In this document: positions 1-64,000 of the stretch, piece after piece
Position numbering within the stretch: the stretch's first letter is position 1
How the letters are laid out: every line of letters begins with the position of its first letter
Assembly: GCF_009931435.1 (NCBI RefSeq)
Contig: NZ_CP043414.1
Strand: one strand, 5' to 3'
Length of the DNA stretch: 64,000 nt
From: Escherichia coli
Lineage (GTDB): Bacteria; Pseudomonadota; Gammaproteobacteria; Enterobacterales; Enterobacteriaceae
Notes under the pieces: generated by a model
What the model saw: only the letters and a program-made list of their open reading frames with translations
Databases searched by the model: none
What the model was told of the DNA's origin: nothing
Translations under genes and position numbers: made by a program

Positions 1-305
1 AGTACGGCGAGTGGCGCACCGGCGTTCGTTCGGAAGGTACGGTCTACACCGGCTTCACCTTCTTTCGCAAAGTATCTCAGGCGCTGGCAGGTTTCTTCCC
101 AGGCTGGATGCTGACGCAAATCGGCTATGTGCCAAACGTGGCGCAGGCTGACCATACCATCGAAGGTTTACGCCAGCTGATCTTCATCTACCCAAGCGCA
201 CTGGCGGTAGTCACCATTGTGGCGATGGGTTGCTTCTACAGTCTGAACGAGAAAATGTACGTCCGCATTGTTGAAGAAATAGAAGCCCGTAAACGCACGG
301 CATAA
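1..305 (+). CDS. yihP: GPH-family sugar:cation symporter, 3' fragment (gene begins upstream of window)
   Basis: Frame open from position 1 to stop at 305; C-terminus is paralogous to the downstream YihO C-terminus (EG.VYTG.TFFRK...GYVPN); position matches K-12 synteny. Confidence 0.75.
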   Translation, partial: YGEWRTGVRSEGTVYTGFTFFRKVSQALAGFFPGWMLTQIGYVPNVAQADHTIEGLRQLIFIYPSALAVVTIVAMGCFYSLNEKMYVRIVEEIEARKRTA

Positions 306-339
306 ATAATAAACAACGCCCTGCGGGGCGTTATAAGGA

Positions 340-1749
340 GTGATTATGTCTGACCATAATCCACTGACATTAAAACTGAATCTGCGGGAAAAAATCGCTT
401 ATGGCATGGGCGACGTCGGTTCGAATTTAATGCTTAGCATCGGCACTCTGTATCTCCTCAAATTTTATACCGATGAATTAGGGATGCCTGCTTACTATGG
501 CGGGATTATCTTTCTGGTGGCGAAATTCTTTACCGCGTTTACCGATATGCTCACCGGATTTTTACTCGACTCGCGGAAAAATATTGGGCCTAAAGGCAAA
601 TTTCGTCCCTTTATTTTATATGCAGCGGTTCCGGCGGCGTTAATTGCAACGCTCCAGTTTATCGCCACCACCTTTAGTTTGCCGGTTAAAACGACGATTG
701 CCACCGCGCTGTTTATGATGTTTGGACTTTCATACAGTCTGATGAACTGCTCGTATGGCGCGATGATCCCGGCCATTACCAAAAACCCCAATGAGCGCGC
801 GCAGCTCGCAGCTTATCGACAAGGAGGAGCCACCATAGGGCTATTGATTTGTACCGTGGCGTTTATTCCGTTGCAGTCGCTATTTTCTGACCCCACCGTC
901 GGTTACGCCTGCGCGGCACTGATGTTCTCCATTGGCGGCTTTATTTTTATGATGCTGTGCTACAGAGGCGTCAAAGAGCATTATGTGGACGCAACGCCAA
1001 CCGGACATAAAGCCAGTATTCTCAAATCATTTTGCGCGATATTTCGTAATCCGCCATTGCTGGTTTTATGCATTGCTAACCTGTGTACCCTGGCGGCATT
1101 TAATATCAAACTGGCAATTCAGGTCTATTACACCCAGTATGTGCTGAATGATATTAATTTATTGTCGTGGATGGGATTCTTCAGTATGGGATGCATCCTC
1201 ATCGGCGTATTGCTGGTGCCATTAACTGTAAAATGTTTTGGTAAAAAACAGGTTTATTTAGCTGGCATGGTGCTGTGGGCGGTGGGGGATATCCTGAATT
1301 ATTTCTGGGGCAGTAACTCTTTCACTTTCGTCATGTTCTCTTGTGTCGCCTTTTTTGGTACGGCCTTTGTAAACAGCCTGAACTGGGCGCTGGTACCGGA
1401 TACCGTAGATTATGGTGAATGGAAAACCGGTATTCGTGCCGAAGGTTCTGTTTATACCGGTTATACCTTCTTTCGTAAAATTTCAGCCGCACTTGCTGGC
1501 TTCTTGCCAGGCATTATGCTGACGCAAATCGGTTATGTTCCCAACATCGCGCAAAGCGATGCAACATTACAGGGTTTGCGTCAGCTCATTTTTATTTGGC
1601 CTTGTGCGCTGGCGATAATTGCTGCATTGACGATGGGATTCTTTTACACGCTCAATGAAAAACGTTTTGCGTTAATTATTGAGGACATCAACCAACGTAA
1701 AAATAAAGAGATTGAGACAAAAGAAAAAACTGCTTCCGTAACGTTATAA
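340..1749 (+). CDS. yihO: GPH-family transporter (putative sulfoquinovose importer)
   Basis: 469-aa ORF with multi-TM hydrophobic profile; true start may be the ATG at 346 (MSDHNPL); synteny with ompL and yihN. Confidence 0.85.
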   Translation: MIMSDHNPLTLKLNLREKIAYGMGDVGSNLMLSIGTLYLLKFYTDELGMPAYYGGIIFLVAKFFTAFTDMLTGFLLDSRKNIGPKGKFRPFILYAAVPAALIATLQFIATTFSLPVKTTIATALFMMFGLSYSLMNCSYGAMIPAITKNPNERAQLAAYRQGGATIGLLICTVAFIPLQSLFSDPTVGYACAALMFSIGGFIFMMLCYRGVKEHYVDATPTGHKASILKSFCAIFRNPPLLVLCIANLCTLAAFNIKLAIQVYYTQYVLNDINLLSWMGFFSMGCILIGVLLVPLTVKCFGKKQVYLAGMVLWAVGDILNYFWGSNSFTFVMFSCVAFFGTAFVNSLNWALVPDTVDYGEWKTGIRAEGSVYTGYTFFRKISAALAGFLPGIMLTQIGYVPNIAQSDATLQGLRQLIFIWPCALAIIAALTMGFFYTLNEKRFALIIEDINQRKNKEIETKEKTASVTL

Positions 1750-1816
1750 ATGTCAATAGCCGCTATTTCCATCCTGATGGGTGGCGGCCCCCCTACGTTA
1801 AAAAAATGGACTTATT

Positions 1817-2509
1817 ATGAAAAAGATTAATGCAATAATTTTATTATCTTCTCTGACCTCTGCCTCGGTATTTGCTGGCGCATACGTCGAAAACAGGGAG
1901 GCATATAATCTCGCCTCCGATCAGGCAGAAATTATGCTACGTGTAGGTTATAACTTCGATATGGGCGCGGGTATCATGTTAACCAATACCTATAATTTTC
2001 AGAGAGAAGATGAGCTTAAACATGGCTACAATGAAATTGAAGGTTGGTATCCTTTATTCAAACCAACCGATAAATTAACCATCCAACCCGGTGGCTTAAT
2101 TAATGATAAAAGCACCGGTTCCGGTGGTGCAGTATATCTGGACGTCAACTATAAATTTGTACCATGGTTTAATCTGACAGTGCGAAATCGCTATAACCAT
2201 AATAACTATAGTTCAACAGATTTGAACGGGGAGCTGGATAATAATGACACCTATGAAATTGGTACCTACTGGAATTTTAAAATCACCGAGAAATTCTCCT
2301 ATACATTTGAGCCACATTATTTCATACGCGTAAATGACTTTAATAGCAGCAATGGAAAAGATCATCATTGGGAAATCACTAATACCTTCCGTTACCGTAT
2401 TAATGAACACTGGCTGCCTTATTTCGAATTACGCTGGTTAGATCGTAATATAGAACCATACCACCGCGAGCAAAACCAGATTCGTATCGGGACGAAGTAT
2501 TTCTTCTGA
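1817..2509 (+). CDS. ompL: outer membrane porin OmpL
   Basis: 230-aa ORF with N-terminal signal peptide (MKKINAIILLSSLTSASVFA) and aromatic-rich beta-barrel-like sequence ending in F; synteny. Confidence 0.85.
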   Translation: MKKINAIILLSSLTSASVFAGAYVENREAYNLASDQAEIMLRVGYNFDMGAGIMLTNTYNFQREDELKHGYNEIEGWYPLFKPTDKLTIQPGGLINDKSTGSGGAVYLDVNYKFVPWFNLTVRNRYNHNNYSSTDLNGELDNNDTYEIGTYWNFKITEKFSYTFEPHYFIRVNDFNSSNGKDHHWEITNTFRYRINEHWLPYFELRWLDRNIEPYHREQNQIRIGTKYFF

Positions 2510-2599
<90 letters not shown>

Positions 2600-2600
<1 letters not shown>

Positions 2601-3865
2601 CAAGCTTCAGCCGCCAGCATCTCTTTCTTACGTTGGCTAATACGCTTAACCAGCATTACGGAAACCACCGCACCACAGAATGCGAAGCAGGCCATAATGC
2701 CAAACACGATTTTGTAGCCAATAATCCCCGGATTTAAATCCAGAATGTAACCATACAGACTGAAGCAGAACATCGCCGGGGCGTAACCGATAAAGCTACC
2801 CAACGCCATCGCCGCGCCTGTTTTATTTTCAGCAATTTTTGCTTCGCCGATAGGTGCAAAAAATACGGCTCGCTGTGTAAAGACTATCGCGCCAAAGCCT
2901 AATGTACAGGCCATCCCTAAATAGACCGGCATACTTTCGTGCGGCAGCATAATCAACAGTACGAGCGCAGCGGTACTGATGATAAAGGTGTAGCATAGAT
3001 ATTTACTCGGCGATTTCAGGATCTTATCTGAAATCATGCCACCAATCGGTCCACCGATCATTTTCAGACAGTATTGGTTAATGATGCCGTAAGCACCCAC
3101 CAGCGCAACGGGCAGCAGATAGATGTTTTTCAGGAATGGAATGAAGAATGTCAGGCCACAGTAAACCGCGTAAACGAAGAAGACGTTGAAAGCGATAAGC
3201 CAGATGGTTTTATCTCTCAGCACCGAAGTCATACTGGTGTTTTGCGATGCTTCGTCTTCTTTTTTCACCTCCACGGACGGTGCCTCTTCTTTGTCATTGA
3301 GTACAAAGAAAATGATAACGCCCACGGCAATCACAATAAGGGAATAGAACCAGATACCCGCTTTAAAGCCCAACAAGCCACTGCCAAACCAGGTAAATAC
3401 TGCCAACGCAGAAAATGCCACCACAGTATCGACAATTCCACGCCCTGTTTCGAAGAAGCCAAACAAACGACCTTGTTGTTCGCTATTGCCCAGTCGACTT
3501 ACCGACTTGAGCAAGACAGGCCAGTTCATCATGTCGCAGGTAACGCCAAATAGCGCCCAGACAAAGAGGATGCCCCAATACCCCGGCATTGTCGTCAAAT
3601 AAACACCCAGTAATCCCGTCGCAATGAGGGAGAATGACATGGTGTATCTGCGCGGTAGTTTATCGGCAAAATAAATAGACAGAAAAAAGCCCACTGTGGT
3701 GACAAATGAGTTTACCGACATAGCATTACCAATTTGACCATTGGTCAAATGGAAATATTCCTGCATCGGGATATAAAACGCATCTTTCAACGACGGTAAT
3801 TTATAAATTGTACCGCCACACAGTGTTAATAGACTAAATAACGCCCATTTCTTTTTCGTGAGCAT
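2600..3865 (-). CDS. yihN: MFS transporter
   Basis: 421-aa hydrophobic ORF; synteny. Confidence 0.85.
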
Positions 3866-3964
3866 AACATCCCCTAAGCGATTTTGAAAATCACTGTTCT
3901 AAAGGCAATAAGATACCGGCCATTCTTATGGAATGGTTTTTATTAACAGCGGATGAGTTAAAGC

Positions 3965-4948
3965 TTATGAGTGGTTCAGAAGATGGCTTGCCTCTTGTTT
4001 GATTTGTTGTAGTACGTTACGCACATGATTTATCTGATTAATTGCATCTTCTTTTTCTTTACGTAACCGCGCATCCAGTAAATGATTTTCTGGCAGTGGT
4101 GTTTCACTCATCTGGCGATAAGGGATCCACGGATTATCATCTTCGTCTTCAAAGCGGAACGCCGGAGCATAATAATCAACCTCTTCTTCCAGGCCATACG
4201 CTGTCACCTGCGGTTCTTCATCGCCAAGGCAGATAAGGTGTGTTAATAACTCTTTGAATGGCATATCACCCTGACCTGAAATACAGGCTTTATGGCCCAG
4301 GCCACCTTGTTCTTTAACAATCAAGGCATCTTTGATATGGACCTGGGTAATATGTGGTGCCATCGTTTTTAAAGCGTCTATGGGATGCTCATTCGCATTG
4401 ATCATATTCGCAAAATCAAACAGTAAGGAAAGTGATTTCATCTCACTGTCTTTGACCAGCGACACCAGTTCATGGCTTTTTAAATCTTCATGCTGTTCGA
4501 TCGTAAAGGTCAGGCCGCTGTCCTGATACGTTTCCCGAACATAGGCAATATCGTTAGCAATGATCGATAATACGTCGCGTAAATTACCTTCATAACGCGG
4601 ATAAAAACGCACGGACGATGCCCCGGTTTTCAACGCAATGGCGACGGCTTCGTCAATAGATGCCTTATCTGAAGCGCTGGTTTCAATATGAATATCAAGG
4701 TTCAGATGGCGGGCTTTATCGCCAAAGGCAGAGAGTTCTTTATCTGCCATATTGCCCAAAGAAAAACGTTCGCCATCCAGAACATGAATTTTTACGCCTC
4801 GCAGATTATTTTCACTCGCAATATCAAGTAAATCAGCTGGCAATACTCTTTCCAGCCGCATATTTAAATGAAAAGCGTAGGCATGCAAATAAAGAGGAAG
4901 AGTATCGACACGTTGTAGAATCTTTCTTGCGTTATTTATTGTCACCAT
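3965..4948 (-). CDS. yihM: sugar-phosphate isomerase/epimerase (TIM-barrel) family protein
   Basis: ORF track gives 345 aa from 5002; start at MVTINNARK (4948) gives 327 aa and avoids overlap with yihL. Confidence 0.8.
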   Translation of the reverse strand: MVTINNARKILQRVDTLPLYLHAYAFHLNMRLERVLPADLLDIASENNLRGVKIHVLDGERFSLGNMADKELSAFGDKARHLNLDIHIETSASDKASIDEAVAIALKTGASSVRFYPRYEGNLRDVLSIIANDIAYVRETYQDSGLTFTIEQHEDLKSHELVSLVKDSEMKSLSLLFDFANMINANEHPIDALKTMAPHITQVHIKDALIVKEQGGLGHKACISGQGDMPFKELLTHLICLGDEEPQVTAYGLEEEVDYYAPAFRFEDEDDNPWIPYRQMSETPLPENHLLDARLRKEKEDAINQINHVRNVLQQIKQEASHLLNHS

Positions 4949-4955
4949 AAAACAC

Positions 4956-5666
4956 CTACAGATTAATGATGAGATCCACGGCCTCAAATCGCCAATATTC
5001 AATATCTATCTGGACAATATTGCCTTGCTGGTCAGCGCGATGTTTTTCAATTAAGATCGCAGGCATGCCCGCTGAACCGCCAAGAAATTTACTGATATCA
5101 CCCGGCATTCTTACGGGTTTGAAAACCAGTTTTTTTACTACCGTCTCTTTTTGGTAGCATTTTTCCCAGACTGAAGAAAATGAGTGGTTTTCAAGTTGCT
5201 CTATAAAACCTGGGGCAACTTCAGGATTAATATATGTTTCGTGATAGAAAACTTTATGTCCTTCCAGCGCCCCCCAGCCGGTAATGCGATAGAGTTCAGT
5301 TGATGGCGTCACTGCAACCAGTGGCGCGAGCGTCTCGGGAATGTCGCTGGTACGGCTTTTCTCAGTAAAGCCCCAGGAAGGTTCCCGCCCTTGCTCAATT
5401 GCGGCCCGCTGAAAGCTCGCCGACAGCTCCGGACTGTAATTAAATCGCGGCTGAGTCACGAACCACCCTTTACGATCCTTACGGAAAATTTTGGATTCTG
5501 CCTCAAGGTTCAGCAACGCCTGGCGTAACGTCATACGTTTAATGCCCAGCAACTCTCCCAGCTCTCTTTCTGAAGGGAGTTTTCCACCCGGCGTGGTGAT
5601 GCCATCTTTCAACCACCGATCCAGTTTCTCTTTTGCATTTTCTACGGTGGATTGATTCTCCGCCAT
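4956..5666 (-). CDS. yihL: GntR-family transcriptional regulator
   Basis: 236-aa ORF with N-terminal wHTH (ERELGELLGIKRMTLRQAL); synteny. Confidence 0.85.
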   Translation of the reverse strand: MAENQSTVENAKEKLDRWLKDGITTPGGKLPSERELGELLGIKRMTLRQALLNLEAESKIFRKDRKGWFVTQPRFNYSPELSASFQRAAIEQGREPSWGFTEKSRTSDIPETLAPLVAVTPSTELYRITGWGALEGHKVFYHETYINPEVAPGFIEQLENHSFSSVWEKCYQKETVVKKLVFKPVRMPGDISKFLGGSAGMPAILIEKHRADQQGNIVQIDIEYWRFEAVDLIINL

Positions 5667-5832
5667 TGTTTAATCCTTTTGGTTTAAACCAGATGAGGCA
5701 TCTTACGCTTACGCCAAAAAAGAAAGCAATTAACAGCGTATGACTTTGCAGATAATTGTGACAAAGCTCTCTATTGACGTAACCACAAACTTATAAGGGA
5801 GATACTCGCACTGGTGAGAACTTACGACAGGC

Positions 5833-5865
5833 AAAAAAAAACCTGCCATCACTGGCAGGTTTTTT
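5833..5865 (-). terminator. rho-independent terminator downstream of typA (palindromic, potentially bidirectional)
   Basis: Hairpin cctgccatcactggcagg flanked by an A9 run and a T6 run. Confidence 0.6.
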
Positions 5866-5882
5866 ATGACTAAAAAACGAAA

Positions 5883-7706
5883 TTAATCGTCTTTCGGTGC
5901 GCGGTTGGCGCGACGACGATCGTTTTCCGTCAGGTGACGTTTACGAATACGGATAGAGGTCGGAGTCACTTCTACCAGTTCGTCATCATCGATGAACTCC
6001 AGAGCTTGTTCCAGAGTCATGCGGATAGGCGGAACCAGAACAACGGCTTCGTCAGTACCGGAAGCACGCATGTTGGTCAGTTTCTTACCGGTCAGACAGT
6101 TTACAGTCAGGTCGTTAGAACGGCTGTGAATACCGATAATCTGACCTTCGTAAACTTCTGCACCGTGACCGAGGAACAGCTTACCGCGATCCTGCAGACC
6201 GAACAGCGCGAACGCGACCGCTTTACCCTGACCGTTAGAGATCAGTACGCCATTCTGACGCTGACCCACTTCGCCCGGACGTACGTCGTCGTAGTGGCTG
6301 AAGGTGGAGTACAGCAGACCAGTACCGGAAGTCATGGTCATGAACTCAGAACGGAAGCCAATCAGACCACGGCTTGGGATCACGTAGTCGAGACGTACGC
6401 GGCCTTTACCGTCTGGATTCATGTTTTTCAGGTCGCCTTTACGTTCGCCCAGCGCCTGCATTACAGAACCCTGATGCTGTTCTTCAACGTCCAGAGTCAC
6501 GTTTTCATACGGCTCTTGTTTACGACCGTCAATTTCACGGAAGATAACTTTCGGACGGGATACCGCCAGTTCGAAACCTTCACGACGCATGTTTTCGATC
6601 AGAACAGACAAGTGCAGTTCGCCACGGCCAGAAACGCGGAACGCATCGGCATCTTCGGTTTCTTCTACGCGCAGCGCAACGTTGTGTACCAGTTCTTTGT
6701 TCAGACGATCCAGGATCTGACGAGACGTTACGAACTTACCTTCTTTACCGCAGAACGGTGAGGTGTTAACGCAGAAGAACATAGAAACGGTCGGCTCATC
6801 AACGGAGAGTGCCGGCAGCGCTTCAACGTTTTGCGTGTCGCAAACGGTGTCAGAAATGTTCAGTTCGCCCAGGCCCGTGATCGCCACGATATCGCCAGCT
6901 TCCGCCAGATCGGTTTCGATACGTTCCAGACCGAGGTGGCCCAGCACTTTACCGACTTTCGCGTTGCGGGTTTTGCCTTCGCTATCGATGATAGTAACTT
7001 GCTGGTTCGGCTTCACTTTACCGCGCTTGATGCGGCCAATGCCGATAACGCCAACATAGCTGTTGTAATCGAGCTGAGAAATCTGCATCTGGAACGGACC
7101 GTCAAGGTCAACGTCCGGCGCAGGAACGTGGTCAACAATTGCCTGATACAGCGGGGTCATGTCTTCTGCCATATCTTCGTGGTCCAGACCCGCGATACCG
7201 TTCAGCGCAGAAGCGTAAACGATCGGGAAGTCCAGCTGCTCGTCAGTCGCGTCGAGGTTAACGAACAGGTCGAATACCTGATCCACAACCCAGTCAGGAC
7301 GCGCGCCAGGGCGGTCAACTTTGTTGATAACAACAATTGGCTTCAGGCCGTAAGCAAACGCTTTTTTGGTTACGAAGCGCGTTTGCGGCATCGGGCCGTC
7401 AAATGCGTCAACCACCAGCAGCACTGAGTCTACCATGGACATTACACGTTCAACTTCACCACCGAAGTCGGCGTGCCCCGGGGTATCAACGATGTTGATA
7501 CGGTAATCATTCCATTTGATAGCGGTGTTTTTCGCGAGGATGGTAATCCCACGCTCTTTCTCCAAATCGTTGGAGTCCATCACGCGCTCTTGGGTTTCGG
7601 CACGAGAGTCGAACGTACCGGATTGTTGGAGCAGCTTGTCTACCAGGGTGGTTTTACCATGGTCTACGTGCGCGATGATGGCGATATTACGCAATTTTTC
7701 GATCAC
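5883..7706 (-). CDS. typA: ribosome-dependent translational GTPase BipA/TypA
   Basis: 607 aa; G1 motif [13 protein letters not shown]-like domains. Confidence 0.97.
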
Positions 7707-7854
7707 AACTTTGCCTCAGGCATTAGAAATAGCGCGTTATTGTACACGGATTAATCGCACTACAAAACAGGATCACAAACATCCTCCGCAAACAAGTATT
7801 GCAGAGTCCCTTTGTGATCGCTTTCACGGAGCATAAAAAGGGTTATCCAAAGGT

Positions 7855-7995
7855 CATTGCACCAATATGGTGCTTAATGTTTCCATTGAAGCACTATATT
7901 GGTGCAACATTAACATCGTGGTGCAGCCCTTTTGCACGATGGTGCGCATGATAACGCCTTTTAGGGGCAATTTAAAAGTTGGCACAGATTTCGCT
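7855..7995 (+). promoter_or_regulatory. glnA control region: NtrC enhancer sites and sigma-54 promoter glnAp2
   Basis: TGCACCAatatGGTGC-type NtrC half-site pairs at about 7858-7960; TGGCACagatTTCGCT (-24/-12) at about 7980-7995. Confidence 0.8.
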
Positions 7996-8078
7996 TTATC
8001 TTTTTTACGGCGACACGGCCAAAATAATTGCAGATTTCGTTACCACGACGACCATGACCAATCCAGGAGAGTTAAAGT

Positions 8079-9488
8079 ATGTCCGCTGAACACGTACTGA
8101 CGATGCTGAACGAGCACGAAGTGAAGTTTGTTGATTTGCGCTTCACCGACACCAAAGGTAAAGAACAGCACGTCACTATCCCTGCTCATCAGGTGAATGC
8201 TGAATTCTTCGAAGAAGGCAAAATGTTTGACGGCTCCTCGATTGGCGGCTGGAAAGGCATTAACGAATCCGACATGGTGCTGATGCCAGACGCATCCACC
8301 GCAGTGATTGACCCGTTCTTCGCGGACTCTACCCTGATTATCCGTTGCGATATCCTTGAACCAGGCACCCTGCAAGGCTATGACCGTGACCCGCGTTCCA
8401 TCGCGAAGCGCGCTGAAGATTACCTGCGTTCTACTGGCATTGCCGACACCGTACTGTTCGGGCCAGAACCTGAATTCTTCCTGTTCGATGACATCCGTTT
8501 CGGCGCGTCTATCTCCGGTTCTCATGTTGCCATCGACGATATCGAAGGTGCATGGAACTCCTCCACCAAATATGAAGGTGGTAACAAAGGTCACCGTCCG
8601 GCAGTGAAAGGCGGTTACTTCCCGGTTCCGCCGGTAGACTCTGCTCAGGATATCCGTTCTGAAATGTGTCTGGTGATGGAACAGATGGGTCTGGTTGTTG
8701 AAGCCCATCACCACGAAGTAGCGACTGCTGGTCAGAACGAAGTGGCTACCCGCTTCAATACCATGACCAAAAAAGCTGACGAAATTCAGATCTACAAATA
8801 TGTTGTGCACAACGTTGCACACCGCTTCGGTAAAACCGCGACCTTTATGCCAAAACCGATGTTCGGTGATAACGGCTCCGGTATGCACTGCCACATGTCA
8901 CTGTCTAAAAACGGCGTCAACCTGTTCGCTGGCGACAAATATGCAGGTCTGTCTGAGCAGGCGTTGTACTACATTGGCGGCGTAATCAAACACGCTAAAG
9001 CAATTAACGCCCTGGCAAACCCGACCACCAACTCTTACAAGCGTCTGGTCCCGGGCTACGAAGCACCGGTAATGCTGGCTTACTCTGCACGCAACCGTTC
9101 TGCGTCTATCCGTATTCCAGTGGTTTCTTCTCCGAAAGCACGTCGTATCGAAGTCCGTTTCCCGGACCCAGCGGCTAACCCGTACCTGTGCTTTGCTGCC
9201 CTGCTGATGGCCGGTCTTGATGGTATCAAGAACAAGATCCACCCAGGCGAAGCCATGGACAAAAACCTGTATGACCTGCCGCCAGAAGAAGCGAAAGAGA
9301 TCCCACAGGTTGCAGGCTCTCTGGAAGAAGCACTGAACGAACTGGATCTGGACCGCGAGTTCCTGAAAGCCGGTGGCGTGTTCACTGACGAAGCCATTGA
9401 TGCGTACATCGCTCTGCGTCGCGAAGAAAATGACCGCGTGCGTATGACTCCGCATCCGGTAGAGTTTGAGCTGTACTACAGCGTCTAA
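8079..9488 (+). CDS. glnA: glutamine synthetase
   Basis: 469 aa, [31 protein letters not shown]...; immediately upstream of ntrBC. Confidence 0.98.
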
Positions 9489-9549
9489 TAGTTGAAGTTG
9501 TACTACCCGGTGCAAAGAAGGCCGGGATTTAGTTGCCGTGGAAACTTTC

Positions 9550-9580
9550 AGCCCATCTCTGCATGGGCTTTTTTCTCCGT
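9550..9580 (+). terminator. rho-independent terminator after glnA
   Basis: agcccatctctgcatgggct hairpin followed by a T6 run. Confidence 0.7.
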
Positions 9581-9619
9581 AACTTCTTTGATGCTTCGCG
9601 CTTTTTATCCGTAAAAAGC

Positions 9620-9650
9620 TATAATGCACTAAAATGGTGCAACCTGTTCA
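9620..9650 (+). promoter_or_regulatory. glnL promoter with overlapping NtrC operator
   Basis: tataat immediately followed by TGCACTaaaaTGGTGCAa. Confidence 0.6.
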
Positions 9651-9662
9651 GGAGACTGCTTT

Positions 9663-10712
9663 ATGGCAACAGGCACGCAGCCCGATGCTGGGCAGATCCT
9701 CAACTCACTGATTAACAGTATTTTGTTAATTGATGACAACCTGGCAATCCATTACGCCAACCCCGCCGCGCAACAACTACTCGCCCAAAGCTCCCGCAAA
9801 TTGTTTGGTACGCCGTTACCGGAACTGTTGAGCTACTTCTCATTAAATATCGAGCTGATGCAAGAAAGTCTGGAGGCGGGGCAAGGTTTTACCGATAACG
9901 AAGTGACGCTGGTGATCGACGGTCGCTCGCATATCCTTTCTGTGACGGCCCAGCGTATGCCGGACGGCATGATCCTGCTGGAGATGGCACCGATGGATAA
10001 CCAGCGCCGCTTAAGTCAGGAACAGCTACAGCACGCCCAGCAGGTTGCTGCCCGTGATTTAGTGCGCGGCCTGGCGCATGAGATTAAAAATCCGCTTGGC
10101 GGTTTACGTGGCGCGGCCCAGTTGCTCAGCAAAGCATTACCTGACCCGTCACTGCTGGAATATACCAAAGTGATTATTGAACAGGCGGATCGGTTGCGAA
10201 ATCTGGTCGACCGTCTGTTGGGGCCGCAACTGCCCGGTACGCGCGTTACCGAAAGTATTCACAAAGTGGCTGAACGCGTGGTGACGCTGGTGTCGATGGA
10301 ACTGCCGGACAACGTGCGGTTGATTCGTGATTACGACCCCAGCCTGCCGGAACTGGCGCACGACCCGGATCAAATTGAACAGGTATTGCTGAATATTGTG
10401 CGCAATGCGCTACAGGCACTGGGGCCGGAAGGTGGTGAAATCATTCTGCGTACCCGCACCGCGTTTCAACTGACCTTACACGGCGAGCGCTATCGGCTGG
10501 CGGCGCGGATTGATGTGGAAGATAACGGGCCAGGCATTCCGCCTCATTTGCAGGATACGCTGTTTTACCCGATGGTCAGCGGCCGCGAAGGTGGCACCGG
10601 GCTTGGCTTATCCATCGCCCGTAATTTGATTGATCAGCATTCAGGCAAAATTGAATTTACCAGTTGGCCAGGTCATACCGAGTTCTCGGTTTACCTGCCT
10701 ATCAGGAAATAA
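9663..10712 (+). CDS. glnL: nitrogen regulation sensor histidine kinase NtrB
   Basis: 349 aa; H-box HEIKNPLGG; HATPase motifs. Confidence 0.97.
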
Positions 10713-10723
10713 AGGTGACGTTT

Positions 10724-12133
10724 ATGCAACGAGGGATAGTCTGGGTAGTCGATGACGATAGTTCCATCCGTTGGGTGCTTGAACGTGCGCTCGCTGGAGC
10801 AGGTTTAACCTGTACGACGTTTGAGAACGGCGCGGAAGTGCTGGAGGCGCTGGCGAGCAAAACACCGGATGTACTGCTTTCAGATATCCGTATGCCGGGA
10901 ATGGACGGGCTTGCGCTGCTCAAGCAGATTAAACAGCGCCATCCGATGCTTCCGGTCATCATTATGACCGCACATTCCGATCTGGATGCTGCCGTCAGCG
11001 CCTATCAACAAGGGGCGTTTGATTATCTGCCCAAACCGTTTGATATCGACGAAGCCGTGGCGCTGGTTGAGCGCGCCATCAGCCATTATCAGGAACAGCA
11101 GCAACCGCGTAATGTTCAGCTTAACGGCCCGACGACCGATATCATCGGCGAAGCGCCAGCCATGCAGGACGTGTTCCGGATTATCGGTCGGCTTTCACGT
11201 TCTTCTATTAGCGTGCTGATTAACGGCGAATCCGGCACCGGTAAAGAACTGGTCGCTCATGCCCTGCATCGCCACAGTCCTCGAGCCAAAGCGCCGTTTA
11301 TCGCGCTGAATATGGCGGCTATCCCGAAGGATTTGATCGAATCAGAACTGTTCGGTCACGAGAAAGGCGCGTTTACCGGCGCGAATACCATTCGTCAGGG
11401 GCGTTTTGAACAGGCCGATGGCGGCACGTTATTCCTCGATGAAATTGGCGATATGCCGCTCGATGTACAGACGCGTTTGCTGCGCGTGCTGGCAGACGGT
11501 CAGTTTTATCGCGTTGGCGGCTATGCGCCGGTGAAAGTGGATGTGCGGATTATCGCTGCGACCCATCAGAATCTCGAACAGCGGGTACAGGAAGGCAAGT
11601 TCCGTGAGGATTTGTTCCACCGCCTGAACGTTATCCGCGTTCATCTGCCGCCGCTGCGTGAGCGTCGGGAAGATATTCCCCGTCTGGCACGCCATTTTTT
11701 ACAGGTTGCCGCGCGCGAACTGGGCGTAGAAGCGAAGTTGCTGCATCCGGAAACCGAAGCCGCGCTGACGCGTCTGGCATGGCCGGGTAACGTGCGCCAG
11801 CTGGAAAACACCTGCCGTTGGTTAACGGTGATGGCCGCCGGGCAGGAAGTGTTGATTCAGGATTTGCCTGGCGAACTGTTTGAATCAACGGTTGCGGAGA
11901 GTACTCCGCAAATGCAACCGGACAGTTGGGCAACGCTGTTAGCGCAGTGGGCAGACAGAGCGCTGCGTTCCGGTCATCAAAATTTGCTTTCCGAAGCGCA
12001 GCCTGAGCTTGAGCGGACGTTACTGACGACCGCGTTGCGACATACGCAGGGGCATAAACAGGAAGCTGCGCGGCTACTTGGCTGGGGGCGTAACACCCTG
12101 ACGCGGAAGTTAAAAGAGCTGGGGATGGAGTGA
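10724..12133 (+). CDS. glnG: sigma-54-dependent response regulator NtrC
   Basis: Start chosen at the ATG giving [12 protein letters not shown] (the ORF-track start at 10664 overlaps glnL); receiver domain, [11 protein letters not shown]+ motif, C-terminal HTH. Confidence 0.97.
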
Positions 12134-12244
12134 TTCACAGCTTGTGTGTAAAGATTGATTATTGAGCGCAAATTGCTGGTATTTTGCGCTTTACTGTTCC
12201 GATAAGTTCAGTATGATCTTGCCCGGAAAACGGGGAGAGTCATT

Positions 12245-12355
12245 ATGCTGGAATCAATAATTAATCTGGTATCGAGTGGCGCAGTTGACAGCCACACACC
12301 GCAAACTGCCGTTGCTGCCGTGCTGTGTGCTGCGATGATTGGGCTGTTTAGCTGA
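12245..12355 (+). CDS. yshB: small membrane protein, 36 aa (below the ORF-track length cutoff)
   Basis: ATG at 12245 preceded by ggggagag RBS; translation MLESIINLVSSGAVDSHTPQTAVAAVLCAAMIGLFS; position between glnG and hemN as in K-12. Confidence 0.7.
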   Translation: MLESIINLVSSGAVDSHTPQTAVAAVLCAAMIGLFS

Positions 12356-12361
12356 AGCTCG

Positions 12362-12520
12362 TTGTTTATGCCGGATGCGGAGAAAGTCGTAGGCCTGATA
12401 AGACGCGACCAGCGTCGCATCAGGCATCATGCTCAGATGCCGGATGCCGGATGCCGGATGCCGGATGCCGGATGCCGGATGCAGCGTAAACGCCTTATCC
12501 GGCCTACAAAAGCAATAATT
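12362..12520. repeat. REP/BIME cluster containing a 6-copy tandem heptamer (atgccgg)
   Basis: REP consensus units plus atgccgg x6 at 12437-12478. Confidence 0.75.
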
Positions 12521-12618
12521 TCAACAGGTTTTCTTAACCAGCGCATCAGGCAATCTTGTTCTCAGCACATTGATGGCGCTTTCGTTTTCTACTTTGTAAA
12601 CGAAGCGCCATTCACCAT

Positions 12619-13992
12619 TTAAATCACTCGTGAGAACTGCTGCATCCGCGCTTTCTGGCGCAGATAGGTATCAAAGCACATGCAAATGTTGCGGATCAGC
12701 AGGCGACCTTTCGCCGTTACCTGAATCCCCTTCTCATCCACATCCACCAGCCCATCTTTTGCTAACGGGGCAAGCAGCTTGAGATCTTCTGCAAAGTAGT
12801 CAGCGAAGTGCAAATCCCACTGTTGCTCAATGGGGGCATAATCCAGACGGAAGTTGCAGATGAGCGACTTAATCACATCGCGACGAATACAGTCATCACG
12901 CGTTAGCGCAATACCACGCCACAGCGCATTGCCTTGTTCATCCACTTGCTGATAGTACTGCTTCAACTCTTTCTGATTCTGCGCGTAGCAGTCGCCAATC
13001 ATGCTAATGGCTGAAACGCCCATCCCCAGCAGATCGGTATCGCCCTGAGTGGTGTAGCCCTGGAAGTTACGATGAAGCACGCCTTCACGTTGGGCCACCG
13101 CCAGCTCATCATCCGGGCGAGCAAAGTGATCCATACCGATAAACTGATAGCCCGATTGTGTCAGGAAGGCGATGGTTTCCTGCAGGATATCGAGTTTTTG
13201 CTGCGGACTCGGCAGGTCAGCATCTTTGATTTTACGCTGAGCAGCAAAAATGGTCGGCAAATGCGCGTAGTTAAAGACACTCAGGCGATCGGGGTTAAGT
13301 TCCGCCACGCGTTTCAGGGTAAAGGCGAAACTCTCCGGCGTCTGTTTCGGCAGGCCGTAAATCAGGTCGATGTTGGTGGAAGTAAAGCCAATCTCACGCG
13401 CATGGTTAAGCAGTGCAAAGATGAACTCTTCATCCTGCTCGCGGTTAACCAGACGTTGCACTTCTTTGTTGAAGTCCTGCACGCCCATGCTCAGGCGATT
13501 AAAGCCTTCGGCGCGTAAATGATCGAGTACATCCAGTTCGATTTCCCGCGGATCGACTTCGATCGAAATCTCCGCATCGGCATTGAACTGGAAGTTTTCG
13601 CGCAGCAACTTCATCAGTCGGCTGATTTGCGCTTTGTTCAGATACGTCGGCGTACCACCGCCCCAGTGCAATTGGCTGACGTGACGCCCGGCGAACAGCG
13701 GTGCACGATGGACGATTTCTTGCTCCAGCGCGTCCAGATACTGATCGGCCTTGTGCTGCTGGCGAGTAACAATCTTATTGCAACCGCAGAAGTAACAAAG
13801 CTTATGGCAGAACGGGATATGTACGTAGAGAGATAATGGACGCTCAGGATAGCGCGCCACGGCTTGTAAAAACGCCTGTTCGCCGAAGTCTTCTGAAAAC
13901 TCCAGCGCGGTCGGGTACGAGGTGTATCGTGGCCCGGAATAGTTATATTTCTGGATCAGGGCCAGATCCCAGTCGATTTGCTGTACAGACAT
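12619..13992 (-). CDS. hemN: oxygen-independent coproporphyrinogen III oxidase (radical SAM)
   Basis: CxxxCxxC radical-SAM motif (HIPFCHKLCYFCGCN); start taken at MSVQQIDW (457 aa). Confidence 0.95.
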   Translation of the reverse strand: MSVQQIDWDLALIQKYNYSGPRYTSYPTALEFSEDFGEQAFLQAVARYPERPLSLYVHIPFCHKLCYFCGCNKIVTRQQHKADQYLDALEQEIVHRAPLFAGRHVSQLHWGGGTPTYLNKAQISRLMKLLRENFQFNADAEISIEVDPREIELDVLDHLRAEGFNRLSMGVQDFNKEVQRLVNREQDEEFIFALLNHAREIGFTSTNIDLIYGLPKQTPESFAFTLKRVAELNPDRLSVFNYAHLPTIFAAQRKIKDADLPSPQQKLDILQETIAFLTQSGYQFIGMDHFARPDDELAVAQREGVLHRNFQGYTTQGDTDLLGMGVSAISMIGDCYAQNQKELKQYYQQVDEQGNALWRGIALTRDDCIRRDVIKSLICNFRLDYAPIEQQWDLHFADYFAEDLKLLAPLAKDGLVDVDEKGIQVTAKGRLLIRNICMCFDTYLRQKARMQQFSRVI

Positions 13993-14180
13993 GCTCACTC
14001 CTTCCGATGGCGTCTCTGGCGGCTACGGCGTACCGGCGAATGCCCGTTTCGGGTCATCAGCCGGTTGCGCAGCCACTTTTGTCGCCGCGACAACCGCTGT
14101 AGTTTAACGAATAACCACACCAGATAACATATAACCGGAAGGGTTATCAGCAGAACGGGAAGGCCCACGGCGGCAATCCG

Positions 14181-14690
14181 TTAGTTGCCCCGCAGCAGAC
14201 GCATCATGTCTTCTTGCTTCTCGTCTTCTTCCTCTTCTTCGTCATCGTCATAAGAGAGGCCGAGTTTCTGCATCAACTCATCAATACGATCCAGTTTGGC
14301 ATCCACCCAGGATTGCTCTTCGGCGCTCAGGGTTTCGCCTGCCTCCAGACGTTCCAGCAGCGCATCCAGACGCTCATCCGTTTCCAGTAACTCCAACTCC
14401 GCCTGCGGTGAAAGCATAGGTTTCTCACTCTTCGGTTTGTGCTGTTTGGTGACTTTTTCAGTCACGCCCAATGGAATAGGGGTTTTACTGCCAATACGTG
14501 GATCTTTCGGTGCGTTCTGGCCTTTGCTGCCTGACGTGGTGTTACCGCCCGCTGCGCGGCTGCCCGGCGCATGACCACGACGTTTTTTCTGACGCTTACG
14601 GTCACGAGCTTCCTGATCCAGCTCCTCGCGTGTTTTTCGACGCGCTTTTGCATGACCTTTGCTGCGTGAGTTTGAAGATGATGGTTTCAT
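14181..14690 (-). CDS. yihI: Der GTPase-activating protein YihI
   Basis: Highly basic N-terminus and acidic C-terminus; start chosen at [11 protein letters not shown] (169 aa); the ORF-track start at 14753 is a 5' extension. Confidence 0.85.
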
Positions 14691-14759
14691 AATGGTTCGT
14701 CTTTTAGCCGTTTTATTCAGTATAGATTTGCGGCGGAATCTAACAGAAAGCAAGCAAAG

Positions 14760-15001
14760 AAAAAAGGCGACAGATTACTCTGTCGCCTTTTTTCCTGACT
14801 CATAACCCTTAACGGGTCTTACAATCCCTGCAGGCCGCCAACACACCCTGTTTTTCCATTAGCCGGAACAATCCGTGTTGATTCCATTTCCGTTTAATTA
14901 CGTCTCCGGACGTTTGTCTTCCTGACAATCCTCTGTCTTCGCCTCCTGGCGCTCCTGACCCTCATCCTGAGTCATTGTTCCTGTTAGCGTCCTCGCTCTA
15001 T
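14760..15001 (-). ncRNA. csrC: CsrC small RNA (CsrA-sequestering)
   Basis: Minus-strand sequence begins ATAGAGCGAGGACGCTAACAGGAACAATGACTCAGGATGAGGG, has multiple GGA motifs, and ends with a GGCGACAGAGTAATCTGTCGCC hairpin plus U-run; 3' end approximate. Confidence 0.8.
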
Positions 15002-15271
15002 GGGTGCTACTTTACGCCTTTGCTTTAAACAAACAATCAACCGCCATCAGTATTTGCACATTTTCAGAGTTTTATATAAAAGCAATTAACTGATTTATAT
15101 AGCTTATTTGACATGCATCGCAGAATTTTCTCTGCTATTTCGCATAAAGACTATCGGCAATGTCTCACAAAGCGTATGGCTTTTACTTACAACGCTCACG
15201 CCGAAAAATCCGCCTTTTATTATGGTTCAGGTATAATCGCCGCAAAGCTTTGACTGACGGAGACGACCGCT

Positions 15272-15904
15272 TTGACTAATTTGAATTATCAACAGACGCA
15301 TTTTGTGATGAGTGCGCCTGATATTCGCCACCTACCTTCCGATACCGGAATTGAAGTGGCTTTTGCAGGCCGTTCCAACGCAGGTAAATCCAGCGCGCTG
15401 AACACGCTGACTAACCAGAAAAGCCTGGCGCGGACCTCAAAAACCCCAGGGCGCACCCAGCTTATCAACCTGTTTGAAGTGGCTGACGGCAAGCGTCTGG
15501 TTGACCTGCCCGGCTATGGCTACGCGGAAGTCCCGGAAGAGATGAAGCGCAAATGGCAGCGCGCGCTCGGCGAGTACCTCGAAAAACGTCAGAGCCTGCA
15601 AGGCCTGGTGGTACTCATGGATATTCGCCATCCGCTGAAAGATTTGGATCAGCAGATGATTGAGTGGGCGGTAGACAGCAATATCGCCGTGCTGGTGCTG
15701 CTGACCAAAGCGGACAAACTGGCAAGCGGCGCACGTAAAGCGCAATTGAATATGGTGCGTGAAGCGGTGCTGGCGTTTAACGGTGATGTGCAGGTTGAAA
15801 CGTTCTCTTCGCTGAAGAAGCAAGGCGTGGACAAGCTGCGGCAGAAACTGGATACCTGGTTTAGCGAGATGCAGCCTGTAGAAGAAACGCAGGACGGCGA
15901 ATAA
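15272..15904 (+). CDS. engB: ribosome biogenesis GTP-binding protein EngB/YihA
   Basis: 210 aa; [10 protein letters not shown]-loop. Confidence 0.95.
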
Positions 15905-15998
15905 TTTTCTTGCCTTAATGCTTGTGCCGGATGTGGCGTATCCGGCTCTGGCATAGGCCTGAGAAGCATCAGGCATTACGATCTTTTCTTTCGCCCAA

Positions 15999-16107
15999 TA
16001 AAAAACGCCCCAGTCATTACTGACTGGGGCGGCTAAAATATTCAGCCAAATCCGATTACGTGAAGTAAAAGGTCTGAAAGATAGAACATCTTACCTCTGT
16101 ACCCTAC
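15999..16107 (-). ncRNA. spf: Spot 42 small RNA
   Basis: Minus strand reads GTAGGGTACAGAGGTAAGATGTTCTATCTTTCAGACCTTTTACTTCACGTAATCGGATTTGGCTGAATATTTTAGCCGCCCCAGTCAGTAATGACTGGGGCGTTTTTTA, including the terminator hairpin. Confidence 0.92.
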
Positions 16108-16254
16108 GCGACTAACTTTACTCTTTTTTGTTCAGTTCAGAAAGCATTTTTTGTAATTTTTTTTCAGTTGTTGCATAGGAATTTCTAATAGCCATCACAA
16201 AACGTGACAGCTTATGTTGCTTACTTACGAAAAAAGGGCATGTTCAGGCGAATC

Positions 16255-19041
16255 TTAGTGCGCCTGATCCCAGTTTTCGCCACTCCCCACTTCCACCAGC
16301 AGCGGCACATCCAGACGGGTACAGTTTTCCATCAGTTGATGAATCTGTTTCGCGACGGCATCGACATCATCTTTATGAACTTCAAATACCAGTTCATCGT
16401 GTACCTGCATAATCATACGCACACGCGGTTGCTCAGCTTGTAACCACGCATCAACGGCAATCATCGCTCGTTTGATAATGTCGGCGGCGGTTCCCTGCAT
16501 TGGCGCGTTAATGGCTGCACGTTCAGCCGCTGCACGACGAGCACCATTGCTGGATTTGATATCCGGCAGATACAGACGGCGTCCGTCCAGCGTTTCAACG
16601 TAGCCCTGTTCTTTCGCCTGCGCACGGGTGCGCTCCATATACTCCAGCACGCCTGGGTAGCGTTCGAAGTAAAGGTCCATGTACTTCTGCGCTTCTTTAC
16701 GTGGAATGTTCAATTGTCGCGCCAGACCGAAAGCACTCATGCCATAAATCAGACCAAAGTTGATCGCTTTCGCGCTACGACGTTGCTCGCTGGTGACGGT
16801 TTCCAGTGGCAAACCAAACACTTCTGCCGCCGTAGCCCGGTGGATATCTTTTCCTTCCGCGAATGCGGTCAGCAAGCCTTTGTCACGCGAGAGATGCGCC
16901 ATAATGCGCAGTTCAATCTGCGAGTAGTCCGCCGAGACAATCACATAATCCTCTGGCGCAATAAACGCCTGGCGGATACGACGACCTTCTTCGTTACGCA
17001 CCGGAATGTTTTGCAGGTTAGGATCGGTTGACGATAAACGTCCCGTAGCGGTTACTGCCTGGTGATAAGAGGTATGTACACGCCCGGTTTTCGGGTTGAT
17101 CATCAGCGGCAGCTTGTCGGTGTAGGTCGATTTCAGCTTCGCCAGACCACGATACTCCAGAATCACTTTTGGCAACGGATAGTCCAGCGCCAGTTCTTCC
17201 AGTACCTCTTCCGACGTTGACGGCGCACCACCCGGCGTTTTCTTCAGCGGTTTAATGCCCTGTTTTTCAAACAGAATGGTTTGTAACTGCTTGGTGGAAG
17301 AAAGGTTAAATTCTTCACCTGCAATTTCATGCGCTTTCTTTTCCAGCTCAGCCAGACGTAGAGTGAGCTCTTCAGAATGATTATGAAGCACTTTCGGATC
17401 GATCTTCACACCGTTACGTTCAATGCGTGAAAGCACCGGCACCAGCGGCATTTCGATGTTCTCGAAGACGTTCAACGGCCCTTTGTGTTTTTGCAGATCC
17501 GGCCACATTTTCAGATGCAACTGCAAGGTGACATCTGCATCTTCGGCGGCGTAACGTCCGGCCTCTTCGAGGGCAATCTGGTTAAAGGTCAGTTGATTTT
17601 TGCCTTTACCCGCAATCTCTTCAAAAGTGATGGTTTTGTGCTTCAACCAACGTTCCGCGAGGCTGTCCATATCGTGACGCCCGGCAACGCTATTGAGAAT
17701 GTAGGACTCCAGCATGGTATCAAACGCAATCCCACGCAGCTCAATGCCGTAGTTCGCCAGAATACCGCGATCGTATTTCAGGTTTTGCCCGACCTTCAGC
17801 GCCTTTTCATCTTCCAGCAGCGGTTTTAGCAACTCGAGTGCACGCTCGCGAGAGATTTGATCGGGCGCATCAAGATAATCATGAGCAACCGGAATATATG
17901 CCGCTACGCCTGGCTCGATAGCAAAAGAAAGCCCGACCAGGTTAGCAGAGATGTTATCAAGGCTGTCGGTTTCGGTATCAAATGCAAATACCGGCGATTT
18001 TTCCAGCTTCGCAATCCACGCTTTCAGTGTTTCTTCATCAAGGATGGTGACGTAGTTGTCATAAGAAATCACCGTTGCCGTCACTTCTGGCGCTTCGTCT
18101 GCAACACTGGTTTCCTGCGGCTTCGCGGCTGGTTTTGCCCCTTTGGCCTGTAACCATTTGCCCGCTTCGACATCAGCAGTCCAGCGTTTGAACTCATACT
18201 TTTTGAACAGCCCCAACAACTCTTCCGCCGCCGGTTGCTGCACTTCTAGTTGTTCACAGGTAAGCTCCAGTTCAACGTCGGTTTTAATCGTCGCCAGCTG
18301 GTAAGAGAGATAAGCCACTTCTTTGTTTTGCTCGAGCTTCGCCGCCATTGTTTTCGCGCCACGGAAGCTCAACCCAGCAATTTTTTCTGGCTCGGCATAC
18401 AGCGTATCCAGTCCGCCAAGACCTTGTAGCAATGCTTGCGCGGTTTTTTCACCGACGCCCGGTACGCCAGGGATGTTATCAGAGGAGTCACCCATCAGCG
18501 CCAGGAAGTCGATGATCAGTTCTGGCGGCACGCCGTACTTATTCACCACCTCTTCCGGTCCGAGGATGGTATTCGTCATGGTATTGATAAGCGTAATATT
18601 TGGCGTCACCAGCTGCGCCATATCTTTATCGCCTGTGCTTATCAGCACCGGACGCCCGGCTTTTTCGGCTTCGCGCGCCAGAGTACCGATAACGTCGTCC
18701 GCTTCTACGCCAGAAACCGCCAGCAGCGGCAGTCCCATCGCTTTAACCATCGCGTGCAGAGGTTCGATTTGTGCTCGCAGATCGTCCGGCATTGGCGGAC
18801 GATGTGATTTGTAATGTTCAAACAGTTCATCACGAAAGGTTTTTCCCTTGGCGTCAAAGACCACCGCTGCATGCGTCGGTTTATATTGCATGATTAGACT
18901 GCGCAGCATGTTGAGGACACCATACATCGCACCGGTCGGCTCGCCTGCGCTGTTAGTCAGCGGGGGAAACGCGTGATAGGCGCGATAAAGATAAGATGAA
19001 CCATCTACAAGGATAAGTGGATTTTGGGGGATCTGAACCAT
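16255..19041 (-). CDS. polA: DNA polymerase I
   Basis: 928 aa; 5'-3' exonuclease, 3'-5' exonuclease and polymerase domains recognisable. Confidence 0.98.
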
Positions 19042-19404
19042 AATGTCCGTGCCTGTTTATCAGATTATGGGTAAAGGATGCCACAGACAGGATGAAAACA
19101 TGAGTTTTTCACCGCTTTTCGTGAAAATCTTTTGTAGATCTTCTGGATCGCTCGCAAATCGTCATGTGGATAACTTTGTGCATAAATTATTTACATCGCT
19201 TTTAATTTATTATCATGCTTTTTACAGCATGATGTTTGTCTTTGCTTTTCATACAGTTAAATATAAAGCCATCCCTAATAATTGTGATAATGGGATTTTT
19301 TCTAATGTGGATAGATATGAATTATTTTTCTCCTTAAGGATCATCCGTTATTTGGGGCGTTTTCTGCTAAAATCGGCGCCTTGCGCTTCTTTAGCGCACT
19401 GTCT

Positions 19405-20337
19405 ATGGCTAACCTTTTGAATAAATTCATTATGACGAGAATACTCGCTGCGATAACCCTTTTGCTGAGTATCGTATTGACCATTTTGGTCACTATTTTT
19501 TGCTCCGTCCCGATCATCATTGCCGGGATTGTAAAACTATTGCTACCTGTGCCAGTCATTTGGCGAAAGGTTTCGCGTTTTTGTGATTTTATGATGTATT
19601 GCTGGTGTGAAAGTCTGGCGGTATTACTGCATCTGAACCCACACCTGCAATGGGAAGTTCACGGGCTGGAAGGGTTAAGTAAGAAGAACTGGTATCTGCT
19701 TATTTGTAACCACCGTAGTTGGGCAGATATTGTCGTACTGTGCGTGCTGTTTCGTAAGCACATTCCGATGAATAAATATTTCCTCAAGCAGCAGCTTGCC
19801 TGGGTGCCATTTCTTGGCCTGGCATGCTGGGCGCTGGATATGCCGTTTATGAAGCGTTATTCCCGCGCTTATTTATTACGTCATCCGGAGAGACGTGGTA
19901 AAGATGTTGAAACCACACGGCGTTCTTGTGAAAAGTTTCGCCTGCACCCCACCACCATTGTCAATTTCGTTGAAGGCTCCCGTTTCACGCAAGAAAAACA
20001 TCAGCAAACCCACTCCACTTTTCAAAACTTGTTGCCACCAAAGGCGGCAGGCATTGCGATGGCGCTAAATGTACTGGGTAAACAATTCGATAAACTGCTT
20101 AATGTTACGCTGTGTTATCCCGACAATAACCGTCAGCCGTTCTTCGATATGTTAAGCGGTAAACTGACGCGAATTGTCGTACATGTGGATTTACAGCCTA
20201 TTGCCGATGAGTTACATGGCGACTACATCAATGACAAAAGCTTTAAGCGCCATTTTCAGCAATGGCTGAACTCACTGTGGCAGGAAAAAGACCGACTTCT
20301 GACGTCGTTGATGTCATCACAGCGTCAGAATAAGTAA
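19405..20337 (+). CDS. yihG: acyltransferase (PlsC-like lysophospholipid acyltransferase family)
   Basis: HxxxxD acyltransferase motif (NHRSWAD); start chosen at MANLLNKF (310 aa) rather than the ORF-track 19381. Confidence 0.85.
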
Positions 20338-20377
20338 GTTTTACTCGCCTCTGAATGAGCAGAGGCGAGTGAGTATT

Positions 20378-21808
20378 TTAATGAACAAAACGTCCGGCAC
20401 GAGACATAAATTCTTCTTCGCTCATTTCCTGTCCGTTAAAAACAACTTTACCCGGTGTATAACGCAGTTGCAGCGAGGCGGTATTGTTGTCAATCGTGAT
20501 TAACTGAAACATCTGACCTAATGTCATCATCCCGCTGATTTGTTTATCAGCCTGCTTTTGCGCTTTTTCAGCATCCATTCCTTCAGATAAATTAAGCTGT
20601 TTTGCGGTTTCTGTGACGACATTAAGCGGTAACTTCACATCAAAAATGAGCGATTTAATATCTTTGTTTGTGGATGATGAGGATTTGGCTGGGTCGGCAA
20701 TACTGATATCCAGATTGGCATTTAGTTCGCCGAGTGCGTTCTTCCATCTTACCGGTTGTTTAATGGTCGGCTCACTTTTTTGTAATAACGGTAAATACTC
20801 TTTGAACAATGCAGCATTCACTTCTTGCAGAGCAACTTCATCGTTTGCTAACTCAGGGTGTGCAGCAAGCTGCTTCTGCATCGCAATGTTATACTGAATG
20901 ATAAATTGGCGCACCGCTGAGGGATCAATAGATTCCGCAATCAAGGACCACTCACCACTACCGAGTTGCTGATTTCCTTTTGTTAACTTATCAAGTTCGT
21001 AGGTCAGATTGACATTGATATAATCTTTGTCTTTAACGCGATCCAGCCTGGTTTTTGCAACGAAAGCATCGATTTGGGCAACGTCTTCTCCCTGATTGAT
21101 AATGTTAATCTGATTGAATTTCGACTCGCTTTCGCCAACCGGAAATTTCTTTTCTTCTAATCGCGTTAGAGAATCAATGGTAAAACTTTTCGCCGTTACT
21201 TTATTCAATGGCGATAATTCCAGAACAAGATCTTCGACTTTGCCTTCAATATCCAGATTAGACAATGAACTACCATCACCATTAAAAGTAAACTGGCCCT
21301 CACCAAAAGAAAACTTTCCATATTTTGCAGGGGCAACATCTAATGTCGTGGAGAATGAGCCACCAAACGCGAATCGCAATGTCGCTTCCACGGGCGATTT
21401 ATTTTTTGCGGCGATAAATAGCGGTTGTGTCAGTTCATTATTCACTAAGTTCACTTTTGCCGCTGCCAGTGCGGGGATGACATTACCACGCATTAACATT
21501 GTGATGGGCAACGGACCGTGCTCAACATCCACATCAAATGCAACTTTCTGGCCTGGCTTGATATTGAGATCGGGTGCACCGTTATCAAATGTCATTTGCA
21601 TTTGAAAATGAGAATTAAAAAAGCCTTTGTCAAAGTTTTTATAACTTAACGTCATATCGTAGGCATGTTCACCTTTCTCTTTAGCATCGTTAAAATCTTT
21701 AATGAACTTTTCGACACCAGGCTGAATTTGCGTACCTGTGTACCATGTGCCACCACCCCAGATTACGGCTAACGCAACAATAACACCTGTAGCTGACTTA
21801 CGTATCAT
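20378..21808 (-). CDS. yihF: DUF945-family protein, signal-anchored
   Basis: Start chosen at MIRKSATGVIVALAV (476 aa); N-terminal hydrophobic segment. Confidence 0.85.
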   Translation of the reverse strand: MIRKSATGVIVALAVIWGGGTWYTGTQIQPGVEKFIKDFNDAKEKGEHAYDMTLSYKNFDKGFFNSHFQMQMTFDNGAPDLNIKPGQKVAFDVDVEHGPLPITMLMRGNVIPALAAAKVNLVNNELTQPLFIAAKNKSPVEATLRFAFGGSFSTTLDVAPAKYGKFSFGEGQFTFNGDGSSLSNLDIEGKVEDLVLELSPLNKVTAKSFTIDSLTRLEEKKFPVGESESKFNQINIINQGEDVAQIDAFVAKTRLDRVKDKDYINVNLTYELDKLTKGNQQLGSGEWSLIAESIDPSAVRQFIIQYNIAMQKQLAAHPELANDEVALQEVNAALFKEYLPLLQKSEPTIKQPVRWKNALGELNANLDISIADPAKSSSSTNKDIKSLIFDVKLPLNVVTETAKQLNLSEGMDAEKAQKQADKQISGMMTLGQMFQLITIDNNTASLQLRYTPGKVVFNGQEMSEEEFMSRAGRFVH

Positions 21809-21913
21809 ATAAATATTCCCTGATAAAACAGCAAAACTTTGAATATCCACTTATGCTGAAATAATGTCCAGCGGCAGGACGCATTATCAGAATGTATTTA
21901 TATTTATTAAATA

Positions 21914-21943
21914 ATAAAAAAAGCCCGTGAATATTCACGGGCT
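21914..21943 (-). terminator. rho-independent terminator between dsbA and yihF
   Basis: gcccgtgaatattcacgggc hairpin followed on the minus strand by a U7 run. Confidence 0.65.
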
Positions 21944-21962
21944 TTATGTAATTTACATTGAA

Positions 21963-22589
21963 TTATTTTTTCTCGGACAGATATTTCACAGTATCAGCAT
22001 ACTGCTGAACAAAAACATCCATATTGCTGGTATCCATACCCTGCGGATTCAGCTGATATTTACCGTTAACAAACATCGCCGGAACGCCACGCAATTGCAC
22101 GTCGGCTGCGGCTTTTTCCTGCTGAGCCACCAGAGATTTCACCACGAAGCTGTTCCAGGCCGCGTCGTACTCTTCACCTTTAATACCTGCGTTGATAAAT
22201 ACATCGCGGATATCAGATGCAGAACGAATGGTCTGGGTTTTCTGTACGCCTTCAAACAGCGGAACAGTCACTTTGTCTTCCACGCCCAGCGCCATCGCCA
22301 CTGCCCATGCCTGAGTCAGTTCTTTGCCCAGATCCCCACCCATGAAGTTGACGTGGTATTTAGTCATTTTCACGCCTTCCGGCAGTTTTTTCTTCACGTT
22401 CTCAGAAATATGCAGAACTTCTTCAAACTGATAGCAGTGCGGGCAGAAGAAAGAGAAAAACTCCAGCACTTGCGGCGCGCCAGCAACCGGTTTTTCCAGG
22501 GTGGTGTACTGTTTACCATCTTCATACTGCGCCGCCGATGCGCTAAACGCTAAAACTAAACCAGCCAGCGCCAGCCAAATCTTTTTCAT
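21963..22589 (-). CDS. dsbA: periplasmic thiol:disulfide oxidoreductase DsbA
   Basis: 208 aa, signal peptide, CPHC active site ([13 protein letters not shown]). Confidence 0.97.
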
Positions 22590-22605
22590 GATCTACTCTC
22601 TCCGA

Positions 22606-23592
22606 TTAATACATAGGTGTTAATTGCAAAGGGGGTTCTTGTAGAACTTTTGCCTGTTCTATAAAAGTCGCCGTCTGTCGCAGCCAGTAATCTTCCCCGG
22701 TTAACCACGGGAAATTTTTCGGGAACGCGGGATCAGCCCAACGCCGCATTAGCCAGGCAAGATAATAAACCAAACGCATGGCGCGTAAAGGTTCAATCAG
22801 TCCGATTTCAGCGATATCGAACTCGCTAAATTCTTCATAAGCCTCAATAATAGTTTCCAGTTGCATCCGCTGCTCAGCTTTATCGCCATTGAGCAACATC
22901 CACAAATCCTGAATAGCCGGACCATTACGTGCATCATCCAGATCAACAAACATTGGACCATCGCGCCAGAGGATATTCCCGGCGTGGCAGTCTCCATGTA
23001 GCCGCAGAACGGTGAAATCTTCCCGCCAGTGTGCTGTAACGGCGGCGATCAGCTCATCTGTCGCTTTCAGGAATGCCGCTTTCAACCCGGAAGGTATCAG
23101 TGTGGCGTCCTCAAACAGCTTGCGTGGCTCAATGAGATATTCATTCAGACCGATGGTCGGGCGATGGATAAAAAGCTGTTTGCGCCCCGTCTGGTGCATA
23201 CGCCCTAAATAACGCCCAACAGCTTCCATCTGATCGATATTATCAGCTTCGAACTGGCGACCACCGACGCTTGGAAAAACAGCGAAATAAAATCCCTGAT
23301 GATTCAATAAAGTCTGACCGTTAAAGGCCACAGGCGCTGCGACCGGAACTTCATCGTTAACCAGCTGCAACGCAAATTGATGTTCTTCGAAGATTTGATC
23401 GGCTGTCCAACGTTCAGGGCGATAAAATTTGACGACAAAACGTCGACGATCTTCGTCCTGAAATTGATAGACACGGTTTTCATAGCTGTTAAGCGGGGTA
23501 AGACCGGAATCCACCCGGATCCCATGCTCAAACAGAGCGTCCATGATGGTATCCGGGTGTAGTGTCTGGAAAGTAAAAGCGCTGTTGTTCAT
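22606..23592 (-). CDS. srkA: stress response Ser/Thr kinase SrkA (YihE/RdoA)
   Basis: 328 aa; kinase-like HGDCHAGNILW and DLDDA motifs. Confidence 0.9.
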   Translation of the reverse strand: MNNSAFTFQTLHPDTIMDALFEHGIRVDSGLTPLNSYENRVYQFQDEDRRRFVVKFYRPERWTADQIFEEHQFALQLVNDEVPVAAPVAFNGQTLLNHQGFYFAVFPSVGGRQFEADNIDQMEAVGRYLGRMHQTGRKQLFIHRPTIGLNEYLIEPRKLFEDATLIPSGLKAAFLKATDELIAAVTAHWREDFTVLRLHGDCHAGNILWRDGPMFVDLDDARNGPAIQDLWMLLNGDKAEQRMQLETIIEAYEEFSEFDIAEIGLIEPLRAMRLVYYLAWLMRRWADPAFPKNFPWLTGEDYWLRQTATFIEQAKVLQEPPLQLTPMY

Positions 23593-23668
23593 CCCATCAT
23601 CCGGAAAACATTACGAATGATGAAGGATATCATTTCACGATGATTTTGGTTGCGCCGCTTACAAGCTT

Positions 23669-23938
23669 TTACTCTTTAATTACGCCACGTGCGCGTAATA
23701 GCGCCGTTTTGAAATCTTCTTCATAATCTTTCTGCAAACCCGGGATCACCGCATCTTTCGCGGAATCACGCATTTTCAGGTGATAGATCAGAATGTCATC
23801 CGTCAAATCCGCCAGTTCGCCGTCAAAACCTGACTCTTTCGCCAGTTTCTGCAAAAATTGCAGCAGGTTAAGGTCTGGTTCTTTTTGCCAGGCTGGCTGG
23901 AGGAGTTCAATAACTTCATTCAGACGTTTACATTTCAT
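23669..23938 (-). CDS. yihD: DUF1040 protein YihD
   Basis: Start chosen at MKCKRLNEV (89 aa); synteny. Confidence 0.8.
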
Positions 23939-24007
23939 AGTGATGCTCCTTACTCTTGAGACAGACACGTTAGCAGGGTCAATCCCACAATAAAAGAGGC
24001 GATATCG

Positions 24008-24592
24008 GTGAATCTGATGACGACGATAACAGGCGTTGTGCTGGCGGGCGGTAAAGCCAGACGAATGGGCGGCGTAGATAAAGGATTGCTTGAATTAAAC
24101 GGCAAACCATTATGGCAACATGTCGCTGACGCGCTTATGACGCAGCTCTCTCACGTCGTGGTTAATGCTAATCGTCATCAGGAAATCTATCAGGCAAGCG
24201 GTCTGAAAGTGATTGAAGATACACTGGCGGATTACCCAGGCCCTCTGGCAGGAATGCTTTCAGTAATGCAGCAGGAAGCGGGGGAGTGGTTTTTGTTTTG
24301 CCCATGCGATACGCCTTACATTCCCCCTGATTTAGCTGCCCGGCTTAATCATCAGCGCAAAGATGCGCCTGTCGTGTGGGTCCACGACGGTGAACGCGAT
24401 CACCCGACTATTGCTCTGGTAAACCGCGCAATTGAGCCTTTATTACTGGAATATCTGCAAGCAGGAGAACGCCGGGTAATGGCATTTATGCGTCTGGCTG
24501 GCGGTCATGCGGTTGATTTCAGCGATAATAAAAATGCATTTATTAACGTGAATACGCCAGAGGAGCTTGCCCGATGGCAGGAAAAACGATGA
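24008..24592 (+). CDS. mobA: molybdenum cofactor guanylyltransferase
   Basis: 194 aa, [28 protein letters not shown]. Confidence 0.95.
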
Positions 24593-25092
24593 TACCGTTA
24601 CTCGCCTTTGCCGCGTGGAGTGGCACTGGAAAAACTACGCTGCTGAAAAAACTGATCCCGGCATTATGCGCCAGAGGGATCCGTCCAGGGCTGATTAAGC
24701 ATACGCACCATGATATGGATGTTGATAAACCGGGCAAAGATAGCTATGAGCTGCGCAAGGCTGGCGCGGCACAAACCATCGTTGCCAGCCAGCAGCGATG
24801 GGCCTTGATGACGGAAACACCAGACGAAGAAGAGCTGGATCTACATTTTCTCGCAAGTCGAATGGATACCTCAAAGCTGGATTTGATTCTGGTCGAAGGG
24901 TTTAAGCATGAAGAGATCGCAAAGATTGTGCTGTTTCGCGATGGAGCCGGACATCGACCGGAAGAATTAGTGATAGACAGACATGTTATTGCTGTAGCCA
25001 GTGATGTGCCGCTTAATCTTGATGTCGCGTTACTGGATATTAATGATGTTGAGGGGCTGGCTGATTTTGTGGTGGAGTGGATGCAAAAGTAG
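24574..25092 (+). CDS. mobB: molybdopterin-guanine dinucleotide biosynthesis adapter protein MobB
   Basis: P-loop GTGKTTLL; overlaps the mobA stop; start could be the ATG at 24574 or 24589. Confidence 0.9.
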
Positions 25093-25145
25093 GCTGGATA
25101 AGATGCGCCAGCGTCGCATCCGGCATGATTTTCTGCACCAATGCA

Positions 25146-25174
25146 AAAAGGCCATCCGTCAGGATGGCCTTTCG
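25146..25174 (-). terminator. rRNA operon terminator (T1-like)
   Basis: Minus strand aaaggccatcctgacggatggcctttttg hairpin and U-run just downstream of 5S. Confidence 0.65.
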
Positions 25175-25183
25175 CTTAATTTG

Positions 25184-25303
25184 ATGCCTGGCAGTTCCCT
25201 ACTCTCGCATGGGGAGACCCCACACTACCATCGGCGCTACGGCGTTTCACTTCTGAGTTCGGCATGGGGTCAGGTGGGACCACCGCGCTAAGGCCGCCAG
25301 GCA
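25184..25303 (-). rRNA. rrfA: 5S ribosomal RNA
   Basis: 120-nt match to E. coli 5S (TGCCTGGCGGC...CTGCCAGGCAT on the minus strand). Confidence 0.96.
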
Positions 25304-25396
25304 AATTCTGTTTCATCAGACCGCTTCTGCGTTCTGATTTAATCTGTATCAGGCTGAAAATCTTCTCTCAATCCGCCAAAACATCTTCGGCGTTGT

Positions 25397-28300
<2,904 letters not shown>

Positions 28301-28484
28301 CTCACAACCCGAAGATGTTTCTTGCGATTCATCATCGTGTTGCGAAAATTTGAGAGACTCACGAACAACTTTCGTTGTTCAGTGTTTCAATTTTCAGCTT
28401 GATCCAGATTTTTAAAGAGCAAAACTTCGCAGTGAACCTTTGCAGGTACACTCTGAAGTATTTTTTATTTAATCACTACAGAGA

Positions 28485-28560
28485 TGGTGGAGCTATGCGG
28501 GATCGAACCGCAGACCTCCTGCGTGCAAAGCAGGCGCTCTCCCAGCTGAGCTATAGCCCC
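28485..28560 (-). tRNA. alaT: tRNA-Ala (UGC), rRNA spacer tRNA
   Basis: Minus strand GGGGCTATAGCTCAGCTGGGAGAGCGCCTGCTTTGCACGCAGGAGGTCTGCGGTTCGATCCCGCATAGCTCCACCA. Confidence 0.97.
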
Positions 28561-28602
28561 ATAACATGTAGTTAAAACCTCTTCAAATTTGCGGTGCAAA
28601 TT

Positions 28603-28679
<77 letters not shown>

Positions 28680-28747
28680 GTAGAGGTTTTACTGCTCATT
28701 TTCATCAGACAATCTGTGTGAGCACTGCAAAGTACGCTTCTTTAAGG

Positions 28748-30289
<1,542 letters not shown>

Positions 30290-30464
30290 AAAAGTTTGAT
30301 GCTCAAAGAATTAAACTTCGTAATGAATTACGTGTTCACTCTTGAGACTTGGTATTCATTTTTCGTCTTGCGACGTTAAGAATCCGTATCTTCGAGTGCC
30401 CACACAGATTGTCTGATAAATTGTTAAAGAGCAGTGCCGCTTCGCTTTTTCTCAGCGGCGCGGG

Positions 30465-30645
30465 GTGTGCATAATACACTTTCCCGCTACAGAGTCAAGC
30501 ATTTTTTTGCTTTTCTCTGTCGAGATTCTCAGGAGAACCTCGCTGACCCGGCGGCGTGTTTGCCGTTGTTCCGTGTCAGTGGTGGCGCATTATAGGGAGT
30601 TATTCCGGCCTGACAAGAGGAAATTTAAAATAATTTTCCGACCGC
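30465..30645 (-). promoter_or_regulatory. rrn tandem promoters P1 and P2 with AT-rich UP element
   Basis: P1: TTGTCA (30611-30616) / TATAAT (30589-30594), 16-bp spacer, AT-rich UP element upstream. P2: TTGACT (30493-30498) / TATTAT (30471-30476). Confidence 0.8.
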
Positions 30646-30665
30646 GCATTTTTTACTCTTTATGC

Positions 30666-31211
30666 TTATTTCAGCGTCGGTTTGTCGGTTAAATGGGCGA
30701 TTTCTCGGGCGAAATTCGCCACCTGCTGCCAATCGGTATAGACAACTTCTTTGCGCGTATCCGTTTCACCGCCTGACATCTTCATAATCAGCTTGATCAT
30801 AAAGCGGTCGTACCAGCGGTAACGTGGATAACGTAGCGCCCCGGCAATGACGGCACAGCGATCGGGACGCCATTGTGAACTCATCAGAAACTTGCGCGCG
30901 TAGCTGTTGGTCTGTGGAGTACGCTTCTCCGGTTTACGCGCCACCAGGTTTACGGAGTAAAAGGCGCTCGGCATCGAATTCAGCCGCGTCGCATGCTTTT
31001 TGACAAATTCCTGGAACGCAGAGTGGTAGTGACCATAGCGAATAGAAGCACCAATGACCACACGGTCGTAGTTTTCCCACTGGGGTTCTTCAATGCGGTG
31101 CACATTGGCGACATCCGCCTGGATCCCCAGTTCTTTCAGTTCCGAAGCCAGGTAGGAGGCAATCTCGCGCGTTTGTCCGTCCCTTGTTGAGAAAAGAATT
31201 AATGTTTTCAC
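30666..31211 (-). CDS. hemG: protoporphyrinogen oxidase (flavodoxin-like, menaquinone-dependent)
   Basis: 181 aa, [22 protein letters not shown] flavodoxin fold. Confidence 0.95.
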
Positions 31212-31222
31212 GTATTACTCCA

Positions 31223-32674
31223 TCATTCACGCCAGAAAGTCGGGGTAAAGAGCACCAGCAATGTAAAGACCTCGAGACGACCAAACAGCATGTTGGCAAT
31301 CAGGATCCATTTAGCCACCGGGTTCATACTGGTAAAGTTATCAGCAACCACGCCAAGCCCTGGTCCCAGGTTATTCAATGTCGCAACAACCGAGGCAAAG
31401 GCAGAAAAGTCATCCACACCCGTGGCGATAATCGCCAGCATACTGACAATAAACACCAATGCATAGGCGGAGAAAAATCCCCAAACGGCTTCGAGGATAC
31501 GTTCCGGCAGTGCGCGATTCCCCAGCTTAATGCTATACACGGCGTTCGGGTGCACCAGTCGTTTCAGCTCACGGTTCCCCTGCTTAAACAGCAGCAGAAT
31601 GCGGATCACTTTCAGGCCACCGCCCGTAGACCCGGCGCAACCGCCAATAAATGCTGAACATAAAAGCAGTACCGGCAAAAAGAGCGGCCAGCGGGCAATG
31701 CTATCTGTCGTAAATCCGGCGGTCGTCGCCATCGACACCACCTGAAAAAACGCCTGGTTAATTGTCATCAGCGCCGAACTGTAGACATTATGAAACCACA
31801 GCACGAGGGTACAAATAACCACCAGCGTAAACTGTACGCCGATAAACATGCGAAATTCCGGATCGCGCCAATAAACCTTCAGACTACGCCCACTTAACAG
31901 CGAAAAGTGCAGACCGTAGTTACAGCCGGAGATCAGCAGGAAGATAGCAATGATGGTGTTAATAGTCGGGCTGTCGAAATAACCGATACTGGCATCATGT
32001 GTCGAGAAGCCGCCAATAGCGATAGTCGCAAAGCTATGGCCGATGGCATCAAAGGCATCCATTCCGGCAAACCACAACGCCAGCGCACAGGCGACGGTCA
32101 GCAAGACATAAATCAACCACAGGGTTTTCGCCGTTTCCGCAATTCGCGGGCGCATTTTGTTATCTTTCAGCGGGCCGGGCATTTCCGCGCGATAGAGCTG
32201 CATCCCACCCACGCCGAGGATAGGCAGTATCGCAACCGCCAAAACGATGATCCCCATCCCGCCAAACCATTGCAGCATCTGGCGATAAAAGAGGATTGCG
32301 TGAGGAAGTGTATCCAGTCCCACCAGCGTAGTGGCCCCCGTGGTAGTCAGACCGGAGAAAGATTCAAAAAACGCATCGGTAATCGTGAGGTTTGGGCTTT
32401 CCGAAAAGATAAAAGGGAGCGCACCGACGCTACCCAACACGGTCCAGAACAGCACCACTATCAGAAACCCTTCACGGGATTTCAGTTCGCCCTTTTCTTT
32501 ACGGTTCGGCCACCACAGCATAGAACCAATGGCAAGGGCGACAAAAAAGGTCTGGGTAAAAGCGCGGCCCGCTCCATCCCGGTAGATGAGTGCTACCAGC
32601 CCAGGGATAATCATGGTCCCTGAAAATAAGATGACCAGTAGTCCAACGATTCGGGTAATGGCGCGAAAATGCAT
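31223..32674 (-). CDS. trkH: Trk-system potassium uptake protein
   Basis: 483-aa polytopic membrane protein; synteny. Confidence 0.95.
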   Translation of the reverse strand: MHFRAITRIVGLLVILFSGTMIIPGLVALIYRDGAGRAFTQTFFVALAIGSMLWWPNRKEKGELKSREGFLIVVLFWTVLGSVGALPFIFSESPNLTITDAFFESFSGLTTTGATTLVGLDTLPHAILFYRQMLQWFGGMGIIVLAVAILPILGVGGMQLYRAEMPGPLKDNKMRPRIAETAKTLWLIYVLLTVACALALWFAGMDAFDAIGHSFATIAIGGFSTHDASIGYFDSPTINTIIAIFLLISGCNYGLHFSLLSGRSLKVYWRDPEFRMFIGVQFTLVVICTLVLWFHNVYSSALMTINQAFFQVVSMATTAGFTTDSIARWPLFLPVLLLCSAFIGGCAGSTGGGLKVIRILLLFKQGNRELKRLVHPNAVYSIKLGNRALPERILEAVWGFFSAYALVFIVSMLAIIATGVDDFSAFASVVATLNNLGPGLGVVADNFTSMNPVAKWILIANMLFGRLEVFTLLVLFTPTFWRE

Positions 32675-32712
32675 CTCTGCCGCTTCCTTAGTTCTGCAAA
32701 ACGAAGTGGGGA

Positions 32713-33330
32713 TTATTCTTCAATCGCTAACAATTGCAATGAACCACGGCTAAAATCCGCCAGCTTTGCGGAAAATTCAGCCACTTTCGCCGCCGGAAGC
32801 GCCACCCGCAGCAGAACGAATGCCTGATAATCACTGTTGATAATTTTGCCGCCACACTGCCCCAGCAACGCTTCAATGCCGGTTAACTGACTATATTCAC
32901 ATTGCAAAGTATATTCGGTTAATGGCGTCTTGCGTTGGGTCGTTAGCTGGCGCAGTGCCTGATTCACGCCGCCGCCATACGCTTTCACTAACCCACCGGT
33001 GCCCAGCAATATGCCGCCGTAGTAGCGCACCACCACGGCGGTAATTTCCCCGACGCCGCTGCCCATAAGTTGGGCGAGCATCGGTTTACCTGCCGTTCCC
33101 GCCGGTTCCCCGTCATCAGAGAAACCCAGTTGTTGAGAATCATCCGGTGCGCCAGCTACCCACGCCACGCAATGGTGGCGGGCATCAGGGTGTTCTGCCC
33201 GCACCGATTCAACAAACGCTTTCGCCGCCTCGACGCCATCGGTATGCGCCAACAGCGTAATGAAGCGGCTTTTTTTGATCTCTTCAACAACCGTGACCGG
33301 TGCCGCAGGAATTAACCAGCTTTCCATCAC
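32713..33330 (-). CDS. yigZ: IMPACT-family protein
   Basis: 205 aa; overlaps the pepQ start by 4 bp. Confidence 0.9.
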
Positions 33331-34658
33331 GCCAGTTTCAGATCCCGGGTCATGTTTTCCACGTTGTTTTCGTGGATCACCACGTTGTCTTCGATACGAA
33401 TACCGCCGAACGGTTTCAGTGCTTCAATTTTCTGCCAGTTGAAGTGTTTGCTGAACTGCCCTTCACGCCACGGTGCCAGCAGCGATTCGATGAAGTAGAT
33501 ACCCGGTTCGATGGTTAAGACCATGCCCGGCTGGAGAATACGGGTGCAGCGCAGGTACGGATATTTTGCCGGTGCCGCGAGGTGCGTACCGCTATCATCC
33601 TGCATAAAACCGGCCACGTCATGCACCTGCAGGCCCAGCGGATGGCCGATACCGTGCGGCATAAACGGTCCGGTAAGATCATTTTCGACCATCGCCTCTT
33701 CACTCATATCGGTGATGATTTGATGTTTACGCAGCAGTTTGGCGATACGCTGATGGAACTGGATGTGGTAATCCACATAGCTGACGCCTGCTTTCATGGT
33801 GGCGATCAGCGCCAGTTGTTCATCATTTACGTCTTTCACCAGCTGTGCATAGTCGTTGTCGCTTTTTGCCGACCAGGTACGAGTCAGGTCAGCCGCATAG
33901 CCGTTATATTCGGCCCCGGCATCCAGCAGGAAGCTGCGCATCTCTTCCGGTGCCTGATGGTCGAGTTTGGTGTAATGCAGTACCGCAGCGTGTTCGTTGA
34001 GCGCCACAATGTTGCTGTAAGGCACGTCGGTATCACGATGACCGGTCGCGGTCAGATAGGCAATGTTGATATCGAACTCGCTCATGCCAGAACGGAACGC
34101 TTCTTCTGCCGCGCGATGACCGTTGACCGCCATTTTCTGCGCTTCTCGCATACAGGCCAGTTCGTACTCGGTTTTGAAGGAGCGGTAGTAATGCAGGTAG
34201 TCGATCACCCCTTTCGGGTTGATATTGCTGGCCTCAATACCCAGTTGCAGCGCACGTTCTGGCACCGGACCGATATAACCGATATTGCCGCGCGCAGCAG
34301 GCAACAGACTACCAATGCCATCGGCTTTCGGCAGCGCGATCACTTCTACATCTTCAGTCCAGAAGGAGTTCGGCAGCGGTTCGACGTTGTGCCAGTAATC
34401 AACCGGCAGATAGAACCACAGTTTCGGCTTATTCACGCCATCCACCAGCAGCCAGCAGTTTGGCACCTGAGTTACCGGCACCCACGCTTTGAATTGCGGG
34501 TTCACTTTAAACGGATAGGGATGATCGTCGAGAAAAACGTTGAACAGTTCGCCGGAGTGAATAAGTAACGCATCCAGCTTGAAGCGCGCCAACGCATCGC
34601 GAGTCCGTTCCTGTAAGGTAGCTATATGATTTTTATAGAGCGAGGCCAGTGATTCCAT
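33327..34658 (-). CDS. pepQ: Xaa-Pro dipeptidase (prolidase)
   Basis: 443 aa, M24 metallopeptidase motifs ([13 protein letters not shown]). Confidence 0.95.
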
Positions 34659-34804
34659 TTTTTACCCTTCTGTTTTTTGACCTTAAGTCTCCGCATCTTA
34701 GCACAACGTTAATACAGAGCGTGATTTCTGCCGAGCGTGATCAGATTGGCATTTCTTTAATCTTTTATTTGCATATTTTTAACACAAAATACACACTTCG
34801 TCTC

Positions 34805-34821
34805 ATCTGGTACGACCAGAT
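34805..34821 (+). promoter_or_regulatory. FadR operator in the fadBA promoter
   Basis: ATCTGGTACGACCAGAT palindrome about 26 bp upstream of the fadB start. Confidence 0.75.
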
Positions 34822-34846
34822 CACCTTGCGGATTCAGGAGACTGAC

Positions 34847-37036
34847 ATGCTTTACAAAGGCGACACCCTGTACCTTGACTGGCTGGAAGATGGCATTGCC
34901 GAACTGGTATTTGATGCCCCAGGTTCAGTTAATAAACTCGACACTGCGACCGTCGCCAGCCTCGGCGAGGCCATCGGCGTGCTGGAACAGCAATCAGATT
35001 TAAAAGGGCTGCTGCTGCGTTCGAATAAAGCAGCCTTTATCGTCGGTGCTGATATCACCGAATTCTTGTCCCTGTTCCTCGTTCCTGAAGAACAGTTAAG
35101 CCAGTGGCTGCATTTTGCCAATAGCGTGTTTAATCGCCTGGAAGATCTGCCGGTGCCGACCATTGCTGCCGTCAACGGCTATGCGCTGGGCGGTGGCTGC
35201 GAATGTGTGCTGGCGACCGATTATCGTCTGGCGACGCCAGATCTGCGCATCGGTCTGCCGGAAACCAAACTGGGCATTATGCCGGGCTTTGGCGGTTCTG
35301 TACGTATGCCACGTATGCTCGGTGCTGATAGTGCGCTGGAAATCATTGCCGCCGGTAAAGATGTCGGCGCGGATCAGGCGCTGAAAATCGGTCTGGTGGA
35401 TGGCGTAGTCAAAGCAGAAAAACTGGTTGAAGGCGCGAAGGCGATTTTACGTCAGGCTATTAACGGCGACCTCGACTGGAAAGCGAAACGTCAGCCGAAG
35501 CTGGAACCGCTAAAACTGAGCAAGATTGAAGCCACCATGAGCTTCACCATCGCTAAAGGAATGGTCGCACAAACAGCAGGGAAACATTACCCCGCACCCA
35601 TCACCGCAGTAAAAACCATTGAAGCGGCTGCCCGTTTTGGTCGTGAAGAAGCATTAAATCTGGAAAACAAAAGTTTTGTCCCGCTGGCGCATACCAACGA
35701 AGCTCGCGCACTGGTCGGCATTTTCCTTAACGATCAATATGTAAAAGGTAAAGCGAAGAAACTCACCAAAGATGTTGAAACCCCGAAACAGGCCGCTGTG
35801 CTGGGCGCAGGCATTATGGGCGGCGGCATCGCTTACCAGTCTGCGTGGAAAGGCGTGCCGGTTGTCATGAAAGATATCAACGACAAGTCGTTAACCCTCG
35901 GCATGACCGAAGCCGCGAAACTGCTGAACAAGCAGCTTGAGCGCGGCAAGATCGACGGTCTGAAACTGGCTGGCGTGATCTCCACGATTCATCCAACGCT
36001 CGACTACACCGGGTTTGATCGCGTGGACGTTGTGGTAGAAGCGGTTGTCGAAAACCCGAAAGTGAAAAAAGCCGTGCTGGCAGAAACCGAGCAGAAAGTA
36101 CGCCCGGATACCGTGCTGGCTTCCAATACTTCAACCATTCCTATCAGCGAACTGGCCAACGCGCTGGAACGCCCGGAAAACTTCTGCGGGATGCATTTCT
36201 TTAACCCAGTGCACCGGATGCCGTTGGTGGAAATTATTCGCGGTGAGAAAAGCTCCGACGAAACCATCGCGAAAGTTGTCGCATGGGCGAGCAAGATGGG
36301 TAAAACGCCAATTGTGGTTAATGACTGCCCCGGCTTCTTTGTTAACCGCGTGCTGTTCCCCTATTTCGCCGGTTTCAGCCAGCTGCTGCGCGACGGCGCG
36401 GATTTTCGCAAGATCGACAAAGTGATGGAAAAACAGTTCGGCTGGCCGATGGGTCCGGCATACTTGCTGGATGTCGTGGGCATTGATACCGCGCATCACG
36501 CCCAGGCAGTGATGGCAGCAGGTTTCCCGCAGCGGATGCAGAAAGATTATCGCGATGCCATCGACGCTCTGTTTGATGCCAACCGTTTTGGTCAGAAGAA
36601 CGGCCTTGGTTTCTGGCGTTATAAAGAAGACAGCAAAGGTAAGCCGAAGAAAGAAGAAGATGCCGCCGTTGACGACCTGCTGGCAGAAGTCAGCCAGCCG
36701 AAGCGAGATTTCAGCGAAGAAGAGATTATCGCCCGCATGATGATCCCGATGGTCAACGAAGTGGTGCGTTGTCTGGAGGAAGGCATTATCGCCACTCCGG
36801 CAGAAGTCGATATGGCACTGGTCTACGGCCTGGGCTTCCCTCCGTTCCACGGCGGCGCGTTCCGCTGGCTGGACACCCTCGGTAGCGCAAAATATCTCGA
36901 TATGGCACAACAATATCAGCACCTCGGCCCGCTGTATGAAGTGCCGGAAGGTCTGCGTAATAAAGCGCGTCATAATGAACCGTACTATCCCCCGGTTGAG
37001 CCAGCCCGTCCGGTTGGCGACCTGAAAACGGCTTAA
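34847..37036 (+). CDS. fadB: fatty acid oxidation complex alpha subunit (enoyl-CoA hydratase / 3-hydroxyacyl-CoA dehydrogenase)
   Basis: Start taken at [16 protein letters not shown] (729 aa); the ORF-track start at 34649 is an upstream in-frame extension. Confidence 0.97.
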
Positions 37037-38209
<1,173 letters not shown>

Positions 38210-38214
38210 CCACT

Positions 38215-38335
38215 TGCCGGATGCGGCGTGAATGCCTTATCCGGTCTACCGACCCGGCACTAATGTAGGCCTGATAAGACGCGCCAGCGTCGCATCAGGC
38301 ATCGATTGCCGGATGCGACATAGATCTAAATGCCA
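38215..38335. repeat. REP/BIME elements
   Basis: gccggatgcggcgtgaatgccttatccggtctac and gcctgataagacgcgccagcgtcgcatcaggc units. Confidence 0.7.
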
Positions 38336-38362
38336 CTGTATAAAGTTTTAGTTGCCGTTCTT

Positions 38363-38388
38363 CCCGCCTGTCAGGGGCGGGTTTTTTA
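38363..38388 (+). terminator. rho-independent terminator after fadA
   Basis: cccgcctgtcaggggcggg hairpin followed by a T6 run. Confidence 0.65.
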
Positions 38389-38392
38389 TATC

Positions 38393-39094
38393 TCAGATAA
38401 ACGCAAACGCATCGCCAAACAGGCGGTCTTCCCGCGCATTACGCTCACTGCAAAACAGGTCACGGGCGATTTTCGCCATCTCAAAACGCCCGGCAATGTA
38501 GATATCATGCTCTGCCAGCGTGCCGTGATCCTGCAATACCGCCGTTAACACGGTGCCAGTACGCCCACGCCAACCCGCTTCCGGTTGTTCAACCACCGGC
38601 ACCACTTGCAGACCAGGATGCTTCAGCGAAAGCGCCTCAAGCTCGCAGAGATCATAAAGATGCTGCTCTTCACGCCCCCCCCAGTAAATGGTGATATCAC
38701 GGTTTGGGTTACGCGCCAGCGCCGTCAGCAAAATCGAGCGCGCATAAGAGAACCCGGTGCCACCCGCAATCAAAATCATCGGACGTTCTTCATCATCGCG
38801 CAGCCACGCTTCTCCGTGGGGAATATCGACCACGATTTGATGATCTTTGAGGATACGGTCCATGACTGCTTTCGCGTAAAGGTTGATTTCAGAAGCGCCA
38901 ATATGCAGCTCGATAAACTCTTTTTCATCCGGCGTCGAAGCCATTGAGAATGGACGTTTATCGCGCTCATCCATCACCACCATCAAATACTGACCAGCAC
39001 GAAAAGAAAAGGCCGCGTCTGGCACGATTCGAACACGATATACGGTATCGGTGATAGCTTCTACCGAGGTCACTTTACAGCTTAAGGTTGTCAT
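38393..39094 (-). CDS. fre: NAD(P)H-flavin reductase
   Basis: Start chosen at [14 protein letters not shown] (233 aa); ferredoxin-reductase fold motifs. Confidence 0.93.
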
Positions 39095-39139
39095 GCGCTT
39101 TCTCTGTCGGATCGATAAATAGGGCAAAACAAACGCGCA

Positions 39140-40633
39140 TCAGGCGCTTTTACCGTTGTTAAAGATGGCCAGTTCATCCCAGATGGCGTCAATATGCGCG
39201 ACAACATCCGGATCTTTTTTGATGGGACGTCCCCATTCACGCTGGGTTTCCCCTGGCCATTTATTCGTGGCATCCAGCCCCATTTTTGAACCCAGCCCGG
39301 AGACAGGCGAGGCAAAATCCAGATAATCAATAGGCGTATTTTCTACCAGAACAGTATCCCGCGCCGGGTCCATACGGGTGGTAATCGCCCAAATCACATC
39401 GTTCCAGTCGCGTGCGTTGACGTCATCATCGCAAACGATCACAAATTTAGTGTACATAAACTGGCGTAAGAACGACCAGACGCCCATCATGACGCGCTTC
39501 GCGTGTCCGGCGTACTGTTTTTTGATCGTCACTACCGCCAGGCGATAAGAGCAGCCTTCCGGCGGCAGGTAAAAATCGACAATTTCCGGGAACTGTTTTT
39601 GCAGAATCGGCACAAACACTTCGTTCAGTGCGACACCCAGCACAGCAGGTTCATCCGGCGGACGCCCGGTATAGGTGGAATGATAAATCGCATCTTCACG
39701 CTGGGTAATATGCGTCACAGTAAATACCGGGAAACTATCGACTTCGTTATAGTAACCGGTGTGGTCGCCATACGGCCCTTCCGGCGCCGTTTCACCTTGT
39801 TCGATATACCCTTCCAGCACAATCTCCGCACTGGCGGGCACTTCAAGGTCATTGGAGATACACTTCACCACTTCGGTCTTGGTGCCGCGCAGCAATCCGG
39901 CAAACGCATATTCTGAAAGTGTATCCGGAACGGGCGTTACCGCACCGAGAATCGTAGCGGGATCAGCACCCAGCGCCACAGAAACCGGGAAACGTTCGCC
40001 CGGATGCGCCGCGCACCACTCCTGATAATCCAGCGCGCCGCCGCGATGCGACAGCCAACGCATAATCAGTTTGTTTTTACCAATCAGCTGCTGGCGATAA
40101 ATACCCAGATTCTGCCGTTCTTTATTCGGGCCGCGCGTTACGGTCAGCCCCCAGGTAATCAGCGGCGCGGCATCTTCCGGCCAGCAGGTCATAATGGGAA
40201 TGCGGTTAAGATCGACGTCATCGCCAGAGACGATTTTTTGTTGGCAGGGCGCACCACGCAGTCGCTTTGTCGGCATGTTCAATACTTGTTTAAACTGCGG
40301 CAGTTTATCAAACAGGTCGCGGAAACCTTTTGGCGGCTCCGGCTCTTTCAGAAACGCCAATAATTTACCCACTTCACGCAGCGCCGAAACATCTTCCTGC
40401 CCCATGCCCATCGCCACGCGCTTTGGCGTACCGAACAGGTTGCACAGCACCGGCATTGAGTAGCCTTTAGGGTTTTCGAACAACAACGCAGGCCCACCGG
40501 CACGCAAAGTGCGGTCAGCAATTTCAGTGATTTCCAGATGCGGATCCACCGGGAGCGTGATACGTTTTAGCTCACCCTGCTGTTCAAGCAGCGTCAGGAA
40601 GTCGCGTAAATCGTTATATTTCATGGCATCCAT
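39140..40633 (-). CDS. ubiD: 3-octaprenyl-4-hydroxybenzoate decarboxylase
   Basis: 497 aa, [25 protein letters not shown]. Confidence 0.96.
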
Positions 40634-40754
40634 TGTAGCCTCTTAATCTGCGCCCATTATACGGCGTTCATCTTTGCGATGCTGTAAATTTGTTAAATTA
40701 GCGTGAACTCTGACGGTATAACGCAAACCGGGGAATATAATTAACTTAGCGTAA

Positions 40755-42079
<1,325 letters not shown>

Positions 42080-42108
42080 ATGACAACCGCCCTGACGGGC
42101 GGTTGAAT

Positions 42109-42885
42109 TTATTCTTCAGTTTTTTCGCTTTCTGCTTCAGCGTCGTTTTCCTCTTCCCGGTTTCGACCCTTACCAACGTAAAAGCGTGAGAAGAAGACAC
42201 CGATTTCAAACAGGCAGTACATCGGGATCGCCAGCAGCGTTTGCGAGAAGACATCCGGCGGCGTCAGCAGCATCCCGACAACAAATGCGCCAACCAGCAC
42301 ATACGGACGTTTTTTGCGTAAGTCTTCTGGCGAGGTAATTCCCATCCAGCACAGCAGCACAATTGCCACCGGCACTTCAAAGGAGACACCAAACGCCATA
42401 AACAGCGCCATAACGAAGCTTAAATAGCTGGCGATGTCGGTGGATACCTGTACCCCTTCCGGCGCGGTATTGGCAAGGAAGCCAAATGCCAGCGGAAAGA
42501 CCACAAAGTAGGCGAACGCCATGCCGATATAAAACAACAGAGAGCTGGAAACCAGCAGCGGCACCACCAGACGACGTTCATGCTTATACAGCGCTGGGGC
42601 GATAAACGCCCACACCTGATAGAGAATCACCGGCGCTGACAGAATCAGCGACACCATAAAGGTCAGCTTGATCGGCGTAAAGAACGGTGAGGCCACGTCG
42701 GTGGCGATCATCGTTGAACCTTGCGGCAACTGCTTGATCAATGGCGCGGATACCAGGTGATAGATGTCATTGGCGAAATAGACCAGACACAGGAATATCA
42801 CGATCACCGCGATAATGCAGTTCAGCAGACGCTTACGCAGCTCAATCAGATGCGTGATAAGCGGTTGAGTATCTTCTACAGACAT
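42109..42885 (-). CDS. tatC: twin-arginine translocase subunit TatC
   Basis: 258-aa six-TM protein. Confidence 0.96.
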
Positions 42886-42887
42886 GT

Positions 42888-43403
42888 TTACGGTTTATCA
42901 CTCGACGAAGGGGAAGGTGCAGCGGTTTTCGGTTCAGCGTCCGCAGCAGGTTTTACCACCGGCTCTGGCGTGGTTTCTGGCTTCTGTTCCGGCGAACTGG
43001 CCTGCGTTTGTGCAGCGGCAGGCGTTACGCCTTCATGCGCAGCTTCATTATCTTTCACCACCGGATTATGGATGGTGTGCGCTTCATCGCTCGCCTTTTC
43101 AGGATCGTTTGCAACGTAGGAACGCTTCATCGACTCCGCGGCCTGGCGTAGTTCATCCATCGACGCTTTCAGTTCGGGCGTCAGGTTAGTGAGGCTCGCC
43201 TTTTCAACCTTTTTCAGGCTGTCCTGAAACTCCTGGAGTTTTAACTCCTGGGTCAGTTCGTTCTGCACCGTTGTCGCCAGTGAACGCAACGCGCGAATCC
43301 AGCCCGCTACCGTTTTTACCGCCACAGGCAGTCGTTGCGGCCCCAGAACGACGAGGCCGATGATGAACACCAATAGCAGTTCGCTAAAACCGATATCAAA
43401 CAC
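42888..43403 (-). CDS. tatB: twin-arginine translocase subunit TatB
   Basis: 171 aa, [26 protein letters not shown]. Confidence 0.95.
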
Positions 43404-43406
43404 GGA

Positions 43407-43676
43407 TTACACCTGCTCTTTATCGTGGCGCTTCGCGTCTTCTGTTTTAGCCTGTTCCTGATTCGTATCCGCCTGCTTATCGGCGATAGTTTTCGCAGTA
43501 AAATCAGCATCCTGACTGGTTTTATCCTGCTTTGGTTCATCATCGCTCATTGCTTTTTTAAAGCCTTTGATCGACGCACCAAGATCGGAACCGATGGAGC
43601 CGAGCTTTTTGGTGCCAAAAAGCAGTACAACGATGACGGCAATAATCAATAACTGCCAAATACTGATACCACCCAT
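43407..43676 (-). CDS. tatA: twin-arginine translocase subunit TatA
   Basis: Start chosen at [25 protein letters not shown] (89 aa); the ORF-track start at 43718 is an extension. Confidence 0.93.
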
Positions 43677-43754
43677 ACATGTTCCTCTGTGGTAGATGAT
43701 GATTAAACAAGGCCGCATTATACGTTACACGGCCCGCCTTGAGCGATGAAAAAA

Positions 43755-45997
<2,243 letters not shown>

Positions 45998-46010
45998 TTC
46001 CGGTCTCCTG

Positions 46011-46766
46011 TCAGAACTTATAACCACGATGCAGCGCCACAACCCCTGCCGTCAGGTTGTAATAGTCGACACTTTCGAATCCAGCATCCTGCATCATAGC
46101 TTTCAGGGTGTCCTGATCGGGATGCATGCGGATAGATTCAGCAAGATAACGGTAGCTGTCAGCGTCGTTCGCGACCAGTGAGCCAATACGCGGCAGCACA
46201 TGGAAGGAGTAAGCGTCATAGGCCTTACTTAACGGCTCGATAATCGGCTTCGAGAACTCAAGCACCAGCAGTCGGCCGCCAGGTTTCAGAACGCGATACA
46301 TTGAACGCAGAGCTTTATCTTTGTCAGTGACGTTACGCAGACCAAACGAAATGGTGATGCAATCAAAGGTGTTATCCGGGAACGGCAGCGCCTCAGCGTT
46401 CGCCTGAACATACTCAACGTTGCCAATCACACCAATATTACGCAGCTTCTCGCGGCCCATTTTGAGCATGGATTCATTGATATCAGCAAGGACCACTTTG
46501 CCAGTTTCACCCACCAGGCGGGAGAATTTCGCTGTCAGGTCGCCAGTACCGCCTGCCAGATCCAGCACGGTCTGCCCGCGGCGTACGCCACTGCAATCAA
46601 TCGTGAAGCGTTTCCACAAACGATGTATGCCAAAAGACATCAAATCATTCATGACATCGTATTTCGATGCCACGGAATGGAAAACGTGGGCGACCATATC
46701 CGCTTTTTGTTCCTTCGCGACGGTCTGAAAACCAAAGTGCGTCGTTTCTTGTGACTTATCCACCAT
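46011..46766 (-). CDS. ubiE: ubiquinone/menaquinone C-methyltransferase
   Basis: 251 aa; SAM-binding motif [10 protein letters not shown]. Confidence 0.96.
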
Positions 46767-46860
46767 CTCAATGCCTGCTCATCAAAAAATTGTTCCAGAA
46801 GTGTAACAGATTGGGCGTCGATGCCCTAGATTTCTACCCGGCTTAACTACCCCCAATGGG

Positions 46861-48288
46861 CTAGCGCGACTGCTGATTATATTCATCATCGCGTTGATAA
46901 GCTTCATCATTCGGCTGCTCCGGTACCGACCGCAGTCGATACTCTTCATCCTGGCTCACCGCTTGTTCAGCCAAATCCGGATTAATCTCGCGTTTAATTT
47001 CTACTCCTAAACCGCGAAACGCTTCTGCTTGCGCCAGCACATTTCCGCGACCTGAAGAGAGTTTTTTCATTGCCTGACGATAGTTGTCCTGTGCTTTGTC
47101 CAGACTTTGACCAATCGCGGACATATCATCGACAAACAAGCGCATTTTGTCGTACAACTTGCTGGCACGATCGGCTATTTTCTGAGCGTTGCGGCTTTGA
47201 TGCTCATAGCGCCAGAGGTTGGCGATAGTGCGCAGCGCCACCAGCAGCGTGGTCGGGCTAACCAGCATGATATTGTTTTTCAACGCTTCGGTGATCAGCT
47301 CCGGCTGGCGGTCAAGCGCCAGTAAAAAAGCGGGTTCAACGGGAATAAACATCAGCACGTAATCCAGGGTTCGCAGCCCCGGCAGCTGTTGATAATCTTT
47401 GCGTCCCAGCAAACGGATATGGTTACGCACCGACGCGATATGTTCCTGTAGCGCGCTTTCGCGGGTGTAGTCGTCTTCTGCGTTGAAATAGCGTTCATAG
47501 GCGACCAGTGTCATTTTTGCGTCGATCACCACATCTTTTCCCTGCGGCAACCGCACGATGACATCCGGCTGCATCCGCGAGCGGGCGTCATTTTCGATGC
47601 TGACCTGGGTTTCATATTCATACCCTTCACGCAGACCGGAAGCCTCCAGCACACGCGTCAATACTACCTCGCCCCAGTTGCCCTGGGTTTTATTGTCGCC
47701 TTTCAGCGCACGCGTCAGGTTGATCGCTTCCTGGGCCATTTGCGCGTTGAGCTGCTGGAGATTGCGTATTTCGTGAGTCAGGGTATGGCGTTCTTGTGCT
47801 TCTTTACCGAAACTGTCCTGAACCTGACGACGAAAACCGTCCAGTTGTTCACGTAGTGGCGACAACAGGCTGTTCAGACTCTGACGGTTTTGCTCATCAA
47901 CCCGGCGATTGCTGTGCTCGAAAATACGGTTGGCGAGGTTTTCAAACTGCTCACTGAGGCGCTGTTCGCTGTTGATCATTTGGCGAATTTTATCGTCAGC
48001 ATGTTGCTGTACGGCCTCCATTCGCGTGGTGACTTCACGCAGATCCGCCTCCAGCGAGGTGTTAATGCTTTGCAGACTGCGCACTTCATTATTGAGTAAC
48101 TCGCACTCAGCACGCCAATGTTCGCTTTGGGTAATTTGTTGTTTTGCCGCACTTAACTCCGCGACCATCTCTTCACGTTCAGCGAATTGCTCGGCTTTTT
48201 GCTGCGCATGCTGATAACTGGCAATCAGCCAGCCAATCGCCACGCTCACCAACGCAATAACTGCGTAAACCATGATTGAGATATCCAC
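46861..48288 (-). CDS. rmuC: DNA recombination protein RmuC
   Basis: Start assigned to GTG at 48288 (VDISIMVYAVIAL, preceded by ggagg RBS) giving 475 aa; the ORF-track ATG at 48381 adds 31 aa. Confidence 0.88.
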   Translation of the reverse strand: MDISIMVYAVIALVSVAIGWLIASYQHAQQKAEQFAEREEMVAELSAAKQQITQSEHWRAECELLNNEVRSLQSINTSLEADLREVTTRMEAVQQHADDKIRQMINSEQRLSEQFENLANRIFEHSNRRVDEQNRQSLNSLLSPLREQLDGFRRQVQDSFGKEAQERHTLTHEIRNLQQLNAQMAQEAINLTRALKGDNKTQGNWGEVVLTRVLEASGLREGYEYETQVSIENDARSRMQPDVIVRLPQGKDVVIDAKMTLVAYERYFNAEDDYTRESALQEHIASVRNHIRLLGRKDYQQLPGLRTLDYVLMFIPVEPAFLLALDRQPELITEALKNNIMLVSPTTLLVALRTIANLWRYEHQSRNAQKIADRASKLYDKMRLFVDDMSAIGQSLDKAQDNYRQAMKKLSSGRGNVLAQAEAFRGLGVEIKREINPDLAEQAVSQDEEYRLRSVPEQPNDEAYQRDDEYNQQSR

Positions 48289-48404
48289 AACGCCTCCAGC
48301 CTCATTACTTACCCGCACAAAATAGAATTGTGCTGTACAAACGTCCAGTTTGAAAGAAGTTTCCTGCGAGGCGCTACGCAAAACGATCCTTAATTTTTAT
48401 TATT

Positions 48405-48444
48405 TTATCCCACAATATGAGACCTAGTTTATATTGTGGGATAA
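48405..48444. promoter_or_regulatory. perfect 14-bp inverted repeat, candidate operator
   Basis: ttatcccacaatat-N12-atattgtgggataa, 60-100 bp upstream of the IclR-family gene and about 120 bp upstream of divergent rmuC; no flanking U-run on either strand. Confidence 0.45.
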
Positions 48445-48503
48445 ATCACCTTTTCCCCACGTCATTATGTGGAACACTTCAGCAATATCATCAGGAGAAA
48501 CGT

Positions 48504-49271
48504 ATGGCAGATACCTCTTCAACCACCGCTGGCGCACAAACGTTATTACGCGGGCTCGCGGTTCTTAATGCTGTTTATAACGGCTGCCATGACCTGAAAA
48601 GTATCGGCGAGTTCACCGGCACGACCCGGAGCACAACCCATCGTTTAGTCACCGTTCTGGTGGAACAACGCTACCTGCGCCACGTCCCAACGCAGGGCTA
48701 CCAACTGGGCGCCAAACTGATCGAATTCGGTGCCAGAGCGCTGGAAAGCACCTCGCTGTACGAAGTTGCGCTGCCCGTTTTGCAACGCCTTGCCCGTTAC
48801 ACCCTGGACACCGTGCATCTGGGGATCGTTGAAGGCGACGAAGTGCTGTATCTGGAGAAGATCAACAGCCAGCGCGGGCTGGAAATGCGCTCACGCCCAG
48901 GCCATCGCATGCCACTGGCAATCACCGGCATCGGCAAGGCATTGATCCTCAACCGAACAGAAGAAGAGTGGCGCACGCTGTTTAAGACCTGTGGTGATGA
49001 AACAAAACTGGGCGCATTTATTCAGAACATGCGTCGTTATGCCGCGAGTGGTTTTGCTTTTGATCTGGAAGAGAACGAGCCGACTATCCGTTGCGTTGCA
49101 GCGCCGGTTTACAACGCCCGGGATGAAATTGTGGCGGCTATTTCTGTCGCCAGTACCACTACGTATATGTCACTGGCGCGTCTGGAAGAACTGGCACCTT
49201 ACGTCAAATCCTGTGCAGAAGAGATATCCGCTGAACTGGGCTGGGGTAAGCACGTCCGCAAAAATAAATAA
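48504..49271 (+). CDS. IclR-family transcriptional regulator
   Basis: Start chosen at MADTSSTTAGAQTLLRGLAVLNAV (aggag RBS); N-terminal wHTH plus C-terminal effector-domain pattern typical of IclR regulators. Confidence 0.8.
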   Translation: MADTSSTTAGAQTLLRGLAVLNAVYNGCHDLKSIGEFTGTTRSTTHRLVTVLVEQRYLRHVPTQGYQLGAKLIEFGARALESTSLYEVALPVLQRLARYTLDTVHLGIVEGDEVLYLEKINSQRGLEMRSRPGHRMPLAITGIGKALILNRTEEEWRTLFKTCGDETKLGAFIQNMRRYAASGFAFDLEENEPTIRCVAAPVYNARDEIVAAISVASTTTYMSLARLEELAPYVKSCAEEISAELGWGKHVRKNK

Positions 49272-49294
49272 ACCATGACTAAAGGAAACGGCTA

Positions 49295-50299
49295 ATGTCG
49301 GGAAACACCTCATTTATTGCCCTGGACTGGGGAACGTCATCGCTTCGGGCATGGCGTTTTGGCGATTCACCAAATCCACAAGAAAAACGTGAATTCCCGT
49401 GGGGGATCATGAAATTACCCTCCCAGGCAGCAACACGTGAGGACGCTTTCCACGATACGTTTTTACGTGTCTGCGGCGACTGGCTGGCACAATCCCCATG
49501 CCCGGTTCTGGCTTGCGGCATGATCGGCAGTGCGCAAGGGTGGCAACCCGCAGCTTATTTACCTTGCCCGGTCACTCTCGAGGGTCTGGCAAAGCAGTTG
49601 ACGCCTGTTATCCACCAGCAGCAGACAATGCTGCATATTATTCCTGGCGTGATTAAAGAAGGTGAAATGCCCGAAGTAATGCGTGGTGAAGAGACACAAA
49701 TCTTCGGTGCTATCTCGATGGAACCGGCCCTGCAAAACGCGATCCGCCAGGGTATGCCTGTGCTGATTGGCTTACCTGGCACACATGCGAAATGGGCGGT
49801 AGTTGAAAACAACACCATTACCGATTTCCGAACCTTTATGACTGGCGAGTTATTTGATGTTTTATCCCGCCATTCGATTCTCGGTGCCACCATGCGTTCG
49901 GGAGATGAACCGCACTGGGATGCCTTCACCCATGGGCTGACAGCAGCACAAGAGCATCATCAGACCGGATTATTATCGACGCTGTTTTCGACCCGTTCGC
50001 GCCTGCTGACCAGTAATCTTACGCCGTCCTCACAGGGGGATTACCTTTCAGGATTACTGATAGGCCATGAATTATGCGGTCTGGCATCCAGTTTGCTACG
50101 TGATTTACCCGCCACAACACCGATCGCCTTAATCGGTAGCGCCACTCTGAACAGCCGCTATTCACAAGCATTCAGCCACGTTTTTCCCGACAGACAGCTA
50201 CACGCCATTCCTAATGCCACTGAACAGGGGTTATGGCGAATCGCCCACGTTGCCGGGCTACTCTCCACCAACGCCAGGGAATGTACCCATGCCATTTAA
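49295..50299 (+). CDS. 2-dehydro-3-deoxygalactonokinase-like sugar-acid kinase (DgoK family)
   Basis: 334 aa; N-terminal IALDWGTSSLRAW and VMRGEETQIFGA / TGELFD..LS.HS.LGA / LSGLLIG motifs align with E. coli DgoK as I recall it. Confidence 0.8.
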   Translation: MSGNTSFIALDWGTSSLRAWRFGDSPNPQEKREFPWGIMKLPSQAATREDAFHDTFLRVCGDWLAQSPCPVLACGMIGSAQGWQPAAYLPCPVTLEGLAKQLTPVIHQQQTMLHIIPGVIKEGEMPEVMRGEETQIFGAISMEPALQNAIRQGMPVLIGLPGTHAKWAVVENNTITDFRTFMTGELFDVLSRHSILGATMRSGDEPHWDAFTHGLTAAQEHHQTGLLSTLFSTRSRLLTSNLTPSSQGDYLSGLLIGHELCGLASSLLRDLPATTPIALIGSATLNSRYSQAFSHVFPDRQLHAIPNATEQGLWRIAHVAGLLSTNARECTHAI

Positions 50300-50918
50300 T
50301 ACGCTTTTGCAAAAAACCGGGTTAGTCGCCATTTTACGCGGCGTGAAACCGGATGAGATTGTCGCCATCGGTGAAAAGCTGTATGCCGCTGGATTTCGCC
50401 TGATTGAGATTCCCATGAACTCGCCGGAGCCGTTGCAAAGTATCAGTTTACTGCGCGACGCCCTGCCTAAGGACTGCCTGGTCGGAGCCGGAACGGTGCT
50501 TTCGGTGGAGCAAGTCGTCGCGGTTAAAGAGGCTGGAGGCCAGATTATCGTGATGCCGCATTGCGATACTGCGGTGATCCGTCGTGCCCGTGCGCTGGGT
50601 ATGTATTGTGCGCCTGGCGTCGCTACGCCCACCGAAGCTTTTGCTGCCATTGAACATGGCGCCAATGCCATCAAGCTGTTCCCGGCTGAACAAATTACGC
50701 CTGAAGTCACCAAAGCCTGGCGTGCGGTTATTCCACAATCCGTTCCGATGTTACCGGTTGGCGGTATCACTCCAGACACAATGGCGCGTTATCTGAGCCA
50801 CGGCGCAAACGGCTTTGGCCTCGGTTCTGCGCTATATCGCCCCGGCATGACGCCAGAGCAAGTCTATGAAAATGCAGTACTGTTTATGAACGCATGGAAC
50901 AATTTAAATAGCAAATAA
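50289..50918 (+). CDS. 2-dehydro-3-deoxy-6-phosphogalactonate (KDPGal/KDPG) aldolase-like
   Basis: Start at MPFNTLLQKTGLVAILRG (209 aa), overlapping the kinase gene by 11 bp; AILRG...EIP.NSP...GAGTVL...GG(I/V)TP motifs of the Eda/DgoA family. Confidence 0.8.
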   Translation: MPFNTLLQKTGLVAILRGVKPDEIVAIGEKLYAAGFRLIEIPMNSPEPLQSISLLRDALPKDCLVGAGTVLSVEQVVAVKEAGGQIIVMPHCDTAVIRRARALGMYCAPGVATPTEAFAAIEHGANAIKLFPAEQITPEVTKAWRAVIPQSVPMLPVGGITPDTMARYLSHGANGFGLGSALYRPGMTPEQVYENAVLFMNAWNNLNSK

Positions 50919-50942
50919 CTGATAAATAAGGATATAAAAGCA

Positions 50943-51917
50943 ATGATAAAACATCTTACCTTACCGAAAAAAATGGCTGCAATGGTACTTCTTGCCGGCG
51001 CTGCCCTCAGCACTGCGCCTGTACAGGCGGCCTCCTGGCCAACCAAACAAATCGAGTTAGTCGTACCCTACGCGGCCGGAGGCGGTACGGACCTGGTTGC
51101 CCGAGCCTTTGCTGATGCCGCCAAAAACCATTTACCCGTCAGCATCGGGGTTATCAATAAACCTGGCGGTGGCGGCGCTATCGGCCTGAGTGAAATCGCC
51201 GCTGCCCGCCCTAACGGTTACAAAATGGGTTTAGGCACGGTTGAACTGACCACCCTTCCCAGCCTCGGAATGGTGCGTTTTAAAACCAGCGACTTTAAAC
51301 CCATTGCCCGTCTGAATGCGGATCCGGCGGCTATCACCGTCCGTGCCGATGCGCCGTGGAATAGCTATGAAGAATTTATGACTTACGCCAAAGCGAATCC
51401 CGGAAAAGTACGCATTGGTAACTCAGGCACCGGAGCAATCTGGCATCTGGCGGCAGCTGCACTGGAAGACAAAACGGGCGTGAAGTTTTCTCATGTCCCG
51501 TATGACGGCGCAGCCCCTGCCATTACAGGCCTGTTAGGCGGGCATATTGAAGCGGTTTCCGTAAGCCCAGGTGAAGTTATCAATCATGTGAAAGGCGGCA
51601 AGCTGAAGACACTGGTAGTGATGGCGGATGAACGTATGAAAACCATGCCTGACGTCCCGACGTTAAAAGAGAAAGGCGTTGATCTCTCCATCGGCACCTG
51701 GCGCGGCCTGATTGTGTCGCAAAAAACGCCGCAGGATGTGGTGGATGTGCTGGCAAAGGCAGCAAAAGAGACGGCTGAAGAGCCTGCATTCCAGGATGCA
51801 CTGCAAAAGTTGAATCTCAACTATGCATGGCTTGATGGTGCCAGCTTCCAGACCCAAATCAACGAGCAGGAAAAGTACTTTGACGAGCTTCTGACTCGCC
51901 TGGGCCTGAAAAAATAA
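50943..51917 (+). CDS. tctC: tripartite tricarboxylate transporter, periplasmic substrate-binding protein (TctC/Bug family)
   Basis: 324 aa; signal peptide then ASWPTKQIELVVPYAAGGGTDLVAR, typical Bug-family N-terminus. Confidence 0.8.
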   Translation: MIKHLTLPKKMAAMVLLAGAALSTAPVQAASWPTKQIELVVPYAAGGGTDLVARAFADAAKNHLPVSIGVINKPGGGGAIGLSEIAAARPNGYKMGLGTVELTTLPSLGMVRFKTSDFKPIARLNADPAAITVRADAPWNSYEEFMTYAKANPGKVRIGNSGTGAIWHLAAAALEDKTGVKFSHVPYDGAAPAITGLLGGHIEAVSVSPGEVINHVKGGKLKTLVVMADERMKTMPDVPTLKEKGVDLSIGTWRGLIVSQKTPQDVVDVLAKAAKETAEEPAFQDALQKLNLNYAWLDGASFQTQINEQEKYFDELLTRLGLKK

Positions 51918-51933
51918 TCCCGAGGTACGGTCG

Positions 51934-52440
51934 ATGAACACAAAACAGTCTGTTGCTCAACTCGCCGTACCGCACCGCAAGCGCCTTTCATCCACTGTGG
52001 TGGTGGCGCTGTTACTTTGTGTGGTTGCTGGCGCGGTGATAATTAATGCCGCTGATTTTCCAGCAACTGCCATTGAAACGGATCCCGGTGCAAGTGCCTT
52101 CCCTACTTTCTATGCCTGCGCTCTGATTGTGCTCGCTGTCTTACTGGTGATACGCGATCTTTTGCTGGCAAAACCAGTCCCTTGCGCCAACGCACAGGAA
52201 AAACCGGCATTAAGGAAAACGGCAACAGGAATTGCGGCAACCGCGTTTTATATTGTGGCGATGAGCTACTGCGGTTATCTCGTTACTACTCCTGTTTTCC
52301 TCATCGTCATTATGACGTTGATGGGCTACAGGCGATGGGTACTCACTCCGGGTATTGCGCTGCTGTTAACGGCAATCCTCTGGTTGCTGTTTGTCGAAGC
52401 GTTACAGGTGCCATTGCCTGTCGGCACATTTTTCGAATAA
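51934..52440 (+). CDS. tctB: tripartite tricarboxylate transporter small membrane subunit (TctB-like)
   Basis: 168-aa 4-TM protein between tctC-like and tctA-like genes. Confidence 0.7.
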   Translation: MNTKQSVAQLAVPHRKRLSSTVVVALLLCVVAGAVIINAADFPATAIETDPGASAFPTFYACALIVLAVLLVIRDLLLAKPVPCANAQEKPALRKTATGIAATAFYIVAMSYCGYLVTTPVFLIVIMTLMGYRRWVLTPGIALLLTAILWLLFVEALQVPLPVGTFFE

Positions 52441-52452
52441 CAGGGGCCTGCA

Positions 52453-53943
52453 ATGTTTGAAAGTGAACTTTTAACTCAGGGGTTTTCGACATTACTCAGT
52501 AATCCTCAGGCGCTGCTGTTTGCCACGTTTGGAGTGATGCTGGGTATTATGATTGGCGCTCTGCCTGGCCTGACAGCGACCATGGGTGTGGCGATTTTGC
52601 TGCCTTTCACCTACGGCATGGAGCCTGTTTCTGGCTTGTTGATGATTTGCGGTGTCTTTTTTGGTGGTGTGTATGGTGGTTCTATCACCGCAATTTTGCT
52701 CAAAATTCCCGGTACACCTGCCGCCGCTGCCACCGCCATTGACGGTTATGAGTTAACGAAGCAGGGAAAAGCCGGGCTGGCATTAAGTGCCGCCACGTTC
52801 TCTTCTTTTAGCGGTGGAACGCTCAGCATTATCGTATTGATGTTTCTCTCTCCGGTCCTTGCTAGTTGGGCGTTGAAATTTAGTGCCTCGGAGTCCTTCG
52901 CCCTGGCAACCTTCGGACTGAGCATTATTGCCAGTATTTCCGGTGAGTCGCTGATTAAAGGGCTGATCGCCGGGATTGGCGGATTAATGATCGCAACGAT
53001 AGGCCTCGATCCGATGGGCGGTTTTCCACGCTTTACGGGCGGGTTTGTGGAACTGATGAATGTGCCATTTATCCCGGTGATGATTGGTCTGTTTGCTGCT
53101 TCAGAAGCGTTCCGTTCTATGGAACAAAATCAGCATATTCGTCAGAGCGCGAACGTGGCTATCGGCAGTCTGTTACTGCCCTGGCAAACGCTACGCCGCA
53201 TCGCATTAACCATTTTGCGCTCATCAGGATTAGGGGTTTTTATCGGCATGATCCCCGGTGCGGGGGCAGATATTGCAGCTTTTGTTGCCTATAACGAAAC
53301 TCGTCGTTTCAGTAAGACGCCTGAAAACTTTGGTAAGGGTGAGATTAAGGCGGTGGCCTCCTGTGAGGCAGGCGCGAATGGCTGCACCGGTGGCGCATTG
53401 TTACCTATGCTGACGTTGGGGATCCCAGGCGATGCGGTAACTGCCATCATGCTGGGCGCGTTAACGTTACAAGGGATGCAGCCAGGCCCACTGATGTTTA
53501 CCGACCACGGCGATATGGTTTATACGTTATTTGTCGGCATGATCTTCTGTTACTTCATGCTGCTAGTTCTTGGACTGCTCTCTTTGAAAGTCATCGGTAA
53601 CGTGGTGAAAATTCCCGGCAATATTCTCACACCGATGATCCTCGCACTTTGTGTGGTCGGGACTTATGCGTTGAACAATAGCCTGTTTGATGTTGGCATT
53701 ATGCTGATTGCAGGCGTGGTGGGCTATTTCATGCAAAAAGGGGGATATCCGGCATCACCCGTAGTGCTGGCATTGATTATGGGGCCAATGGCGGAAAGTA
53801 ATTTTCGCCGTGCGCTGTCGCTTTCAGGGGGGTCACTCGACTTCCTGTATACCCGACCGATAACCCTGGCATTGCTGACACTGGCAGCCTTTACGCTACT
53901 GACGCCAATAATACGCAAAATTATGCGCTTACGGCGTCAGTAA
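52453..53943 (+). CDS. tctA: tripartite tricarboxylate transporter large permease subunit (TctA-like)
   Basis: 496-aa polytopic membrane protein with duplicated GxPGxxA / IPGxPA-type motifs. Confidence 0.85.
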   Translation: MFESELLTQGFSTLLSNPQALLFATFGVMLGIMIGALPGLTATMGVAILLPFTYGMEPVSGLLMICGVFFGGVYGGSITAILLKIPGTPAAAATAIDGYELTKQGKAGLALSAATFSSFSGGTLSIIVLMFLSPVLASWALKFSASESFALATFGLSIIASISGESLIKGLIAGIGGLMIATIGLDPMGGFPRFTGGFVELMNVPFIPVMIGLFAASEAFRSMEQNQHIRQSANVAIGSLLLPWQTLRRIALTILRSSGLGVFIGMIPGAGADIAAFVAYNETRRFSKTPENFGKGEIKAVASCEAGANGCTGGALLPMLTLGIPGDAVTAIMLGALTLQGMQPGPLMFTDHGDMVYTLFVGMIFCYFMLLVLGLLSLKVIGNVVKIPGNILTPMILALCVVGTYALNNSLFDVGIMLIAGVVGYFMQKGGYPASPVVLALIMGPMAESNFRRALSLSGGSLDFLYTRPITLALLTLAAFTLLTPIIRKIMRLRRQ

Positions 53944-53964
53944 TTGATATCGCTCCCCGACGTT

Positions 53965-54110
53965 GGGGAGTATGAGACTGATGACAAACGCTAAATTGCC
54001 TGATGCGCTGCGCTTATCAGGCCTACCACAGAAATGCAATATATTGAATTTGCATGCTTTTGTAGGCCGGATAAGGCGATCACGCCGCATCCGGTATGAA
54101 CAAAGGACAC
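53965..54110. repeat. REP/BIME elements at the island 1 / udp junction
   Basis: gcctgatgcgctgcgcttatcaggcctac and gtaggccggataaggcgatcacgccgcatccggtatg units. Confidence 0.65.
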
Positions 54111-54127
54111 GTTAACAACAATCGGAA

Positions 54128-54153
54128 TGCTCCCCTAAGCCAGGGAGCGTTTT
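54128..54153 (+). terminator. rho-independent terminator (plus-strand, ends tct operon transcription)
   Basis: ctcccctaagccagggag hairpin followed by a T6 run. Confidence 0.55.
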
Positions 54154-54918
54154 TTATTTCAGCAGACGACGCGCCGCTTCCACCACGATTTTCACCGCCT
54201 GGCTTTCGGTTTGTTTCATCGTCTCAGCATTCGGGATCTCTTGCTGGGTACGATTGACGATAACGCCCGCCACCATACCCGCACGCAGGCCCTGGCTTGC
54301 ACACATGGTCAGCAGGGTTGCAGATTCCATTTCATAGTTCATTACGCCCATCGCCTGCCACTCTTCCATAGAACCTTTAAAGTGACGGACTACACGACCA
54401 GAGTAAGTATCGTAACGTTCCTGACCCGGGTAGAAGGTATCAGAAGAAGCCGTCACACCAACGTGAGTGGTGGCACCAATTGACTTCGCCGCTTCAACCA
54501 GCGCGGTCGTACATTCGAAATCTGCGACAGCCGGGAACTCCAGCGGAGCGAAGTGCAGGCTCGCGCCATCCAGACGAACAGACGCCGTGGTCACCAGCAC
54601 ATCGCCGACATTGATATGCGGCTGGATAGCGCCCGTTGTACCGATACGCAGGAAGGTGCGAATGCCCAGCTGTGCCAGCTCTTCAACCGCAATAGAGGTA
54701 GACGGGCCGCCGATACCGGTAGAGCAGACGATAACAGGTTTACCATCCAGCTCTGCACGCCAGGTGGTGAATTCGCGGTGAGATGCCAGCTTAACCGGCT
54801 TATCCATCAGCGCGGCGATCTTTTCCACACGATCCGGGTCGCCAGGGACGATGGCAAGCGTAGCCCCTTGTAAATCGTTTTTAGTGAGGCCGAGATGAAA
54901 AACATCAGACTTGGACAT
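54154..54918 (-). CDS. udp: uridine phosphorylase
   Basis: [41 protein letters not shown]...; PNP/UDP family. Confidence 0.96.
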
Positions 54919-55179
54919 ATACAACTCCTCTGTGAATCGGTTTAGTCAGAAGAAGCAAAAAGACACTTTACCGAAGGGTTTAACATTTTTTCGTGACACT
55001 CATCACCTTGATGCAAATGCGTTGCATAAATTTACCCAGCAAAAGTGATGCGAATCACATAAATCACTCTTCATTCTGCATGACTGCATAAAAGATGAGC
55101 CGATTCAGGCAATGTGATTTGTTGCATGCTGACTATAGTTAACATTGCGCAACATTTTTATAAGGGTACGGAGAATACC

Positions 55180-55989
55180 ATGGCAACAACACAACAATCT
55201 GGATTTGCACCTGCTGCATCACCTCTCGCTTCGACCATCGTTCAGACCCCGGATGACGCGATTGTAGCAGGCATCACCTCTATCCCTTCACAAGGGGATA
55301 ACATGCCTGCTTACCATGCCAGACCAAAGCAGAGCGATGGCCTACTACCAGTGGTCATTGTAGTGCAGGAAATTTTTGGCGTGCATGAACATATCCGCGA
55401 TATTTGTCGCCGTCTGGCGCTGGAGGGGTATCTGGCTATCGCACCTGAACTTTACTTCCGCGAAGGCGATCCGAATGATTTTGCCGATATCCCTACGCTG
55501 CTTAGCGGTCTGGTAGCAAAAGTGCCTGACTCGCAGGTGCTGGCCGATCTCGATCATGTCGCCAGTTGGGCGTCACGCAACGGCGGCGATGTTCATCGCT
55601 TAATGATCACCGGATTTTGCTGGGGTGGGCGCATCACCTGGCTGTATGCTGCGCATAATCCACAACTGAAAGCAGCGGTGGCATGGTACGGCAAATTAAC
55701 CGGCGATAAGACGCTGAATTCACCGAAACAACCTGTTGATATCGCAACCGATCTTAACGCTCCGGTTCTCGGCTTATATGGCGGCCAGGATAACAGCATT
55801 CCGCAGGAGAGCGTTGAAACCATGCGCCAGGCGCTGCGGGCTGCTAATGCGAAAGCAGAGATTATCGTCTACCCGGATGCCGGGCATGCATTCAACGCCG
55901 ATTATCGCCCGAGCTATCATGCCGAATCTGCGAAAGATGGCTGGCAGCGAATGCTGGAGTGGTTTAAGCAGTATGGTGTTAAAAAGTAA
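55180..55989 (+). CDS. ysgA: dienelactone hydrolase family protein
   Basis: Start chosen at MATTQQSGFAPAAS (269 aa); alpha/beta hydrolase with nucleophile motif ITGFCWGG. Confidence 0.9.
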   Translation: MATTQQSGFAPAASPLASTIVQTPDDAIVAGITSIPSQGDNMPAYHARPKQSDGLLPVVIVVQEIFGVHEHIRDICRRLALEGYLAIAPELYFREGDPNDFADIPTLLSGLVAKVPDSQVLADLDHVASWASRNGGDVHRLMITGFCWGGRITWLYAAHNPQLKAAVAWYGKLTGDKTLNSPKQPVDIATDLNAPVLGLYGGQDNSIPQESVETMRQALRAANAKAEIIVYPDAGHAFNADYRPSYHAESAKDGWQRMLEWFKQYGVKK

Positions 55990-56245
55990 CGCCATAGCCG
56001 CTAAATCTGATGATTAAGCTCACACAATTTCAACGATTTTTTTAATCTCAAAACCATACAGCATCAAAAAATTTGTTGCTGTATGCCACTCTTTGACTCC
56101 CTTCACATTCGTCATCACACCACCTGTTGAATGCAAAAATTTCGTTGCTGTGCGGCAAACTTTTTTCCTGTTTTATGCCGCTTTTCTCCTGAATACTCGC
56201 TCTCAGAACAACTGGATCGTTTAAACATCAGACAGGAGATTTACC

Positions 56246-56914
56246 ATGACGCAATCCATTTTTCAGGCTCAACCCTTTGAATTACCTTTTGATCCGCGCA
56301 CAACTGCACTGGTCATGATCGACATGCAGCGTGACTTTGTCGAAGCAGGGGGCTTCGGTGAGGCACTGGGCAATGATGTTTCACTGGTACGCACGGCTAT
56401 CGCACCATGTACAGAGGTGCTGGCAGCCGCACGTCAAAAAGGAATTATGGTTATTCATACTCGTGAAGGCCATCGTGCAGACTTAAGCGACTGCCCGCCA
56501 GCCAAACTGACGCGCGGCGGAAAAACCTTTATTGGTGAACCAGGACCGATGGGACGCATTCTGGTCAGAGGTGAAGCGGGTCATGACATCATTCCTGAAC
56601 TGTACCCAGTGACAGGCGAACCGGTGATTGATAAGCCCGGTAAAGGCGCTTTTTATCAAACCGACTTACATCTGATTTTGCAAAACCACGGTATCAAGAC
56701 GCTGATAGTTTGTGGTGTAACAACCGAAGTTTGCGTAACCACCACCGTGCGCGAAGCAAATGACCGTGGCTATGAATGCATTATCCCGGAAGATTGTGTC
56801 GGCTCATATTTCCCGGAATTCCAGAAATATGCCCTCGAGATGATCAAAGCACAAGGTGCCATTTTCGGTTGGGTGAGTGATTCCAAAGCCATTATTGCAG
56901 GTCTGGAAGGCTAA
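56246..56914 (+). CDS. isochorismatase-family cysteine hydrolase (RutB/BiuH-like amidohydrolase)
   Basis: 222 aa; D-K-C triad context (ALVMIDMQRDF, DKPGKGAF, VCGVTTEVC) and a C-terminal FGWVSDS block resembling RutB as I recall it. Confidence 0.75.
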   Translation: MTQSIFQAQPFELPFDPRTTALVMIDMQRDFVEAGGFGEALGNDVSLVRTAIAPCTEVLAAARQKGIMVIHTREGHRADLSDCPPAKLTRGGKTFIGEPGPMGRILVRGEAGHDIIPELYPVTGEPVIDKPGKGAFYQTDLHLILQNHGIKTLIVCGVTTEVCVTTTVREANDRGYECIIPEDCVGSYFPEFQKYALEMIKAQGAIFGWVSDSKAIIAGLEG

Positions 56915-56919
56915 CGCCG

Positions 56920-57780
56920 ATGGTACAGGTGACGCTTTGCGCATCATCGTTGGGATATCTTTTCCCGCAAAATGAAACGCAAGATTTACGTCTGCATAGT
57001 GCTTTTAAACATGCGGTAAATCTGTATTCAGAAGCGGGAACATTCATCACTCTGTTGTGTGCGCAAACGTATCTGAATCTCCCTGATGCCGCCAGAGTCA
57101 ACCTGCCTGAGAATTGGGACTGGCGAAGAGAGATTGCCCATTCAGATCCCATTCAGTTAACCCCAGGCTTGTTACAAACACCTCGCTTTTGCGTGGTGCT
57201 TCATAACACAACACTTTGGCAACCGCCATTTGTGGGGGGAATGCTGACACTTGAGGCATTCCCTTTGGTTTTCCAGCACTACCCAACGATGGCATCGCAA
57301 CGGCTTTTATTTTGTCTGGAGCATAACGTTCAAAGCACATTGCACCTGCCGGATAGTCTCACGCACCAGGGATTAGCGATTATGGAACATCCAGATGCAC
57401 TGGAACGCCAGGTGCCACAACTGATCGGCTTTGGTAAAGGCTTAACGCCCGATGGAGATGACTATTTGTTGGGCTATCTGGCAGCGCTCTGGTTATGGCA
57501 ACTCCCTGCAACACTTGCCGATCATCAATACCGGTTGCAGCAGGCAATTGATCAACATGCGCACAACACCACGGATATCAGTCGTCATTATCTGGAGCGT
57601 GCGCTTCAGGGGCATTTTTCAGAACCGATTTGCCAGTTACTCGCACAACTGGTTGGGGGCGCATCGGAAATGACAATCGCATCCTGTGCAGAACAGGTCA
57701 TGCAATTTGGCGCAACGTCAGGAGTAGATTGCCTTGCAGGAATGCTGCATGGCTTTCGAACCCTGAACACCATGAATTGA
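56920..57780 (+). CDS. DUF2877-like protein (YlbF/YahE-like putative carbamoyltransferase subunit)
   Basis: 286 aa, 6 bp after the hydrolase gene; GFGKGLTPDGDDYLLG motif; assignment to DUF2877 is from memory of the LTPxGDD signature and the conserved position next to FdrA-like/DUF1116 genes. Confidence 0.55.
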   Translation: MVQVTLCASSLGYLFPQNETQDLRLHSAFKHAVNLYSEAGTFITLLCAQTYLNLPDAARVNLPENWDWRREIAHSDPIQLTPGLLQTPRFCVVLHNTTLWQPPFVGGMLTLEAFPLVFQHYPTMASQRLLFCLEHNVQSTLHLPDSLTHQGLAIMEHPDALERQVPQLIGFGKGLTPDGDDYLLGYLAALWLWQLPATLADHQYRLQQAIDQHAHNTTDISRHYLERALQGHFSEPICQLLAQLVGGASEMTIASCAEQVMQFGATSGVDCLAGMLHGFRTLNTMN

Positions 57781-57874
57781 TTTCAACCTTTTCTCCCGTA
57801 GCCCATTTATGGCGCTACACGGGGATGCTTTGCCCGAATTTTGCTATCGGGCGGAATAAAACAGGCGTAACAGC

Positions 57875-59434
57875 ATGAAAGTTAAATATAAAGTTTTCAG
57901 CAATCTTTATCAGGACTCGGTTTCTCTGATGCAGATTTCCGCGCAAATCAGTAAGTTGCCCGGTATTCAACAGGCCTCGGTCGTCATGGGAACACCCAAT
58001 AATCTCGAACAATTGCGCGATGCGGGTCTGGGTAACGAAATCAACGCCAGTCCCAATGATTTAGTGATTGCAGTCATGGGTGAAGAAGATATTTGCAATG
58101 AAGCACTGATACTGGCCCAGCAACGTCTGACCAGCAAACCCGATGATGAAACGGATAGTGGCATTAAAACACCGGAAAATGTCAGCCTGGAAATGGCACT
58201 GGAAGCCGACACCGAAGCCAACCTGGCACTCATTTCTGTACCGGGAGACTACGCCGCCGCCGAAGCAATTAAAGCGTTAAACCTCGGAATGAACGTGATG
58301 ATGTTCAGCGATAACGTCAGTATCGGGCAGGAAAAATCCATCAAAACACTTGCCCGAGAACGTCAGCGCATCGTAATGGGACCTGATTGTGGAACCGCCA
58401 TTGTTAACGGCATTCCGTTAGGCTTCGCTAATGTGGTGAAACGCGGAGCAATTGGTGTTATTGGCGCGTCAGGCACCGGGCTACAGGAAGTGACTTGCCG
58501 AATCGACCAGCTCGGAGCGGGTATTTCTCAGGCGTTGGGAACAGGCGGGCATGATCTCAGTGAAGAGATTGGTGGAATATCGATGCTCTTCGCTTTAGAT
58601 GCGCTGGCGCAAGACGATGAAACTCGCGTGATTGTGCTTATTTCAAAACCGCCTTCACCGATCGTTGCCCGGGCTATTCTGGAGCGCGCCGAGGCTTGTG
58701 GAAAACCCGTGGTGGTGAATTTCCTCGGTGCGAATCCGCATGATCTGGCACGTCCCAATATCACCGCTGCCGCCACACTTGCCAGCGCCGCAAATATCGC
58801 CGTGGCAGTACTGAATGATCAGCCACTTCCGACTGTCGAGACCGAGATTTCCTGCGACGATCTCACAATGTTACAAAACGCCTGCCAGCGTCTGCCAGCC
58901 CATCGCCAGGCGATACGCGGTGTTTTCGCCGGAGGAACCTTCTGTTACGAAGCGCAACTTATCTGCCAGCAAAAGGGATTCAGCGCCGCCTCCAATACGC
59001 CAGTTGCGGGTAATCGTACTCTGGCAAATATCTGGCAAAGCAAAGGTCACACGCTGATCGATATGGGCGACGATGATTTCACCCGTGGCAAACCGCATCC
59101 AATGATCGACCCGACTCTGCGCAATCAACGTCTGCTCAACGAACTCAACGACTCACACACTGCCGTCGTGTTATTCGACCTGGTACTTGGTTATGGCGCT
59201 TCCGCTACGCCTGCCAGCGAATTACTGGACCAACTTTCACACATCGACATGAATAACGCACCGTTGCTGATTGCGCACGTTTGCGGAACGGAAGCTGATC
59301 CGCAAATACGCAGTCAGCAGATAAGCGCACTACAAAATGCGGGCATCATCATTGCCAGCAGCAATGCACAGGCGGCGCTATGGGCCAGCGCCGTTGCGCA
59401 GACTCAGTTGCAGAAAAAGGGGCTAAACGCATGA
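57875..59434 (+). CDS. FdrA-like protein (CoA-binding/succinyl-CoA-synthetase-like fold)
   Basis: 519 aa; N-terminus YQDSVSLMQISAQISKLPGIQQASVVMGTPNN aligns with E. coli FdrA; internal NVMMFSDNV, MGPDCGT and VIGASGTG motifs. Confidence 0.8.
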   Translation: MKVKYKVFSNLYQDSVSLMQISAQISKLPGIQQASVVMGTPNNLEQLRDAGLGNEINASPNDLVIAVMGEEDICNEALILAQQRLTSKPDDETDSGIKTPENVSLEMALEADTEANLALISVPGDYAAAEAIKALNLGMNVMMFSDNVSIGQEKSIKTLARERQRIVMGPDCGTAIVNGIPLGFANVVKRGAIGVIGASGTGLQEVTCRIDQLGAGISQALGTGGHDLSEEIGGISMLFALDALAQDDETRVIVLISKPPSPIVARAILERAEACGKPVVVNFLGANPHDLARPNITAAATLASAANIAVAVLNDQPLPTVETEISCDDLTMLQNACQRLPAHRQAIRGVFAGGTFCYEAQLICQQKGFSAASNTPVAGNRTLANIWQSKGHTLIDMGDDDFTRGKPHPMIDPTLRNQRLLNELNDSHTAVVLFDLVLGYGASATPASELLDQLSHIDMNNAPLLIAHVCGTEADPQIRSQQISALQNAGIIIASSNAQAALWASAVAQTQLQKKGLNA

Positions 59435-60855
59435 ATACCTTATTTAATCAGCCTTTGAAGGTCGTGAACGCGGGACTACACAGTTTTGCTGACAATATTC
59501 AACATGCCGGGGGAAGCGCAATTGCACTCAACTGGCAGCCACCAGCACAAGGCGATATTGACGCTGGATTGGATCTGGCATCGTTGCTACGTCATCCACT
59601 AGTAGAAAATGCCAATCAAATCGCCATGACACGTTATCTCGAAGCACAACCCGTGCTGGTGGATGTCATGCTCGCTAAAGAGGCCATTCCAGCAATGGCT
59701 GAACAAAAACGTATTTTGCACTCTGGTCCGCCGATTGCCTGGGAAGAGATGTGTGGTCCGGTAAAAGGGGCGATTATTGGTGCCATGCTGTACGAAGGTT
59801 GGGCCACCAGCCAGCAAGACGCTGAAAACCAGATAAACACAGGCGAAATCGACCTTGCCCCTTGTCATCATTATCACGCGGTTGGACCAATGGCAGGCAT
59901 CATCAGCCCGTCGATGCCGTTATGGGTGGTAGAAAACAAAACCAACGGCCACCGTACTTTTAGCAATTTCAATGAAGGTCTGGGTAAGGTTCTCCGTTTT
60001 GGTGCCAATAACGATGAAGTTCTCAATCGTCTGGCCTGGATGCGCGATGAACTGGCACCGGCAATGAAAGCAGCAATCGCACAACACGGCGAGCTGGAAC
60101 TCAAGCCATTAATGGCGCAGGCGCTGCATATGGGGGATGAAGTTCATAACCGCAATGCTGCCGCTACCGGTTTGCTGATTAAGCGCCTGCTCCCGGCATT
60201 GCTGGCCTGCTCTATTCCACAGGAACATATCCAGCGCGTCGTGGCATTTATCACCAGTAACGATCACTTCTTCCTCAATCTGTCGATGGCTGCCTGTAAA
60301 GCGATGATGGATGCCGCCGCCAATGTACCGTTCAGTTCAATGGTTACGGTGATGGCGCGTAACGGGGTGAATTTTGGTATTCGGCTTTCCGGTACTGGCG
60401 ATCGCTGGTTCCAGGCTCCTGCCAATGCAGTTGAAGGTCTGTTCTTCCCCGGATTTGGCGTCGACGATGCCGCTGCTGACCTGGGTGATAGCGCAATTAC
60501 CGAAACCGCAGGTGTGGGTGGCTTCGCGATGGCGTCATCTCCAGCGATCGTCAAATTTGTGGGAGGCACCCCTGCCGATGCCACCAATAACAGCCGTAGG
60601 ATGCAAGCAATCACCCTCGGTGGTAACCCCGCATTTACACTTCCTGCCCTCAATTTTGCCCCCACCGCAGCAGGGATTGATGCGCGTAAAGTGACCGATC
60701 GCGGCATTTTACCGGTCATCAATACGGGTATCGCCCACAAACAAGCGGGGGTCGGGCAAATTGGTGCCGGGATCACCACTGCGCCGATGGCCTGTTTTGT
60801 CGCCGCTGTACGTGCACTGTCTGAGATCGTCGCAAAGGAGAACCATCATGGTTAA
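59431..60855 (+). CDS. DUF1116-family protein (YlbE/YahG-like)
   Basis: Start at MNTLFNQPLKV, overlapping the FdrA-like stop (ATGA); 474 aa; family call from memory. Confidence 0.7.
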   Translation: MNTLFNQPLKVVNAGLHSFADNIQHAGGSAIALNWQPPAQGDIDAGLDLASLLRHPLVENANQIAMTRYLEAQPVLVDVMLAKEAIPAMAEQKRILHSGPPIAWEEMCGPVKGAIIGAMLYEGWATSQQDAENQINTGEIDLAPCHHYHAVGPMAGIISPSMPLWVVENKTNGHRTFSNFNEGLGKVLRFGANNDEVLNRLAWMRDELAPAMKAAIAQHGELELKPLMAQALHMGDEVHNRNAAATGLLIKRLLPALLACSIPQEHIQRVVAFITSNDHFFLNLSMAACKAMMDAAANVPFSSMVTVMARNGVNFGIRLSGTGDRWFQAPANAVEGLFFPGFGVDDAAADLGDSAITETAGVGGFAMASSPAIVKFVGGTPADATNNSRRMQAITLGGNPAFTLPALNFAPTAAGIDARKVTDRGILPVINTGIAHKQAGVGQIGAGITTAPMACFVAAVRALSEIVAKENHHG

Positions 60856-61804
60856 GCCACTGGCTGTTGTCGCAGTTGGCGGCAATGCGCTCATTCAGGA
60901 CGAGCAACGCAATAGTATTCCCGATCAATATGTTGCAGTGATGGAAAGCGTGCAGCATATCGTTGATATGGTTGAAGCCGGATGGGACCTGGTGCTTACC
61001 CACGGTAATGGCCCGCAGGTGGGCTTTATTCTGCGCCGCTCTGAACTCGCCAGTAACGAAGTTTCTCCGGTTCCACTTGATTACGCCGTGGGTGATACAC
61101 AAGGTGCAATTGGCTACATGTTCCAGAAAGCGCTGCATAACGAATTGGCTCGCCGTGGCATAAACAAACCGGTAATTGCGCTGGTGACACAAACGCGAGT
61201 CTGCCCACATGACGATGCTTTCACCAGCCCCAGTAAACCGATTGGCGCGTTTCTCGATGAAGCAACGGCCCTACAACGCCAACAGCAACTCGGCTGGACG
61301 CTGATGGAGGACGCCGGGCGTGGTTGGCGGCGTACAGTTCCCTCTCCTGCGCCACTGGAAATTATTGAGCACGACACCATCGCTCACCTGGTGCGCCAGG
61401 GATATCTGGTTATTGCCTGCGGCGGTGGCGGTATTCCGGTGGTGCGAGACGGACAACAACTGAAAGGTGTGGAAGCCGTGATCGATAAAGATCTGGCCTC
61501 CGCGCTGCTCGCCAGTCAGTTAGGCGCAGATCTGCTGGTGATCCCCACCGGTGTAGAAAAAGTGGCGATTAACTTTGGTACACCACAACAACAGTGGCTC
61601 GACGCTATCAGCGTTGCCGAAGCGCAAACGCTGTTACGGGAAGGTCAGTTTGGTGTCGGCAGTATGCAGCCCAAAGTGGAAGCCATTGTTGATTTCATCA
61701 ATGCCAGCCAACAACAAGGCAAACAGGCCAGCGGCCTGATTACTTCACCGCAAACCATAAAAGCAGCCCTTTCGCATCAGAGCGGCACATGGATAACCCT
61801 TTAA
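60848..61804 (+). CDS. carbamate kinase
   Basis: 318 aa; VVAVGGNAL and THGNGPQVG amino-acid-kinase motifs; 8-bp overlap with the upstream gene. Confidence 0.85.
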   Translation: MVKPLAVVAVGGNALIQDEQRNSIPDQYVAVMESVQHIVDMVEAGWDLVLTHGNGPQVGFILRRSELASNEVSPVPLDYAVGDTQGAIGYMFQKALHNELARRGINKPVIALVTQTRVCPHDDAFTSPSKPIGAFLDEATALQRQQQLGWTLMEDAGRGWRRTVPSPAPLEIIEHDTIAHLVRQGYLVIACGGGGIPVVRDGQQLKGVEAVIDKDLASALLASQLGADLLVIPTGVEKVAINFGTPQQQWLDAISVAEAQTLLREGQFGVGSMQPKVEAIVDFINASQQQGKQASGLITSPQTIKAALSHQSGTWITL

Positions 61805-61820
61805 TTCTCTGGAGAACTCA

Positions 61821-62210
61821 ATGACTACAACACTTTTAGCCGTTAACGGAACGCTGATGCGTGGCCTGGAACTCAACCCAAATATGCAAAAAGCGGGCGG
61901 CATTTTTGTCCGTGAAGACCGAACTGACGCCCATTACAGGTTGTGGAGTATTAACGATCGTCATCCGGGAATGATTCGCGTGAATGAAGGAGGAACACAC
62001 GTCGACGTAGAAATTTGGCAATTACCACTGACCAGTTTTGCCGCTCTGTTAATGAGCGAACCCGCTGGGCTGGCAATTGGCAAAATCAAACTTGCCGATG
62101 GTAGCGAAGTGCTGGGCGTACTGGCAGAAAACTGGCTGACCGAAGGCCAACGGGAAATTACAGAACTGGGTAGCTGGCGCAAATACACCGGGCATTTTCA
62201 TACTGTGTAA
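61821..62210 (+). CDS. small cytoplasmic protein of unknown function (possibly GGCT/AIG2-like or allophanate-hydrolase C-terminal-domain-like)
   Basis: 129 aa, no TM segment; NGTLMRG near the N-terminus weakly resembles the YGSL(x)RG motif of gamma-glutamyl cyclotransferase-like folds. Confidence 0.45.
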   Translation: MTTTLLAVNGTLMRGLELNPNMQKAGGIFVREDRTDAHYRLWSINDRHPGMIRVNEGGTHVDVEIWQLPLTSFAALLMSEPAGLAIGKIKLADGSEVLGVLAENWLTEGQREITELGSWRKYTGHFHTV

Positions 62211-62235
62211 CGCGCATTTTTAAAGGGAACATACT

Positions 62236-63459
62236 ATGCGTAAAAAAGAAGAGAATCTGAATACAGCATCAGGATTGCGTATTGCCATGATTTTACTGGG
62301 TATTGCCGTCACACCTGTGCTGTTGTCATCCTCAAGCCTCGGCAATCAACTTTCCAGCGGCAGTTTAATTAGCGTCGTATTGTTAGGCGGCGTCATTCTG
62401 ACCTTACTTTCAGCCATCACCATTAGCGTGGGAGAAAAAGCCCGCCTGCCAACGTATGGCATTGTGAAATATTCGTTTGGCGAAAAAGGGGCCATCGCCA
62501 TTAACATTTTGATGGCGATAAGTCTGTTCGGCTGGATTGCCGTTACCGCCAATATGTTTGGTCATTCGGTACATGACTTACTGGCTCAACATGGACTGGA
62601 AGTTCCACTAGCACTGTTAGTGGCTGCTGGCTGTGTCATTTTTGTCGCCTCTACAGCATTTGGTTTTGCCGTTCTGGGAAAAATTGCCCAGGTTGCCGTG
62701 CCGGTTATCGCGCTGGTGCTGTGTTACATCCTCTATGTGGCAACCCATACCGAAGTGGCAGCACCAGCGGTGATTGTGGAGATGAATACGGGTGTCGCTG
62801 TTTCCACCGTTGTTGGCACCATTATTGTGCTGGTTGCCACACTGCCTGATTTCGGTAGTTTTGTGCATAACCGCAAACATGCGCTGATTGCCGCAGGCGT
62901 GACGTTTCTGGTTGCCTACCCTCTGCTCTACTGGGCGGGAGCAACGCCGAGCGCCATTAGTGGTCAGGGATCTTTACTGGGTGCGATGGCGGTATTCGGT
63001 GCGGTTCTGCCCGCGGCGCTGTTGTTGATTTTCGCCTGCGTCACCGGTAACGCGGGCAATATGTTCCAGGGCACGCTGGTGGTTTCCACACTGCTTACCC
63101 ACTTTCCCAAATGGCAGATTACCGTGGCGCTGGGTATCCTTTCCGCCATCGTAGGCAGTCTGGATATTATGGCGTGGTTTATTCCGTTTCTGCTGTTCCT
63201 GGGTATCGCCACGCCACCCGTTGCCGGAATTTATATCGCTGACTTTTTCCTTTATCGCCGTAATGGCTATCAAGAGTCAGTGTTAGCCCAGGAGTCACAG
63301 ATCAAAGTGCTGACATTCGCAGCATGGATCATAGGTGCAGCGGTTGGCTTTATGACCGTAAAAGGCTTATTCACCCTGACGACAATCCCTTCGGTAGACT
63401 CGATTCTGGTGGCATGTATCGCGTATGCGATTCTCAGTCGGGCAAGTCAACGCCGCTAA
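62236..63459 (+). CDS. NCS1-family nucleobase permease (CodB-like)
   Basis: 407-aa polytopic protein; C-terminal ATPPVAGIYIADFFLYRRNG resembles CodB AIPPVGGVIIADYLMNRR. Confidence 0.8.
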   Translation: MRKKEENLNTASGLRIAMILLGIAVTPVLLSSSSLGNQLSSGSLISVVLLGGVILTLLSAITISVGEKARLPTYGIVKYSFGEKGAIAINILMAISLFGWIAVTANMFGHSVHDLLAQHGLEVPLALLVAAGCVIFVASTAFGFAVLGKIAQVAVPVIALVLCYILYVATHTEVAAPAVIVEMNTGVAVSTVVGTIIVLVATLPDFGSFVHNRKHALIAAGVTFLVAYPLLYWAGATPSAISGQGSLLGAMAVFGAVLPAALLLIFACVTGNAGNMFQGTLVVSTLLTHFPKWQITVALGILSAIVGSLDIMAWFIPFLLFLGIATPPVAGIYIADFFLYRRNGYQESVLAQESQIKVLTFAAWIIGAAVGFMTVKGLFTLTTIPSVDSILVACIAYAILSRASQRR

Positions 63460-63536
63460 TTCCTGGGTATACTCAGGCAATGATTACGGCTGAATCTGGA
63501 GAGATTCAGCCACTTTACCACTGACCAGGGAGCCTT

Positions 63537-64000
63537 ATGTTCATCTCAGACGAAACGCTTCGTGTTATTCATCTGGTCGCCAGACACCAGAGCATTACCA
63601 CCGCAGCCGAACAGTTAAATAAAGTCCCTTCCGCCATCAGTTACACCATCAAGAAAGTGGAAGAGAGCCTGGGCGTTGAACTGTTCATTCGTAAGGGACG
63701 CTATATTGAATTATCTCCGGCGGGGAGTTACTTCATCGAACATAGCAAAACTATTCTGGGCGACCTGGAAGCATTAAAGCGCAACACAGTGCTGATTCAC
63801 GATGGTATTGAACGTGAACTGACAATTGCGGTGAACAATATTATTCCTGGTGATTTGCTGGTGGCATTTATTCGAGATTTTGAACGGCAATTCACATCAA
63901 CAACACTGACGGTAGATCTTGAGGTATACAACGGCTGCTGGGATGCGCTGTACAGTAAGCGTGCTGATCTGGTCTACGGTGCTCCTCATGCAGTGCCAAG
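63537..64000 (+). CDS. LysR-family transcriptional regulator, 5' part (continues beyond window)
   Basis: N-terminal HTH (LRVIHLVARHQSITTAAEQLNKVPSAISYTIKKVEESLGVELF); not MetR by sequence. Confidence 0.8.
   Translation, partial: MFISDETLRVIHLVARHQSITTAAEQLNKVPSAISYTIKKVEESLGVELFIRKGRYIELSPAGSYFIEHSKTILGDLEALKRNTVLIHDGIERELTIAVNNIIPGDLLVAFIRDFERQFTSTTLTVDLEVYNGCWDALYSKRADLVYGAPHAVP

What the first reader, a model, noticed from the sequence alone, without database searches (positions are those of the whole stretch)
48405..48444. Perfect 14-bp inverted repeat upstream of the IclR-family gene
ttatcccacaatat-N12-atattgtgggataa is an exact palindrome in the divergent rmuC / IclR-gene intergenic region. 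It is not followed by a U-run on either strand, so it is more likely a dimeric regulator operator than a terminator, and is a candidate autoregulatory site for the island 1 regulator.
Basis: seen in the sequence. Interest (0 to 1): 0.4.

Follow-up and report, generated by a model that had tools for sequence, protein, structure and literature searches.

The report
Two-box operator of an IclR regulator
The perfect palindrome is real and is most likely the binding site (two adjacent boxes, probably bound by a tetramer) of the neighbouring IclR-family regulator that controls a sugar-acid uptake and breakdown operon found in about a quarter of E. coli strains: an ordinary, previously undescribed example of a well-known kind of switch.

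Summary
The inverted repeat exists and is one base longer per arm than reported: 48404-48418 / 48431-48445, 15 nt, 100% complementary, 12-nt spacer. It lies 20 bp inside the variable iclR-dgoK-dgoA-tctCBA segment.

Orthologous regulators in 80+ loci are always linked to dgoK-dgoA and carry the same upstream architecture. There are two roughly 17-bp boxes (ATCCCAnATATnGGGAT-like) in inverted orientation, 19-20 bp centre to centre. The Escherichia palindrome is the outer two-thirds of box 1 (48407-48423) and box 2 (48426-48442).

A matrix trained only on beta-proteobacterial sites ranks these boxes 1st and 5th of about 128,000 window positions. Both match the published IclR-family consensus WTTYCRYW3RYGRAAW at 14/17. 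The spacing fits the family's tandem-site (tetramer) rule.

Box 2 overlaps a CRP-like site (48435-48450) that is conserved in other enterics at class-II distance from a -10-like element. This suggests repression by competition with CRP and RNA polymerase.

It is not a terminator, RNA or mobile-element repeat. Verdict: operator reading supported, "dimeric" refined to two boxes. It is a new member of a known kind, of modest interest. Binding, sign of regulation, effector and transcription start are untested.

The parts
48404..48445 (.). Perfect inverted repeat (15-nt arms, 12-nt spacer); the whole 42-bp composite operator
   Evidence: only two perfect IRs >=14 nt with spacer <=30 nt in the window
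48407..48423 (+). Box 1, ATCCCACAATATGAGAC (outer half ATCCCAC strong, inner half ATGAGAC weaker)
   Evidence: Top hit of ~128,000 positions for a matrix built only from beta-proteobacterial sites (10.58 bits). 14/17 to the published IclR-family consensus. Homologous boxes in all enteric orthologous loci.
48426..48442 (-). Box 2, AGTTTATATTGTGGGAT on the + strand; an inverted copy of box 1 with centres 19 bp apart
   Evidence: Rank 5 of ~128,000 (8.54 bits). Pair score 19.1 against next best 7.6, reached by 0 of 200 Markov-1 simulations. 14/17 to the family consensus.
48423..48426 (.). Inter-box gap, hypervariable among Escherichia lineages (CCTA / CGTA / TGGA / TGAA / CTGA / CAGA) while the boxes stay constant
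48435..48450 (.). CRP-like site TGTGG-GATAAA-TCACC overlapping box 2 by 8 bp (inferred)
   Evidence: 8/10 core match. TGTGc/a-N6-TCAcc/ta is present at the same place in L085, Phytobacter, two Klebsiella, Pseudocitrobacter and Citrobacter; Brenneria has only a weaker TGCGG-N6-TCACA seen by eye, which the TGTG scan did not call. Not significant alone: 22 such matches in the window.
48459..48475 (+). Possible third box ACGTCATTATGTGGAAC, 33 bp from the box 2 centre, overlapping the putative -10 (tentative; Escherichia coli only)
   Evidence: Rank 6 of ~128,000 (8.22 bits). 14/17 to the family consensus. Not recovered in E1V33 or other genera.
48470..48478 (+). Putative extended -10 element TGgAACACT. 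It would place the transcription start near 48484-48485 and the CRP-like site near -41.5/-42.5 (inferred)
   Evidence: Read from the sequence. In five of the other enteric loci checked by hand (L085, Phytobacter, K. spallanzanii, Pseudocitrobacter, Citrobacter) a -10-like hexamer lies 22-28 nt after the CRP-like site, preceded by TG in three of them; K. huaxiensis has a weaker CAGAGT at 22-27. My reading. The promoter scan did not call it.
48504..49271 (+). IclR-family regulator gene (255 aa), first gene of the cluster
   Evidence: Recognition-helix residues S43 T44 H46 R47 L48 are invariant across 16 orthologues and paralogues.
49295..50299 (+). 2-dehydro-3-deoxygalactonokinase (DgoK-like) gene
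   Evidence: RefSeq annotation of near-identical locus L001; PF05035 DGOK in orthologous loci
50289..50918 (+). 2-dehydro-3-deoxy-6-phosphogalactonate aldolase (DgoA-like) gene
   Evidence: NF006600 322.9 bits against cut-off 207
50943..53943 (+). tctC-tctB-tctA tripartite tricarboxylate-type transporter genes (50943-51917, 51934-52440, 52453-53943)
48274..48383 (-). rmuC upstream region shared with genomes lacking the cluster; the homology break is at 48383/48384

Best explanation
The palindrome is the Escherichia form of a conserved composite operator for the adjacent IclR-family regulator. That regulator is an uncharacterised orthologous group always linked to dgoK-dgoA.

The operator consists of two ~17-bp boxes in inverted orientation: box 1 at 48407-48423 and box 2 at 48426-48442, with centres 19 bp apart and therefore on the same face of the helix. 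Each box is most likely bound by one dimer of a tetramer. The perfect 15-nt arms are the well-conserved outer halves plus the AT-rich centres of the two boxes.

The regulator gene is first in the iclR-dgoK-dgoA-tctCBA cluster, so the site would control both the regulator itself and the uptake and catabolic genes.

Inferred, not shown:
- The protein is a repressor.
- Box 2 overlaps a CRP site (48435-48450) positioned as a class II activator site for a promoter with an extended -10 at 48470-48478.
- Bound repressor therefore excludes CRP and RNA polymerase. A possible third box at 48459-48475 may add to this.
- A sugar-acid inducer releases it. 2-keto-3-deoxygalactonate or a related compound is the obvious guess.
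For: 1. Location. The repeat is 20 bp inside the variable segment and 59 bp upstream of the regulator's ATG. It is absent from island-less genomes.

2. Synteny. In all 80 loci recovered with the regulator family, the regulator is adjacent to dgoK and, where the held DNA reaches far enough, dgoA. They are on the same strand, or divergent in Achromobacter and Collimonas.

3. Phylogenetic footprint. Burkholderia, Paraburkholderia, Caballeronia, Trinickia, Achromobacter, Collimonas and eight enteric loci all carry TCCCAwTATnTGAnn, a 4-5 bp gap and an inverted second copy upstream of the regulator or dgo genes, although the flanks are unalignable.

4. Independent prediction. A matrix built from 75 unique beta-proteobacterial 17-mers ranks window boxes 1 and 2 as no. 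1 and no. 5 of ~128,000 positions. The pair score is 19.1 against a next best of 7.6, reached by 0 of 200 Markov simulations. The same matrix places the top hit of every 6-12 kb enteric locus in the regulator's upstream region.

5. Family rules from the literature. The group-1 consensus is WTTYCRYW3RYGRAAW, and tandem sites 18-22 nt apart occur in 94 orthologous groups, interpreted as tetramer binding (PMC8222616). Only 36 of 63,984 window positions match >=14/17, and three of them are 48407, 48426 and 48459.

6. Within Escherichia, substitutions pile up in the 4-nt inter-box gap and in the N6 of the CRP-like site, while the boxes stay constant.

7. The recognition helix (RSTTHRL) is invariant across the orthologues.

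8. A CRP-like site plus a -10-like hexamer 22-28 nt downstream is conserved in the enteric loci checked.
Against: - There are no binding, expression or transcription-start data.
- As a single site, box 1 barely beats a chance hit (10.58 against 10.54 bits at 19057).
- One simulated sequence reached a pair score of 18.8.
- The Burkholderiaceae training sites are phylogenetically related, so they are not 75 independent observations.
- The inner half of box 2 is weak in all enterics.
- The sign of regulation is open. In Burkholderiaceae box 2 overlaps a -35-like TTGGAG, a position compatible with repression or with class-II-type activation.
- The CRP core match is common by chance: 22 in the window.
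- The promoter scan called no plus-strand promoter.
- Box 3 is not conserved outside E. coli.
Confidence: 0.75

Rival explanations
1. A single dimer operator exactly: two 14-15-bp half-sites separated by 12 bp, each contacted by one monomer.
For: The repeat is perfect over 15 nt per arm. The outer halves are the best conserved parts.
Against: Half-site centres would be 27 bp apart, which a helix-turn-helix dimer cannot span (established knowledge). In other genera each box is a self-contained palindrome: TTCCCACATATTGGGAT in Phytobacter, ATCCCATATATAGGGAT in Klebsiella. The inner-half positions T12 G13 A14 are nearly invariant in 75 beta-proteobacterial sites. A 19-20 bp box spacing is the documented tandem arrangement of the family.
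Confidence: 0.07
2. The same two-box site, but the regulator is an activator (or dual regulator) rather than a repressor.
For: Some IclR-family members, such as PobR, PcaU and MhpR, are activators that bind upstream of -35 (own knowledge). Boxes 1-2 lie upstream of the putative core promoter. In Burkholderiaceae box 2 abuts a -35-like hexamer 18 bp before TACAAT.
Against: In Escherichia box 2 overlaps the CRP-like site by 8 bp, so both proteins could not bind together. A possible third box covers the -10. Sugar-acid IclR regulators such as KdgR and YiaJ, which are among the nearest named models, are repressors (own knowledge).
Confidence: 0.15
3. An RNA or DNA hairpin: a terminator, attenuator or processing site acting on a transcript that crosses the region.
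For: As RNA it folds to -22.1 kcal/mol, z = -7.1 against shuffles.
Against: Any perfect repeat gives that energy. There is no adjoining U-run and no terminator call. It lies upstream of the inferred start and between divergent genes. Rfam gives only sub-threshold miRNA-hairpin noise. The long-range pairing is not kept in L085, Klebsiella or Phytobacter, where instead each box is kept. Arm changes in SE15 and SCPM are uncompensated.
Confidence: 0.02
4. A repeat-element or integration remnant (REP/MITE-like sequence, island end) or an rmuC-linked element.
For: It sits only 20 bp from the homology break with island-less genomes. REP-like sequences do occur at the other end of the segment.
Against: It occurs as one copy per genome, only in the 1456 genomes with the IclR gene. 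No similar sequence occurs elsewhere in the window or at the udp-proximal end. It is absent upstream of rmuC in K-12. It is present in Brenneria and Citrobacter, where the operon is not next to rmuC.
Confidence: 0.01

Closest known systems
Tandem palindromic operators of IclR-family regulators (group 1 motif WTTYCRYW3RYGRAAW; Suvorova & Gelfand 2021, PMC8222616)
   Same: 17-bp AT-centred palindromic boxes. Two boxes with centres 19-20 bp apart. Located upstream of the regulator's own gene and its catabolic operon. 14/17 match of each window box.
   Different: The box core is TCCCA...TGGGA rather than TTYC...GRAA. The exact sites were not found in the stored parts of that paper's supplementary tables (the files are truncated). 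In Escherichia the two boxes are mirror images strong enough to make a perfect 15-nt repeat.
TtgV tetramer on its extended operator (Lu et al. 2010, cited in PMC8222616; operator length of about 40 bp is from my own memory, the paper was not available)
   Same: An IclR-family tetramer is thought to cover about four helical turns. Here the composite site is 42 bp.
   Different: TtgV regulates an efflux pump, and its operator repeats are dissimilar to each other. No sequence relation was tested.
KdgR and IclR/AllR operators of E. coli
   Same: Repressors of sugar-acid or glyoxylate operons from the same family. KdgR is the second-best named model for this protein.
   Different: The protein scores far below every equivalog cut-off: KdgR 127 against 275, IclR 91 against 380, AllR 74.5 against 406. 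The box sequence differs from the KdgR and IclR boxes (own knowledge).
GntR-type DgoR operator of the E. coli K-12 dgoRKADT operon
   Same: It controls DgoK/DgoA-type enzymes of the same pathway step.
   Different: The regulator family is different (GntR against IclR) and the locus is different. The cluster here has no dehydratase or MFS transporter but has a TTT transporter.
IclR-family regulator clustered with dgoK and a TTT transporter in Salinivirga fredricksonii HL-109 (PMC5507952)
   Same: The same gene association (IclR + dgoK + TTT transporter), predicted there to take up D-galactonate.
   Different: That prediction was made in an alphaproteobacterium. No site sequence was compared, and orthology was not tested here.

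Membership tests
IclR-family tandem (tetramer-type) operator | Lies in the upstream region of an IclR-family regulator gene or its target operon | tested here: met
   59 bp upstream of the ATG at 48504. The protein has HTH_IclR + IclR_C domains.
IclR-family tandem (tetramer-type) operator | Each box matches the family consensus WTTYCRYW3RYGRAAW | tested here: met
   14/17 for 48407, 48426 and 48459. Only 36 of 63,984 positions reach 14. The deviation is symmetric: TCC/GGA in place of TTC/GAA.
IclR-family tandem (tetramer-type) operator | Two palindromic boxes with centres 18-22 bp apart | tested here: met
   19 bp in Escherichia and L085. 20 bp in the other enterics checked and in Burkholderiaceae and Achromobacter.
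IclR-family tandem (tetramer-type) operator | Motif conserved upstream of orthologous regulators in distant genomes (phylogenetic footprint) | tested here: met
IclR-family tandem (tetramer-type) operator | Direct, effector-sensitive binding by the regulator; tetramer stoichiometry | not testable with these tools
   Needs EMSA or footprinting and SEC-MALS or native mass spectrometry.
Class II CRP-dependent promoter | Match to TGTGA-N6-TCACA | tested here: inconclusive
   8/10 at 48435-48450, but 22 equally good matches occur in the window. It is positionally conserved in six other enteric loci, with a weaker version in Brenneria.
Class II CRP-dependent promoter | Site centred near -41.5 from the transcription start | not testable with these tools
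   The start is unknown. It is inferred to be about 48484-48485 from TGgAACACT at 48470-48478.
Intrinsic terminator | G+C-rich stem followed directly by a U-run | tested here: not met
   The stem is A+T-rich. No terminator was called at the repeat on either strand.
REP/BIME or MITE-type repeat | Many copies per genome | tested here: not met
   One place per genome in 1456 genomes and none in the others. No further copy in the window.
Known named IclR regulators (KdgR, IclR, AllR, BhcR, PcaR) | Protein reaches the curated equivalog score | tested here: not met
   Best is BhcR at 141.6 against a cut-off of 350; KdgR 127.1 against 275.

The most novel reading that the evidence does not exclude
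In Escherichia a 9-bp deletion, relative to the arrangement kept in Klebsiella, Phytobacter, Pseudocitrobacter and L085, fused the regulator's second box with the CRP site, and an A->G change created the TGTG half-site. One 23-bp stretch now serves as both repressor box and activator site. This would make repressor and CRP binding strictly mutually exclusive, and it produced the unusually perfect 42-bp palindrome. The switch would gate a TTT-transporter-dependent route for a 2-keto-3-deoxy-sugar acid. That would be the first sugar-acid TTT system in E. coli, and many of the E. coli genomes listed with it belong to extra-intestinal pathogenic lineages.
Probability: 0.3. Interest if true: 0.45.

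Novelty: new member of a known kind. Interest (0 to 1): 0.3.

Why it matters
It gives a concrete, testable regulatory model for an uncharacterised accessory operon carried by 27% of complete E. coli genomes, including APEC O1, NC101 and ST131. The model names the operator boxes, a probable CRP site and a probable promoter.

It also defines the DNA motif (ATCCCAnATATnGGGAT, tandem, 19-20 bp apart) of a whole orthologous group of IclR-type dgo regulators spread across Enterobacterales and Burkholderiales. That motif can be used to annotate their regulons or to build a sugar-acid biosensor.

It does not reveal a new principle.

Tried and rejected
- Terminator or RNA reading: rejected. The pairing is not conserved outside Escherichia and arm changes are uncompensated.
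- rmuC-linked or REP-like element: rejected.
- DnaA box (TTATNCACA): by eye, the arm TTATCCCACA has an extra C and does not fit.
- Looked for the palindrome at the other end of the segment and for flanking direct repeats: none found. Only REP-like sequences occur near udp.
- Searched the literature for an experimental description of this regulator, operon or an IclR-type DgoR: nothing specific found. The closest is a comparative-genomics note on IclR + dgoK + TTT clusters.
- Searched the supplementary tables of PMC8222616 for the exact site sequences: only an unrelated Rhodococcus regulator with a similar motif was found. The stored files are truncated.
- Lu et al. 2010 (TtgV) could not be opened.
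- The paralogous regulators downstream of tctA (P0011, P0012) and a Pseudomonas homologue (P0065) lack the motif and the dgo context, and were set aside.
- HS-02 carries a degraded copy full of indels that is not informative.

Full report
**Observation**

The window carries a perfect inverted repeat with arms at 48404-48418 (TTTATCCCACAATAT) and 48431-48445 (ATATTGTGGGATAAA) and 12 nt between them. An exhaustive count finds only two places in the 64 kb with a perfect repeat of >=14 nt and a spacer of <=30 nt. The other is a terminator-like hairpin near 14759. My own calculation of the uniform-composition expectation is about 0.007. No terminator-like site is called on the repeat on either strand.

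**Context**

The window is Escherichia DNA. Its gene order is rfaH, tatDCBA, ubiB, ubiJ, ubiE and rmuC (minus strand), then an IclR-family regulator (48504-49271), a DgoK-like kinase, a DgoA-like aldolase and tctC-tctB-tctA (all plus strand, gaps of -11 to 24 bp), then udp.

The nearest complete genomes are 98.5-99.1% identical over the intergenic region. The six-gene segment is present in 1456 of 5426 complete E. coli genomes, once each. These include APEC O1, NC101, SE15 and ST131 strains.

In genomes without the segment, such as K-12, homology with the window stops at 48383 and is followed by the udp terminator. The palindrome therefore lies 20 bp inside the variable segment and is not an rmuC-associated element.

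The same rmuC | iclR-dgoK-dgoA-tctCBA arrangement occurs in Klebsiella spallanzanii, K. huaxiensis, Pseudocitrobacter and an unnamed enteric contig. In Klebsiella (and in Phytobacter, where no rmuC match was found upstream) udp follows the operon. The 'island' looks like an old enterobacterial locus that is variably lost.

**What the regulator is**

The protein has HTH_IclR and IclR_C domains. It scores far below the curated cut-offs of BhcR, KdgR, PcaR/PcaU, IclR and AllR. Its nearest solved relatives are distant. It therefore belongs to an uncharacterised group.

A family-wide search and a scan of one genome per species recovered 80 loci. In every one the regulator is adjacent to dgoK and, where the held DNA reaches far enough, dgoA. 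They are on the same strand in Enterobacteriaceae and Burkholderiaceae, and divergent in Achromobacter and Collimonas. The recognition helix (RSTTHRL; S43, T44, H46, R47, L48) is invariant across 16 aligned members. A shared DNA specificity is therefore expected.

**Phylogenetic footprint**

Upstream of these genes, in flanks that are otherwise unalignable, the same architecture recurs.
- The first element is a box TCCCAwTATnTGAnn.
- A 4-5 bp gap follows.
- The second element is an inverted copy of the box (nTCAcATATTGGAG in Burkholderiaceae).
- In Burkholderiaceae a TACAAT -10 lies about 18 bp further on, so box 2 overlaps a -35-like TTGGAG.

In the enteric loci the first box is an almost perfect 17-bp palindrome:
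- L085: ATCCCACATATAGGGAT
- Phytobacter: TTCCCACATATTGGGAT
- K. spallanzanii: ATCCCATATATAGGGAT
- Brenneria: ATCCCTATATATGGGAC

In these loci other than Brenneria (where no second box scored above threshold) it is followed 19-20 bp later by a weaker second box such as AGTTTATATTATGGGAT.

In the window, box 1 is ATCCCACAATATGAGAC (48407-48423) and box 2 is AGTTTATATTGTGGGAT (48426-48442). They happen to be exact mirror images in this lineage.

**Independent tests**

A weight matrix built only from 75 unique beta-proteobacterial 17-mers, with no enteric sequence, gave these ranks among about 128,000 window positions:

| Site | Coordinates | Rank |
|---|---|---|
| Box 1 | 48407-48423 | 1st |
| Box 2 | 48426-48442 | 5th |
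| Third site | 48459-48475 | 6th |

Scored as an inverted pair 18-22 bp apart, the site reaches 19.1 bits against 7.6 for the next best. None of 200 first-order Markov simulations reached that score: mean maximum 8.1, highest 18.8. The same matrix puts the top hit of each 6-12 kb enteric locus in the regulator's upstream region.

The published consensus for the largest class of IclR-family sites is WTTYCRYW3RYGRAAW. The published rule for the family is that tandem sites lie 18-22 nt centre to centre, interpreted as tetramers with both dimers on one face of the helix (PMC8222616). This is independent of my data. Only 36 of 63,984 window positions match that consensus at >=14/17, and three of them are 48407, 48426 and 48459.

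Among seven Escherichia sequences, substitutions concentrate in the 4-nt inter-box gap (CCTA, CGTA, TGGA, TGAA, CTGA, CAGA) and just outside box 2. The boxes themselves are nearly constant.

**Why not a hairpin or a repeat element**

The RNA fold energy of -22.1 kcal/mol is what any perfect repeat gives. Several results argue against a hairpin:
- Rfam returns only sub-threshold miRNA-hairpin noise.
- The long-range pairing is not preserved in other genera, where instead each box is preserved.
- The two arm substitutions seen in E. coli (SE15 C->T, SCPM A->T) are uncompensated.

Against a repeat element, the sequence is single-copy and has no counterpart at the udp end of the segment.

**Mechanism (inferred)**

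Box 2 overlaps TGTGG-GATAAA-TCACC (48435-48450), an 8/10 match to the CRP core. Alone this is not significant, since the window holds 22 equally good matches.

However, a TGTGc/a-N6-TCAcc/ta element sits at the same place relative to the start codon in L085, Phytobacter, two Klebsiella species, Pseudocitrobacter and Citrobacter. Brenneria has only a weaker TGCGG-N6-TCACA, seen by eye and not called by the TGTG scan. In the loci I checked by hand (all of these except Brenneria) a -10-like hexamer lies 22-28 nt after it, preceded by TG in L085, Phytobacter and Citrobacter (my reading). In the window this element is TGgAACACT at 48470-48478.

That geometry puts the CRP-like site near -41.5/-42.5 of a start near 48484-48485, which is the class II arrangement (established knowledge).

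In the other enterics the CRP-like site follows box 2 directly. Compared with L085, Escherichia lacks 9 bp (TTGTGCATT), so that GGGAT is joined to ATATCACC. An A->G change in box 2 supplies the TGTG.

On this reading, the regulator bound at boxes 1-2, and perhaps at the E. coli-specific third box over the -10, excludes CRP and RNA polymerase until an inducer releases it. Because the regulator gene is first in the cluster, the site would be autoregulatory and would also control the kinase, aldolase and transporter genes.

The sign of regulation, the effector, the transcription start and CRP dependence are all untested. An activator role is the main open alternative.

**Comparison with what is known, and novelty**

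The element behaves as a standard IclR-family tandem operator and meets every feature of that class that could be tested here. The regulator is not KdgR, IclR, AllR, BhcR or PcaR. I found no paper describing it, its operon or its site. The nearest is a comparative-genomics remark on IclR + dgoK + TTT-transporter clusters (PMC5507952).

It is a new member of a known kind. It is useful for annotating an accessory operon seen in many pathogenic E. coli lineages, and for defining the motif of a widespread regulator group, but it is not surprising. Interest 0.3.

Noticed in passing
window 48384-53943 and loci L008, L085, L089, L090: The 'island' iclR-dgoK-dgoA-tctCBA sits next to rmuC not only in 27% of E. 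coli but also in Klebsiella spallanzanii, K. huaxiensis, Pseudocitrobacter and an unnamed enteric. udp follows it in Klebsiella and Phytobacter. It looks like an old locus that is variably lost rather than a recent insertion. The cluster has kinase and aldolase but no dehydratase, which suggests direct uptake of a 2-keto-3-deoxy sugar acid through the TTT transporter.
   Followed up: partly
window 53990-54110: REP/BIME-like palindromic units (GCCTGATGCGCTGCGCTTATCAGGCCTAC ... GTAGGCCGGATAAGGCG...CGCCGCATCCGG) lie between tctA and udp. They are present in the window and its nearest relatives but absent in SE15 and DA61218, where tctA and udp are only 35 bp apart. The udp terminator also differs from that of K-12.
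   Followed up: partly
L005 8400-8700 (Escherichia sp. E1V33): This cryptic-clade Escherichia keeps iclR-dgoK-dgoA and the operator but has lost tctCBA. No tct match was found, and udp lies about 350 bp after dgoA.
   Followed up: partly
L009 311-6741; L086, L087, L088: Citrobacter amalonaticus has a second, paralogous IclR gene (62% identical) directly downstream of tctA. A regulator of the same type sits directly after tctCBA in Serratia odorifera and in the P0012-bearing contigs. Its upstream region lacks the TCCCA...TGGGA boxes.
   Followed up: partly
window 48464-48491, minus strand: This is the only promoter-like match called in the intergenic region (ATGATA-16-CATAAT, 9/12). It points towards rmuC and overlaps the possible third box. 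About 0.8 such matches are expected by chance in that stretch.
   Followed up: no
window 19057-19073, minus strand: A lone matrix hit TACCCATAATCTGATAA (10.54 bits, second best in the window) lies just upstream of a 928-aa minus-strand ORF (16255-19041). It has no partner box and is probably chance.
   Followed up: partly
window 14759-14795: This is the only other perfect inverted repeat of >=14 nt with a short spacer in the window (GAAAAAAGGCGACAGA...). It has a terminator-like appearance.
   Followed up: no
L093 (E. coli HS-02) 2477-2640: A degraded copy of the operator region with several indels, no annotated IclR gene and a truncated udp. It is either a decaying remnant of the locus or an assembly of low accuracy.
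   Followed up: partly

What the first reader, a model, noticed from the sequence alone, without database searches (positions are those of the whole stretch)
49295..50918. Kinase and aldolase present without a dehydratase, with an 11-bp overlap
The DgoK-like and DgoA-like genes overlap (50289-50299), implying translational coupling, but no DgoD-type dehydratase is in the island. Either the transported substrate is already a 2-keto-3-deoxy acid, or the dehydratase is encoded elsewhere.
Basis: inference. Interest (0 to 1): 0.45.

Follow-up and report, generated by a model that had tools for sequence, protein, structure and literature searches.

The report
Dehydratase-less keto-deoxy sugar-acid uptake operon
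This is a six-gene accessory operon, found in about a quarter of E. coli strains, that pairs a high-affinity acid transporter with a kinase and an aldolase; it most likely lets the cell take up and split a ready-made keto-deoxy sugar acid directly, which would explain why it never carries a dehydratase.

Summary
A DgoK-family kinase (49295-50299) and a DgoA-type aldolase (50289-50918) overlap by 11 bp, and the island has no dehydratase. The island is a tight six-gene operon (IclR regulator, kinase, aldolase, TctC/TctB/TctA transporter) between the core genes rmuC and udp. It occurs in 1456 of 5426 complete E. coli genomes, including CFT073, ST131 and BL21(DE3), but not K-12.

The overlap is ordinary: canonical dgoK/dgoA overlap by 17 bp, and the overlap is not conserved in other genera.

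The missing dehydratase is not an accident of this locus. In 23 related modules from alpha-, beta- and gammaproteobacteria, none has a detectable aldonate dehydratase within 10 kb. Firmicute relatives of the binding protein sit beside a non-homologous PfkB kinase plus an aldolase, again without a dehydratase. Sixteen non-enteric modules add a reductase about 65% identical to the Sphingomonas DEH reductases.

I therefore favour import of a pre-formed 2-keto-3-deoxy-hexonate, probably D-KDGal. The rival, galactonate import with DgoD supplied from the dgo operon, is not excluded: every islet-carrying E. coli genome also has dgoD. Function is untested. I rate it a new variant of a known kind, of moderate interest.

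The parts
48404..48445 (.). Perfect 15-nt inverted repeat (TTTATCCCACAATAT, 12 nt, ATATTGTGGGATAAA) about 60 bp upstream of the regulator start. It is a candidate IclR operator overlapping the operon promoter region.
   Evidence: the repeat finder. Unique in the window at 0 mismatches. ATCCCAnAnAT / ATAnTnTGGGAT half-sites are conserved upstream of the orthologous regulator in Buttiauxella, Klebsiella and Phytobacter. Its function is inferred.
48504..49271 (+). IclR-family transcriptional regulator (255 aa), first gene of the operon.
   Evidence: Pfam IclR_C 1.6e-37 and HTH_IclR 5e-9. Best NCBIfam similarities are BhcR and KdgR, both below cutoff. The RefSeq start is equivalent. AGGAG lies 7 nt before the ATG.
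49295..50299 (+). DGOK-family sugar-acid kinase (334 aa), annotated 2-dehydro-3-deoxygalactonokinase.
   Evidence: Pfam DGOK 1.5e-89, full length. PDB 3r1x and 3t69 DgoK match at about 1e-36, with the DWGTS ATP motif conserved. It is 47-49% identical to Burkholderia galactose-cluster DgoK.
50289..50299 (+). 11-bp overlap between the kinase stop and the aldolase start.
   Evidence: Read directly. The same overlap is annotated in three RefSeq genomes and in Buttiauxella.
50289..50918 (+). Class I KDPGal-type aldolase (209 aa).
   Evidence: NCBIfam PRK09140 323 bits, above the 207 cutoff. 46% identical to E. coli DgoA (PDB 2v81, E 9.5e-50). The residues aligned with DgoA Arg14, Glu37, Lys126 and Val154 are R, E, K (query K129) and V (query V157).
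50943..51917 (+). TctC/Bug periplasmic substrate-binding protein (324 aa, signal peptide).
   Evidence: Pfam TctC 2e-55. The closest structure is apo 4X9T, ligand unknown, at 5.6e-100. Next is 25hk at 2.4e-64. The GNSGTGAIWHLAA motif is invariant across the clade.
51934..52440 (+). TctB small membrane subunit.
   Evidence: Pfam TctB 1.5e-20.
52453..53943 (+). TctA large permease subunit.
   Evidence: Pfam TctA 2e-151.
54124..54153 (+). Terminator-like hairpin with a T-run between tctA and the convergent udp gene.
   Evidence: Consensus scan: 11-pair stem. This is a consensus match only.
46861..48288 (-). rmuC, the core gene marking the left boundary of the islet.
   Evidence: RefSeq annotation of the syntenic region.
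54154..54918 (-). udp, the core gene marking the right boundary of the islet.
   Evidence: RefSeq annotation of the syntenic region.

Best explanation
The islet is a self-contained operon, probably autoregulated, for scavenging a pre-formed 2-keto-3-deoxy-hexonate from the environment. The most likely substrate is D-2-keto-3-deoxygalactonate (KDGal).

Proposed mechanism:
1. The TctC binding protein captures the acid in the periplasm, and TctAB import it.
2. The DGOK-family kinase phosphorylates it at C6.
3. The DgoA-type class I aldolase splits the product into pyruvate and glyceraldehyde-3-phosphate.
4. The IclR regulator, by analogy with KdgR, represses the operon at the conserved palindrome until the keto-deoxy acid or its phosphate appears.

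No dehydratase is needed because the deoxy-keto function already exists in the imported molecule.

Shown: gene content, family membership, catalytic residues, conserved architecture, purifying selection. Inferred: the ligand, the direction of regulation, the operator.
For: (1) Family membership and catalytic residues. The kinase matches DGOK. The aldolase matches PRK09140 above cutoff. The residues aligned with E. coli DgoA Arg14, Glu37, Lys126 and Val154 are conserved; Eda has Thr161 at the last position.

(2) The same module recurs in 23 loci from at least 15 genera. These include Buttiauxella, Klebsiella, Phytobacter, Brenneria, Enterobacter, Rhodoferax, Azospirillum, Skermanella, Photobacterium and Spirabiliibacterium. 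None has an IlvD/Edd, UxaA/GarD, UxuA or DgoD-type dehydratase within 10 kb. This rests on tblastn, Pfam-annotated neighbourhoods and a Pfam sweep of 172 neighbouring ORFs.

(3) Firmicute relatives of the binding protein (44-67% identity, same invariant core motif) sit with an IclR regulator, a non-homologous PfkB KDG/KDGal-type kinase and an aldolase. Some also have KduI plus a KduD-like SDR. Again there is no dehydratase.

(4) A pocket position (191, aligned to S164 of Vibrio TTT-C) is Ala in all reductase-less groups and Asn in 12 of 15 reductase-bearing modules. This fits a reduced ligand for the enteric version.

(5) A related TTT binding protein binds unsaturated uronate products (PMC13390454).

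(6) The islet is under purifying selection (pN/pS 0-0.15 in five of six genes) and is intact in CFT073, ST131 and BL21(DE3).

(7) Background: in K-12, external 2-keto-3-deoxy-hexonates do not induce their own uptake (review PMC11219438). A dedicated inducible system would therefore fill a real gap.
Against: - No experiment exists for any gene of the islet. Eight literature searches found only a 2012 note that its six ORFs have unknown function.
- The closely related Burkholderia IclR-DgoK-DgoA block belongs to a galactose oxidation cluster. That cluster clearly needs a dehydratase yet also lacks one locally. Absence next to dgoK/dgoA is therefore not diagnostic on its own.
- All 1456 islet-positive E. 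coli genomes also carry dgoD.
- A published genomic reconstruction assigned a TTT next to dgoK and an IclR regulator to D-galactonate uptake (PMC5507952).
- A natural source of free D-KDGal for E. coli is not established.
Confidence: 0.45

Rival explanations
1. The transporter imports an aldonate, most simply D-galactonate. It would act as a high-affinity alternative to DgoT. Dehydration is done by DgoD from the canonical dgoRKADT operon about 150 kb away, and the islet kinase and aldolase add capacity or a different regulation.
For: - dgoD is present in 5020 of 5426 genomes and in every one of the 1456 islet-positive genomes. About 109 islet-positive, dgoD-negative genomes would be expected under independence.
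- Leyn et al. 2017 predicted D-galactonate uptake for a TTT clustered with dgoK and an IclR regulator.
- Burkholderia and Pararobbsia dgoK-dgoA clusters also keep their dehydratase elsewhere.
Against: - The co-occurrence is confounded by phylogeny, because dgoD is nearly universal.
- Galactonate would induce the complete dgo operon anyway, making the islet kinase and aldolase redundant.
- In 23 modules across three proteobacterial classes a dehydratase was never recruited next to the transporter.
- Binding-protein relatives in Firmicutes pair with kinase plus aldolase only.
- Non-enteric modules add a DEH-reductase-family SDR, which has no role in an aldonate route.
Confidence: 0.3
2. The transported molecule is a lyase-derived 4-deoxy-5-keto-uronate (DEH from alginate, DKI from pectin or glycosaminoglycans) or KDG. 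The 'DgoK/DgoA' names are then wrong about substrate: the pair acts on KDG or L-KDGal. The enteric islet has lost the module's reductase and depends on a host reductase or on the already reduced acid.
For: - Sixteen non-enteric modules carry an SDR that is 58-99% identical to the Rhodoferax copy. That copy matches Sphingomonas A1-R and A1-R' DEH reductases at about 1e-105.
- Homologues about 70% identical to A1-R' sit in alginate loci of Kluyvera and Vibrio.
- The Photobacterium pectinilyticum module is followed by an SDR and an RpiB/LacAB-family gene. From memory these resemble streptococcal DhuD and DhuI, which act on DKI.
- An Azospirillum module lies next to KdgT-KduI-SDR-cupin genes.
- Clostridial loci combine a DGOK-family kinase with KduI and an SDR.
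- A related TTT-C protein binds unsaturated alginate products.
Against: - Stereochemistry does not fit. Reducing DEH gives KDG (4S,5R), and reducing DKI gives L-KDGal (4S,5S). The module aldolases are DgoA-type with Val at the V154/T161 position, which predicts 4R (the V/T rule is from memory of Walters et al. 2008).
- The E. coli islet has no reductase.
- The islet's kinase, aldolase and regulator are closer to the Burkholderia galactose-cluster proteins (49%, 61%, 55%) than to those of reductase-bearing modules (39%, 55%, 50%).
Confidence: 0.15
3. The islet is a decaying remnant with no current function in E. coli.
For: - It is absent from about 73% of genomes, including K-12.
- One Brenneria copy of the aldolase looks degraded.
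Against: - All six ORFs are intact in the window, CFT073, BL21(DE3) and 2013C-4282.
- pN/pS is 0-0.15 for five of six genes.
- 1454 of 1456 hits cover at least 80% of the kinase-aldolase query.
- The same position between rmuC and udp is kept in three other genera at 50-88% protein identity.
Confidence: 0.05

Closest known systems
Canonical E. coli D-galactonate operon dgoRKADT
   Same: It has a kinase and aldolase of the same two families. The kinase and aldolase genes also overlap (17 bp in K-12). The end products would be the same: pyruvate plus glyceraldehyde-3-phosphate.
   Different: - The islet has an IclR regulator instead of the GntR-type DgoR.
- It has a tripartite TTT transporter instead of the MFS symporter DgoT.
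- It has no DgoD dehydratase.
- The islet aldolase is only 46% identical to its canonical counterpart; the kinase is also distant from the solved DgoK proteins (E about 1e-36).
KDG regulon of enterobacteria (KdgR-KdgT-KdgK-Eda)
   Same: The logic is the same. An IclR-family repressor controls uptake of a pre-formed 2-keto-3-deoxy-hexonate, followed by a kinase and a class I aldolase, with no dehydratase. This is the best functional analogue.
   Different: - The kinase is DGOK family rather than PfkB.
- The aldolase is DgoA-type (Val) rather than Eda-type (Thr).
- The transporter is TTT rather than KdgT.
- The genes form one operon rather than a dispersed regulon.
- The regulator scores 127 bits on the KdgR model against a cutoff of 275.
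Betaproteobacterial De Ley-Doudoroff galactose clusters (Burkholderia, Pararobbsia)
   Same: They contain the closest relatives of the regulator-kinase-aldolase block outside the enteric bacteria (55%, 49%, 61%). They also lack a local dehydratase.
   Different: Those clusters carry a sugar ABC transporter, two sugar-type SDRs, a lactonase and a mutarotase. They start from the neutral sugar, not from an imported acid.
TTT transporter of the Vibrio sp. C42 alginate locus (TTT-C; PMC13390454)
   Same: It belongs to the same transporter family. Seven of the 11 reported ligand-contact residues are identical in the islet's binding protein, including Gly24, Gly183 and Thr225, which the authors single out as distinctive.
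   Different: - The match is distant (E 2.4e-64).
- The second binding loop, GNSGTGAIWHLAA, is entirely different.
- TTT-C is reported to bind oligosaccharides and sits with lyases, DehR, KdgK and Eda.

Membership tests
DgoK / Pfam PF05035 (2-dehydro-3-deoxygalactonokinase) | Full-length DGOK domain and similarity to solved DgoK structures | tested here: met
   Pfam 1.5e-89 covering profile positions 1-281 of 281. PDB 3r1x matches at 3e-36 and 3t69 at 3e-35, with the N-terminal DWGTS motif aligned.
DgoK / Pfam PF05035 (2-dehydro-3-deoxygalactonokinase) | Phosphorylates D-KDGal specifically, not KDG or L-KDGal | not testable with these tools
   No NCBIfam model matched. The genomic context is ambiguous.
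DgoA (KDPGal aldolase, class I) | Scores above the curated cutoff of the KDPGal aldolase subfamily model | tested here: met
   PRK09140 scores 323 bits against a cutoff of 207. The eda model scores 135 bits, below its cutoff of 156.
DgoA (KDPGal aldolase, class I) | Schiff-base Lys, catalytic Glu, and Val rather than Thr at the stereo-determining position | tested here: met
   The residues aligned with E. coli DgoA Arg14, Glu37, Lys126 and Val154 are R, E, K (query K129) and V (query V157). Eda has T at the last position. The meaning of V versus T is from memory of Walters et al. 2008.
Canonical dgoRKADT galactonate operon | DgoD enolase-superfamily dehydratase in the operon | tested here: not met
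   tblastn with DgoD finds nothing in the window. The island contains six genes only.
Canonical dgoRKADT galactonate operon | GntR-type DgoR regulator and MFS transporter DgoT | tested here: not met
   The regulator is IclR family and the transporter is TctCBA.
Tripartite tricarboxylate transporter (TTT) | TctC, TctB and TctA genes adjacent | tested here: met
   Pfam TctC 2e-55, TctB 1.5e-20, TctA 2e-151. Intergenic gaps are 16 and 12 bp.
KdgR regulon-type KDG system | KdgR equivalog regulator, PfkB KdgK kinase and Eda-type aldolase | tested here: not met
   The KdgR model scores 127 bits against a cutoff of 275. The kinase is not PfkB. The aldolase is below the eda cutoff.

The most novel reading that the evidence does not exclude
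The islet may be the stripped-down enteric form of a widespread, undescribed module for monomers released by polysaccharide lyases. The full module comprises a TTT transporter, a DEH-reductase-type SDR, an SMP30-like protein, a DGOK-type kinase and a DgoA-type aldolase. In it, a reductase and a 'galactonate-type' kinase-aldolase pair would replace the classical KduI/KduD/KdgK/Eda route. The DgoK/DgoA annotations would then be wrong about substrate (KDG or L-KDGal rather than D-KDGal). The islet could also underlie the still unexplained use of L-KDGal by E. coli.
Probability: 0.2. Interest if true: 0.65.

Novelty: new variant of a known kind. Interest (0 to 1): 0.45.

Why it matters
About 27% of sequenced E. 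coli carry this operon, including the uropathogen CFT073, the pandemic ST131 lineage and the laboratory workhorse BL21(DE3). Its substrate has never been determined.

- If it imports a keto-deoxy sugar acid directly, it would be the first dedicated, self-induced uptake route for such a compound in E. coli. It would also add a substrate class to the poorly characterised TTT family.
- It would point to cross-feeding on breakdown intermediates of galactose-, pectin-, alginate- or glycosaminoglycan-type polymers in the gut or urinary tract.
- The conserved, dehydratase-free architecture across three proteobacterial classes and the Firmicutes gives a concrete, cheap hypothesis to test.
- The mismatch between a DEH-type reductase and a DgoA-type aldolase flags a possible mis-annotation affecting thousands of genomes.

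Tried and rejected
- **Literature.** Eight searches covered KDGal plus TTT, dgoK plus tricarboxylate, rmuC/udp/tctA, TctC plus galactonate, sugar-acid TTT binding proteins, Haloferax kinases and KDGal uptake. None found a functional study of the islet. The only mention is Li et al. 2012: six ORFs of unknown function.
- **Haloferax precedent.** I tried to confirm from the library that a DgoK-type kinase can be KDG-specific in Haloferax. The paper I reached does not state the kinase family, so I dropped the argument.
- **A1-R' genomic context.** An exact-sequence look-up of Sphingomonas A1-R' found nothing on record. I used homologues about 70% identical instead.
- **Islet without dgoD.** I looked for islet-positive E. 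coli lacking dgoD, which would have refuted dependence on DgoD. There are none, so this test could not discriminate.
- **Unbiased Pfam sweep.** The sweep of 172 neighbouring ORFs lists only the top 25 families per batch. A weak enolase-superfamily hit in the first batch could be hidden. tblastn with DgoD covers that gap only partly.
- **Promoter scan.** It gave no more hits than shuffled sequence and was not used.
- **Overlap as special.** Rejected, because canonical dgoK/dgoA overlap by 17 bp and the overlap is not conserved across genera.
- **Not run.** Structure prediction and fold search would not distinguish C4/C5 stereoisomers of the ligand.
Full report
**1. Observation**

The kinase ORF runs 49295-50299 and ends in TAA at 50297-50299. 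The aldolase ATG is at 50289, giving an 11-bp overlap, and an AGGGAA motif lies 7 nt upstream of that ATG. A longer in-frame ORF starts at 50214. However, alignment with E. coli DgoA begins near residue 6-9 of the 50289 start, and RefSeq uses the equivalent start in three genomes.

The kinase is a full-length Pfam DGOK protein (1.5e-89) and matches the two solved DgoK structures at about 1e-36. The aldolase matches the NCBIfam KDPGal-aldolase subfamily model above its curated cutoff (323 versus 207 bits). It is 46% identical to E. coli DgoA.

**2. What surrounds it**

The two genes are the second and third of six co-directional genes. Junctions are 23 bp, an 11-bp overlap, then 24, 16 and 12 bp. 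The genes are:
- an IclR regulator (48504-49271);
- the kinase;
- the aldolase;
- the three parts of a tripartite tricarboxylate transporter: TctC binding protein, TctB and TctA.

The unit lies between the core genes rmuC and udp. K-12 has nothing at this site. The kinase-aldolase pair is present in 1456 of 5426 complete E. coli genomes, including CFT073, an ST131 strain and BL21(DE3). Li et al. 2012 noted it in APEC O1 as a roughly 5-kb islet of six ORFs with unknown functions.

Against strain 2013C-4282, five of the six genes show pN/pS of 0-0.15. Their divergence is similar to that of the flanking core genes.

A perfect 15-nt inverted repeat lies about 60 bp upstream of the regulator (48404-48445). 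Its half-sites are conserved in three other genera, which makes it a good candidate operator. A hairpin with a T-run follows tctA.

**3. The overlap is ordinary**

Canonical dgoK and dgoA overlap by 17 bp, and dgoA and dgoD by 4 bp. In orthologous modules the kinase-aldolase junction varies:

| Organism | Junction |
|---|---|
| Buttiauxella | 11-bp overlap |
| Azospirillum | 8-bp overlap |
| Rhodoferax | 6-bp gap |
| Klebsiella | 13-bp gap |
| Enterobacter | 41-bp gap |

 In Brenneria izadpanahii the gap is 138 bp, but that aldolase looks decayed. Coupled translation is plausible but is not a conserved or distinctive property.

**4. The missing dehydratase is a conserved property**

The island is bounded by core genes, so a longer contig cannot add a dehydratase.

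The same six genes occupy the same rmuC-udp site in Buttiauxella, Klebsiella spallanzanii and Phytobacter, at 49-90% protein identity across the six proteins. They occur elsewhere in the genome in Brenneria and Enterobacter.

A scan of one genome per species with a binding-protein profile returned 79 loci. Nearly all proteobacterial binding-protein relatives at 56% identity or more lie in an IclR-DGOK-aldolase-TctC(BA) module. That gives 23 distinct modules.

tblastn with E. coli IlvD, Edd, UxaA, GarD, UxuA and DgoD found no dehydratase within 10 kb of any of them. The only DgoD hit was an Achromobacter dgoK-dgoA-dgoD cluster with no TTT transporter. Pfam annotation of six neighbourhoods and a Pfam sweep of 172 neighbouring ORFs agree. 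The sweep has one caveat: only the top 25 families per batch are listed.

**5. What the relatives add**

*(a) Firmicutes.* Binding-protein relatives (44-67% identical, with the motif GNSGTGAIWHLAA invariant) sit with an IclR regulator, a PfkB kinase and an aldolase. The kinase's best NCBIfam matches are bifunctional KDG/KDGal kinases. Some loci also carry KduI and a KduD-like SDR, and none has a nearby dehydratase. So two unrelated kinase families have been recruited downstream of the same transporter clade. This argues that the transporter delivers the kinase substrate, or something one step from it.

*(b) Reductase in non-enteric modules.* Sixteen non-enteric proteobacterial modules carry an SDR. 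The Rhodoferax copy matches the Sphingomonas sp. A1 DEH reductases A1-R and A1-R' at about 1e-105 (roughly 65% identity). Ten modules carry an SMP30/regucalcin-like protein. Homologues about 70% identical to A1-R' sit inside alginate loci in Kluyvera ascorbata and Vibrio cyclitrophicus. These reductases make a 2-keto-3-deoxy-hexonate from a lyase-derived 4-deoxy-uronate. That is a route in which polysaccharide beta-elimination, not a dehydratase, creates the deoxy-keto group.

*(c) Neighbouring uronate genes.* The Photobacterium pectinilyticum module is followed by an SDR and an RpiB/LacAB-family protein. An Azospirillum module lies near KdgT, KduI, an SDR and a cupin.

*(d) A characterised relative.* A related TTT binding protein from Vibrio sp. 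C42 binds unsaturated alginate products. Seven of its 11 reported contact residues are identical in the islet protein (PMC13390454).

*(e) A co-varying pocket residue.* Only five alignment columns separate reductase-less enteric binding proteins from reductase-bearing ones. One of them, position 191, aligns with a reported contact residue. It is Ala in all reductase-less groups and Asn in 12 of 15 reductase-bearing modules. This fits a reduced ligand for the enteric form.

**6. Which acid?**

For the E. coli islet, three lines point to D-KDGal:
- the aldolase belongs to the KDPGal subfamily;
- it has Val at the position where E. coli DgoA has V154 and Eda has T161. From memory of Walters et al. 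2008, this residue influences 4R versus 4S selectivity;
- regulator, kinase and aldolase are closest (55%, 49%, 61%) to the Burkholderia galactose-oxidation cluster proteins.

A mismatch remains for the full module. Reducing natural 4-deoxy-uronates gives KDG (4S,5R) or L-KDGal (4S,5S), not the 4R acid that a Val-type aldolase predicts. I could not resolve this, nor the role of the SMP30-like protein (notebook, 'unexplained').

**7. The rival that cannot be dismissed**

D-galactonate could be the imported acid, with DgoD supplied by the canonical operon. A concatenated-query count shows that dgoD-positive genomes (5020) and the union of dgoD-positive and islet-positive genomes (5020) are the same set. 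Every one of the 1456 islet carriers therefore has dgoD, where about 109 exceptions would be expected under independence.

Phylogenetic structure weakens this statistic, but it removes what could have been a refutation. The Burkholderia block also shows that dgoK-dgoA clusters can keep their dehydratase elsewhere. Leyn et al. 2017 predicted galactonate uptake for a similar TTT.

Against this rival: the kinase and aldolase would be redundant once galactonate induces the dgo operon, and the pattern in section 5 does not fit an aldonate route.

**8. Comparison with what is known**

By homology the enzymes belong to the dgo families. By logic the unit works like the KdgR-KdgT-KdgK-Eda system: it takes up a ready-made keto-deoxy acid, phosphorylates it and cleaves it.

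It is not a member of the canonical dgo operon, having no DgoD, DgoR or DgoT. It is also not a member of the Kdg regulon, having no PfkB kinase, an aldolase below the eda cutoff, and a regulator below the KdgR cutoff.

A review notes that in K-12 external 2-keto-3-deoxy-hexonates cannot induce their own transport, and that the route of L-KDGal in E. coli is unknown (PMC11219438).

**9. Verdict**

- The overlap is ordinary.
- The absence of a dehydratase is real, conserved and informative.
- Best explanation: direct uptake and cleavage of a pre-formed 2-keto-3-deoxy-hexonate (confidence 0.45).
- Rivals: galactonate plus DgoD elsewhere (0.30); a lyase-monomer or KDG-type reading (0.15); a decaying remnant (0.05).
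- It is a new variant of a known kind, uncharacterised experimentally. Interest is moderate (0.45). It is easy to test because BL21(DE3) carries it and K-12 does not.

Noticed in passing
window 53950-54153: The tctA-udp spacer is 210 bp here and in strain 2013C-4282, and is filled with REP/BIME-like palindromic units. CFT073 and BL21(DE3) have only 34 bp at this position. A strong hairpin with a T-run (54124-54153) abuts the udp stop codon.
   Followed up: partly
window 56246-64000: A second accessory cluster lies after ysgA. It encodes an isochorismatase-like protein, DUF2877, FdrA, DUF1116, a cytosine permease and carbamate kinase ArcC. About 1554 E. coli genomes carry it, including E. coli C and BLR(DE3). 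Strain 2013C-4282 has a frameshifted tssD at this site instead.
   Followed up: partly
L012 5079-7258 and 13239-14003 (Enterobacter hormaechei): A second DGOK-family kinase gene lies next to an Fe-dependent alcohol dehydrogenase and is transcribed divergently from the module. A second IclR regulator follows tctA.
   Followed up: no
L059, L062, L063, L079 (Lachnospiraceae / Clostridia MAGs): These loci read TctCBA-PfkB kinase-aldolase (Val type); an Eda-like Thr-type aldolase (42-45% identical to Eda) also lies in the same locus, and L062 and L063 carry a KduI gene between the two aldolases. Both aldolase stereotypes therefore sit side by side behind one transporter.
   Followed up: partly
L005 11111-11638 (Brenneria izadpanahii): The module's aldolase is short (175 aa) and lacks the conserved xPVGG motif. 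There is a 138-bp gap after the kinase. This copy is probably decayed.
   Followed up: no
L027 14174-15728 (Photobacterium pectinilyticum): Directly after the module come a second SDR and an RpiB/LacAB-plus-DUF3666 protein. From memory, this pairing resembles the streptococcal DhuD/DhuI enzymes that act on unsaturated uronate monomers.
   Followed up: partly
E. coli genome collection (no window coordinates): dgoD is missing from 406 of 5426 complete E. coli genomes, and none of those 406 carries the islet. I did not identify which lineages lack the dgo operon.
   Followed up: partly

What the first reader, a model, noticed from the sequence alone, without database searches (positions are those of the whole stretch)
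53944..54153. Island junctions lack mobility genes; island 1 ends in REP elements and a terminator
No integrase, transposase, tRNA or direct repeats flank either island. Island 1 abuts a REP cluster and a strong hairpin/T-run just before the udp stop. This fits an old, stably integrated accessory operon or a lineage-specific deletion in K-12-like strains rather than a recent mobile-element insertion.
Basis: partly seen in the sequence, partly recalled or inferred. Interest (0 to 1): 0.3.

Follow-up and report, generated by a model that had tools for sequence, protein, structure and literature searches.

The report
Old sugar-acid islet ending in BIME
The 210 bases between tctA and udp hold an ordinary E. 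coli repeat (one BIME-1 element made of two REPs) and a transcription terminator, at the end of an already described six-gene islet that sits in the same chromosomal slot in several enterobacterial genera.

Summary
Window 53944-54153 is the tctA-udp intergenic region. It contains two head-to-head REPs and a hairpin plus T-run that overlaps the udp stop codon. No integrase, transposase, tRNA or island-flanking repeat lies at the three junctions inside the window.

- **Island 1.** It spans 48385-54159 (5,775 bp) and carries iclR, dgoK-like, dgoA-like and tctCBA. It is the "5-kb, 6-ORF islet between udp and rmuC" already reported in ExPEC.
- **Distribution.** 1,452 of 5,426 complete E. coli genomes carry it. 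3,969 carry one uniform empty allele with a private 47-bp filler.
- **Age.** The same operon occupies the same slot in E. whittamii, Phytobacter, Buttiauxella and two Klebsiella species. It has diverged in step with its flanks and has normal GC. So it is old, and K-12 most likely lost it.
- **The REP cluster is not an island boundary.** It is a single ~158-bp BIME-1 with an IHF-type linker, plus a second copy of the terminator hairpin. This 177-bp extra occurs in only 17 island-bearing E. coli genomes and, without the second hairpin, in E. whittamii.
- **Island 2.** Its right junction lies outside the window. Its eight-gene module also occurs on 82 conjugative plasmids.

Ordinary and largely known; low interest.

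The parts
46861..48288 (-). rmuC, the left core flank of island 1
   Evidence: RefSeq annotation of near-identical genomes; tblastn.
48333..48348 (.). CTG-N10-CAG LexA-box-like site in the conserved rmuC upstream region. Homology to K-12 continues to 48384.
   Evidence: Sequence. Conserved in Klebsiella and Buttiauxella. The LexA assignment rests on my own knowledge that yigN/rmuC is SOS-regulated; it was not tested.
48384..48385 (.). Left breakpoint of island 1 (…GCGCTACGCAAAA | CGATCC…)
   Evidence: Comparison of the K-12 DH10B empty site with the window.
48404..48445 (.). Perfect 15-nt inverted repeat TTTATCCCACAATAT/ATATTGTGGGATAAA; candidate IclR operator in the operon promoter region
   Evidence: Inverted repeat I8. 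The ATCCCA…TGGGAT core recurs in the orthologous regions of other genera. The operator role is inferred.
48504..49271 (+). IclR-family regulator
   Evidence: Pfam HTH_IclR and IclR_C; RefSeq annotation.
49295..50299 (+). 2-dehydro-3-deoxygalactonokinase-like kinase
   Evidence: Pfam DGOK, E = 1.5e-89.
50289..50918 (+). KDPG/KDPGal-type aldolase
   Evidence: Pfam Aldolase PF01081, E = 1e-29.
50943..51917 (+). TctC (Bug family) periplasmic binding protein
   Evidence: Pfam TctC.
51934..52440 (+). TctB small membrane subunit
   Evidence: Pfam TctB.
52453..53943 (+). TctA permease, the last gene of island 1
   Evidence: Pfam TctA, E = 2e-151.
53952..53971 (+). Hairpin H1 (GCTCCCCGACGTTGGGGAG). In most island-bearing E. 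coli this is the stem of the single tctA/udp terminator. Here the 177-bp extra separates it from its T-run.
   Evidence: Fold at -13.5 kcal/mol; alignment with BL21 and ABU83972.
53972..54129 (.). BIME-1 (RIP/RIB-type) element. It comprises a conserved left flank, REP 53998-54026 (- orientation), a 35-nt L linker 54027-54061 with the IHF-consensus-like ATTCAATATATTG (54037-54049, -), REP 54062-54095 (+), and a conserved right flank.
   Evidence: Family copies at fdhE-yiiF, livF-ugpB and fliC-fliA are 77-86% identical over about 152-158 bp. The BIME-1 definition is from PMC3333891.
54124..54159 (+). Hairpin H2 (core GCTCCCCTAAGCCAGGGAGC, 54129-54148) plus T6AT3. This is the intrinsic terminator of the tctA operon. 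Its complement gives udp a hairpin with a weak U-tract.
   Evidence: -15.6 kcal/mol on +, -13.6 on -. H2 matches H1 at 14 of 19 positions.
54154..54918 (-). udp, 254 aa, ending …LLK*. The right breakpoint of island 1 is at 54159|54160.
   Evidence: K-12 Udp is 253 aa and ends …LL*.
55180..55989 (+). ysgA. The left breakpoint of island 2 lies inside its 3' end, at 55978|55979.
   Evidence: Alignment of the four slot states.
56246..64000 (+). Island 2 module A: isochorismatase-type cysteine hydrolase, AllH-like, FdrA, AllG-like, carbamate kinase, allophanate-hydrolase-related protein, cytosine permease, and the start of LysR. It runs off the window.
   Evidence: The same module is on 82 conjugative plasmids.

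Best explanation
The interval is the 3' intergenic region shared by two convergent transcription units: the tctA end of a six-gene operon, and udp.

The operon. It encodes an IclR repressor, a DgoK-like kinase, a DgoA-like aldolase and a TctCBA transporter. I infer that it imports a 2-keto-3-deoxy sugar acid, phosphorylates it and cleaves it. It is an old chromosomal resident of the rmuC-udp slot in Enterobacteriaceae. In Escherichia it has been inherited with its flanks. In E. coli it is now a presence/absence polymorphism (about 27% full, 73% empty). The empty K-12-type allele is most likely a single old loss event that then spread by homologous recombination through the conserved flanks. 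No site-specific mobile element is involved.

The spacer. In most carriers it is 33-34 bp: one GC hairpin flanked by an A-run and a T-run, acting as a bidirectional terminator whose T-run overlaps the udp stop. In the window's divergent lineage, a single BIME-1 element sits between that hairpin and its T-run. The element is two inverted REPs around an IHF-type linker, about 158 bp. A second, related hairpin restores a stem next to the T-run. E. whittamii has the same BIME but not the second hairpin.

Likely role of the BIME. By analogy with other REP/BIME-1 elements, it acts as a 3'-end mRNA stabiliser, an insulator between convergent genes, and a site for IHF binding. It plays no part in the arrival or loss of the island.

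Shown: the anatomy, the breakpoints, the population frequencies, the synteny and the co-divergence. Inferred: the direction of the events, the substrate, and terminator and BIME function.
For: Breakpoints and alleles.
- The breakpoints are 48384|48385 and 54159|54160 against K-12.
- 1,452 genomes cover at least 80% of the island query.
- 3,969 genomes carry the empty junction, and all 44 sampled rows have the same 46-47-bp filler.
- The filler is found in exactly those 3,969 genomes and in no island-bearing genome.

Age of the operon in this slot.
- The operon has the same order and orientation between rmuC and udp in E. whittamii, Buttiauxella warmboldiae, Klebsiella indica and K. spallanzanii. 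In Phytobacter massiliensis it lies between ubiE and udp.
- The promoter/operator region is conserved across these genera.
- The overlap of the T-run with the udp stop is also present in K. spallanzanii (TTTTTTATTA|CAGCAG).
- Sliding identity across island and flanks gives the same ordering. The window is 93-97% identical to E. coli sensu stricto and 89-98% to E. whittamii.
- GC, GC3 and codon usage match the flanking core genes.
- No plasmid carries the island.

The BIME.
- It meets the REP/BIME-1 criteria (PMC3333891).
- The 177-bp long form is in exactly 17 genomes, and the next-best genomes are exactly 177 bp shorter.
- The window copy is 89.5% identical to the E. whittamii copy at the same position, against 77-86% to paralogous copies.

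Literature.
- The islet, and the lack of mobility genes in the neighbouring island, were reported before (PMC3349570).
- Presence/absence of BIME-1 among isolates is known (PMC1187871, citing Bachellier 1997).
Against: - **Patchy distribution.** Only six species representatives of Enterobacteriaceae in GTDB gave a close TctA. Vertical descent therefore needs many independent losses.
- **Uneven divergence.** Some island proteins are far more diverged between genera than the flanks are. DgoK is 48-59% and TctB 49-61% identical, against 94-97% for Udp. Replacement by divergent alleles through flank recombination cannot be excluded.
- **Unexplained filler.** K-12 keeps the ancestral-looking TTA stop and AGAATTA, whereas all Escherichia island alleles have TTT. 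The empty allele is therefore not a simple deletion derivative of today's full allele.
- **Flanks do not date the event.** The flanks of empty and full alleles are 97-100% identical up to the breakpoints within E. coli sensu stricto. This gives no independent dating.
- **Outgroups lacking the operon** (E. albertii, E. fergusonii, Salmonella) could not be examined.
- **Function is untested.** Terminator and BIME function were not tested, and the minus-strand (udp) hairpin has a poor U-tract.
Confidence: 0.75

Rival explanations
1. Island 1 is a horizontally acquired insertion. An ancestor of Escherichia, and separately other genera, captured the operon at rmuC-udp. The K-12 empty allele with its own udp terminator and TAA stop is the original state.
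For: The K-12 allele keeps the …LL* stop and AGAATTA seen in other genera. The operon is widespread outside enterobacteria, in Azospirillum, Skermanella, Brenneria and Cohaesibacter, at 69-73% TctA identity. Its distribution among enterobacterial species is patchy. DgoK and TctB are strongly diverged between genera.
Against: Independent capture of the same six genes, in the same orientation, at the same intergenic site in five genera is very unlikely. No integrase, att site or repeat is present. The promoter/operator and the T-run/stop overlap are orthologous across genera. Composition is host-like. The genera that carry the island also have the LL* stop, so that character does not mark an empty ancestor.
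Confidence: 0.15
2. The REP/BIME cluster is the functional edge of the island: a recombination or IS-targeting site that mediated gain or loss of the island.
For: REPs are known targets of IS elements and substrates of RAYT/TnpAREP (PMC3333891, PMC1525189). The BIME lies within 30-190 bp of the right breakpoint.
Against: 1,435 of 1,452 island-bearing genomes lack the BIME yet share the same outer breakpoints. The empty allele holds no REP. Neither the left junction nor either island-2 junction has a REP.
Confidence: 0.03
3. The 177-bp long form is a recent BIME-1 insertion into the terminator of the window's lineage, with duplication of the 19-nt hairpin as a target-site duplication. On this view it is not an ancestral state that E. 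coli sensu stricto lost.
For: The long form is rare (17 of 1,452). The 19-nt H1/H2 repeat sits exactly at the two ends of the extra DNA. Other BIME-1 copies also lie directly after a terminator-like hairpin, for example at livF-ugpB.
Against: E. whittamii is an outgroup to both the window lineage and E. coli sensu stricto. It has a BIME at the same position whose closest relative is the window's copy (89.5%). This favours an old insertion followed by a 177-bp deletion between H1 and H2 in E. coli sensu stricto. H1 and H2 differ at 5 of 19 positions, too many for a recent duplication. E. whittamii has no H2. A search for a clean filled/empty pair at another BIME-1 locus found none.
Confidence: 0.25

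Closest known systems
The '5-kb islet of 6 ORFs between udp and rmuC', and the 16-kb tkt1 genomic island between metE and ysgA, of APEC O1 and B2 ExPEC (Li et al. 2012, BMC Microbiol 12:51, PMC3349570)
   Same: Same two slots and same gene content for island 1. The window's island 2 is the first eight genes (module A) of the tkt1 island. That paper also reports no flanking direct repeats, integrases or transposases.
   Different: The window's island 2 lacks the tkt/ptsG/hxlB/rpiR module and the tssD remnant. Island 1 here is a roughly 4-5% diverged allele with an extra 177 bp at its end. The paper called the six ORFs 'unknown function' and treated the tkt1 island as foreign DNA. The synteny across genera found here points to an old resident locus.
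BIME-1, also called RIP or RIB elements, of E. coli (Gilson 1991; Boccard & Prentki 1993; Bachellier 1997, 1999; summarised in PMC3333891 and PMC1187871)
   Same: One y-type and one z1-type REP, head to head, around a conserved long linker with an IHF-type site. Single copy, about 140-160 bp, at the 3' end of transcription units, and present or absent between isolates.
   Different: Nothing essential. This copy is bracketed by two related terminator hairpins, which I did not find described. IHF binding was not tested.
Bidirectional intrinsic terminators between convergent genes
   Same: A GC hairpin flanked by an A-run on one side and a T-run on the other, shared by tctA and udp (BL21 form: -17.2 and -17.4 kcal/mol on the two strands).
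   Different: In the window the BIME splits the stem from the original T-run and a second hairpin takes over. The udp-side U-tract is weak.

Membership tests
BIME-1 (RIP/RIB) element | Two REPs in inverted orientation, each with the GTAG/CTAC tetranucleotide at the foot of an imperfect palindrome | tested here: met
   GTAGGCCTGATAAG at 54013-54026 (-) and GTAGGCCGGATAAG at 54062-54075 (+), both with 0 mismatches. Inverted repeats I2, I6 and I9.
BIME-1 (RIP/RIB) element | One y-type and one z1-type REP separated by the conserved long (L) linker; single copy, not a tandem array | tested here: met
   A 35-nt linker whose core is identical to that of other family copies. There are only two REPs in the interval. 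The y/z1 typing is by resemblance to the aligned K-12 copies, not by a formal classifier.
BIME-1 (RIP/RIB) element | IHF binding site in the L linker | tested here: inconclusive
   ATTCAATATATTG at 54037-54049 (-) has 1 mismatch to WATCAANNNNTTR. The consensus is from my own knowledge. Binding cannot be tested with these tools.
BIME-1 (RIP/RIB) element | Dispersed repeat family in the same genome | tested here: met
   A median of 4 places per E. coli genome match positions 29-186 of the interval at about 86% identity. Copies at fdhE-yiiF, livF-ugpB and fliC-fliA were aligned.
Classical genomic or pathogenicity island (integrase-mediated) | Integrase, transposase or other mobility gene within or at the edge | tested here: not met
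   Pfam on all island-1 proteins and four island-2 proteins. RefSeq annotation of complete relatives.
Classical genomic or pathogenicity island (integrase-mediated) | Insertion at a tRNA or tmRNA gene with flanking direct (att) repeats | tested here: not met
   No tRNA within 20 kb. No repeat links the two ends. The junctions fall in or at the stop codons of udp, ysgA and metE.
Classical genomic or pathogenicity island (integrase-mediated) | Atypical base composition or codon usage | tested here: not met
   Island 1 GC is 52.1% against 52.3% for the flanking core genes, and RSCU correlates at r = 0.90. Island 2 is 51.2%.
Intrinsic (Rho-independent) terminator | GC-rich stem-loop immediately followed by a U-run on the transcribed strand | tested here: met
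   On the + strand, 11 pairs with an 8-nt loop, then UUUUUUAUUU. On the - strand the stem is present but the U-tract is weak. Termination itself is not testable here.

The most novel reading that the evidence does not exclude
The H1-BIME-H2 arrangement, with an exact 177-bp filled/empty pair, could be a preserved footprint of how BIME-1 elements move. On this reading the element inserts between the stem and the U-tract of an intrinsic terminator and duplicates the 19-nt hairpin. That would give a concrete target rule and a target-duplication signature for a repeat class whose mobility has never been caught in the act.
Probability: 0.08. Interest if true: 0.45.

Novelty: already known. Interest (0 to 1): 0.15.

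Why it matters
It matters little beyond careful annotation. It shows that some E. coli "islands" without mobility genes are old resident operons that are being lost, not new arrivals, and that REPs next to an island need not relate to its origin. The exact breakpoints, the single uniform empty allele and the filled/empty BIME-1 pair give clean markers for studying how presence/absence polymorphisms persist through flank recombination. The six-gene operon itself has no experimentally assigned substrate. That is the more useful open question.

Tried and rejected
- **First REP pattern.** A rigid 35-nt REP pattern found nothing. The pattern was too strict. A 14-nt head motif then worked.
- **Island-flanking repeats.** A search across 48200-54350 gave only short matches of the kind chance produces.
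- **Origin of the K-12 filler.** I searched for the 47-bp filler in island-bearing genomes and in outgroup loci. I found only a 21-nt chance match in purN, plus the last 4-7 nt next to the udp stop in Klebsiella and Phytobacter.
- **A second filled/empty BIME-1 pair.** I looked at livF-ugpB to test the hairpin-duplication idea. That copy is nearly fixed, and the exceptions are not clean empty sites.
- **Outgroup empty sites.** I used the exact K-12 Udp protein to look for them. It returned only E. coli-type contigs.
- **Primary BIME papers** (PMC1207841, PMC413762, PMC333889) are not held in the library.
- **Rfam.** At a relaxed threshold it gives only sub-threshold hits to REP-derived families (naRNA4, ES036).
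- **Small ORFs** in the spacer lie within the repeat sequence and were not pursued.
- **Function of the operon.** A literature search found nothing specific.

Full report
**Locus.** The window is an Escherichia chromosome segment with the order ubiE-rmuC-[island 1]-udp-ysgA-[island 2]. The interval 53944-54153 is exactly the spacer between the convergent genes tctA (stop codon 53941-53943) and udp (stop codon 54154-54156 on the minus strand).

The window's core genes are only about 96.3% identical to nearly all 5,426 complete E. coli genomes. The best match is 98.6%, to strain R32_14_1F. The window therefore comes from a divergent lineage that NCBI labels E. coli.

**Checking the observation.**
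- Two REPs face each other head to head. The GTAG-headed motif occurs at 54013-54026 (-) and 54062-54075 (+). The window has 9 such motifs against 0.45 expected.
- The REPs are separated by a 35-nt linker. Its core TGCAATATATTGAATTTGCA is unique in the window, against 0.01 expected.
- The best terminator-like site in the 8-kb neighbourhood is 54124-54153, followed by T6AT3. It folds at -15.6 kcal/mol, z = -3.6. The T-run contains the udp stop codon.
- No tRNA lies nearer than the rrn operon at 28.5 kb.
- The six island-1 proteins are an IclR regulator, a DGOK-family kinase, a KDPG-type aldolase, TctC, TctB and TctA. The island-2 proteins tested are also metabolic.
- No repeat links the two ends of island 1.

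The description is therefore correct, with two caveats. Island 2's right junction lies beyond the window end. In the near-identical genome R32_14_1F it is LysR-metE, with no mobility gene. The interval also contains a 19-nt imperfect direct repeat, discussed below.

**Breakpoints and alleles of island 1.** Against K-12 (DH10B), homology ends at 48384|48385 (…GCGCTACGCAAAA|) and resumes at 54159|54160 (|CAGCAGACG). Island 1 is therefore 5,775 bp.

The K-12 site is not empty. It holds 47 private bp (ATACAAAAGGCCGAACGCGTCGGCCTTCAGACAGGAGAAGAGAATTA). These include udp's own terminator hairpin and a TAA stop directly after …Leu-Leu. Island alleles instead read …Leu-Leu-Lys-stop.

Population frequencies among complete E. 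coli genomes:
- 1,452 of 5,426 carry the island.
- 3,969 carry the empty junction, and all 44 sampled rows show the same 46-47-bp filler.
- The filler occurs in exactly those 3,969 genomes and nowhere in island carriers.

So there are two discrete alleles with no intermediates.

**Age of island 1.** A scan of one genome per species with TctA found the same six genes in the same order and orientation in five further species. They lie between rmuC and udp in Escherichia whittamii, Buttiauxella warmboldiae, Klebsiella indica and K. spallanzanii. They lie between ubiE and udp in Phytobacter massiliensis.

Further evidence that these copies are orthologous and old:
- The rmuC-proximal promoter region and a palindromic ATCCCA…TGGGAT motif upstream of iclR are conserved across these genera.
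- K. spallanzanii has the same overlap of the T-run with the udp stop (GGGGC-TTTTTTATTA|CAGCAG) as the Escherichia island allele (…GAGCG-TTTTTTATTT|CAGCAG). The extra Lys in Escherichia comes from one substitution in a TAATAA tandem stop.
- Within Escherichia, island and flanks show the same ordering of divergence. The window is 93-97% identical to E. coli sensu stricto and 89-98% to E. whittamii.
- GC (52.1% against 52.3% for the flanking core genes), GC3 and codon usage (r = 0.90) are host-like.
- No plasmid in PLSDB carries the island.

This supports an old resident operon and a loss in K-12-type strains.

Points against, or unresolved:
- The operon is patchy among enterobacterial species.
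- DgoK and TctB are only about 50-60% identical between genera.
- The K-12 filler is of unknown origin. Its last 4-7 nt match the udp 3' flank of Klebsiella and Phytobacter.
- The flanks of full and empty alleles are 97-100% identical up to the breakpoints within E. coli sensu stricto.

So the date and exact mechanism of the loss remain open. I could not retrieve the slot from species that lack the operon.

**The REP cluster.** In BL21, ABU83972, SMS-3-5 and the other 1,435 carriers, the tctA-udp spacer is only 33-34 bp. It consists of one hairpin, CGCTCCCCGAAGTTGGGGAGCG, directly followed by TTTTTTATTT. The hairpin folds equally well on both strands, at -17.2 and -17.4 kcal/mol. That makes it a compact bidirectional terminator.

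The window and exactly 16 other complete genomes plus R32_14_1F (17 in all) have 177 extra bp. Of these:
- About 158 bp (53972-54129) belong to a dispersed family with a median of four copies per genome. I aligned the copies at fdhE-yiiF, livF-ugpB and fliC-fliA.
- The family unit is a left flank, a REP, the linker with an IHF-consensus-like ATTCAATATATTG (one mismatch), a second REP, and a right flank.
- This matches the published definition of BIME-1: one y and one z1 REP, a long conserved linker that often carries an IHF site, single copy, about 140 bp (PMC3333891; PMC1187871).
- BIME-1 elements are known to be present or absent between isolates.
- The remaining 19 bp are a second hairpin (H2, 54129-54147). 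It matches the first (H1, 53952-53970) at 14 of 19 positions, P about 1e-5. All differences lie in the loop and the top of the stem.

The REP cluster is thus a secondary feature of a minority allele, not an edge of the island.

**Direction of the 177-bp difference.** E. whittamii is an outgroup to both the window lineage and E. coli sensu stricto. It has a BIME at the same position after H1. That copy is 89.5% identical to the window's, closer than any paralogous copy (77-86%). It lacks H2.

The simplest reading is an old insertion followed by a deletion between H1 and H2 in E. coli sensu stricto. A crossover in the shared GGGAG would yield exactly the short form. A recent insertion with hairpin duplication is less likely but not excluded. 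An attempt to find a second clean filled/empty BIME-1 pair failed.

**Island 2.**
- The left breakpoint lies inside the ysgA 3' end, at 55978|55979. Each slot state goes with a different YsgA C-terminus.
- The right breakpoint, seen in R32_14_1F, is the metE stop codon.
- The slot is a mosaic with four states: empty (K-12); module A only (window, R32_14_1F); modules A+B+C, which is the 16-kb tkt1 island (ABU83972); or the tssD remnant only (2013C-4282).
- Module A is also on 82 conjugative plasmids at about 94% identity, including a ColV plasmid. One of them, pLH50-c-A, has IS66 and IS3 transposase genes just downstream of the module.
- The two islands assort independently.

So "no mobility connection" holds for the chromosomal junctions but not for the history of the module.

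**Comparison with what is known.** Li et al. [quoted passage not shown] They also noted the absence of direct repeats, integrases and transposases. BIME-1 elements and their presence/absence polymorphism are textbook E. coli repeats.

What this analysis adds:
- the exact breakpoints;
- the uniform empty allele with its private filler;
- the stop-codon difference in udp;
- conservation of the slot across genera;
- the finding that the BIME is a rare secondary addition.

**Verdict.** The finding is real and correctly described. Its interpretation is essentially right for island 1. It is ordinary and already known, and interest is low.

Noticed in passing
window 48404-48445: Perfect 15-nt inverted repeat TTTATCCCACAATAT / ATATTGTGGGATAAA upstream of iclR. 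Its ATCCCA…TGGGAT core is conserved in the orthologous regions of Buttiauxella, Klebsiella and Phytobacter. It is a likely operator of the IclR regulator.
   Followed up: partly
window 48333-48348: CTGTACAAACGTCCAG (CTG-N10-CAG), a LexA-box-like site upstream of rmuC, conserved across genera. The left island breakpoint lies 36 bp beyond it, so the rmuC promoter region is left intact.
   Followed up: no
window 54154-54159: Udp of all Escherichia island alleles ends …LLK*, whereas K-12, Klebsiella and Phytobacter end …LL*. The cause is a single TTA-to-TTT change in a TAATAA tandem stop that lies inside the terminator T-run.
   Followed up: yes
window 56232-64000; L090 and L091: The eight-gene module of island 2 (cysteine hydrolase, AllH-like, FdrA, AllG-like, carbamate kinase, allophanate-hydrolase-related protein, cytosine permease, LysR) is also carried at about 94% identity by 82 conjugative plasmids. 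These include pAPEC-O2-211A-ColV. IS66 and IS3 transposase genes lie just downstream of the module on pLH50-c-A.
   Followed up: partly
window 55978-55989; L001, L002, L092: The ysgA-metE slot has at least four states: empty, module A, modules A+B+C (the tkt1 island), or a tssD pseudogene remnant. Each state goes with a different YsgA C-terminus. Both breakpoints fall at or within stop codons.
   Followed up: yes
window 31000-43000 and the whole window: Core genes are only about 96.3% identical to almost all 5,426 complete E. coli genomes, with a best match of 98.6%. The window comes from a deeply branching lineage, possibly like cryptic clade I.
   Followed up: partly
L002 5386-5432 (K-12 rmuC-udp spacer): The 47-bp filler of the empty allele is 98-100% conserved in exactly 3,969 genomes and absent from every island carrier. 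Its origin is unexplained.
   Followed up: partly
window 53941-54165: When the whole spacer is folded as RNA, the left half of H1 pairs with the right half of H2 and encloses the BIME in one long structure (-78 to -83 kcal/mol, z about -5 on both strands). This may simply reflect the repeated stems.
   Followed up: no
window 54019-54101: Sub-threshold Rfam matches to the REP-derived families naRNA4 (32.4 bits, gathering score 59.5) and ES036/CssrF (31.4 bits, gathering score 37.6).
   Followed up: no
L011 (Phytobacter massiliensis) 5044-6086: In Phytobacter the operon sits directly next to ubiE. No rmuC was detected between them.
   Followed up: no

What the first reader, a model, noticed from the sequence alone, without database searches (positions are those of the whole stretch)
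56040..56160. Two related imperfect palindromes in the operon promoter region
acagcatcaaaaaatttgttgctgt (56058-56082) and atgcaaaaatttcgttgctgtg (56131-56152) share a core of gcA-caaaaa-ttt-gttgctgt and lie about 70 bp apart, 90-190 bp upstream of the first gene. They resemble tandem operator sites, for example for the downstream LysR regulator or a nitrogen regulator.
Basis: seen in the sequence. Interest (0 to 1): 0.35.

Follow-up and report, generated by a model that had tools for sequence, protein, structure and literature searches.

The report
Paired LysR-type operators flanking a CRP site
The two similar sequences are real, evolutionarily conserved control sites in front of an uncharacterised nitrogen-compound breakdown operon of E. 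coli, most likely docking sites for the operon's own LysR-family regulator with a cAMP-CRP site between them; a well-supported but ordinary kind of bacterial gene switch.

Summary
Site 1 (56058-56082, extendable to 56055-56085) is a strong palindrome (p about 0.004 against shuffles). Site 2 (56131-56152) matches it at 16 of 18 bases without gaps, 69 bp downstream, but is only weakly palindromic.

Both sites lie in the promoter of an 8-gene accessory island inserted between ysgA and metE. In 21 Enterobacterales promoters both are conserved blocks. A matrix built without E. coli scores them 28.5 and 23.0 bits, and no other site in the window's 128 kb (both strands) reaches 12.

The motif (GCAnCAAA-N3-TTTGnTGC, core TCAA-N5-TTG) recurs before the same operon from Vibrionaceae to Neisseriales, where the orthologous LysR gene sits next to it. 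It resembles the validated operator of PunR, the closest characterised relative, which has a nearly identical recognition helix.

Inferred layout:
- Site 2 at about -65 and a degenerate copy at about -43 form a typical LysR recognition/activation pair.
- These precede a conserved -10 (AATACT) with a poor -35.
- A conserved CRP-like site lies at about -104.5.
- Site 1 at about -134 is an auxiliary operator.

Spacings between species differ by whole helical turns. No binding was tested. This is a new member of a known kind and of moderate interest.

The parts
56058..56082 (.). Site 1: distal palindromic operator, dyad centre 56070, about -134 from the inferred start. The core 21-mer in matrix register is 56061-56081 (GCATCAAAAAATTTGTTGCTG). 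In E. coli the palindrome extends to 56055-56085.
   Evidence: palindrome, p about 0.004. block B (invariant ATC...TTG in 21 genera). (28.5 bits with a matrix built without E. coli rows).
56092..56107 (.). CRP-like site TTTGACTCCCTTCACA (9/10 of the TGTGA-N6-TCACA core), centre 56099.5, about -104.5.
   Evidence: 1 mismatch., block C (TG and TCACA nearly invariant). (fixed distance from site 1; distance to site 2 changes by whole helical turns). (core 8-9/10 in most genera).
56130..56150 (+). Site 2: promoter-proximal operator AATGCAAAAATTTCGTTGCTG, the inferred recognition site (RBS), centre 56139, about -65.
   Evidence: block D. (23.0 bits). (the only copy kept in the divergent lysR-operon regions of Neisseriales). 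(still the best hit in the plasmid copy).
56152..56172 (+). Block E: GCGGCAAACTTTTTTCCTGTT, a degenerate copy of the motif 22 bp downstream of site 2. This is the inferred activation site (ABS), centre about -43, overlapping the weak -35.
   Evidence: invariant AA, TT, CT. (E. coli score 3.6-4.6 bits, within the top 0.05-0.07% of window positions; mean across 21 genera -6.9 against a background of -32.4 +/- 10.8; best in register 0).
56192..56197 (+). Inferred sigma-70 -10 hexamer AATACT (TATACT in most genera). The poor -35 lies around 56168-56174 (CTGTTTT). Inferred start is about 56204.
   Evidence: block F (T, C, T invariant). (61-62 nt from the start of site 2 in Enterobacterales). (no consensus sigma-70 promoter was found by the strict scan, which fits activator dependence).
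56009..56048 (.). Block A: invariant TCACA (56020-56024) followed by CAACnATTTTTTT. Possibly a second, weaker CRP site (centre 56016.5, core 8/10 in E. coli) and/or a degenerate third operator. Role unexplained.
   Evidence: CACA invariant in 21/21. (core 5-8/10; 83-85 bp upstream of the block C site in 20 genera). (motif hits here in Serratia, Citrobacter and Rahnella, but below 3 bits in E. coli).
56246..63459 (+). The regulated operon: BiuH-like cysteine hydrolase, AllH-like DUF2877, FdrA/AllF-like, AllG-like DUF1116, carbamate kinase, stand-alone allophanate-hydrolase C-terminal domain protein, and NCS1 permease.
63537..64000 (+). 5' part of the LysR-family regulator gene, which runs off the window (full length 298 aa in L001 21587-22483). 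This is the presumed binder of sites 1 and 2.
   Evidence: HTH_1 plus LysR_substrate domains. (best family PunR at 289 bits, then AllS at 216 bits). (recognition helix VPSAISYTIKK conserved in the operon-linked orthologues and in PunR).

Best explanation
Sites 1 and 2 are operators for the island-encoded LysR-type regulator, a member of the PunR/AllS clade. They belong to an activator-dependent, catabolite-controlled sigma-70 promoter of the 7-gene catabolic operon.

Inferred mechanism:
- A regulator tetramer occupies site 2 (recognition site, about -65) and the degenerate copy in block E (activation site, about -43, overlapping a poor -35).
- On binding the pathway's inducer, it recruits or repositions RNA polymerase at the conserved -10 (AATACT).
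- cAMP-CRP binds the conserved TTTGA-N6-TCACA site at about -104.5, on the same helical face as classical class I positions. It bends the DNA.
- Site 1, the most symmetrical and probably highest-affinity copy at about -134, lies a fixed 29 bp upstream of the CRP centre. It binds further regulator, which cooperates with the proximal complex through the CRP-induced bend. This either reinforces occupancy or forms a repression loop without inducer.

Shown here: sequence conservation, motif specificity, linkage with the regulator gene, spacing rules, and similarity to the PunR operator. Inferred: who binds, the transcription start, activation versus repression, the role of site 1, and the inducer.
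For: (1) Phylogenetic footprint. In 21 Enterobacterales promoters both sites, the CRP-like site, block E and the -10 are the conserved blocks, and the sequence between them is free to vary.

(2) Specificity. A 21-nt matrix built without E. coli rows scores site 1 at 28.5 bits and site 2 at 23.0 bits. Only 3 of 127,960 window positions reach 12 bits, and all 3 are these sites. Across 80 loci, motif hits occur at 1.83 per kb in the 400 bp upstream against 0.019 per kb in coding sequence.

(3) Taxa not used for training carry the motif before the same operon: Vibrionaceae, Shewanella (perfect GCGTCAAAAATTTTGACGC, a T-N11-A box), Halomonas, Thorsellia, Aeromonas, Burkholderiales, Dyella, Neisseriales and Pseudovibrio. 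Mycobacterium and Chloroflexi versions have none.

(4) The LysR orthologue (39-50% identity) lies directly upstream of, or divergent from, the first gene in 19 of these loci. In Neisseriales the classic divergent region holds one site, a GCAATTT element and a -10-like hexamer.

(5) The regulator's best family is PunR (289 bits), followed by AllS. PunR's ChIP-exo/EMSA-validated operator is TsttwTCAAwAwwwTTGaaGGCA (PMC8376909). My matrix picks exactly that site as the only hit of 7 bits or more in the 4-kb punR locus, at 14.0 bits. The recognition helices are nearly identical: VPSAISYTIKK against VPSAVSYTVRQ.

(6) Geometry. Block E is a degenerate copy 22 bp after site 2. The -10 lies 61-62 nt from the start of site 2. 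Site 1 to CRP distance is constant. CRP to site 2 distance is 40.5-41.5, 50.5-52.5 or 30.5 bp in different lineages, and site 1 to site 2 is 69-71, 79-81 or 100-103 bp, so the differences are whole helical turns.

(7) In the plasmid-borne copy site 2 stays the top hit (11.2 bits) while site 1 has decayed (2.5 bits). This fits site 2 being primary and site 1 auxiliary.
Against: - No binding, expression or transcription-start data exist for this promoter. All positions relative to +1 rest on an inferred -10.
- In E. coli and most enterics the strict T-N11-A rule is not met (T-N11-T or T-N11-C). Site 2 is barely palindromic.
- Block E scores well only in some genera.
- A CRP centre at -104.5 is far upstream for direct class I activation.
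- By itself a 9/10 core match is not rarer than chance in 64 kb: 3 were found and 2.1 expected.
- Sites 1 and 2 lie about 6.6 helical turns apart, so not on the same face without a bend.
- The chromosomal PunR, with a nearly identical recognition helix, could bind instead of or as well as the island regulator.
- The plasmid copy tolerates loss of site 1.
- The regulator gene lies at the 3' end of the cluster in E. coli rather than divergent, and no motif copy precedes it.
Confidence: 0.7

Rival explanations
1. The sites are bound mainly by the core-genome regulator PunR (YdhB) or another PunR/AllS-clade LysR protein rather than by the island's own regulator. This would place the operon in the purine/adenine-responsive regulon.
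For: The PunR operator core TCAA-N5-TTG equals the core of site 1. PunR's recognition helix is nearly identical to that of the island regulator. My matrix recovers the validated PunR site. The operon looks related to purine/ureide catabolism.
Against: The flanks differ: the island has GCA...TGC and PunR has sTT...AAGGCA. The PunR site scores only 14 bits against 23-29 bits for the island sites. The motif travels with the island-type LysR gene in taxa from Vibrionaceae to Neisseriales, including the classic divergent arrangement. The module carries its own regulator on plasmids as well.
Confidence: 0.12
2. Site 1 acts as an RNA hairpin, either a terminator or processing signal for read-through from ysgA or a leader structure, and its resemblance to site 2 is secondary.
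For: The region 56045-56100 folds at -14.7 kcal/mol, z = -5.2 against shuffles. The island replaced the K-12 ysgA/metE terminator, so ysgA has no other obvious terminator.
Against: No U-run follows the stem. The element is conserved in genera where ysgA is not the upstream gene. Conservation is at the level of specific bases (ATCAA...TTG) with a free A/T centre, as expected for a protein site. The same motif occurs non-palindromically at site 2 and in divergent lysR intergenic regions. It lies upstream of the conserved -10, so it would not be in the operon mRNA. There is no Rfam match.
Confidence: 0.05
3. The sites belong to a nitrogen-control system: NtrC enhancer sites with a sigma-54 promoter, or NAC.
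For: The operon plausibly releases ammonia from a nitrogen-rich compound.
Against: The best sigma-54 match is 7 of 11 specified bases. The best NtrC match is 8 of 12 and lies in the unconserved spacer. The only 5/6 NAC box lies at 55994, outside the conserved blocks. The conserved -10 is sigma-70-like.
Confidence: 0.03
4. The similarity is a chance resemblance of A/T-rich intergenic DNA with no function.
For: The region is A/T rich. A shared 8-mer in 256 bp is not rare by itself.
Against: Shuffle tests give p of about 0.004 and 0.007. Both blocks are conserved in 21 genera at fixed spacing. Upstream enrichment over coding sequence is 96-fold.
Confidence: 0.02

Closest known systems
PunR (YdhB) operator upstream of punC in E. 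coli K-12 (PMC8376909)
   Same: The regulator is the closest characterised relative (289 bits to the PunR model) and has a nearly identical recognition helix. The operator is an A/T-centred imperfect palindrome with the same core, TCAA-N5-TTG. It lies upstream of the target promoter and was also predicted by phylogenetic footprinting. My matrix finds the validated PunR site.
   Different: The score is below the PunR equivalog cut-off (345), so the island protein is not PunR. The flanks differ (GCA/TGC against sTT/AAGGCA). There are two strong copies plus a degenerate one rather than one site. A CRP site lies between the copies. The regulator gene is not divergent in E. coli. The target is a catabolic operon, not a transporter.
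Canonical LysR-type promoter architecture: RBS near -65 with a T-N11-A dyad and ABS near -35 to -45 (established knowledge, e.g. BenM/CatM, CbnR, OccR)
   Same: Site 2 centre is at about -65. A degenerate copy lies 22 bp downstream and overlaps a weak -35. The -10 is conserved. Orthologous sites in Shewanella, Vibrionaceae and Edwardsiella are perfect T-N11-A dyads.
   Different: Positions rest on an inferred start. The E. coli sites deviate from strict T-N11-A. The most symmetrical copy is the distal one at -134, not the -65 site.
AllS control of the allDCE and allF (fdrA-ylbE-ylbF-ybcF) operons in E. coli K-12 (PMC12535856, PMC11326118)
   Same: A LysR regulator of the same clade (216 bits) activates a paralogous FdrA/DUF1116/DUF2877/carbamate kinase gene set.
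   Different: It is a different regulator, and co-regulation there is by ArcA rather than an evident CRP site. The allD-fdrA region gives only a 7.7-bit match to the island motif. The island operon has extra genes: the BiuH-like hydrolase, the AH_C protein and the NCS1 permease.
Promoters where a CRP site lies between sites for a specific regulator: melAB (MelR-CRP-MelR) and araBAD (araO1/O2 - CRP - araI). Cited from general knowledge.
   Same: A weak or moderate CRP site is flanked by two operator copies for a pathway-specific regulator. The spacing is phase-dependent, and co-dependence or loop control is a plausible logic.
   Different: Those regulators are AraC-family, not LysR-family. Their site positions differ. 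Cooperativity between this LysR protein and CRP is conjecture.

Membership tests
LysR-type regulator (LTTR) operator | Interrupted dyad of about 15-19 bp with a T-N11-A core | tested here: inconclusive
   The dyad geometry is met: GCAnCAAA-N3-TTTGnTGC, with 10-11 of 12 arm pairs at site 1. E. coli site 1 is T-N11-T and most enterics are T-N11-C. Perfect T-N11-A occurs in the orthologous sites of Shewanella, Vibrionaceae, Edwardsiella, Budvicia and Limnobaculum. Site 2 keeps only the inner core and the right arm.
LysR-type regulator (LTTR) operator | Recognition site near -65 paired with a weaker activation site near -35 to -45 of the regulated promoter | tested here: met
   Relative to the conserved -10 at 56192-56197, site 2 is centred at about -65 and block E, a degenerate copy at +22 bp, at about -43. 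The transcription start is inferred, not measured.
LysR-type regulator (LTTR) operator | A cognate LTTR gene genetically linked to the regulated operon | tested here: met
   A LysR gene closes the cluster in the E. coli chromosome and in the plasmid copy. Orthologues lie directly upstream or divergent in 19 other loci. Motif hits of 11 bits or more accompany most of these loci. The exceptions are L016, L045, L053, L055 and L058. By eye, L016, L045 and L058 carry weaker versions of the motif.
LysR-type regulator (LTTR) operator | Specific binding by the LTTR protein, modulated by a co-inducer | not testable with these tools
   This needs EMSA, footprinting or ChIP.
PunR operator (TsttwTCAAwAwwwTTGaaGGCA) | Match to the published 23-bp consensus | tested here: inconclusive
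   The core TCAA-N5-TTG is present at site 1. Site 2 has GCAA-N5-TCG. The flanks do not match (CAGCA / TTGCTG against Tsttw / aaGGCA). The island-trained matrix scores the real PunR site at 14.0 bits against 23-29 bits for the island sites.
PunR operator (TsttwTCAAwAwwwTTGaaGGCA) | The regulator is PunR (NCBIfam equivalog NF008294, cut-off 345 bits) | tested here: not met
   The island LysR scores 289.2 bits, below the cut-off. It is a paralogue, not PunR.
CRP (cAMP receptor protein) binding site | TGTGA-N6-TCACA core with 6-bp spacer | tested here: met
   TTTGACTCCCTTCACA matches 9/10. The core scores 8-9/10 in most of 21 genera, with TG and TCACA nearly invariant.
CRP (cAMP receptor protein) binding site | Centre on the helical face used for activation (-61.5 plus whole turns) and dependence on cAMP-CRP | tested here: inconclusive
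   The centre is at about -104.5 in E. coli, and one turn closer or further in other lineages. This fits the phase within the +/-1-2 bp uncertainty of the inferred start. Dependence on CRP cannot be tested here.
Intrinsic (Rho-independent) terminator | G+C-rich hairpin immediately followed by a U-run | tested here: not met
   The site 1 hairpin is stable (-14.7 kcal/mol) but is followed by CCACTCTTTGAC, with no U-run. The only terminator-like hit of the scan is a weak 5-pair stem at 56144-56156, which lies inside site 2 and block E.
Sigma-54 promoter / NtrC enhancer | TGGCAC-N5-TTGCW promoter and TGCACC-N5-GGTGCA sites | tested here: not met
   The best matches are 7/11 and 8/12, and neither lies in conserved positions.

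The most novel reading that the evidence does not exclude
The conserved rigid unit 'LysR site - 29 bp - CRP site', plus a second LysR site whose distance changes only by whole helical turns (69-71, 79-81, 100-103 bp), would reflect an obligatory LysR-CRP-LysR nucleoprotein complex, that is, direct co-dependence or a CRP-controlled loop. This mode is not established for LysR-family regulators. It would control a so far uncharacterised, probably ATP-yielding breakdown pathway for a ureide or biuret-like compound that has spread in extraintestinal pathogenic E. coli chromosomes and ColV-type plasmids.
Probability: 0.2. Interest if true: 0.55.

Novelty: new member of a known kind. Interest (0 to 1): 0.35.

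Why it matters
The operon is present in roughly a quarter of complete E. coli genomes (1499 of 5426), including Nissle 1917 and ExPEC strains, and on IncF virulence-type plasmids. It has no known substrate or regulation. A defined operator motif, an inferred promoter and a candidate regulator make it directly testable. Reporter fusions and the purified regulator could be used to screen nitrogen-rich compounds for the inducer, and so to identify the pathway's substrate. The motif also extends the PunR/AllS operator class and offers a natural case for studying how a LysR-type activator and CRP are combined at one promoter.

Tried and rejected
- Sigma-54, NtrC and NAC motifs gave no convincing match.
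- The strict sigma-70 scan found no consensus promoter on the + strand. The -10 was instead inferred from conservation.
- ArcA and CytR half-site resemblances (TGTTGC, AATGCAA) were considered by eye and dropped. The spacing rules of those regulators (11-bp direct repeats; CytR between two CRP sites about 52 bp apart) do not fit, and the conserved bases are those of the LysR-type dyad.
- An Rfam search of 55900-56400 returned only two sub-threshold chance hits.
- The intrinsic terminator reading of site 1 was rejected for lack of a U-run.
- A motif copy upstream of the lysR gene (63460-63537) was sought and not found.
- A third operator ('site 0', 56027-56047) scores below 3 bits in E. coli, although its counterpart scores 12-18 bits in Serratia, Citrobacter and Rahnella. 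Its status is left open.
- Block A as a sigma-70 promoter (CTCACA-N16-TTTAAT) was rejected because the -10-like part is not conserved.

Full report
**Context.** The window is E. coli chromosome, 100% identical to strain R32_14_1F. The finding lies in the 256-bp region between the stop codon of ysgA (55989) and the ATG of a cysteine-hydrolase gene (56246).

That gene opens an accessory cluster inserted between ysgA and metE. The cluster is absent from K-12 and present in 1499 of 5426 complete E. coli genomes. Its genes are:
- a BiuH-like cysteine hydrolase;
- AllH-like (DUF2877), FdrA/AllF-like and AllG-like (DUF1116) proteins;
- carbamate kinase;
- a stand-alone allophanate-hydrolase C-terminal domain protein;
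- an NCS1 permease;
- a LysR-family regulator that runs off the window.

Homology to K-12 stops inside the last codons of ysgA, so the whole intergenic region is island DNA. The island is 'GR 29 metE..ysgA' of a recent ExPEC comparison, which did not treat its regulation (PMC12928451).

**Observation.**
- Site 1 is a strong palindrome: 10/12 arm pairs at 56058-82, 11/12 at 56057-83, and 14-nt arms 93% complementary at 56055-68/56072-85. Only 0.4% of 2000 dinucleotide shuffles of the region do as well.
- The relation between the sites is better described without a gap. 56065-82 and 56134-51 are 16/18 identical at an offset of 69 bp, extendable to 30 nt at 77% identity. The self-alignment score is reached by 2 of 300 shuffles.
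- Site 2 itself is only weakly palindromic in E. coli.

**Conservation.** I fetched 80 loci encoding relatives of the first gene and aligned the promoter regions of 21 Enterobacterales genera or species. Six blocks are conserved and the sequence between them varies:
- A: invariant TCACA at 56020-24, followed by CAACnATTTTTTT.
- B: site 1, GCATCAA-w5-TTTGCnGC.
- C: TtTGA-N6-TCACA.
- D: site 2, TGCAAAAtTTTCGTTGCTG.
- E: CGnnAAAtcaTTTnnCTGT.
- F: TATACT (AATACT in E. coli, 56192-97), followed by the Shine-Dalgarno sequence.

A 21-nt matrix built from blocks B and D of the 19 non-E. coli rows scores E. coli site 1 at 28.5 bits and site 2 at 23.0 bits. Only three of 127,960 window positions reach 12 bits, and all three are these sites. 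Over all 80 loci, hits of 11 bits or more occur at 1.83 per kb in the 400 bp upstream of the operon against 0.019 per kb in its coding sequence.

Taxa that did not contribute to the matrix also carry the motif. They include Vibrionaceae, Shewanella (GCGTCAAAAATTTTGACGC, a perfect T-N11-A dyad), Halomonas, Thorsellia, Aeromonas, Burkholderiales, Dyella, Neisseriales and Pseudovibrio. Actinobacterial and Chloroflexi versions of the operon have none.

**Who binds.**
- The LysR orthologue (39-50% identity) lies directly upstream of or divergent from the first gene in 19 loci.
- In Neisseriales, the classic divergent lysR-operon region holds one copy of the motif, a GCAATTT element and a -10-like hexamer.
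- The E. coli protein has HTH_1 and LysR_substrate domains. It is closest to PunR (289 bits, below the 345 cut-off) and then to AllS (216 bits).
- PunR's operator was defined by footprinting in silico, ChIP-exo, fluorescence polarisation and EMSA as TsttwTCAAwAwwwTTGaaGGCA (PMC8376909). It shares its TCAA-N5-TTG core with site 1.
- My matrix picks exactly the validated PunR site as the only hit of 7 bits or more in the 4-kb punR locus (14.0 bits).
- The recognition helix VPSA(I/V)SYT(I/V)(K/R)K is shared by the island regulator, its operon-linked orthologues and PunR.
- AllS, the third clade member, activates the paralogous allF operon of K-12 (PMC12535856).

Together these make the island regulator the most likely binder, with cross-binding by PunR as the main alternative.

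**Architecture.** No consensus sigma-70 promoter is found by a strict scan, but the conserved TAnACT lies 61-62 nt from the start of site 2. If +1 is about 56204, then:
- site 2 (dyad position 56139) is at about -65;
- block E, which scores as a degenerate copy in the same register 22 bp downstream, is at about -43 and overlaps a poor -35. E. coli scores 3.6-4.6 bits, within the top 0.05-0.07% of positions. The mean over 21 genera is 2.4 SD above background and is best at register 0.

This is the textbook LysR recognition-site/activation-site arrangement. In Neisseriales the two elements are one turn further apart, while the distance from the second element to the -10 is kept.

Block C matches the CRP core at 9/10. 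Alone that is not rarer than chance (3 found, 2.1 expected in 64 kb), but TG and TCACA are nearly invariant across genera. Its centre (56099.5, about -104.5) keeps a constant distance from site 1: 28.5-29.5 bp in the register, or 29.5 bp from the dyad centre. Its distance to site 2 is 40.5-41.5 bp in most genera, 50.5-52.5 bp in Buttiauxella and Budvicia, and 30.5 bp in Vibrionaceae. Vibrionaceae keep an extra CRP-like site 28.5 bp after site 1 (by eye, from the sequence).

As a result, the site 1 to site 2 distance is 69-71, 79-81 or 100-103 bp. Changes by whole helical turns argue that the elements work together on a bent template. Site 1 at about -134 is then an auxiliary operator. Consistent with this, in the 93%-identical copy of the module on IncF plasmids the promoter region is the most diverged part, site 1 has decayed to 2.5 bits, and site 2 is still the best hit of the locus at 11.2 bits.

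**Rivals.**
- Nitrogen-control motifs are absent.
- Site 1 can fold as an RNA hairpin (-14.7 kcal/mol, z = -5.2). However, it lacks a U-run, lies upstream of the conserved -10, and is conserved where the upstream gene differs. Its conservation is base-specific with a free A/T centre. No Rfam family matches.
- Chance is excluded by the conservation data.

**Limits.** Nothing here shows binding, the transcription start, the sign of regulation or the inducer. Strict T-N11-A is not met in E. coli. Block E is a weak match in many genera. Block A (invariant TCACA, CRP-like core 5-8/10, 83-85 bp upstream of block C) remains unexplained.

**Verdict.** The LysR-operator interpretation is supported and refined: a proximal recognition/activation pair, a distal auxiliary operator, and a CRP site between them. 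The nitrogen-regulator alternative is rejected. This is a new, well-supported member of a known kind of regulatory region, attached to an uncharacterised operon. Interest is moderate.

Noticed in passing
window 56246-63459 (operon) and L001 14296-22483: The regulated cluster combines paralogues of oxamate carbamoyltransferase AllFGH and carbamate kinase with a BiuH-like cysteine hydrolase (280 bits, cut-off 370), a stand-alone allophanate-hydrolase C-terminal domain protein and an NCS1 permease. This looks like an uncharacterised, possibly ATP-yielding pathway for a ureide or biuret-like compound. A published ExPEC comparison only speculated on pyrimidine use.
   Followed up: partly
L082 (plasmid NZ_CP059918.1, 8960-17414): IncF (ColV-type) plasmids of E. 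coli (78 records) and Klebsiella (4 records) carry the whole 8-gene module at 93% identity. The promoter region is by far the most diverged part: 52-66% identity per 200 nt against 85-100% elsewhere. Many changes are to A/T, and site 1 is lost.
   Followed up: partly
window 63460-63537: The 78-bp gap between the permease and the LysR gene holds a TATACT hexamer (63469-74) and a perfect 10-bp hairpin GGCTGAATCT-GGAG-AGATTCAGCC (63488-63511) with no U-run. The gap is 100% identical between the chromosomal and plasmid copies, although the module as a whole is 93% identical. It may be the regulator's own promoter plus a leader or partial terminator. No copy of the operator motif is present here.
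   Followed up: partly
window ~55976-55989 and L086: The left end of the island lies inside the last codons of ysgA. The K-12 C-terminus GGKKSL* is replaced by VKK*, and the K-12 ysgA/metE bidirectional terminator hairpin is gone. ysgA therefore has no obvious terminator before the island promoter.
   Followed up: partly
window 56009-56048: Block A: TCACA is invariant in 21 genera, followed by CAACnATTTTTTT. It lies 83-85 bp (8 helical turns) upstream of the CRP-like site, and its left half is poorly conserved. It could be a second weak CRP site, a degenerate third operator, or something else.
   Followed up: partly
window 55044-55059: A CRP-like site AGTGATGCGAATCACA (9/10 core) lies in the udp-ysgA intergenic region. 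It is presumably the known CRP control region of udp (the assignment is from general knowledge).
   Followed up: no
L084 (K-12 allantoin cluster), e.g. 11357-11377, 8722-8742, 14888-14908, 19845-19865: The island-trained matrix gives 6 hits of 12 bits or more in 21.5 kb of the K-12 all cluster. The best is 14.9 bits at the ybbY/glxK junction. The 64-kb window has no background hits at that level. The allD-fdrA intergenic region has only a 7.7-bit match. These may be AllS/PunR-class sites or a composition effect.
   Followed up: no
window ~48500-53943 (L001 6554-11993): A second accessory cluster lies between rmuC and udp: an IclR regulator, 2-dehydro-3-deoxygalactonokinase, an aldolase and a TctCBA tripartite tricarboxylate transporter. 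From memory, it is absent from K-12 at this position; this was not checked.
   Followed up: no
window 56006-56017 and 56221-56232: A 12-nt inverted repeat (TCTGATGATTAA / TTAAACATCAGA, 92% complementary) brackets the whole regulatory region, 203 nt apart. The right arm lies in a part of the leader that is not conserved between genera, so this is probably chance.
   Followed up: no

What the first reader, a model, noticed from the sequence alone, without database searches (positions are those of the whole stretch)
56246..64000. Eight-gene operon for a predicted ATP-yielding ureido/N-carbamoyl catabolic pathway, inserted next to ysgA
Eight co-directional genes are packed with gaps of 94 bp or less and two overlaps: RutB-like cysteine hydrolase, DUF2877-like, FdrA-like, DUF1116, carbamate kinase, a 129-aa unknown, a CodB-like nucleobase permease and a LysR regulator. 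The gene content implies import of a nucleobase-like or ureido compound, amide/ureide hydrolysis, carbamoyl transfer to phosphate, and ATP formation by carbamate kinase. The block sits where I recall metE/metR following ysgA in K-12, so it looks like an accessory insertion. I know of no characterised pathway with exactly this gene set, and the substrate is unknown.
Basis: partly seen in the sequence, partly recalled or inferred. Interest (0 to 1): 0.85.

Follow-up and report, generated by a model that had tools for sequence, protein, structure and literature searches.

The report
Predicted ATP-yielding triuret-type ureide operon
A conserved eight-gene block carried by about 29% of complete E. 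coli genomes (and by conjugative plasmids, many from chickens) most likely imports a urea oligomer such as triuret, removes one ammonia, then splits the rest with phosphate to make carbamoyl phosphate and ATP; the genes and the island are already described, but the pathway and its substrate have never been tested.

Summary
Eight co-directional genes lie at 56246-64000 with the stated spacing, and every domain call holds (AllH/DUF2877, FdrA/AllF, AllG/DUF1116, carbamate kinase, NCS1 permease, LysR).

Two calls can be sharpened:
- The "RutB-like" hydrolase belongs to the BiuH/TrtA branch. It carries all six residues that distinguish triuret hydrolase (TrtA) from biuret hydrolase.
- The "129-aa unknown" is a stand-alone allophanate-hydrolase C-domain, already solved as PDB 5C5Z.

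Orthologues of the hydrolase sit next to AllF/AllG-like genes in 71 of 80 species, from Enterobacterales to Mycobacterium and Chloroflexi. A BiuH-type paralogue was seen in only two loci, and both lack AllF/G/K. The block therefore looks like one pathway in which an AllFGH-type carbamoyltransferase plus carbamate kinase replaces the usual biuret and allophanate hydrolases.

The F/G/H/K proteins are a third paralogous set, 25-48% identical to AllFGHK and YahEFGI.

The block is not a new discovery as a region. It is APECO1_2632-2639 of the "tkt1 island" (2012), and it lies at the same ysgA/metE site in Citrobacter and Buttiauxella.

I found no experimental work on its function in the searched literature. 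The substrate (triuret or a close ureide) and the phosphorolysis step are inferred, not shown.

The parts
56059..56198 (+). Upstream control region. It holds two related boxes with dyad ends, CAGCA-N13-TGCTG at 56059-56081 and AATGCAAAAATTTCGTTGCTG at 56130-56150, plus the element TGAATACTC at 56190-56198 (TACTC invariant, the rest nearly so). These are candidate LysR-type regulator sites and a -10 region.
   Evidence: Sequence read directly. Both boxes are largely conserved, and the core of the third element is invariant, across E. coli, the plasmid copy, Citrobacter, Buttiauxella and Enterobacter (alignment A2). No sigma-54 promoter and no Rfam family was found. Function is inferred, not shown.
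56246..56914 (+). g1: isochorismatase-like cysteine amidohydrolase of the TrtA (triuret hydrolase) type, 222 aa.
   Evidence: PDB hits: TrtA 6XIX 269 bits; BiuH 6AZO 239 bits; RutB 106 bits. Identity is 58% to TrtA and 54% to BiuH. NCBIfam BiuH scores 279.6, below the 370 cut-off; RutB scores 113, below 378. The triad is D26/K130/C163, with binding residues E74, K133 and Q203. All six TrtA-versus-BiuH discriminating residues are TrtA-type: F37, N43, A135, E161, Y188 and I206 (residue list from PMC7948467).
56920..57780 (+). g2: AllH/YahE-family protein (formerly DUF2877), 286 aa; putative small subunit of the carbamoyltransferase.
   Evidence: Pfam AllH PF11392 1.8e-27 over residues 168-278. 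It is 25% identical to YahE, and 33% identical to AllH over 110 aa. It is the least conserved member and is missing from some loci, for example Mycobacterium.
57875..59434 (+). g3: AllF/FdrA-family subunit (succinyl-CoA-synthetase-alpha-like), 519 aa.
   Evidence: NCBIfam FdrA subfamily 495 bits, above the 433 cut-off. It is 42% identical to YahF and 41% to AllF. 101 positions are at least 97% conserved across this set, AllF and YahF.
59431..60855 (+). g4: AllG/YlbE-family subunit (formerly DUF1116), 474 aa. Its start overlaps the g3 stop (ATGA).
   Evidence: Pfam AllG PF06545 7e-99. It is 48% identical to AllG and 46% to YahG. Orthologues in other phyla are 52-87% identical.
60848..61804 (+). 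g5: carbamate kinase, 318 aa; overlaps g4 by 8 bp.
   Evidence: TIGR00746 arcC 362.3 bits, above the 358.25 cut-off; PRK12352 373.5 bits, above 266. It is 48% identical to YahI and 38% to AllK.
61821..62210 (+). g6: stand-alone allophanate-hydrolase C-terminal-domain protein (GGCT-like fold), 129 aa. There is no amidase domain.
   Evidence: Pfam AH_C 3e-41, with a weak GGACT match at 0.002. NCBIfam matches only the last ~125 residues of the allophanate hydrolase models. It is 128/129 identical to PDB 5C5Z. In this subfamily the His that is invariant in the six full-length AH C-domains examined is Leu12, and the subfamily has its own invariant residues.
62236..63459 (+). g7: NCS1-family permease, CodB-like but not a CodB orthologue, 407 aa.
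   Evidence: Cytosine permease model 146 bits, below the 326 cut-off; NCS1 model 1.6e-15. It is present next to the enzymes in 49 of 80 species loci. In other phyla an unrelated 530-aa permease takes its place.
63488..63511 (+). 10-bp-stem hairpin in the g7-g8 gap, with no U-run after it. It may be a transcript-end or stabilising element, so g8 may be transcribed separately.
   Evidence: RNA fold of the surrounding 86-nt stretch (63455-63540): -28.9 kcal/mol, z = -3.0 against shuffles. A TATACT element lies at 63471-63476. Function is not shown.
63537..64000 (+). g8: LysR-type regulator of the PunR/AllS subgroup. Only the N-terminal 154 codons lie in the window; the full length is 298 aa in related genomes.
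   Evidence: ATG at 63537. The full-length orthologue L001:13538-14434 scores PunR 287 bits and AllS 214 bits, both below their cut-offs. RefSeq annotates the same gene.

Best explanation
The block is a single catabolic module for a small acyclic ureide of the urea-oligomer type. The best candidate substrate is triuret (carbonyldiurea).

**Proposed route.**
1. The NCS1 permease (g7) imports the compound.
2. The TrtA-type cysteine amidohydrolase (g1) removes the terminal amide nitrogen as ammonia. This leaves an N-carboxy-ureide; for triuret the product is carboxybiuret, H2N-CO-NH-CO-NH-COO-.
3. Carboxybiuret is a close analogue of oxalurate (H2N-CO-NH-CO-COO-). The AllFGH-type complex (g2-g4) splits off its terminal carbamoyl group with phosphate, giving carbamoyl phosphate plus allophanate. 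It possibly acts again on allophanate, giving a second carbamoyl phosphate plus carbamate.
4. Carbamate kinase (g5) converts carbamoyl phosphate and ADP to ATP and carbamate. Carbamate falls apart into NH3 and CO2.
5. The AH_C-like protein (g6) handles or stabilises the N-carboxy intermediate. Its exact step is unknown.
6. The PunR/AllS-like LysR protein (g8) switches the genes on.

The net effect is that a urease-negative bacterium gains nitrogen and ATP from a urea oligomer without passing through biuret or urea.

**Shown.** Gene content, family membership, TrtA-type active-site signature, conserved linkage across phyla, and distinctness from AllFGHK and YahEFGI.

**Inferred.** The substrate, the phosphorolysis of carboxybiuret or allophanate, the role of g6, and the regulation.

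**My sub-estimates.**
- Ureide catabolism through carbamoyl phosphate to ATP: about 0.8.
- g1 acts before the transcarbamylase on the same carbon skeleton: about 0.7.
- Triuret is the physiological substrate: about 0.4.
For: **g1 is TrtA-type.**
- g1 lies on the TrtA side of the BiuH/TrtA family. The PDB TrtA hit (269 bits) beats BiuH (239) and far exceeds RutB (106).
- The catalytic triad and binding residues are present, and 6 of 6 specificity residues are TrtA-type (with PMC7948467).
- All 80 orthologues keep this signature. The two BiuH-type paralogues found carry the BiuH signature instead.

**The enzymes are linked to g1 across species.**
- AllF+AllG-like genes flank the g1 orthologue in 71 of 80 species loci.
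- Carbamate kinase is added in 64 of them, and an AH_C domain in 60.
- The species span Gamma-, Beta- and Alphaproteobacteria, Actinobacteria, Chloroflexi and a Firmicutes MAG.

**The HFGK genes appear to replace BiuH.** A BiuH-type paralogue occurs only in L069 and L077, and both lack F/G/K. The HFGK-associated hydrolases form a clade sister to the BiuH-associated TrtA-types.

**The chemistry has a precedent.** AllFGH is an experimentally shown oxalurate phosphorolysing transcarbamylase, and AllK a catabolic carbamate kinase (PMC11326118, PMC9843812). g3 and g4 keep the family's conserved core. They form a separate orthogroup, 41-48% identical to AllF/G and YahF/G but 52-87% identical to orthologues in other phyla.

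**Other support.**
- g5 passes the curated carbamate kinase cut-off.
- Urea-type UrtABCDE transporter genes lie directly upstream in Rahnella and relatives.
- Marine alphaproteobacterial loci pair the same T-HFGK set with a full-length allophanate hydrolase. This fits allophanate being a product.
- The eight genes move as one unit on conjugative plasmids.
Against: - There is no biochemical or genetic test of any gene in the block.
- g1 is only 58% identical to the characterised TrtA and sits in its own subclade. A related but different ureide amide is possible.
- Phosphorolysis of carboxybiuret or allophanate has never been reported. It rests on analogy with oxalurate.
- g6 lacks the His that is invariant in true AH C-domains, so its role cannot be read from AH.
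- AllH (g2) is missing in some loci, for example the Mycobacterium order T-F-G-K-C. AH_C is missing in Chloroflexi loci. The minimal machinery is therefore unclear.
- NCS1 permeases usually carry ring compounds. Triuret is poorly soluble, and its abundance in the gut or urine is uncertain.
Confidence: 0.5

Rival explanations
1. Biuret route. g1 works as a biuret hydrolase (biuret to allophanate plus NH3), and the AllFGH-like complex phosphorolyses allophanate to carbamoyl phosphate plus carbamate.
For: The best NCBIfam match of g1 is BiuH (279.6 bits), and g1 is 54% identical to Rhizobium BiuH. A generalist BiuH active on both substrates exists (PMC7948467). The AH_C domain suggests that allophanate is involved.
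Against: The score is below the curated BiuH cut-off of 370. All six discriminating residues are TrtA-type, and single changes towards BiuH residues damaged TrtA without creating biuret activity. The characterised TrtA is about 10^4-fold less active on biuret.
Confidence: 0.15
2. A different acyl-urea amide. g1 deamidates some other ureide to give oxalurate or another N-acyl-urea acid, which the complex phosphorolyses as AllFGH does. Examples are oxaluramide, formyl- or acetyl-urea derivatives, or a uric-acid or pyrimidine oxidation product.
For: g1 forms its own subclade, 58% identical to TrtA. TrtA has trace activity on formylurea. The regulator is PunR/AllS-like, which points to purine-related ureides. 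The transporter is NCS1-type.
Against: The first- and second-shell residues are identical to TrtA. An AH_C domain or a full-length allophanate hydrolase accompanies most clusters, which suggests an allophanate-like rather than an oxamate-like product.
Confidence: 0.2
3. Pyrimidine nitrogen salvage of the Rut type. A RutB-like hydrolase and a CodB-like permease act on a pyrimidine ring-opening product. This is the reading in PMC12928451 and partly that of the first reader.
For: g1 has distant similarity to RutB (1.2e-32) and g7 to CodB.
Against: g1 scores 113 bits against a RutB cut-off of 378, and scores far higher against TrtA and BiuH. No RutA or other ring-opening enzyme lies in the block or in the related loci. 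g7 is below the CodB cut-off.
Confidence: 0.05
4. Two unrelated pathways that merely sit side by side: a biuret or triuret hydrolase, and an oxalurate-degrading AllFGHK set. This is how biuH-allFGHK clusters in nitrifier MAGs were read (PMC12625717).
For: The AllFGH and AllK families are characterised only for oxalurate. The authors of PMC12625717 interpreted the co-location in this way.
Against: The linkage and gene order are kept in 71 of 80 species across phyla, without allantoin genes. The F/G proteins form an orthogroup distinct from AllF/G. Without BiuH or AtzF the g1 product would be a dead end. The eight genes transfer as one unit on plasmids.
Confidence: 0.07

Closest known systems
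AllFGH oxamic transcarbamylase plus AllK carbamate kinase of E. coli K-12 (anaerobic allantoin pathway; PMC11326118, PMC9843812)
   Same: Both have three subunit families (FdrA/AllF, AllG, AllH) followed by a carbamate kinase. The expected chemistry is phosphorolysis of an N-carbamoyl amide to carbamoyl phosphate, then ATP formation. The core residues are conserved.
   Different: Identity to AllF/G/H/K is only 41/48/33/38%. The gene order is H-F-G-K rather than F-G-H-K. There is no allantoin gene context. This block is linked to a TrtA-type hydrolase, an AH_C protein and its own permease and regulator. The substrate is probably not oxalurate.
TrtA-BiuH-AtzF triuret pathway of Herbaspirillum sp. 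BH-1 and Rhizobium (PMC7948467)
   Same: The first enzyme is of the same type, with an identical catalytic, binding and specificity residue set.
   Different: This block has no BiuH and no allophanate hydrolase amidase domain. They are replaced by an AllFGH-type complex, a carbamate kinase and an isolated AH C-domain. The predicted outcome is ATP gain rather than pure hydrolysis.
YahE-YahF-YahG-YahI cluster of E. coli K-12 (uncharacterised)
   Same: The gene order is the same (H-F-G-K) and the identities are similar: 25/42/46/48%.
   Different: The Yah cluster carries an ankyrin protein (YahD) and a metal-dependent amidohydrolase (YahJ) in place of the TrtA-type hydrolase, AH_C protein and NCS1 permease. 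It too is untested.
biuH-allFGHK(-codB) clusters noted in ammonia-oxidising archaea and comammox MAGs (PMC12625717, 2025)
   Same: The same co-location of a BiuH/TrtA-family hydrolase with AllFGHK-like genes and sometimes a CodB-like permease.
   Different: Those clusters were read as two separate pathways (biuret plus oxalurate) and only from MAGs. I did not compare those sequences with this block.
tkt1 genomic island of B2 ExPEC / GR 29 (PMC3349570, 2012; PMC12928451, 2026)
   Same: The eight genes are APECO1_2632-2639 of that island, at the same metE/ysgA site.
   Different: In the nearest relatives the form is the short 8.5-kb version without the tkt1/PTS/RpiR module. The window itself ends inside g8, so this cannot be read directly. 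Those papers studied tkt1 or listed annotations; they did not address the function of these eight genes.

Membership tests
TrtA (triuret hydrolase, isochorismatase-like hydrolase family) | Catalytic triad Asp-Lys-Cys and substrate-binding Glu/Lys/Gln (TrtA D24, K129, C162, E72, K132, Q202) | tested here: met
   g1 has D26, K130, C163, E74, K133 and Q203, and the GVTTEVC motif is identical to TrtA.
TrtA (triuret hydrolase, isochorismatase-like hydrolase family) | Six consensus residues that separate TrtA from BiuH (F35, N41, A134, E160, Y187, I205) | tested here: met
   g1 has F37, N43, A135, E161, Y188 and I206. Of these, F37, N43, E161 and I206 were tabulated in all 80 orthologues and are invariant; Y188 lies in the conserved SYFP loop printed for each. 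BiuH-type copies show Y, Y, D and V at the four tabulated positions (list).
TrtA (triuret hydrolase, isochorismatase-like hydrolase family) | Genomic clustering with biuH and atzF | tested here: not met
   There is no BiuH-type paralogue or AH amidase in the block. BiuH-type paralogues occur only in L069 and L077, which lack F/G/K.
TrtA (triuret hydrolase, isochorismatase-like hydrolase family) | Specific triuret hydrolase activity | not testable with these tools
   This needs an enzyme assay. Identity to the characterised enzyme is 58%.
BiuH (biuret amidohydrolase) | Score above the curated NCBIfam equivalog cut-off, and BiuH consensus residues | tested here: not met
   NF050097 scores 279.6 bits against a 370 cut-off. 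The BiuH-specific residues are absent.
RutB (ureidoacrylate amidohydrolase) | Score above the TIGR03614 cut-off, and a rut operon context | tested here: not met
   The score is 113.4 bits against a 377.95 cut-off. No rut genes are nearby.
AllFGH oxamic transcarbamylase | Presence of all three subunit families (FdrA/AllF, AllG, AllH) | tested here: met
   NCBIfam FdrA 495 bits, above 433. Pfam AllG 7e-99 and AllH 1.8e-27.
AllFGH oxamic transcarbamylase | Orthology to E. coli AllF/G/H and an allantoin-regulon context | tested here: not met
   Identity to AllF/G/H is 41/48/33%, about the same as to YahF/G/E. Cross-phylum orthologues are much closer, at 52-87%. No all genes are adjacent.
AllFGH oxamic transcarbamylase | Oxalurate + Pi -> carbamoyl phosphate + oxamate activity | not testable with these tools
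   This needs purified g2-g4 and an assay.
Carbamate kinase (ArcC) | Score above the TIGR00746 equivalog cut-off | tested here: met
   362.3 bits against 358.25; PRK12352 scores 373.5 against 266.
Allophanate hydrolase (AtzF/DUR1,2 AH) | Amidase-signature N-terminal domain | tested here: not met
   g6 is 129 aa and matches only model positions ~440-595. No amidase gene is in the block.
Allophanate hydrolase (AtzF/DUR1,2 AH) | C-terminal AH_C domain | tested here: met
   Pfam AH_C 3e-41. It aligns to the C-domains of 4GYR, 4ISS and 5I8I.
Allophanate hydrolase (AtzF/DUR1,2 AH) | Invariant His in the G-A-H motif of AH C-domains (conserved in the six full-length AHs examined) | tested here: not met
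   The stand-alone family has invariant Leu12 (motif N-G-T-L) and its own invariant residues. I could not retrieve the paper that defines the catalytic residues of the C-domain.
CodB cytosine permease (NCS1) | Score above the PRK11017 equivalog cut-off | tested here: not met
   146.1 bits against 326. It is an NCS1 family member only.

The most novel reading that the evidence does not exclude
The block encodes a so far undescribed phosphorolytic route for urea oligomers. After TrtA-type deamidation of triuret, an AllFGH-type enzyme removes carbamoyl units stepwise from carboxybiuret and then allophanate, as carbamoyl phosphate. This would give up to two ATP and four NH3 per triuret without urease, biuret hydrolase or allophanate hydrolase.

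Triuret is a peroxynitrite oxidation product of uric acid and is found in human urine (as cited in PMC7948467). The pathway would then let B2 ExPEC, and APEC carrying the plasmid copy, use a host-derived oxidation product as a source of nitrogen and energy in urine or in uric-acid-excreting birds.
Probability: 0.3. Interest if true: 0.8.

Novelty: new variant of a known kind. Interest (0 to 1): 0.6.

Why it matters
**Metabolism.** If the reading is right, a known first step (TrtA-type hydrolysis) is joined to a known kind of energy-conserving step (AllFGH-type phosphorolysis plus carbamate kinase). Together they would form a pathway that has not been described, and it would be a third, substrate-distinct member of the AllFGH/YahEFG enzyme group.

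**A named candidate to test.** The analysis gives a concrete candidate substrate for a gene block that has been annotated only as 'hypothetical', 'yahEFG-like' or 'RutB-like'. The same block is:
- present in about 29% of complete E. coli genomes;
- reported in 80-94% of B2 UPEC and NMEC as part of the tkt1 island;
- carried on 82 conjugative plasmids, many from chickens and including an APEC ColV-type plasmid.

**Wider reach.** It offers a single-pathway explanation for the biuH-allFGHK clusters seen in nitrifier MAGs. It also makes the function of the AllH/AllG/AllF paralogues and of the stand-alone AH_C family (PDB 5C5Z) directly testable with a few compounds.

Tried and rejected
**Leads that went nowhere.**
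- **Sigma-54 promoter upstream of g1, as in rut.** There were no matches in the 56000-56245 intergenic region, and the whole-window count was at chance level.
- **Riboswitch or other known RNA upstream, for example guanidine riboswitches linked to allophanate hydrolase genes.** Nothing reached a gathering score.
- **Simple sigma-70 and terminator scan.** It gave no more than shuffled sequence.
- **Literature on function.** I searched for triuret with E. coli and carbamoyl phosphate, carboxybiuret, yahF/yahG/DUF1116, RefSeq protein accessions, PDB 5C5Z and APECO1 locus tags. I found only annotation-level mentions.
- **The paper defining the catalytic residues of the AH C-domain.** I could not retrieve it. 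The role of g6 therefore rests only on conservation patterns.
- **Naming the alternative 530-aa permease found next to TrtA-type genes in other phyla.** There was no NCBIfam or Pfam match.

**Readings I rejected.**
- RutB or pyrimidine function, on scores and context.
- A 'recent insertion into E. coli', because the same site is occupied in Citrobacter and Buttiauxella, and no integrase, IS element or direct repeats lie at the junctions.

Full report
**1. Observation**

The ORF list and the raw sequence show eight genes on the + strand between 56246 and the window end:
- g1 56246-56914
- g2 56920-57780
- g3 57875-59434
- g4 59431-60855
- g5 60848-61804
- g6 61821-62210
- g7 62236-63459
- g8 from 63537, cut at 64000

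RefSeq annotators call the same eight genes in related genomes. The flanks are udp and ysgA on one side and, in related genomes, metE on the other. K-12 has only 39 bp between metE and ysgA. Carriers replace about 50 bp, including a terminator-like hairpin, with about 8.5 kb.

**2. Family calls**

| Gene | Best family evidence |
|---|---|
| g2 | Pfam AllH, ex-DUF2877 (1.8e-27) |
| g3 | NCBIfam FdrA subfamily, 495 bits (cut-off 433) |
| g4 | Pfam AllG, ex-DUF1116 (7e-99) |
| g5 | Carbamate kinase equivalog, 362.3 bits (cut-off 358.25) |
| g7 | NCS1 permease; 146 bits to the CodB model (cut-off 326) |
| g8 | LysR-type, closest to PunR (287 bits) and AllS (214 bits), both below cut-off |

Two can be sharpened.

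g1 scores only 113 bits on RutB (cut-off 378). It scores 280 bits on BiuH (cut-off 370). Its best solved relatives are triuret hydrolase TrtA (6XIX, 269 bits), then biuret hydrolases (239 and 234 bits), with RutB far behind at 106 bits.

g6 matches only the C-terminal ~125 residues of the allophanate hydrolase models. It matches Pfam AH_C at 3e-41, with a faint GGACT/GGCT-fold signal. It is 128/129 identical to PDB 5C5Z, whose deposited molecule name is 'Glutamyl-tRNA amidotransferase'; I take this to be a misnomer.

**3. What kind of hydrolase g1 is**

Tassoulas et al. (PMC7948467) showed that TrtA and BiuH share the catalytic triad and the substrate-binding residues. They differ at six consensus positions: F35, N41, A134, E160, Y187 and I205 in TrtA, against Y, Y, S, D, T and V in BiuH. 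TrtA is about 10^4-fold less active on biuret than on triuret.

g1 has the triad D26/K130/C163 and the binding residues E74, K133 and Q203. It has the TrtA residue at all six discriminating positions: F37, N43, A135, E161, Y188 and I206. It is 58% identical to Herbaspirillum TrtA and 54% to Rhizobium BiuH.

All 80 orthologues retrieved from other species (67-98% identical to g1) keep the same 13-residue signature. The two BiuH-type paralogues present in those loci carry the BiuH signature.

In a neighbour-joining tree, the window protein lies in the TrtA-type half. It sits in a large clade that is sister to TrtA-types associated with BiuH. Herbaspirillum TrtA branches first.

g1 is thus TrtA-like by every sequence criterion I could test. 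It is nonetheless a separate subclade, so the same substrate is likely but not proven.

**4. The genes belong together**

I scanned one genome per GTDB species with g1. This returned 80 loci from Enterobacterales, Vibrionaceae, Shewanella, Aeromonas, Avibacterium, Burkholderiaceae, Neisseriales, Dyella, Pseudovibrio, marine Alphaproteobacteria, Mycobacterium/Mycolicibacterium, Chloroflexi and a Desulfotomaculum MAG.

By tblastn, counting loci that hold each gene set next to the g1 orthologue:

| Gene set beside the g1 orthologue | Loci (of 80) |
|---|---|
| AllF-like + AllG-like | 71 |
| ... + carbamate kinase | 64 |
| ... + an AH_C domain | 60 |
| NCS1 permease (counted on its own) | 49 |

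Of the nine loci without F/G, two are very short contigs. The usual order is hydrolase-H-F-G-K-AH_C-permease, with a LysR gene at either end. A BiuH-type paralogue was found in only two loci, and both lack F/G/K.

Other linked features:
- In marine alphaproteobacterial MAGs, the hydrolase-permease-H-F-G-K set lies beside a full-length allophanate hydrolase (823 bits) and two further amidases.
- In Rahnella and relatives, a GntR regulator and a complete UrtABCDE urea-type ABC transporter lie directly upstream.
- In several phyla the NCS1 permease is replaced by a 530-aa membrane protein that matches no Pfam or NCBIfam family.

Linkage this persistent, across phyla and with different transporters and regulators, argues for one pathway rather than two neighbours.

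**5. Relation to AllFGHK and YahEFGI**

| Block protein | Identity to Yah | Identity to All |
|---|---|---|
| g3 | 42% (YahF) | 41% (AllF) |
| g4 | 46% (YahG) | 48% (AllG) |
| g2 | 25% (YahE) | 33% over 110 aa (AllH) |
| g5 | 48% (YahI) | 38% (AllK) |

AllF and YahF are 38% identical to each other. Orthologues of g3 and g4 in other phyla are far closer, at 42-78% and 52-87%. The block therefore carries a third paralogous set with its own orthogroup, in the yah gene order. 101 positions are at least 97% conserved across g3 orthologues, AllF and YahF. This fits a shared reaction type.

AllFGH has been shown with purified protein to interconvert oxalurate plus phosphate with carbamoyl phosphate plus oxamate. 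AllK is a catabolic carbamate kinase (PMC11326118, PMC9843812).

**6. Proposed mechanism**

Triuret hydrolysis by a TrtA-type enzyme gives carboxybiuret, H2N-CO-NH-CO-NH-COO-. It decarboxylates spontaneously to biuret with a half-life of about 20 minutes.

The block has no biuret hydrolase and no allophanate hydrolase amidase. For E. coli, which the OXTCase authors describe as urease-negative, biuret and urea would be dead ends.

Carboxybiuret differs from oxalurate (H2N-CO-NH-CO-COO-) only by an NH inserted before the carboxylate. I therefore propose the following steps:
1. The g2-g4 complex phosphorolyses the terminal carbamoyl group of carboxybiuret, giving carbamoyl phosphate and allophanate.
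2. It possibly repeats this on allophanate, giving carbamoyl phosphate and carbamate.
3. g5 makes ATP from the carbamoyl phosphate.

The presence of AH_C, or of a whole allophanate hydrolase, in most clusters fits an allophanate-like product.

g6 itself is puzzling. The stand-alone family is very well conserved. However, it has Leu where the six full-length AH C-domains examined have an invariant His, and it has its own invariant residues: N9, T11, R14, E32, H48, E80 and K88. I can only suggest that it binds, decarboxylates or channels an N-carboxy intermediate.

All of this section is inference by analogy. Nothing here has been assayed.

**7. Regulation**

No sigma-54 promoter, riboswitch or other known RNA lies upstream.

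The 256-bp region before g1 holds two related boxes with dyad ends, at 56059-56081 and 56130-56150. It also holds a TGAATACTC element at 56190-56198. These are largely conserved from E. coli to Buttiauxella and Enterobacter. They are plausible sites for the PunR/AllS-like g8 protein and a -10 region.

A stable hairpin at 63488-63511 (fold of the surrounding 86 nt: z = -3.0) and a TATACT element lie between g7 and g8. g8 may therefore be transcribed on its own.

**8. Distribution and history**

- The block is complete in 1554 of 5426 complete E. coli genomes, with 1501 places on chromosomes and 127 on plasmids.
- In PLSDB it lies on 82 plasmids, all predicted conjugative: 78 from E. coli and 4 from Klebsiella. 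Many come from chickens, and they include pAPEC-O2-ColV (NC_007675.1). The plasmid allele is 93.7-94.7% identical.
- On one IncF plasmid from a urine isolate the eight genes sit among IS remnants next to eitABCD. The same plasmid also carries a yahD-G-like set.
- The chromosomal block is APECO1_2632-2639 of the 16-kb tkt1 island between metE and ysgA. Li et al. reported that island in 80.6% of B2 UPEC and 94.1% of B2 NMEC (PMC3349570). It was discussed again as GR 29, with a pyrimidine and carbamate reading (PMC12928451).
- The genome nearest to this window (99.6% identical) has the short form, with metE directly after g8.
- Citrobacter and Buttiauxella carry the block at the same udp-ysgA | block | metE position, with 74-91% protein identity for the core enzymes g1 and g3-g7 and 44-59% for g2. 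No integrase, IS element or flanking repeats are present. An old locus with lineage-specific loss fits better than a recent insertion.

**9. Known or new**

The region, its location and its annotations are published. The co-location of biuH-like and allFGHK-like genes has been noted in nitrifier MAGs, but it was read as two pathways (PMC12625717).

I found no experimental work on these eight genes. I also found no proposal that an AllFGH-type enzyme takes the product of a TrtA-type hydrolase.

I therefore rate it a new variant of a known kind: known enzyme families, and a combination and predicted substrate that are untested. The library I searched lacks most subscription-journal papers, so an existing characterisation cannot be excluded.

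**10. Verdict**

| Claim | My estimate |
|---|---|
| The block is a ureide catabolic module yielding carbamoyl phosphate and ATP | about 0.8 |
| The substrate is triuret itself | about 0.4 |
| The full stepwise phosphorolytic scheme is correct | about 0.3 |

Interest is 0.6. This is not a surprise in kind. It is a concrete hypothesis that can be tested cheaply, for a widespread gene block associated with ExPEC and APEC, and for three poorly understood protein families.

Noticed in passing
window 51934-53943 (and upstream to about 48500); L086:1505-6944: A second accessory islet lies between rmuC and udp. It holds an IclR regulator, a 2-dehydro-3-deoxygalactonokinase, an aldolase and a TctC/TctB/TctA tripartite tricarboxylate transporter. 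K-12 has udp directly next to rmuC. Li et al. 2012 mention a ~5-kb, 6-ORF islet here with unknown functions. In one strain (L001) an IS150 interrupts tctA.
   Followed up: partly
L075:8100-9695 and 9779-11365; L044:10666-12258: A ~530-aa polytopic membrane protein lies immediately after TrtA-type hydrolase genes in about 20 loci (Chloroflexi, marine Alphaproteobacteria, Vibrio tapetis and others). It takes the place of the NCS1 permease. It matches no Pfam and no NCBIfam family, and is probably an uncharacterised transporter family for the same substrate.
   Followed up: partly
L002:12015-20193 and 27171-31766 (plasmid pMTY17668_IncF): The IncF plasmid copy of the eight-gene block (93.7% identical) is flanked by IS remnants and lies next to eitABCD. 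The same plasmid also carries a yahB/yahD/yahE/yahF/yahG-like set. One plasmid therefore holds two AllFGH-type paralogue sets.
   Followed up: partly
L065, L068, L070, L071, L074, L078 (Mycobacterium/Mycolicibacterium); L012, L037, L038, L042, L047: In these loci the hydrolase gene is followed directly by the AllF-like gene, with no room for an AllH-like gene. AllH was reported as a subunit of the E. coli oxamic transcarbamylase. Either AllH is dispensable in this subfamily or it is encoded elsewhere.
   Followed up: no
L020, L024, L025, L028 (for example L024:2660-9060); also L069: A GntR regulator plus a complete UrtABCDE urea-type ABC transporter (UrtA 597 bits, above the cut-off) lies directly upstream of the block in Rahnella and relatives, and next to a TrtA-type gene in L069. 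This hints at a urea-like substrate.
   Followed up: partly
window 61821-62210 (g6) and its orthologues: The stand-alone AH_C family is very strongly conserved, with many invariant positions across phyla. It replaces the His invariant in full-length allophanate hydrolase C-domains with Leu, and has its own invariant N9, T11, R14, E32, H48, E80 and K88. The solved structure 5C5Z carries the deposited name 'Glutamyl-tRNA amidotransferase', which I take to be a misnomer.
   Followed up: partly
window 55751-55989 (3' end of ysgA) and L001:5751-5988: The last ~240 bp of ysgA are only 89.9% identical to K-12, and the C-terminus differs (…GVKK* against …GGKKSL*). metE on the other side of the block is 99% identical. 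The left junction may be an old recombination boundary.
   Followed up: no
window 56059-56081, 56130-56150, 56190-56198: Two related boxes with dyad ends and a TGAATACTC element (TACTC invariant, the rest nearly so) lie upstream of g1. They are conserved across several enterobacterial genera. They are candidate operator and promoter elements for the PunR/AllS-like regulator.
   Followed up: partly
L066:3947-9681 and L073 (marine Alphaproteobacteria MAGs): A full-length allophanate hydrolase and two further amidase-signature enzymes (AtzE-like scores, below the cut-offs) sit beside the hydrolase-permease-H-F-G-K set. This is a hybrid of the hydrolytic and the putative phosphorolytic routes.
   Followed up: no
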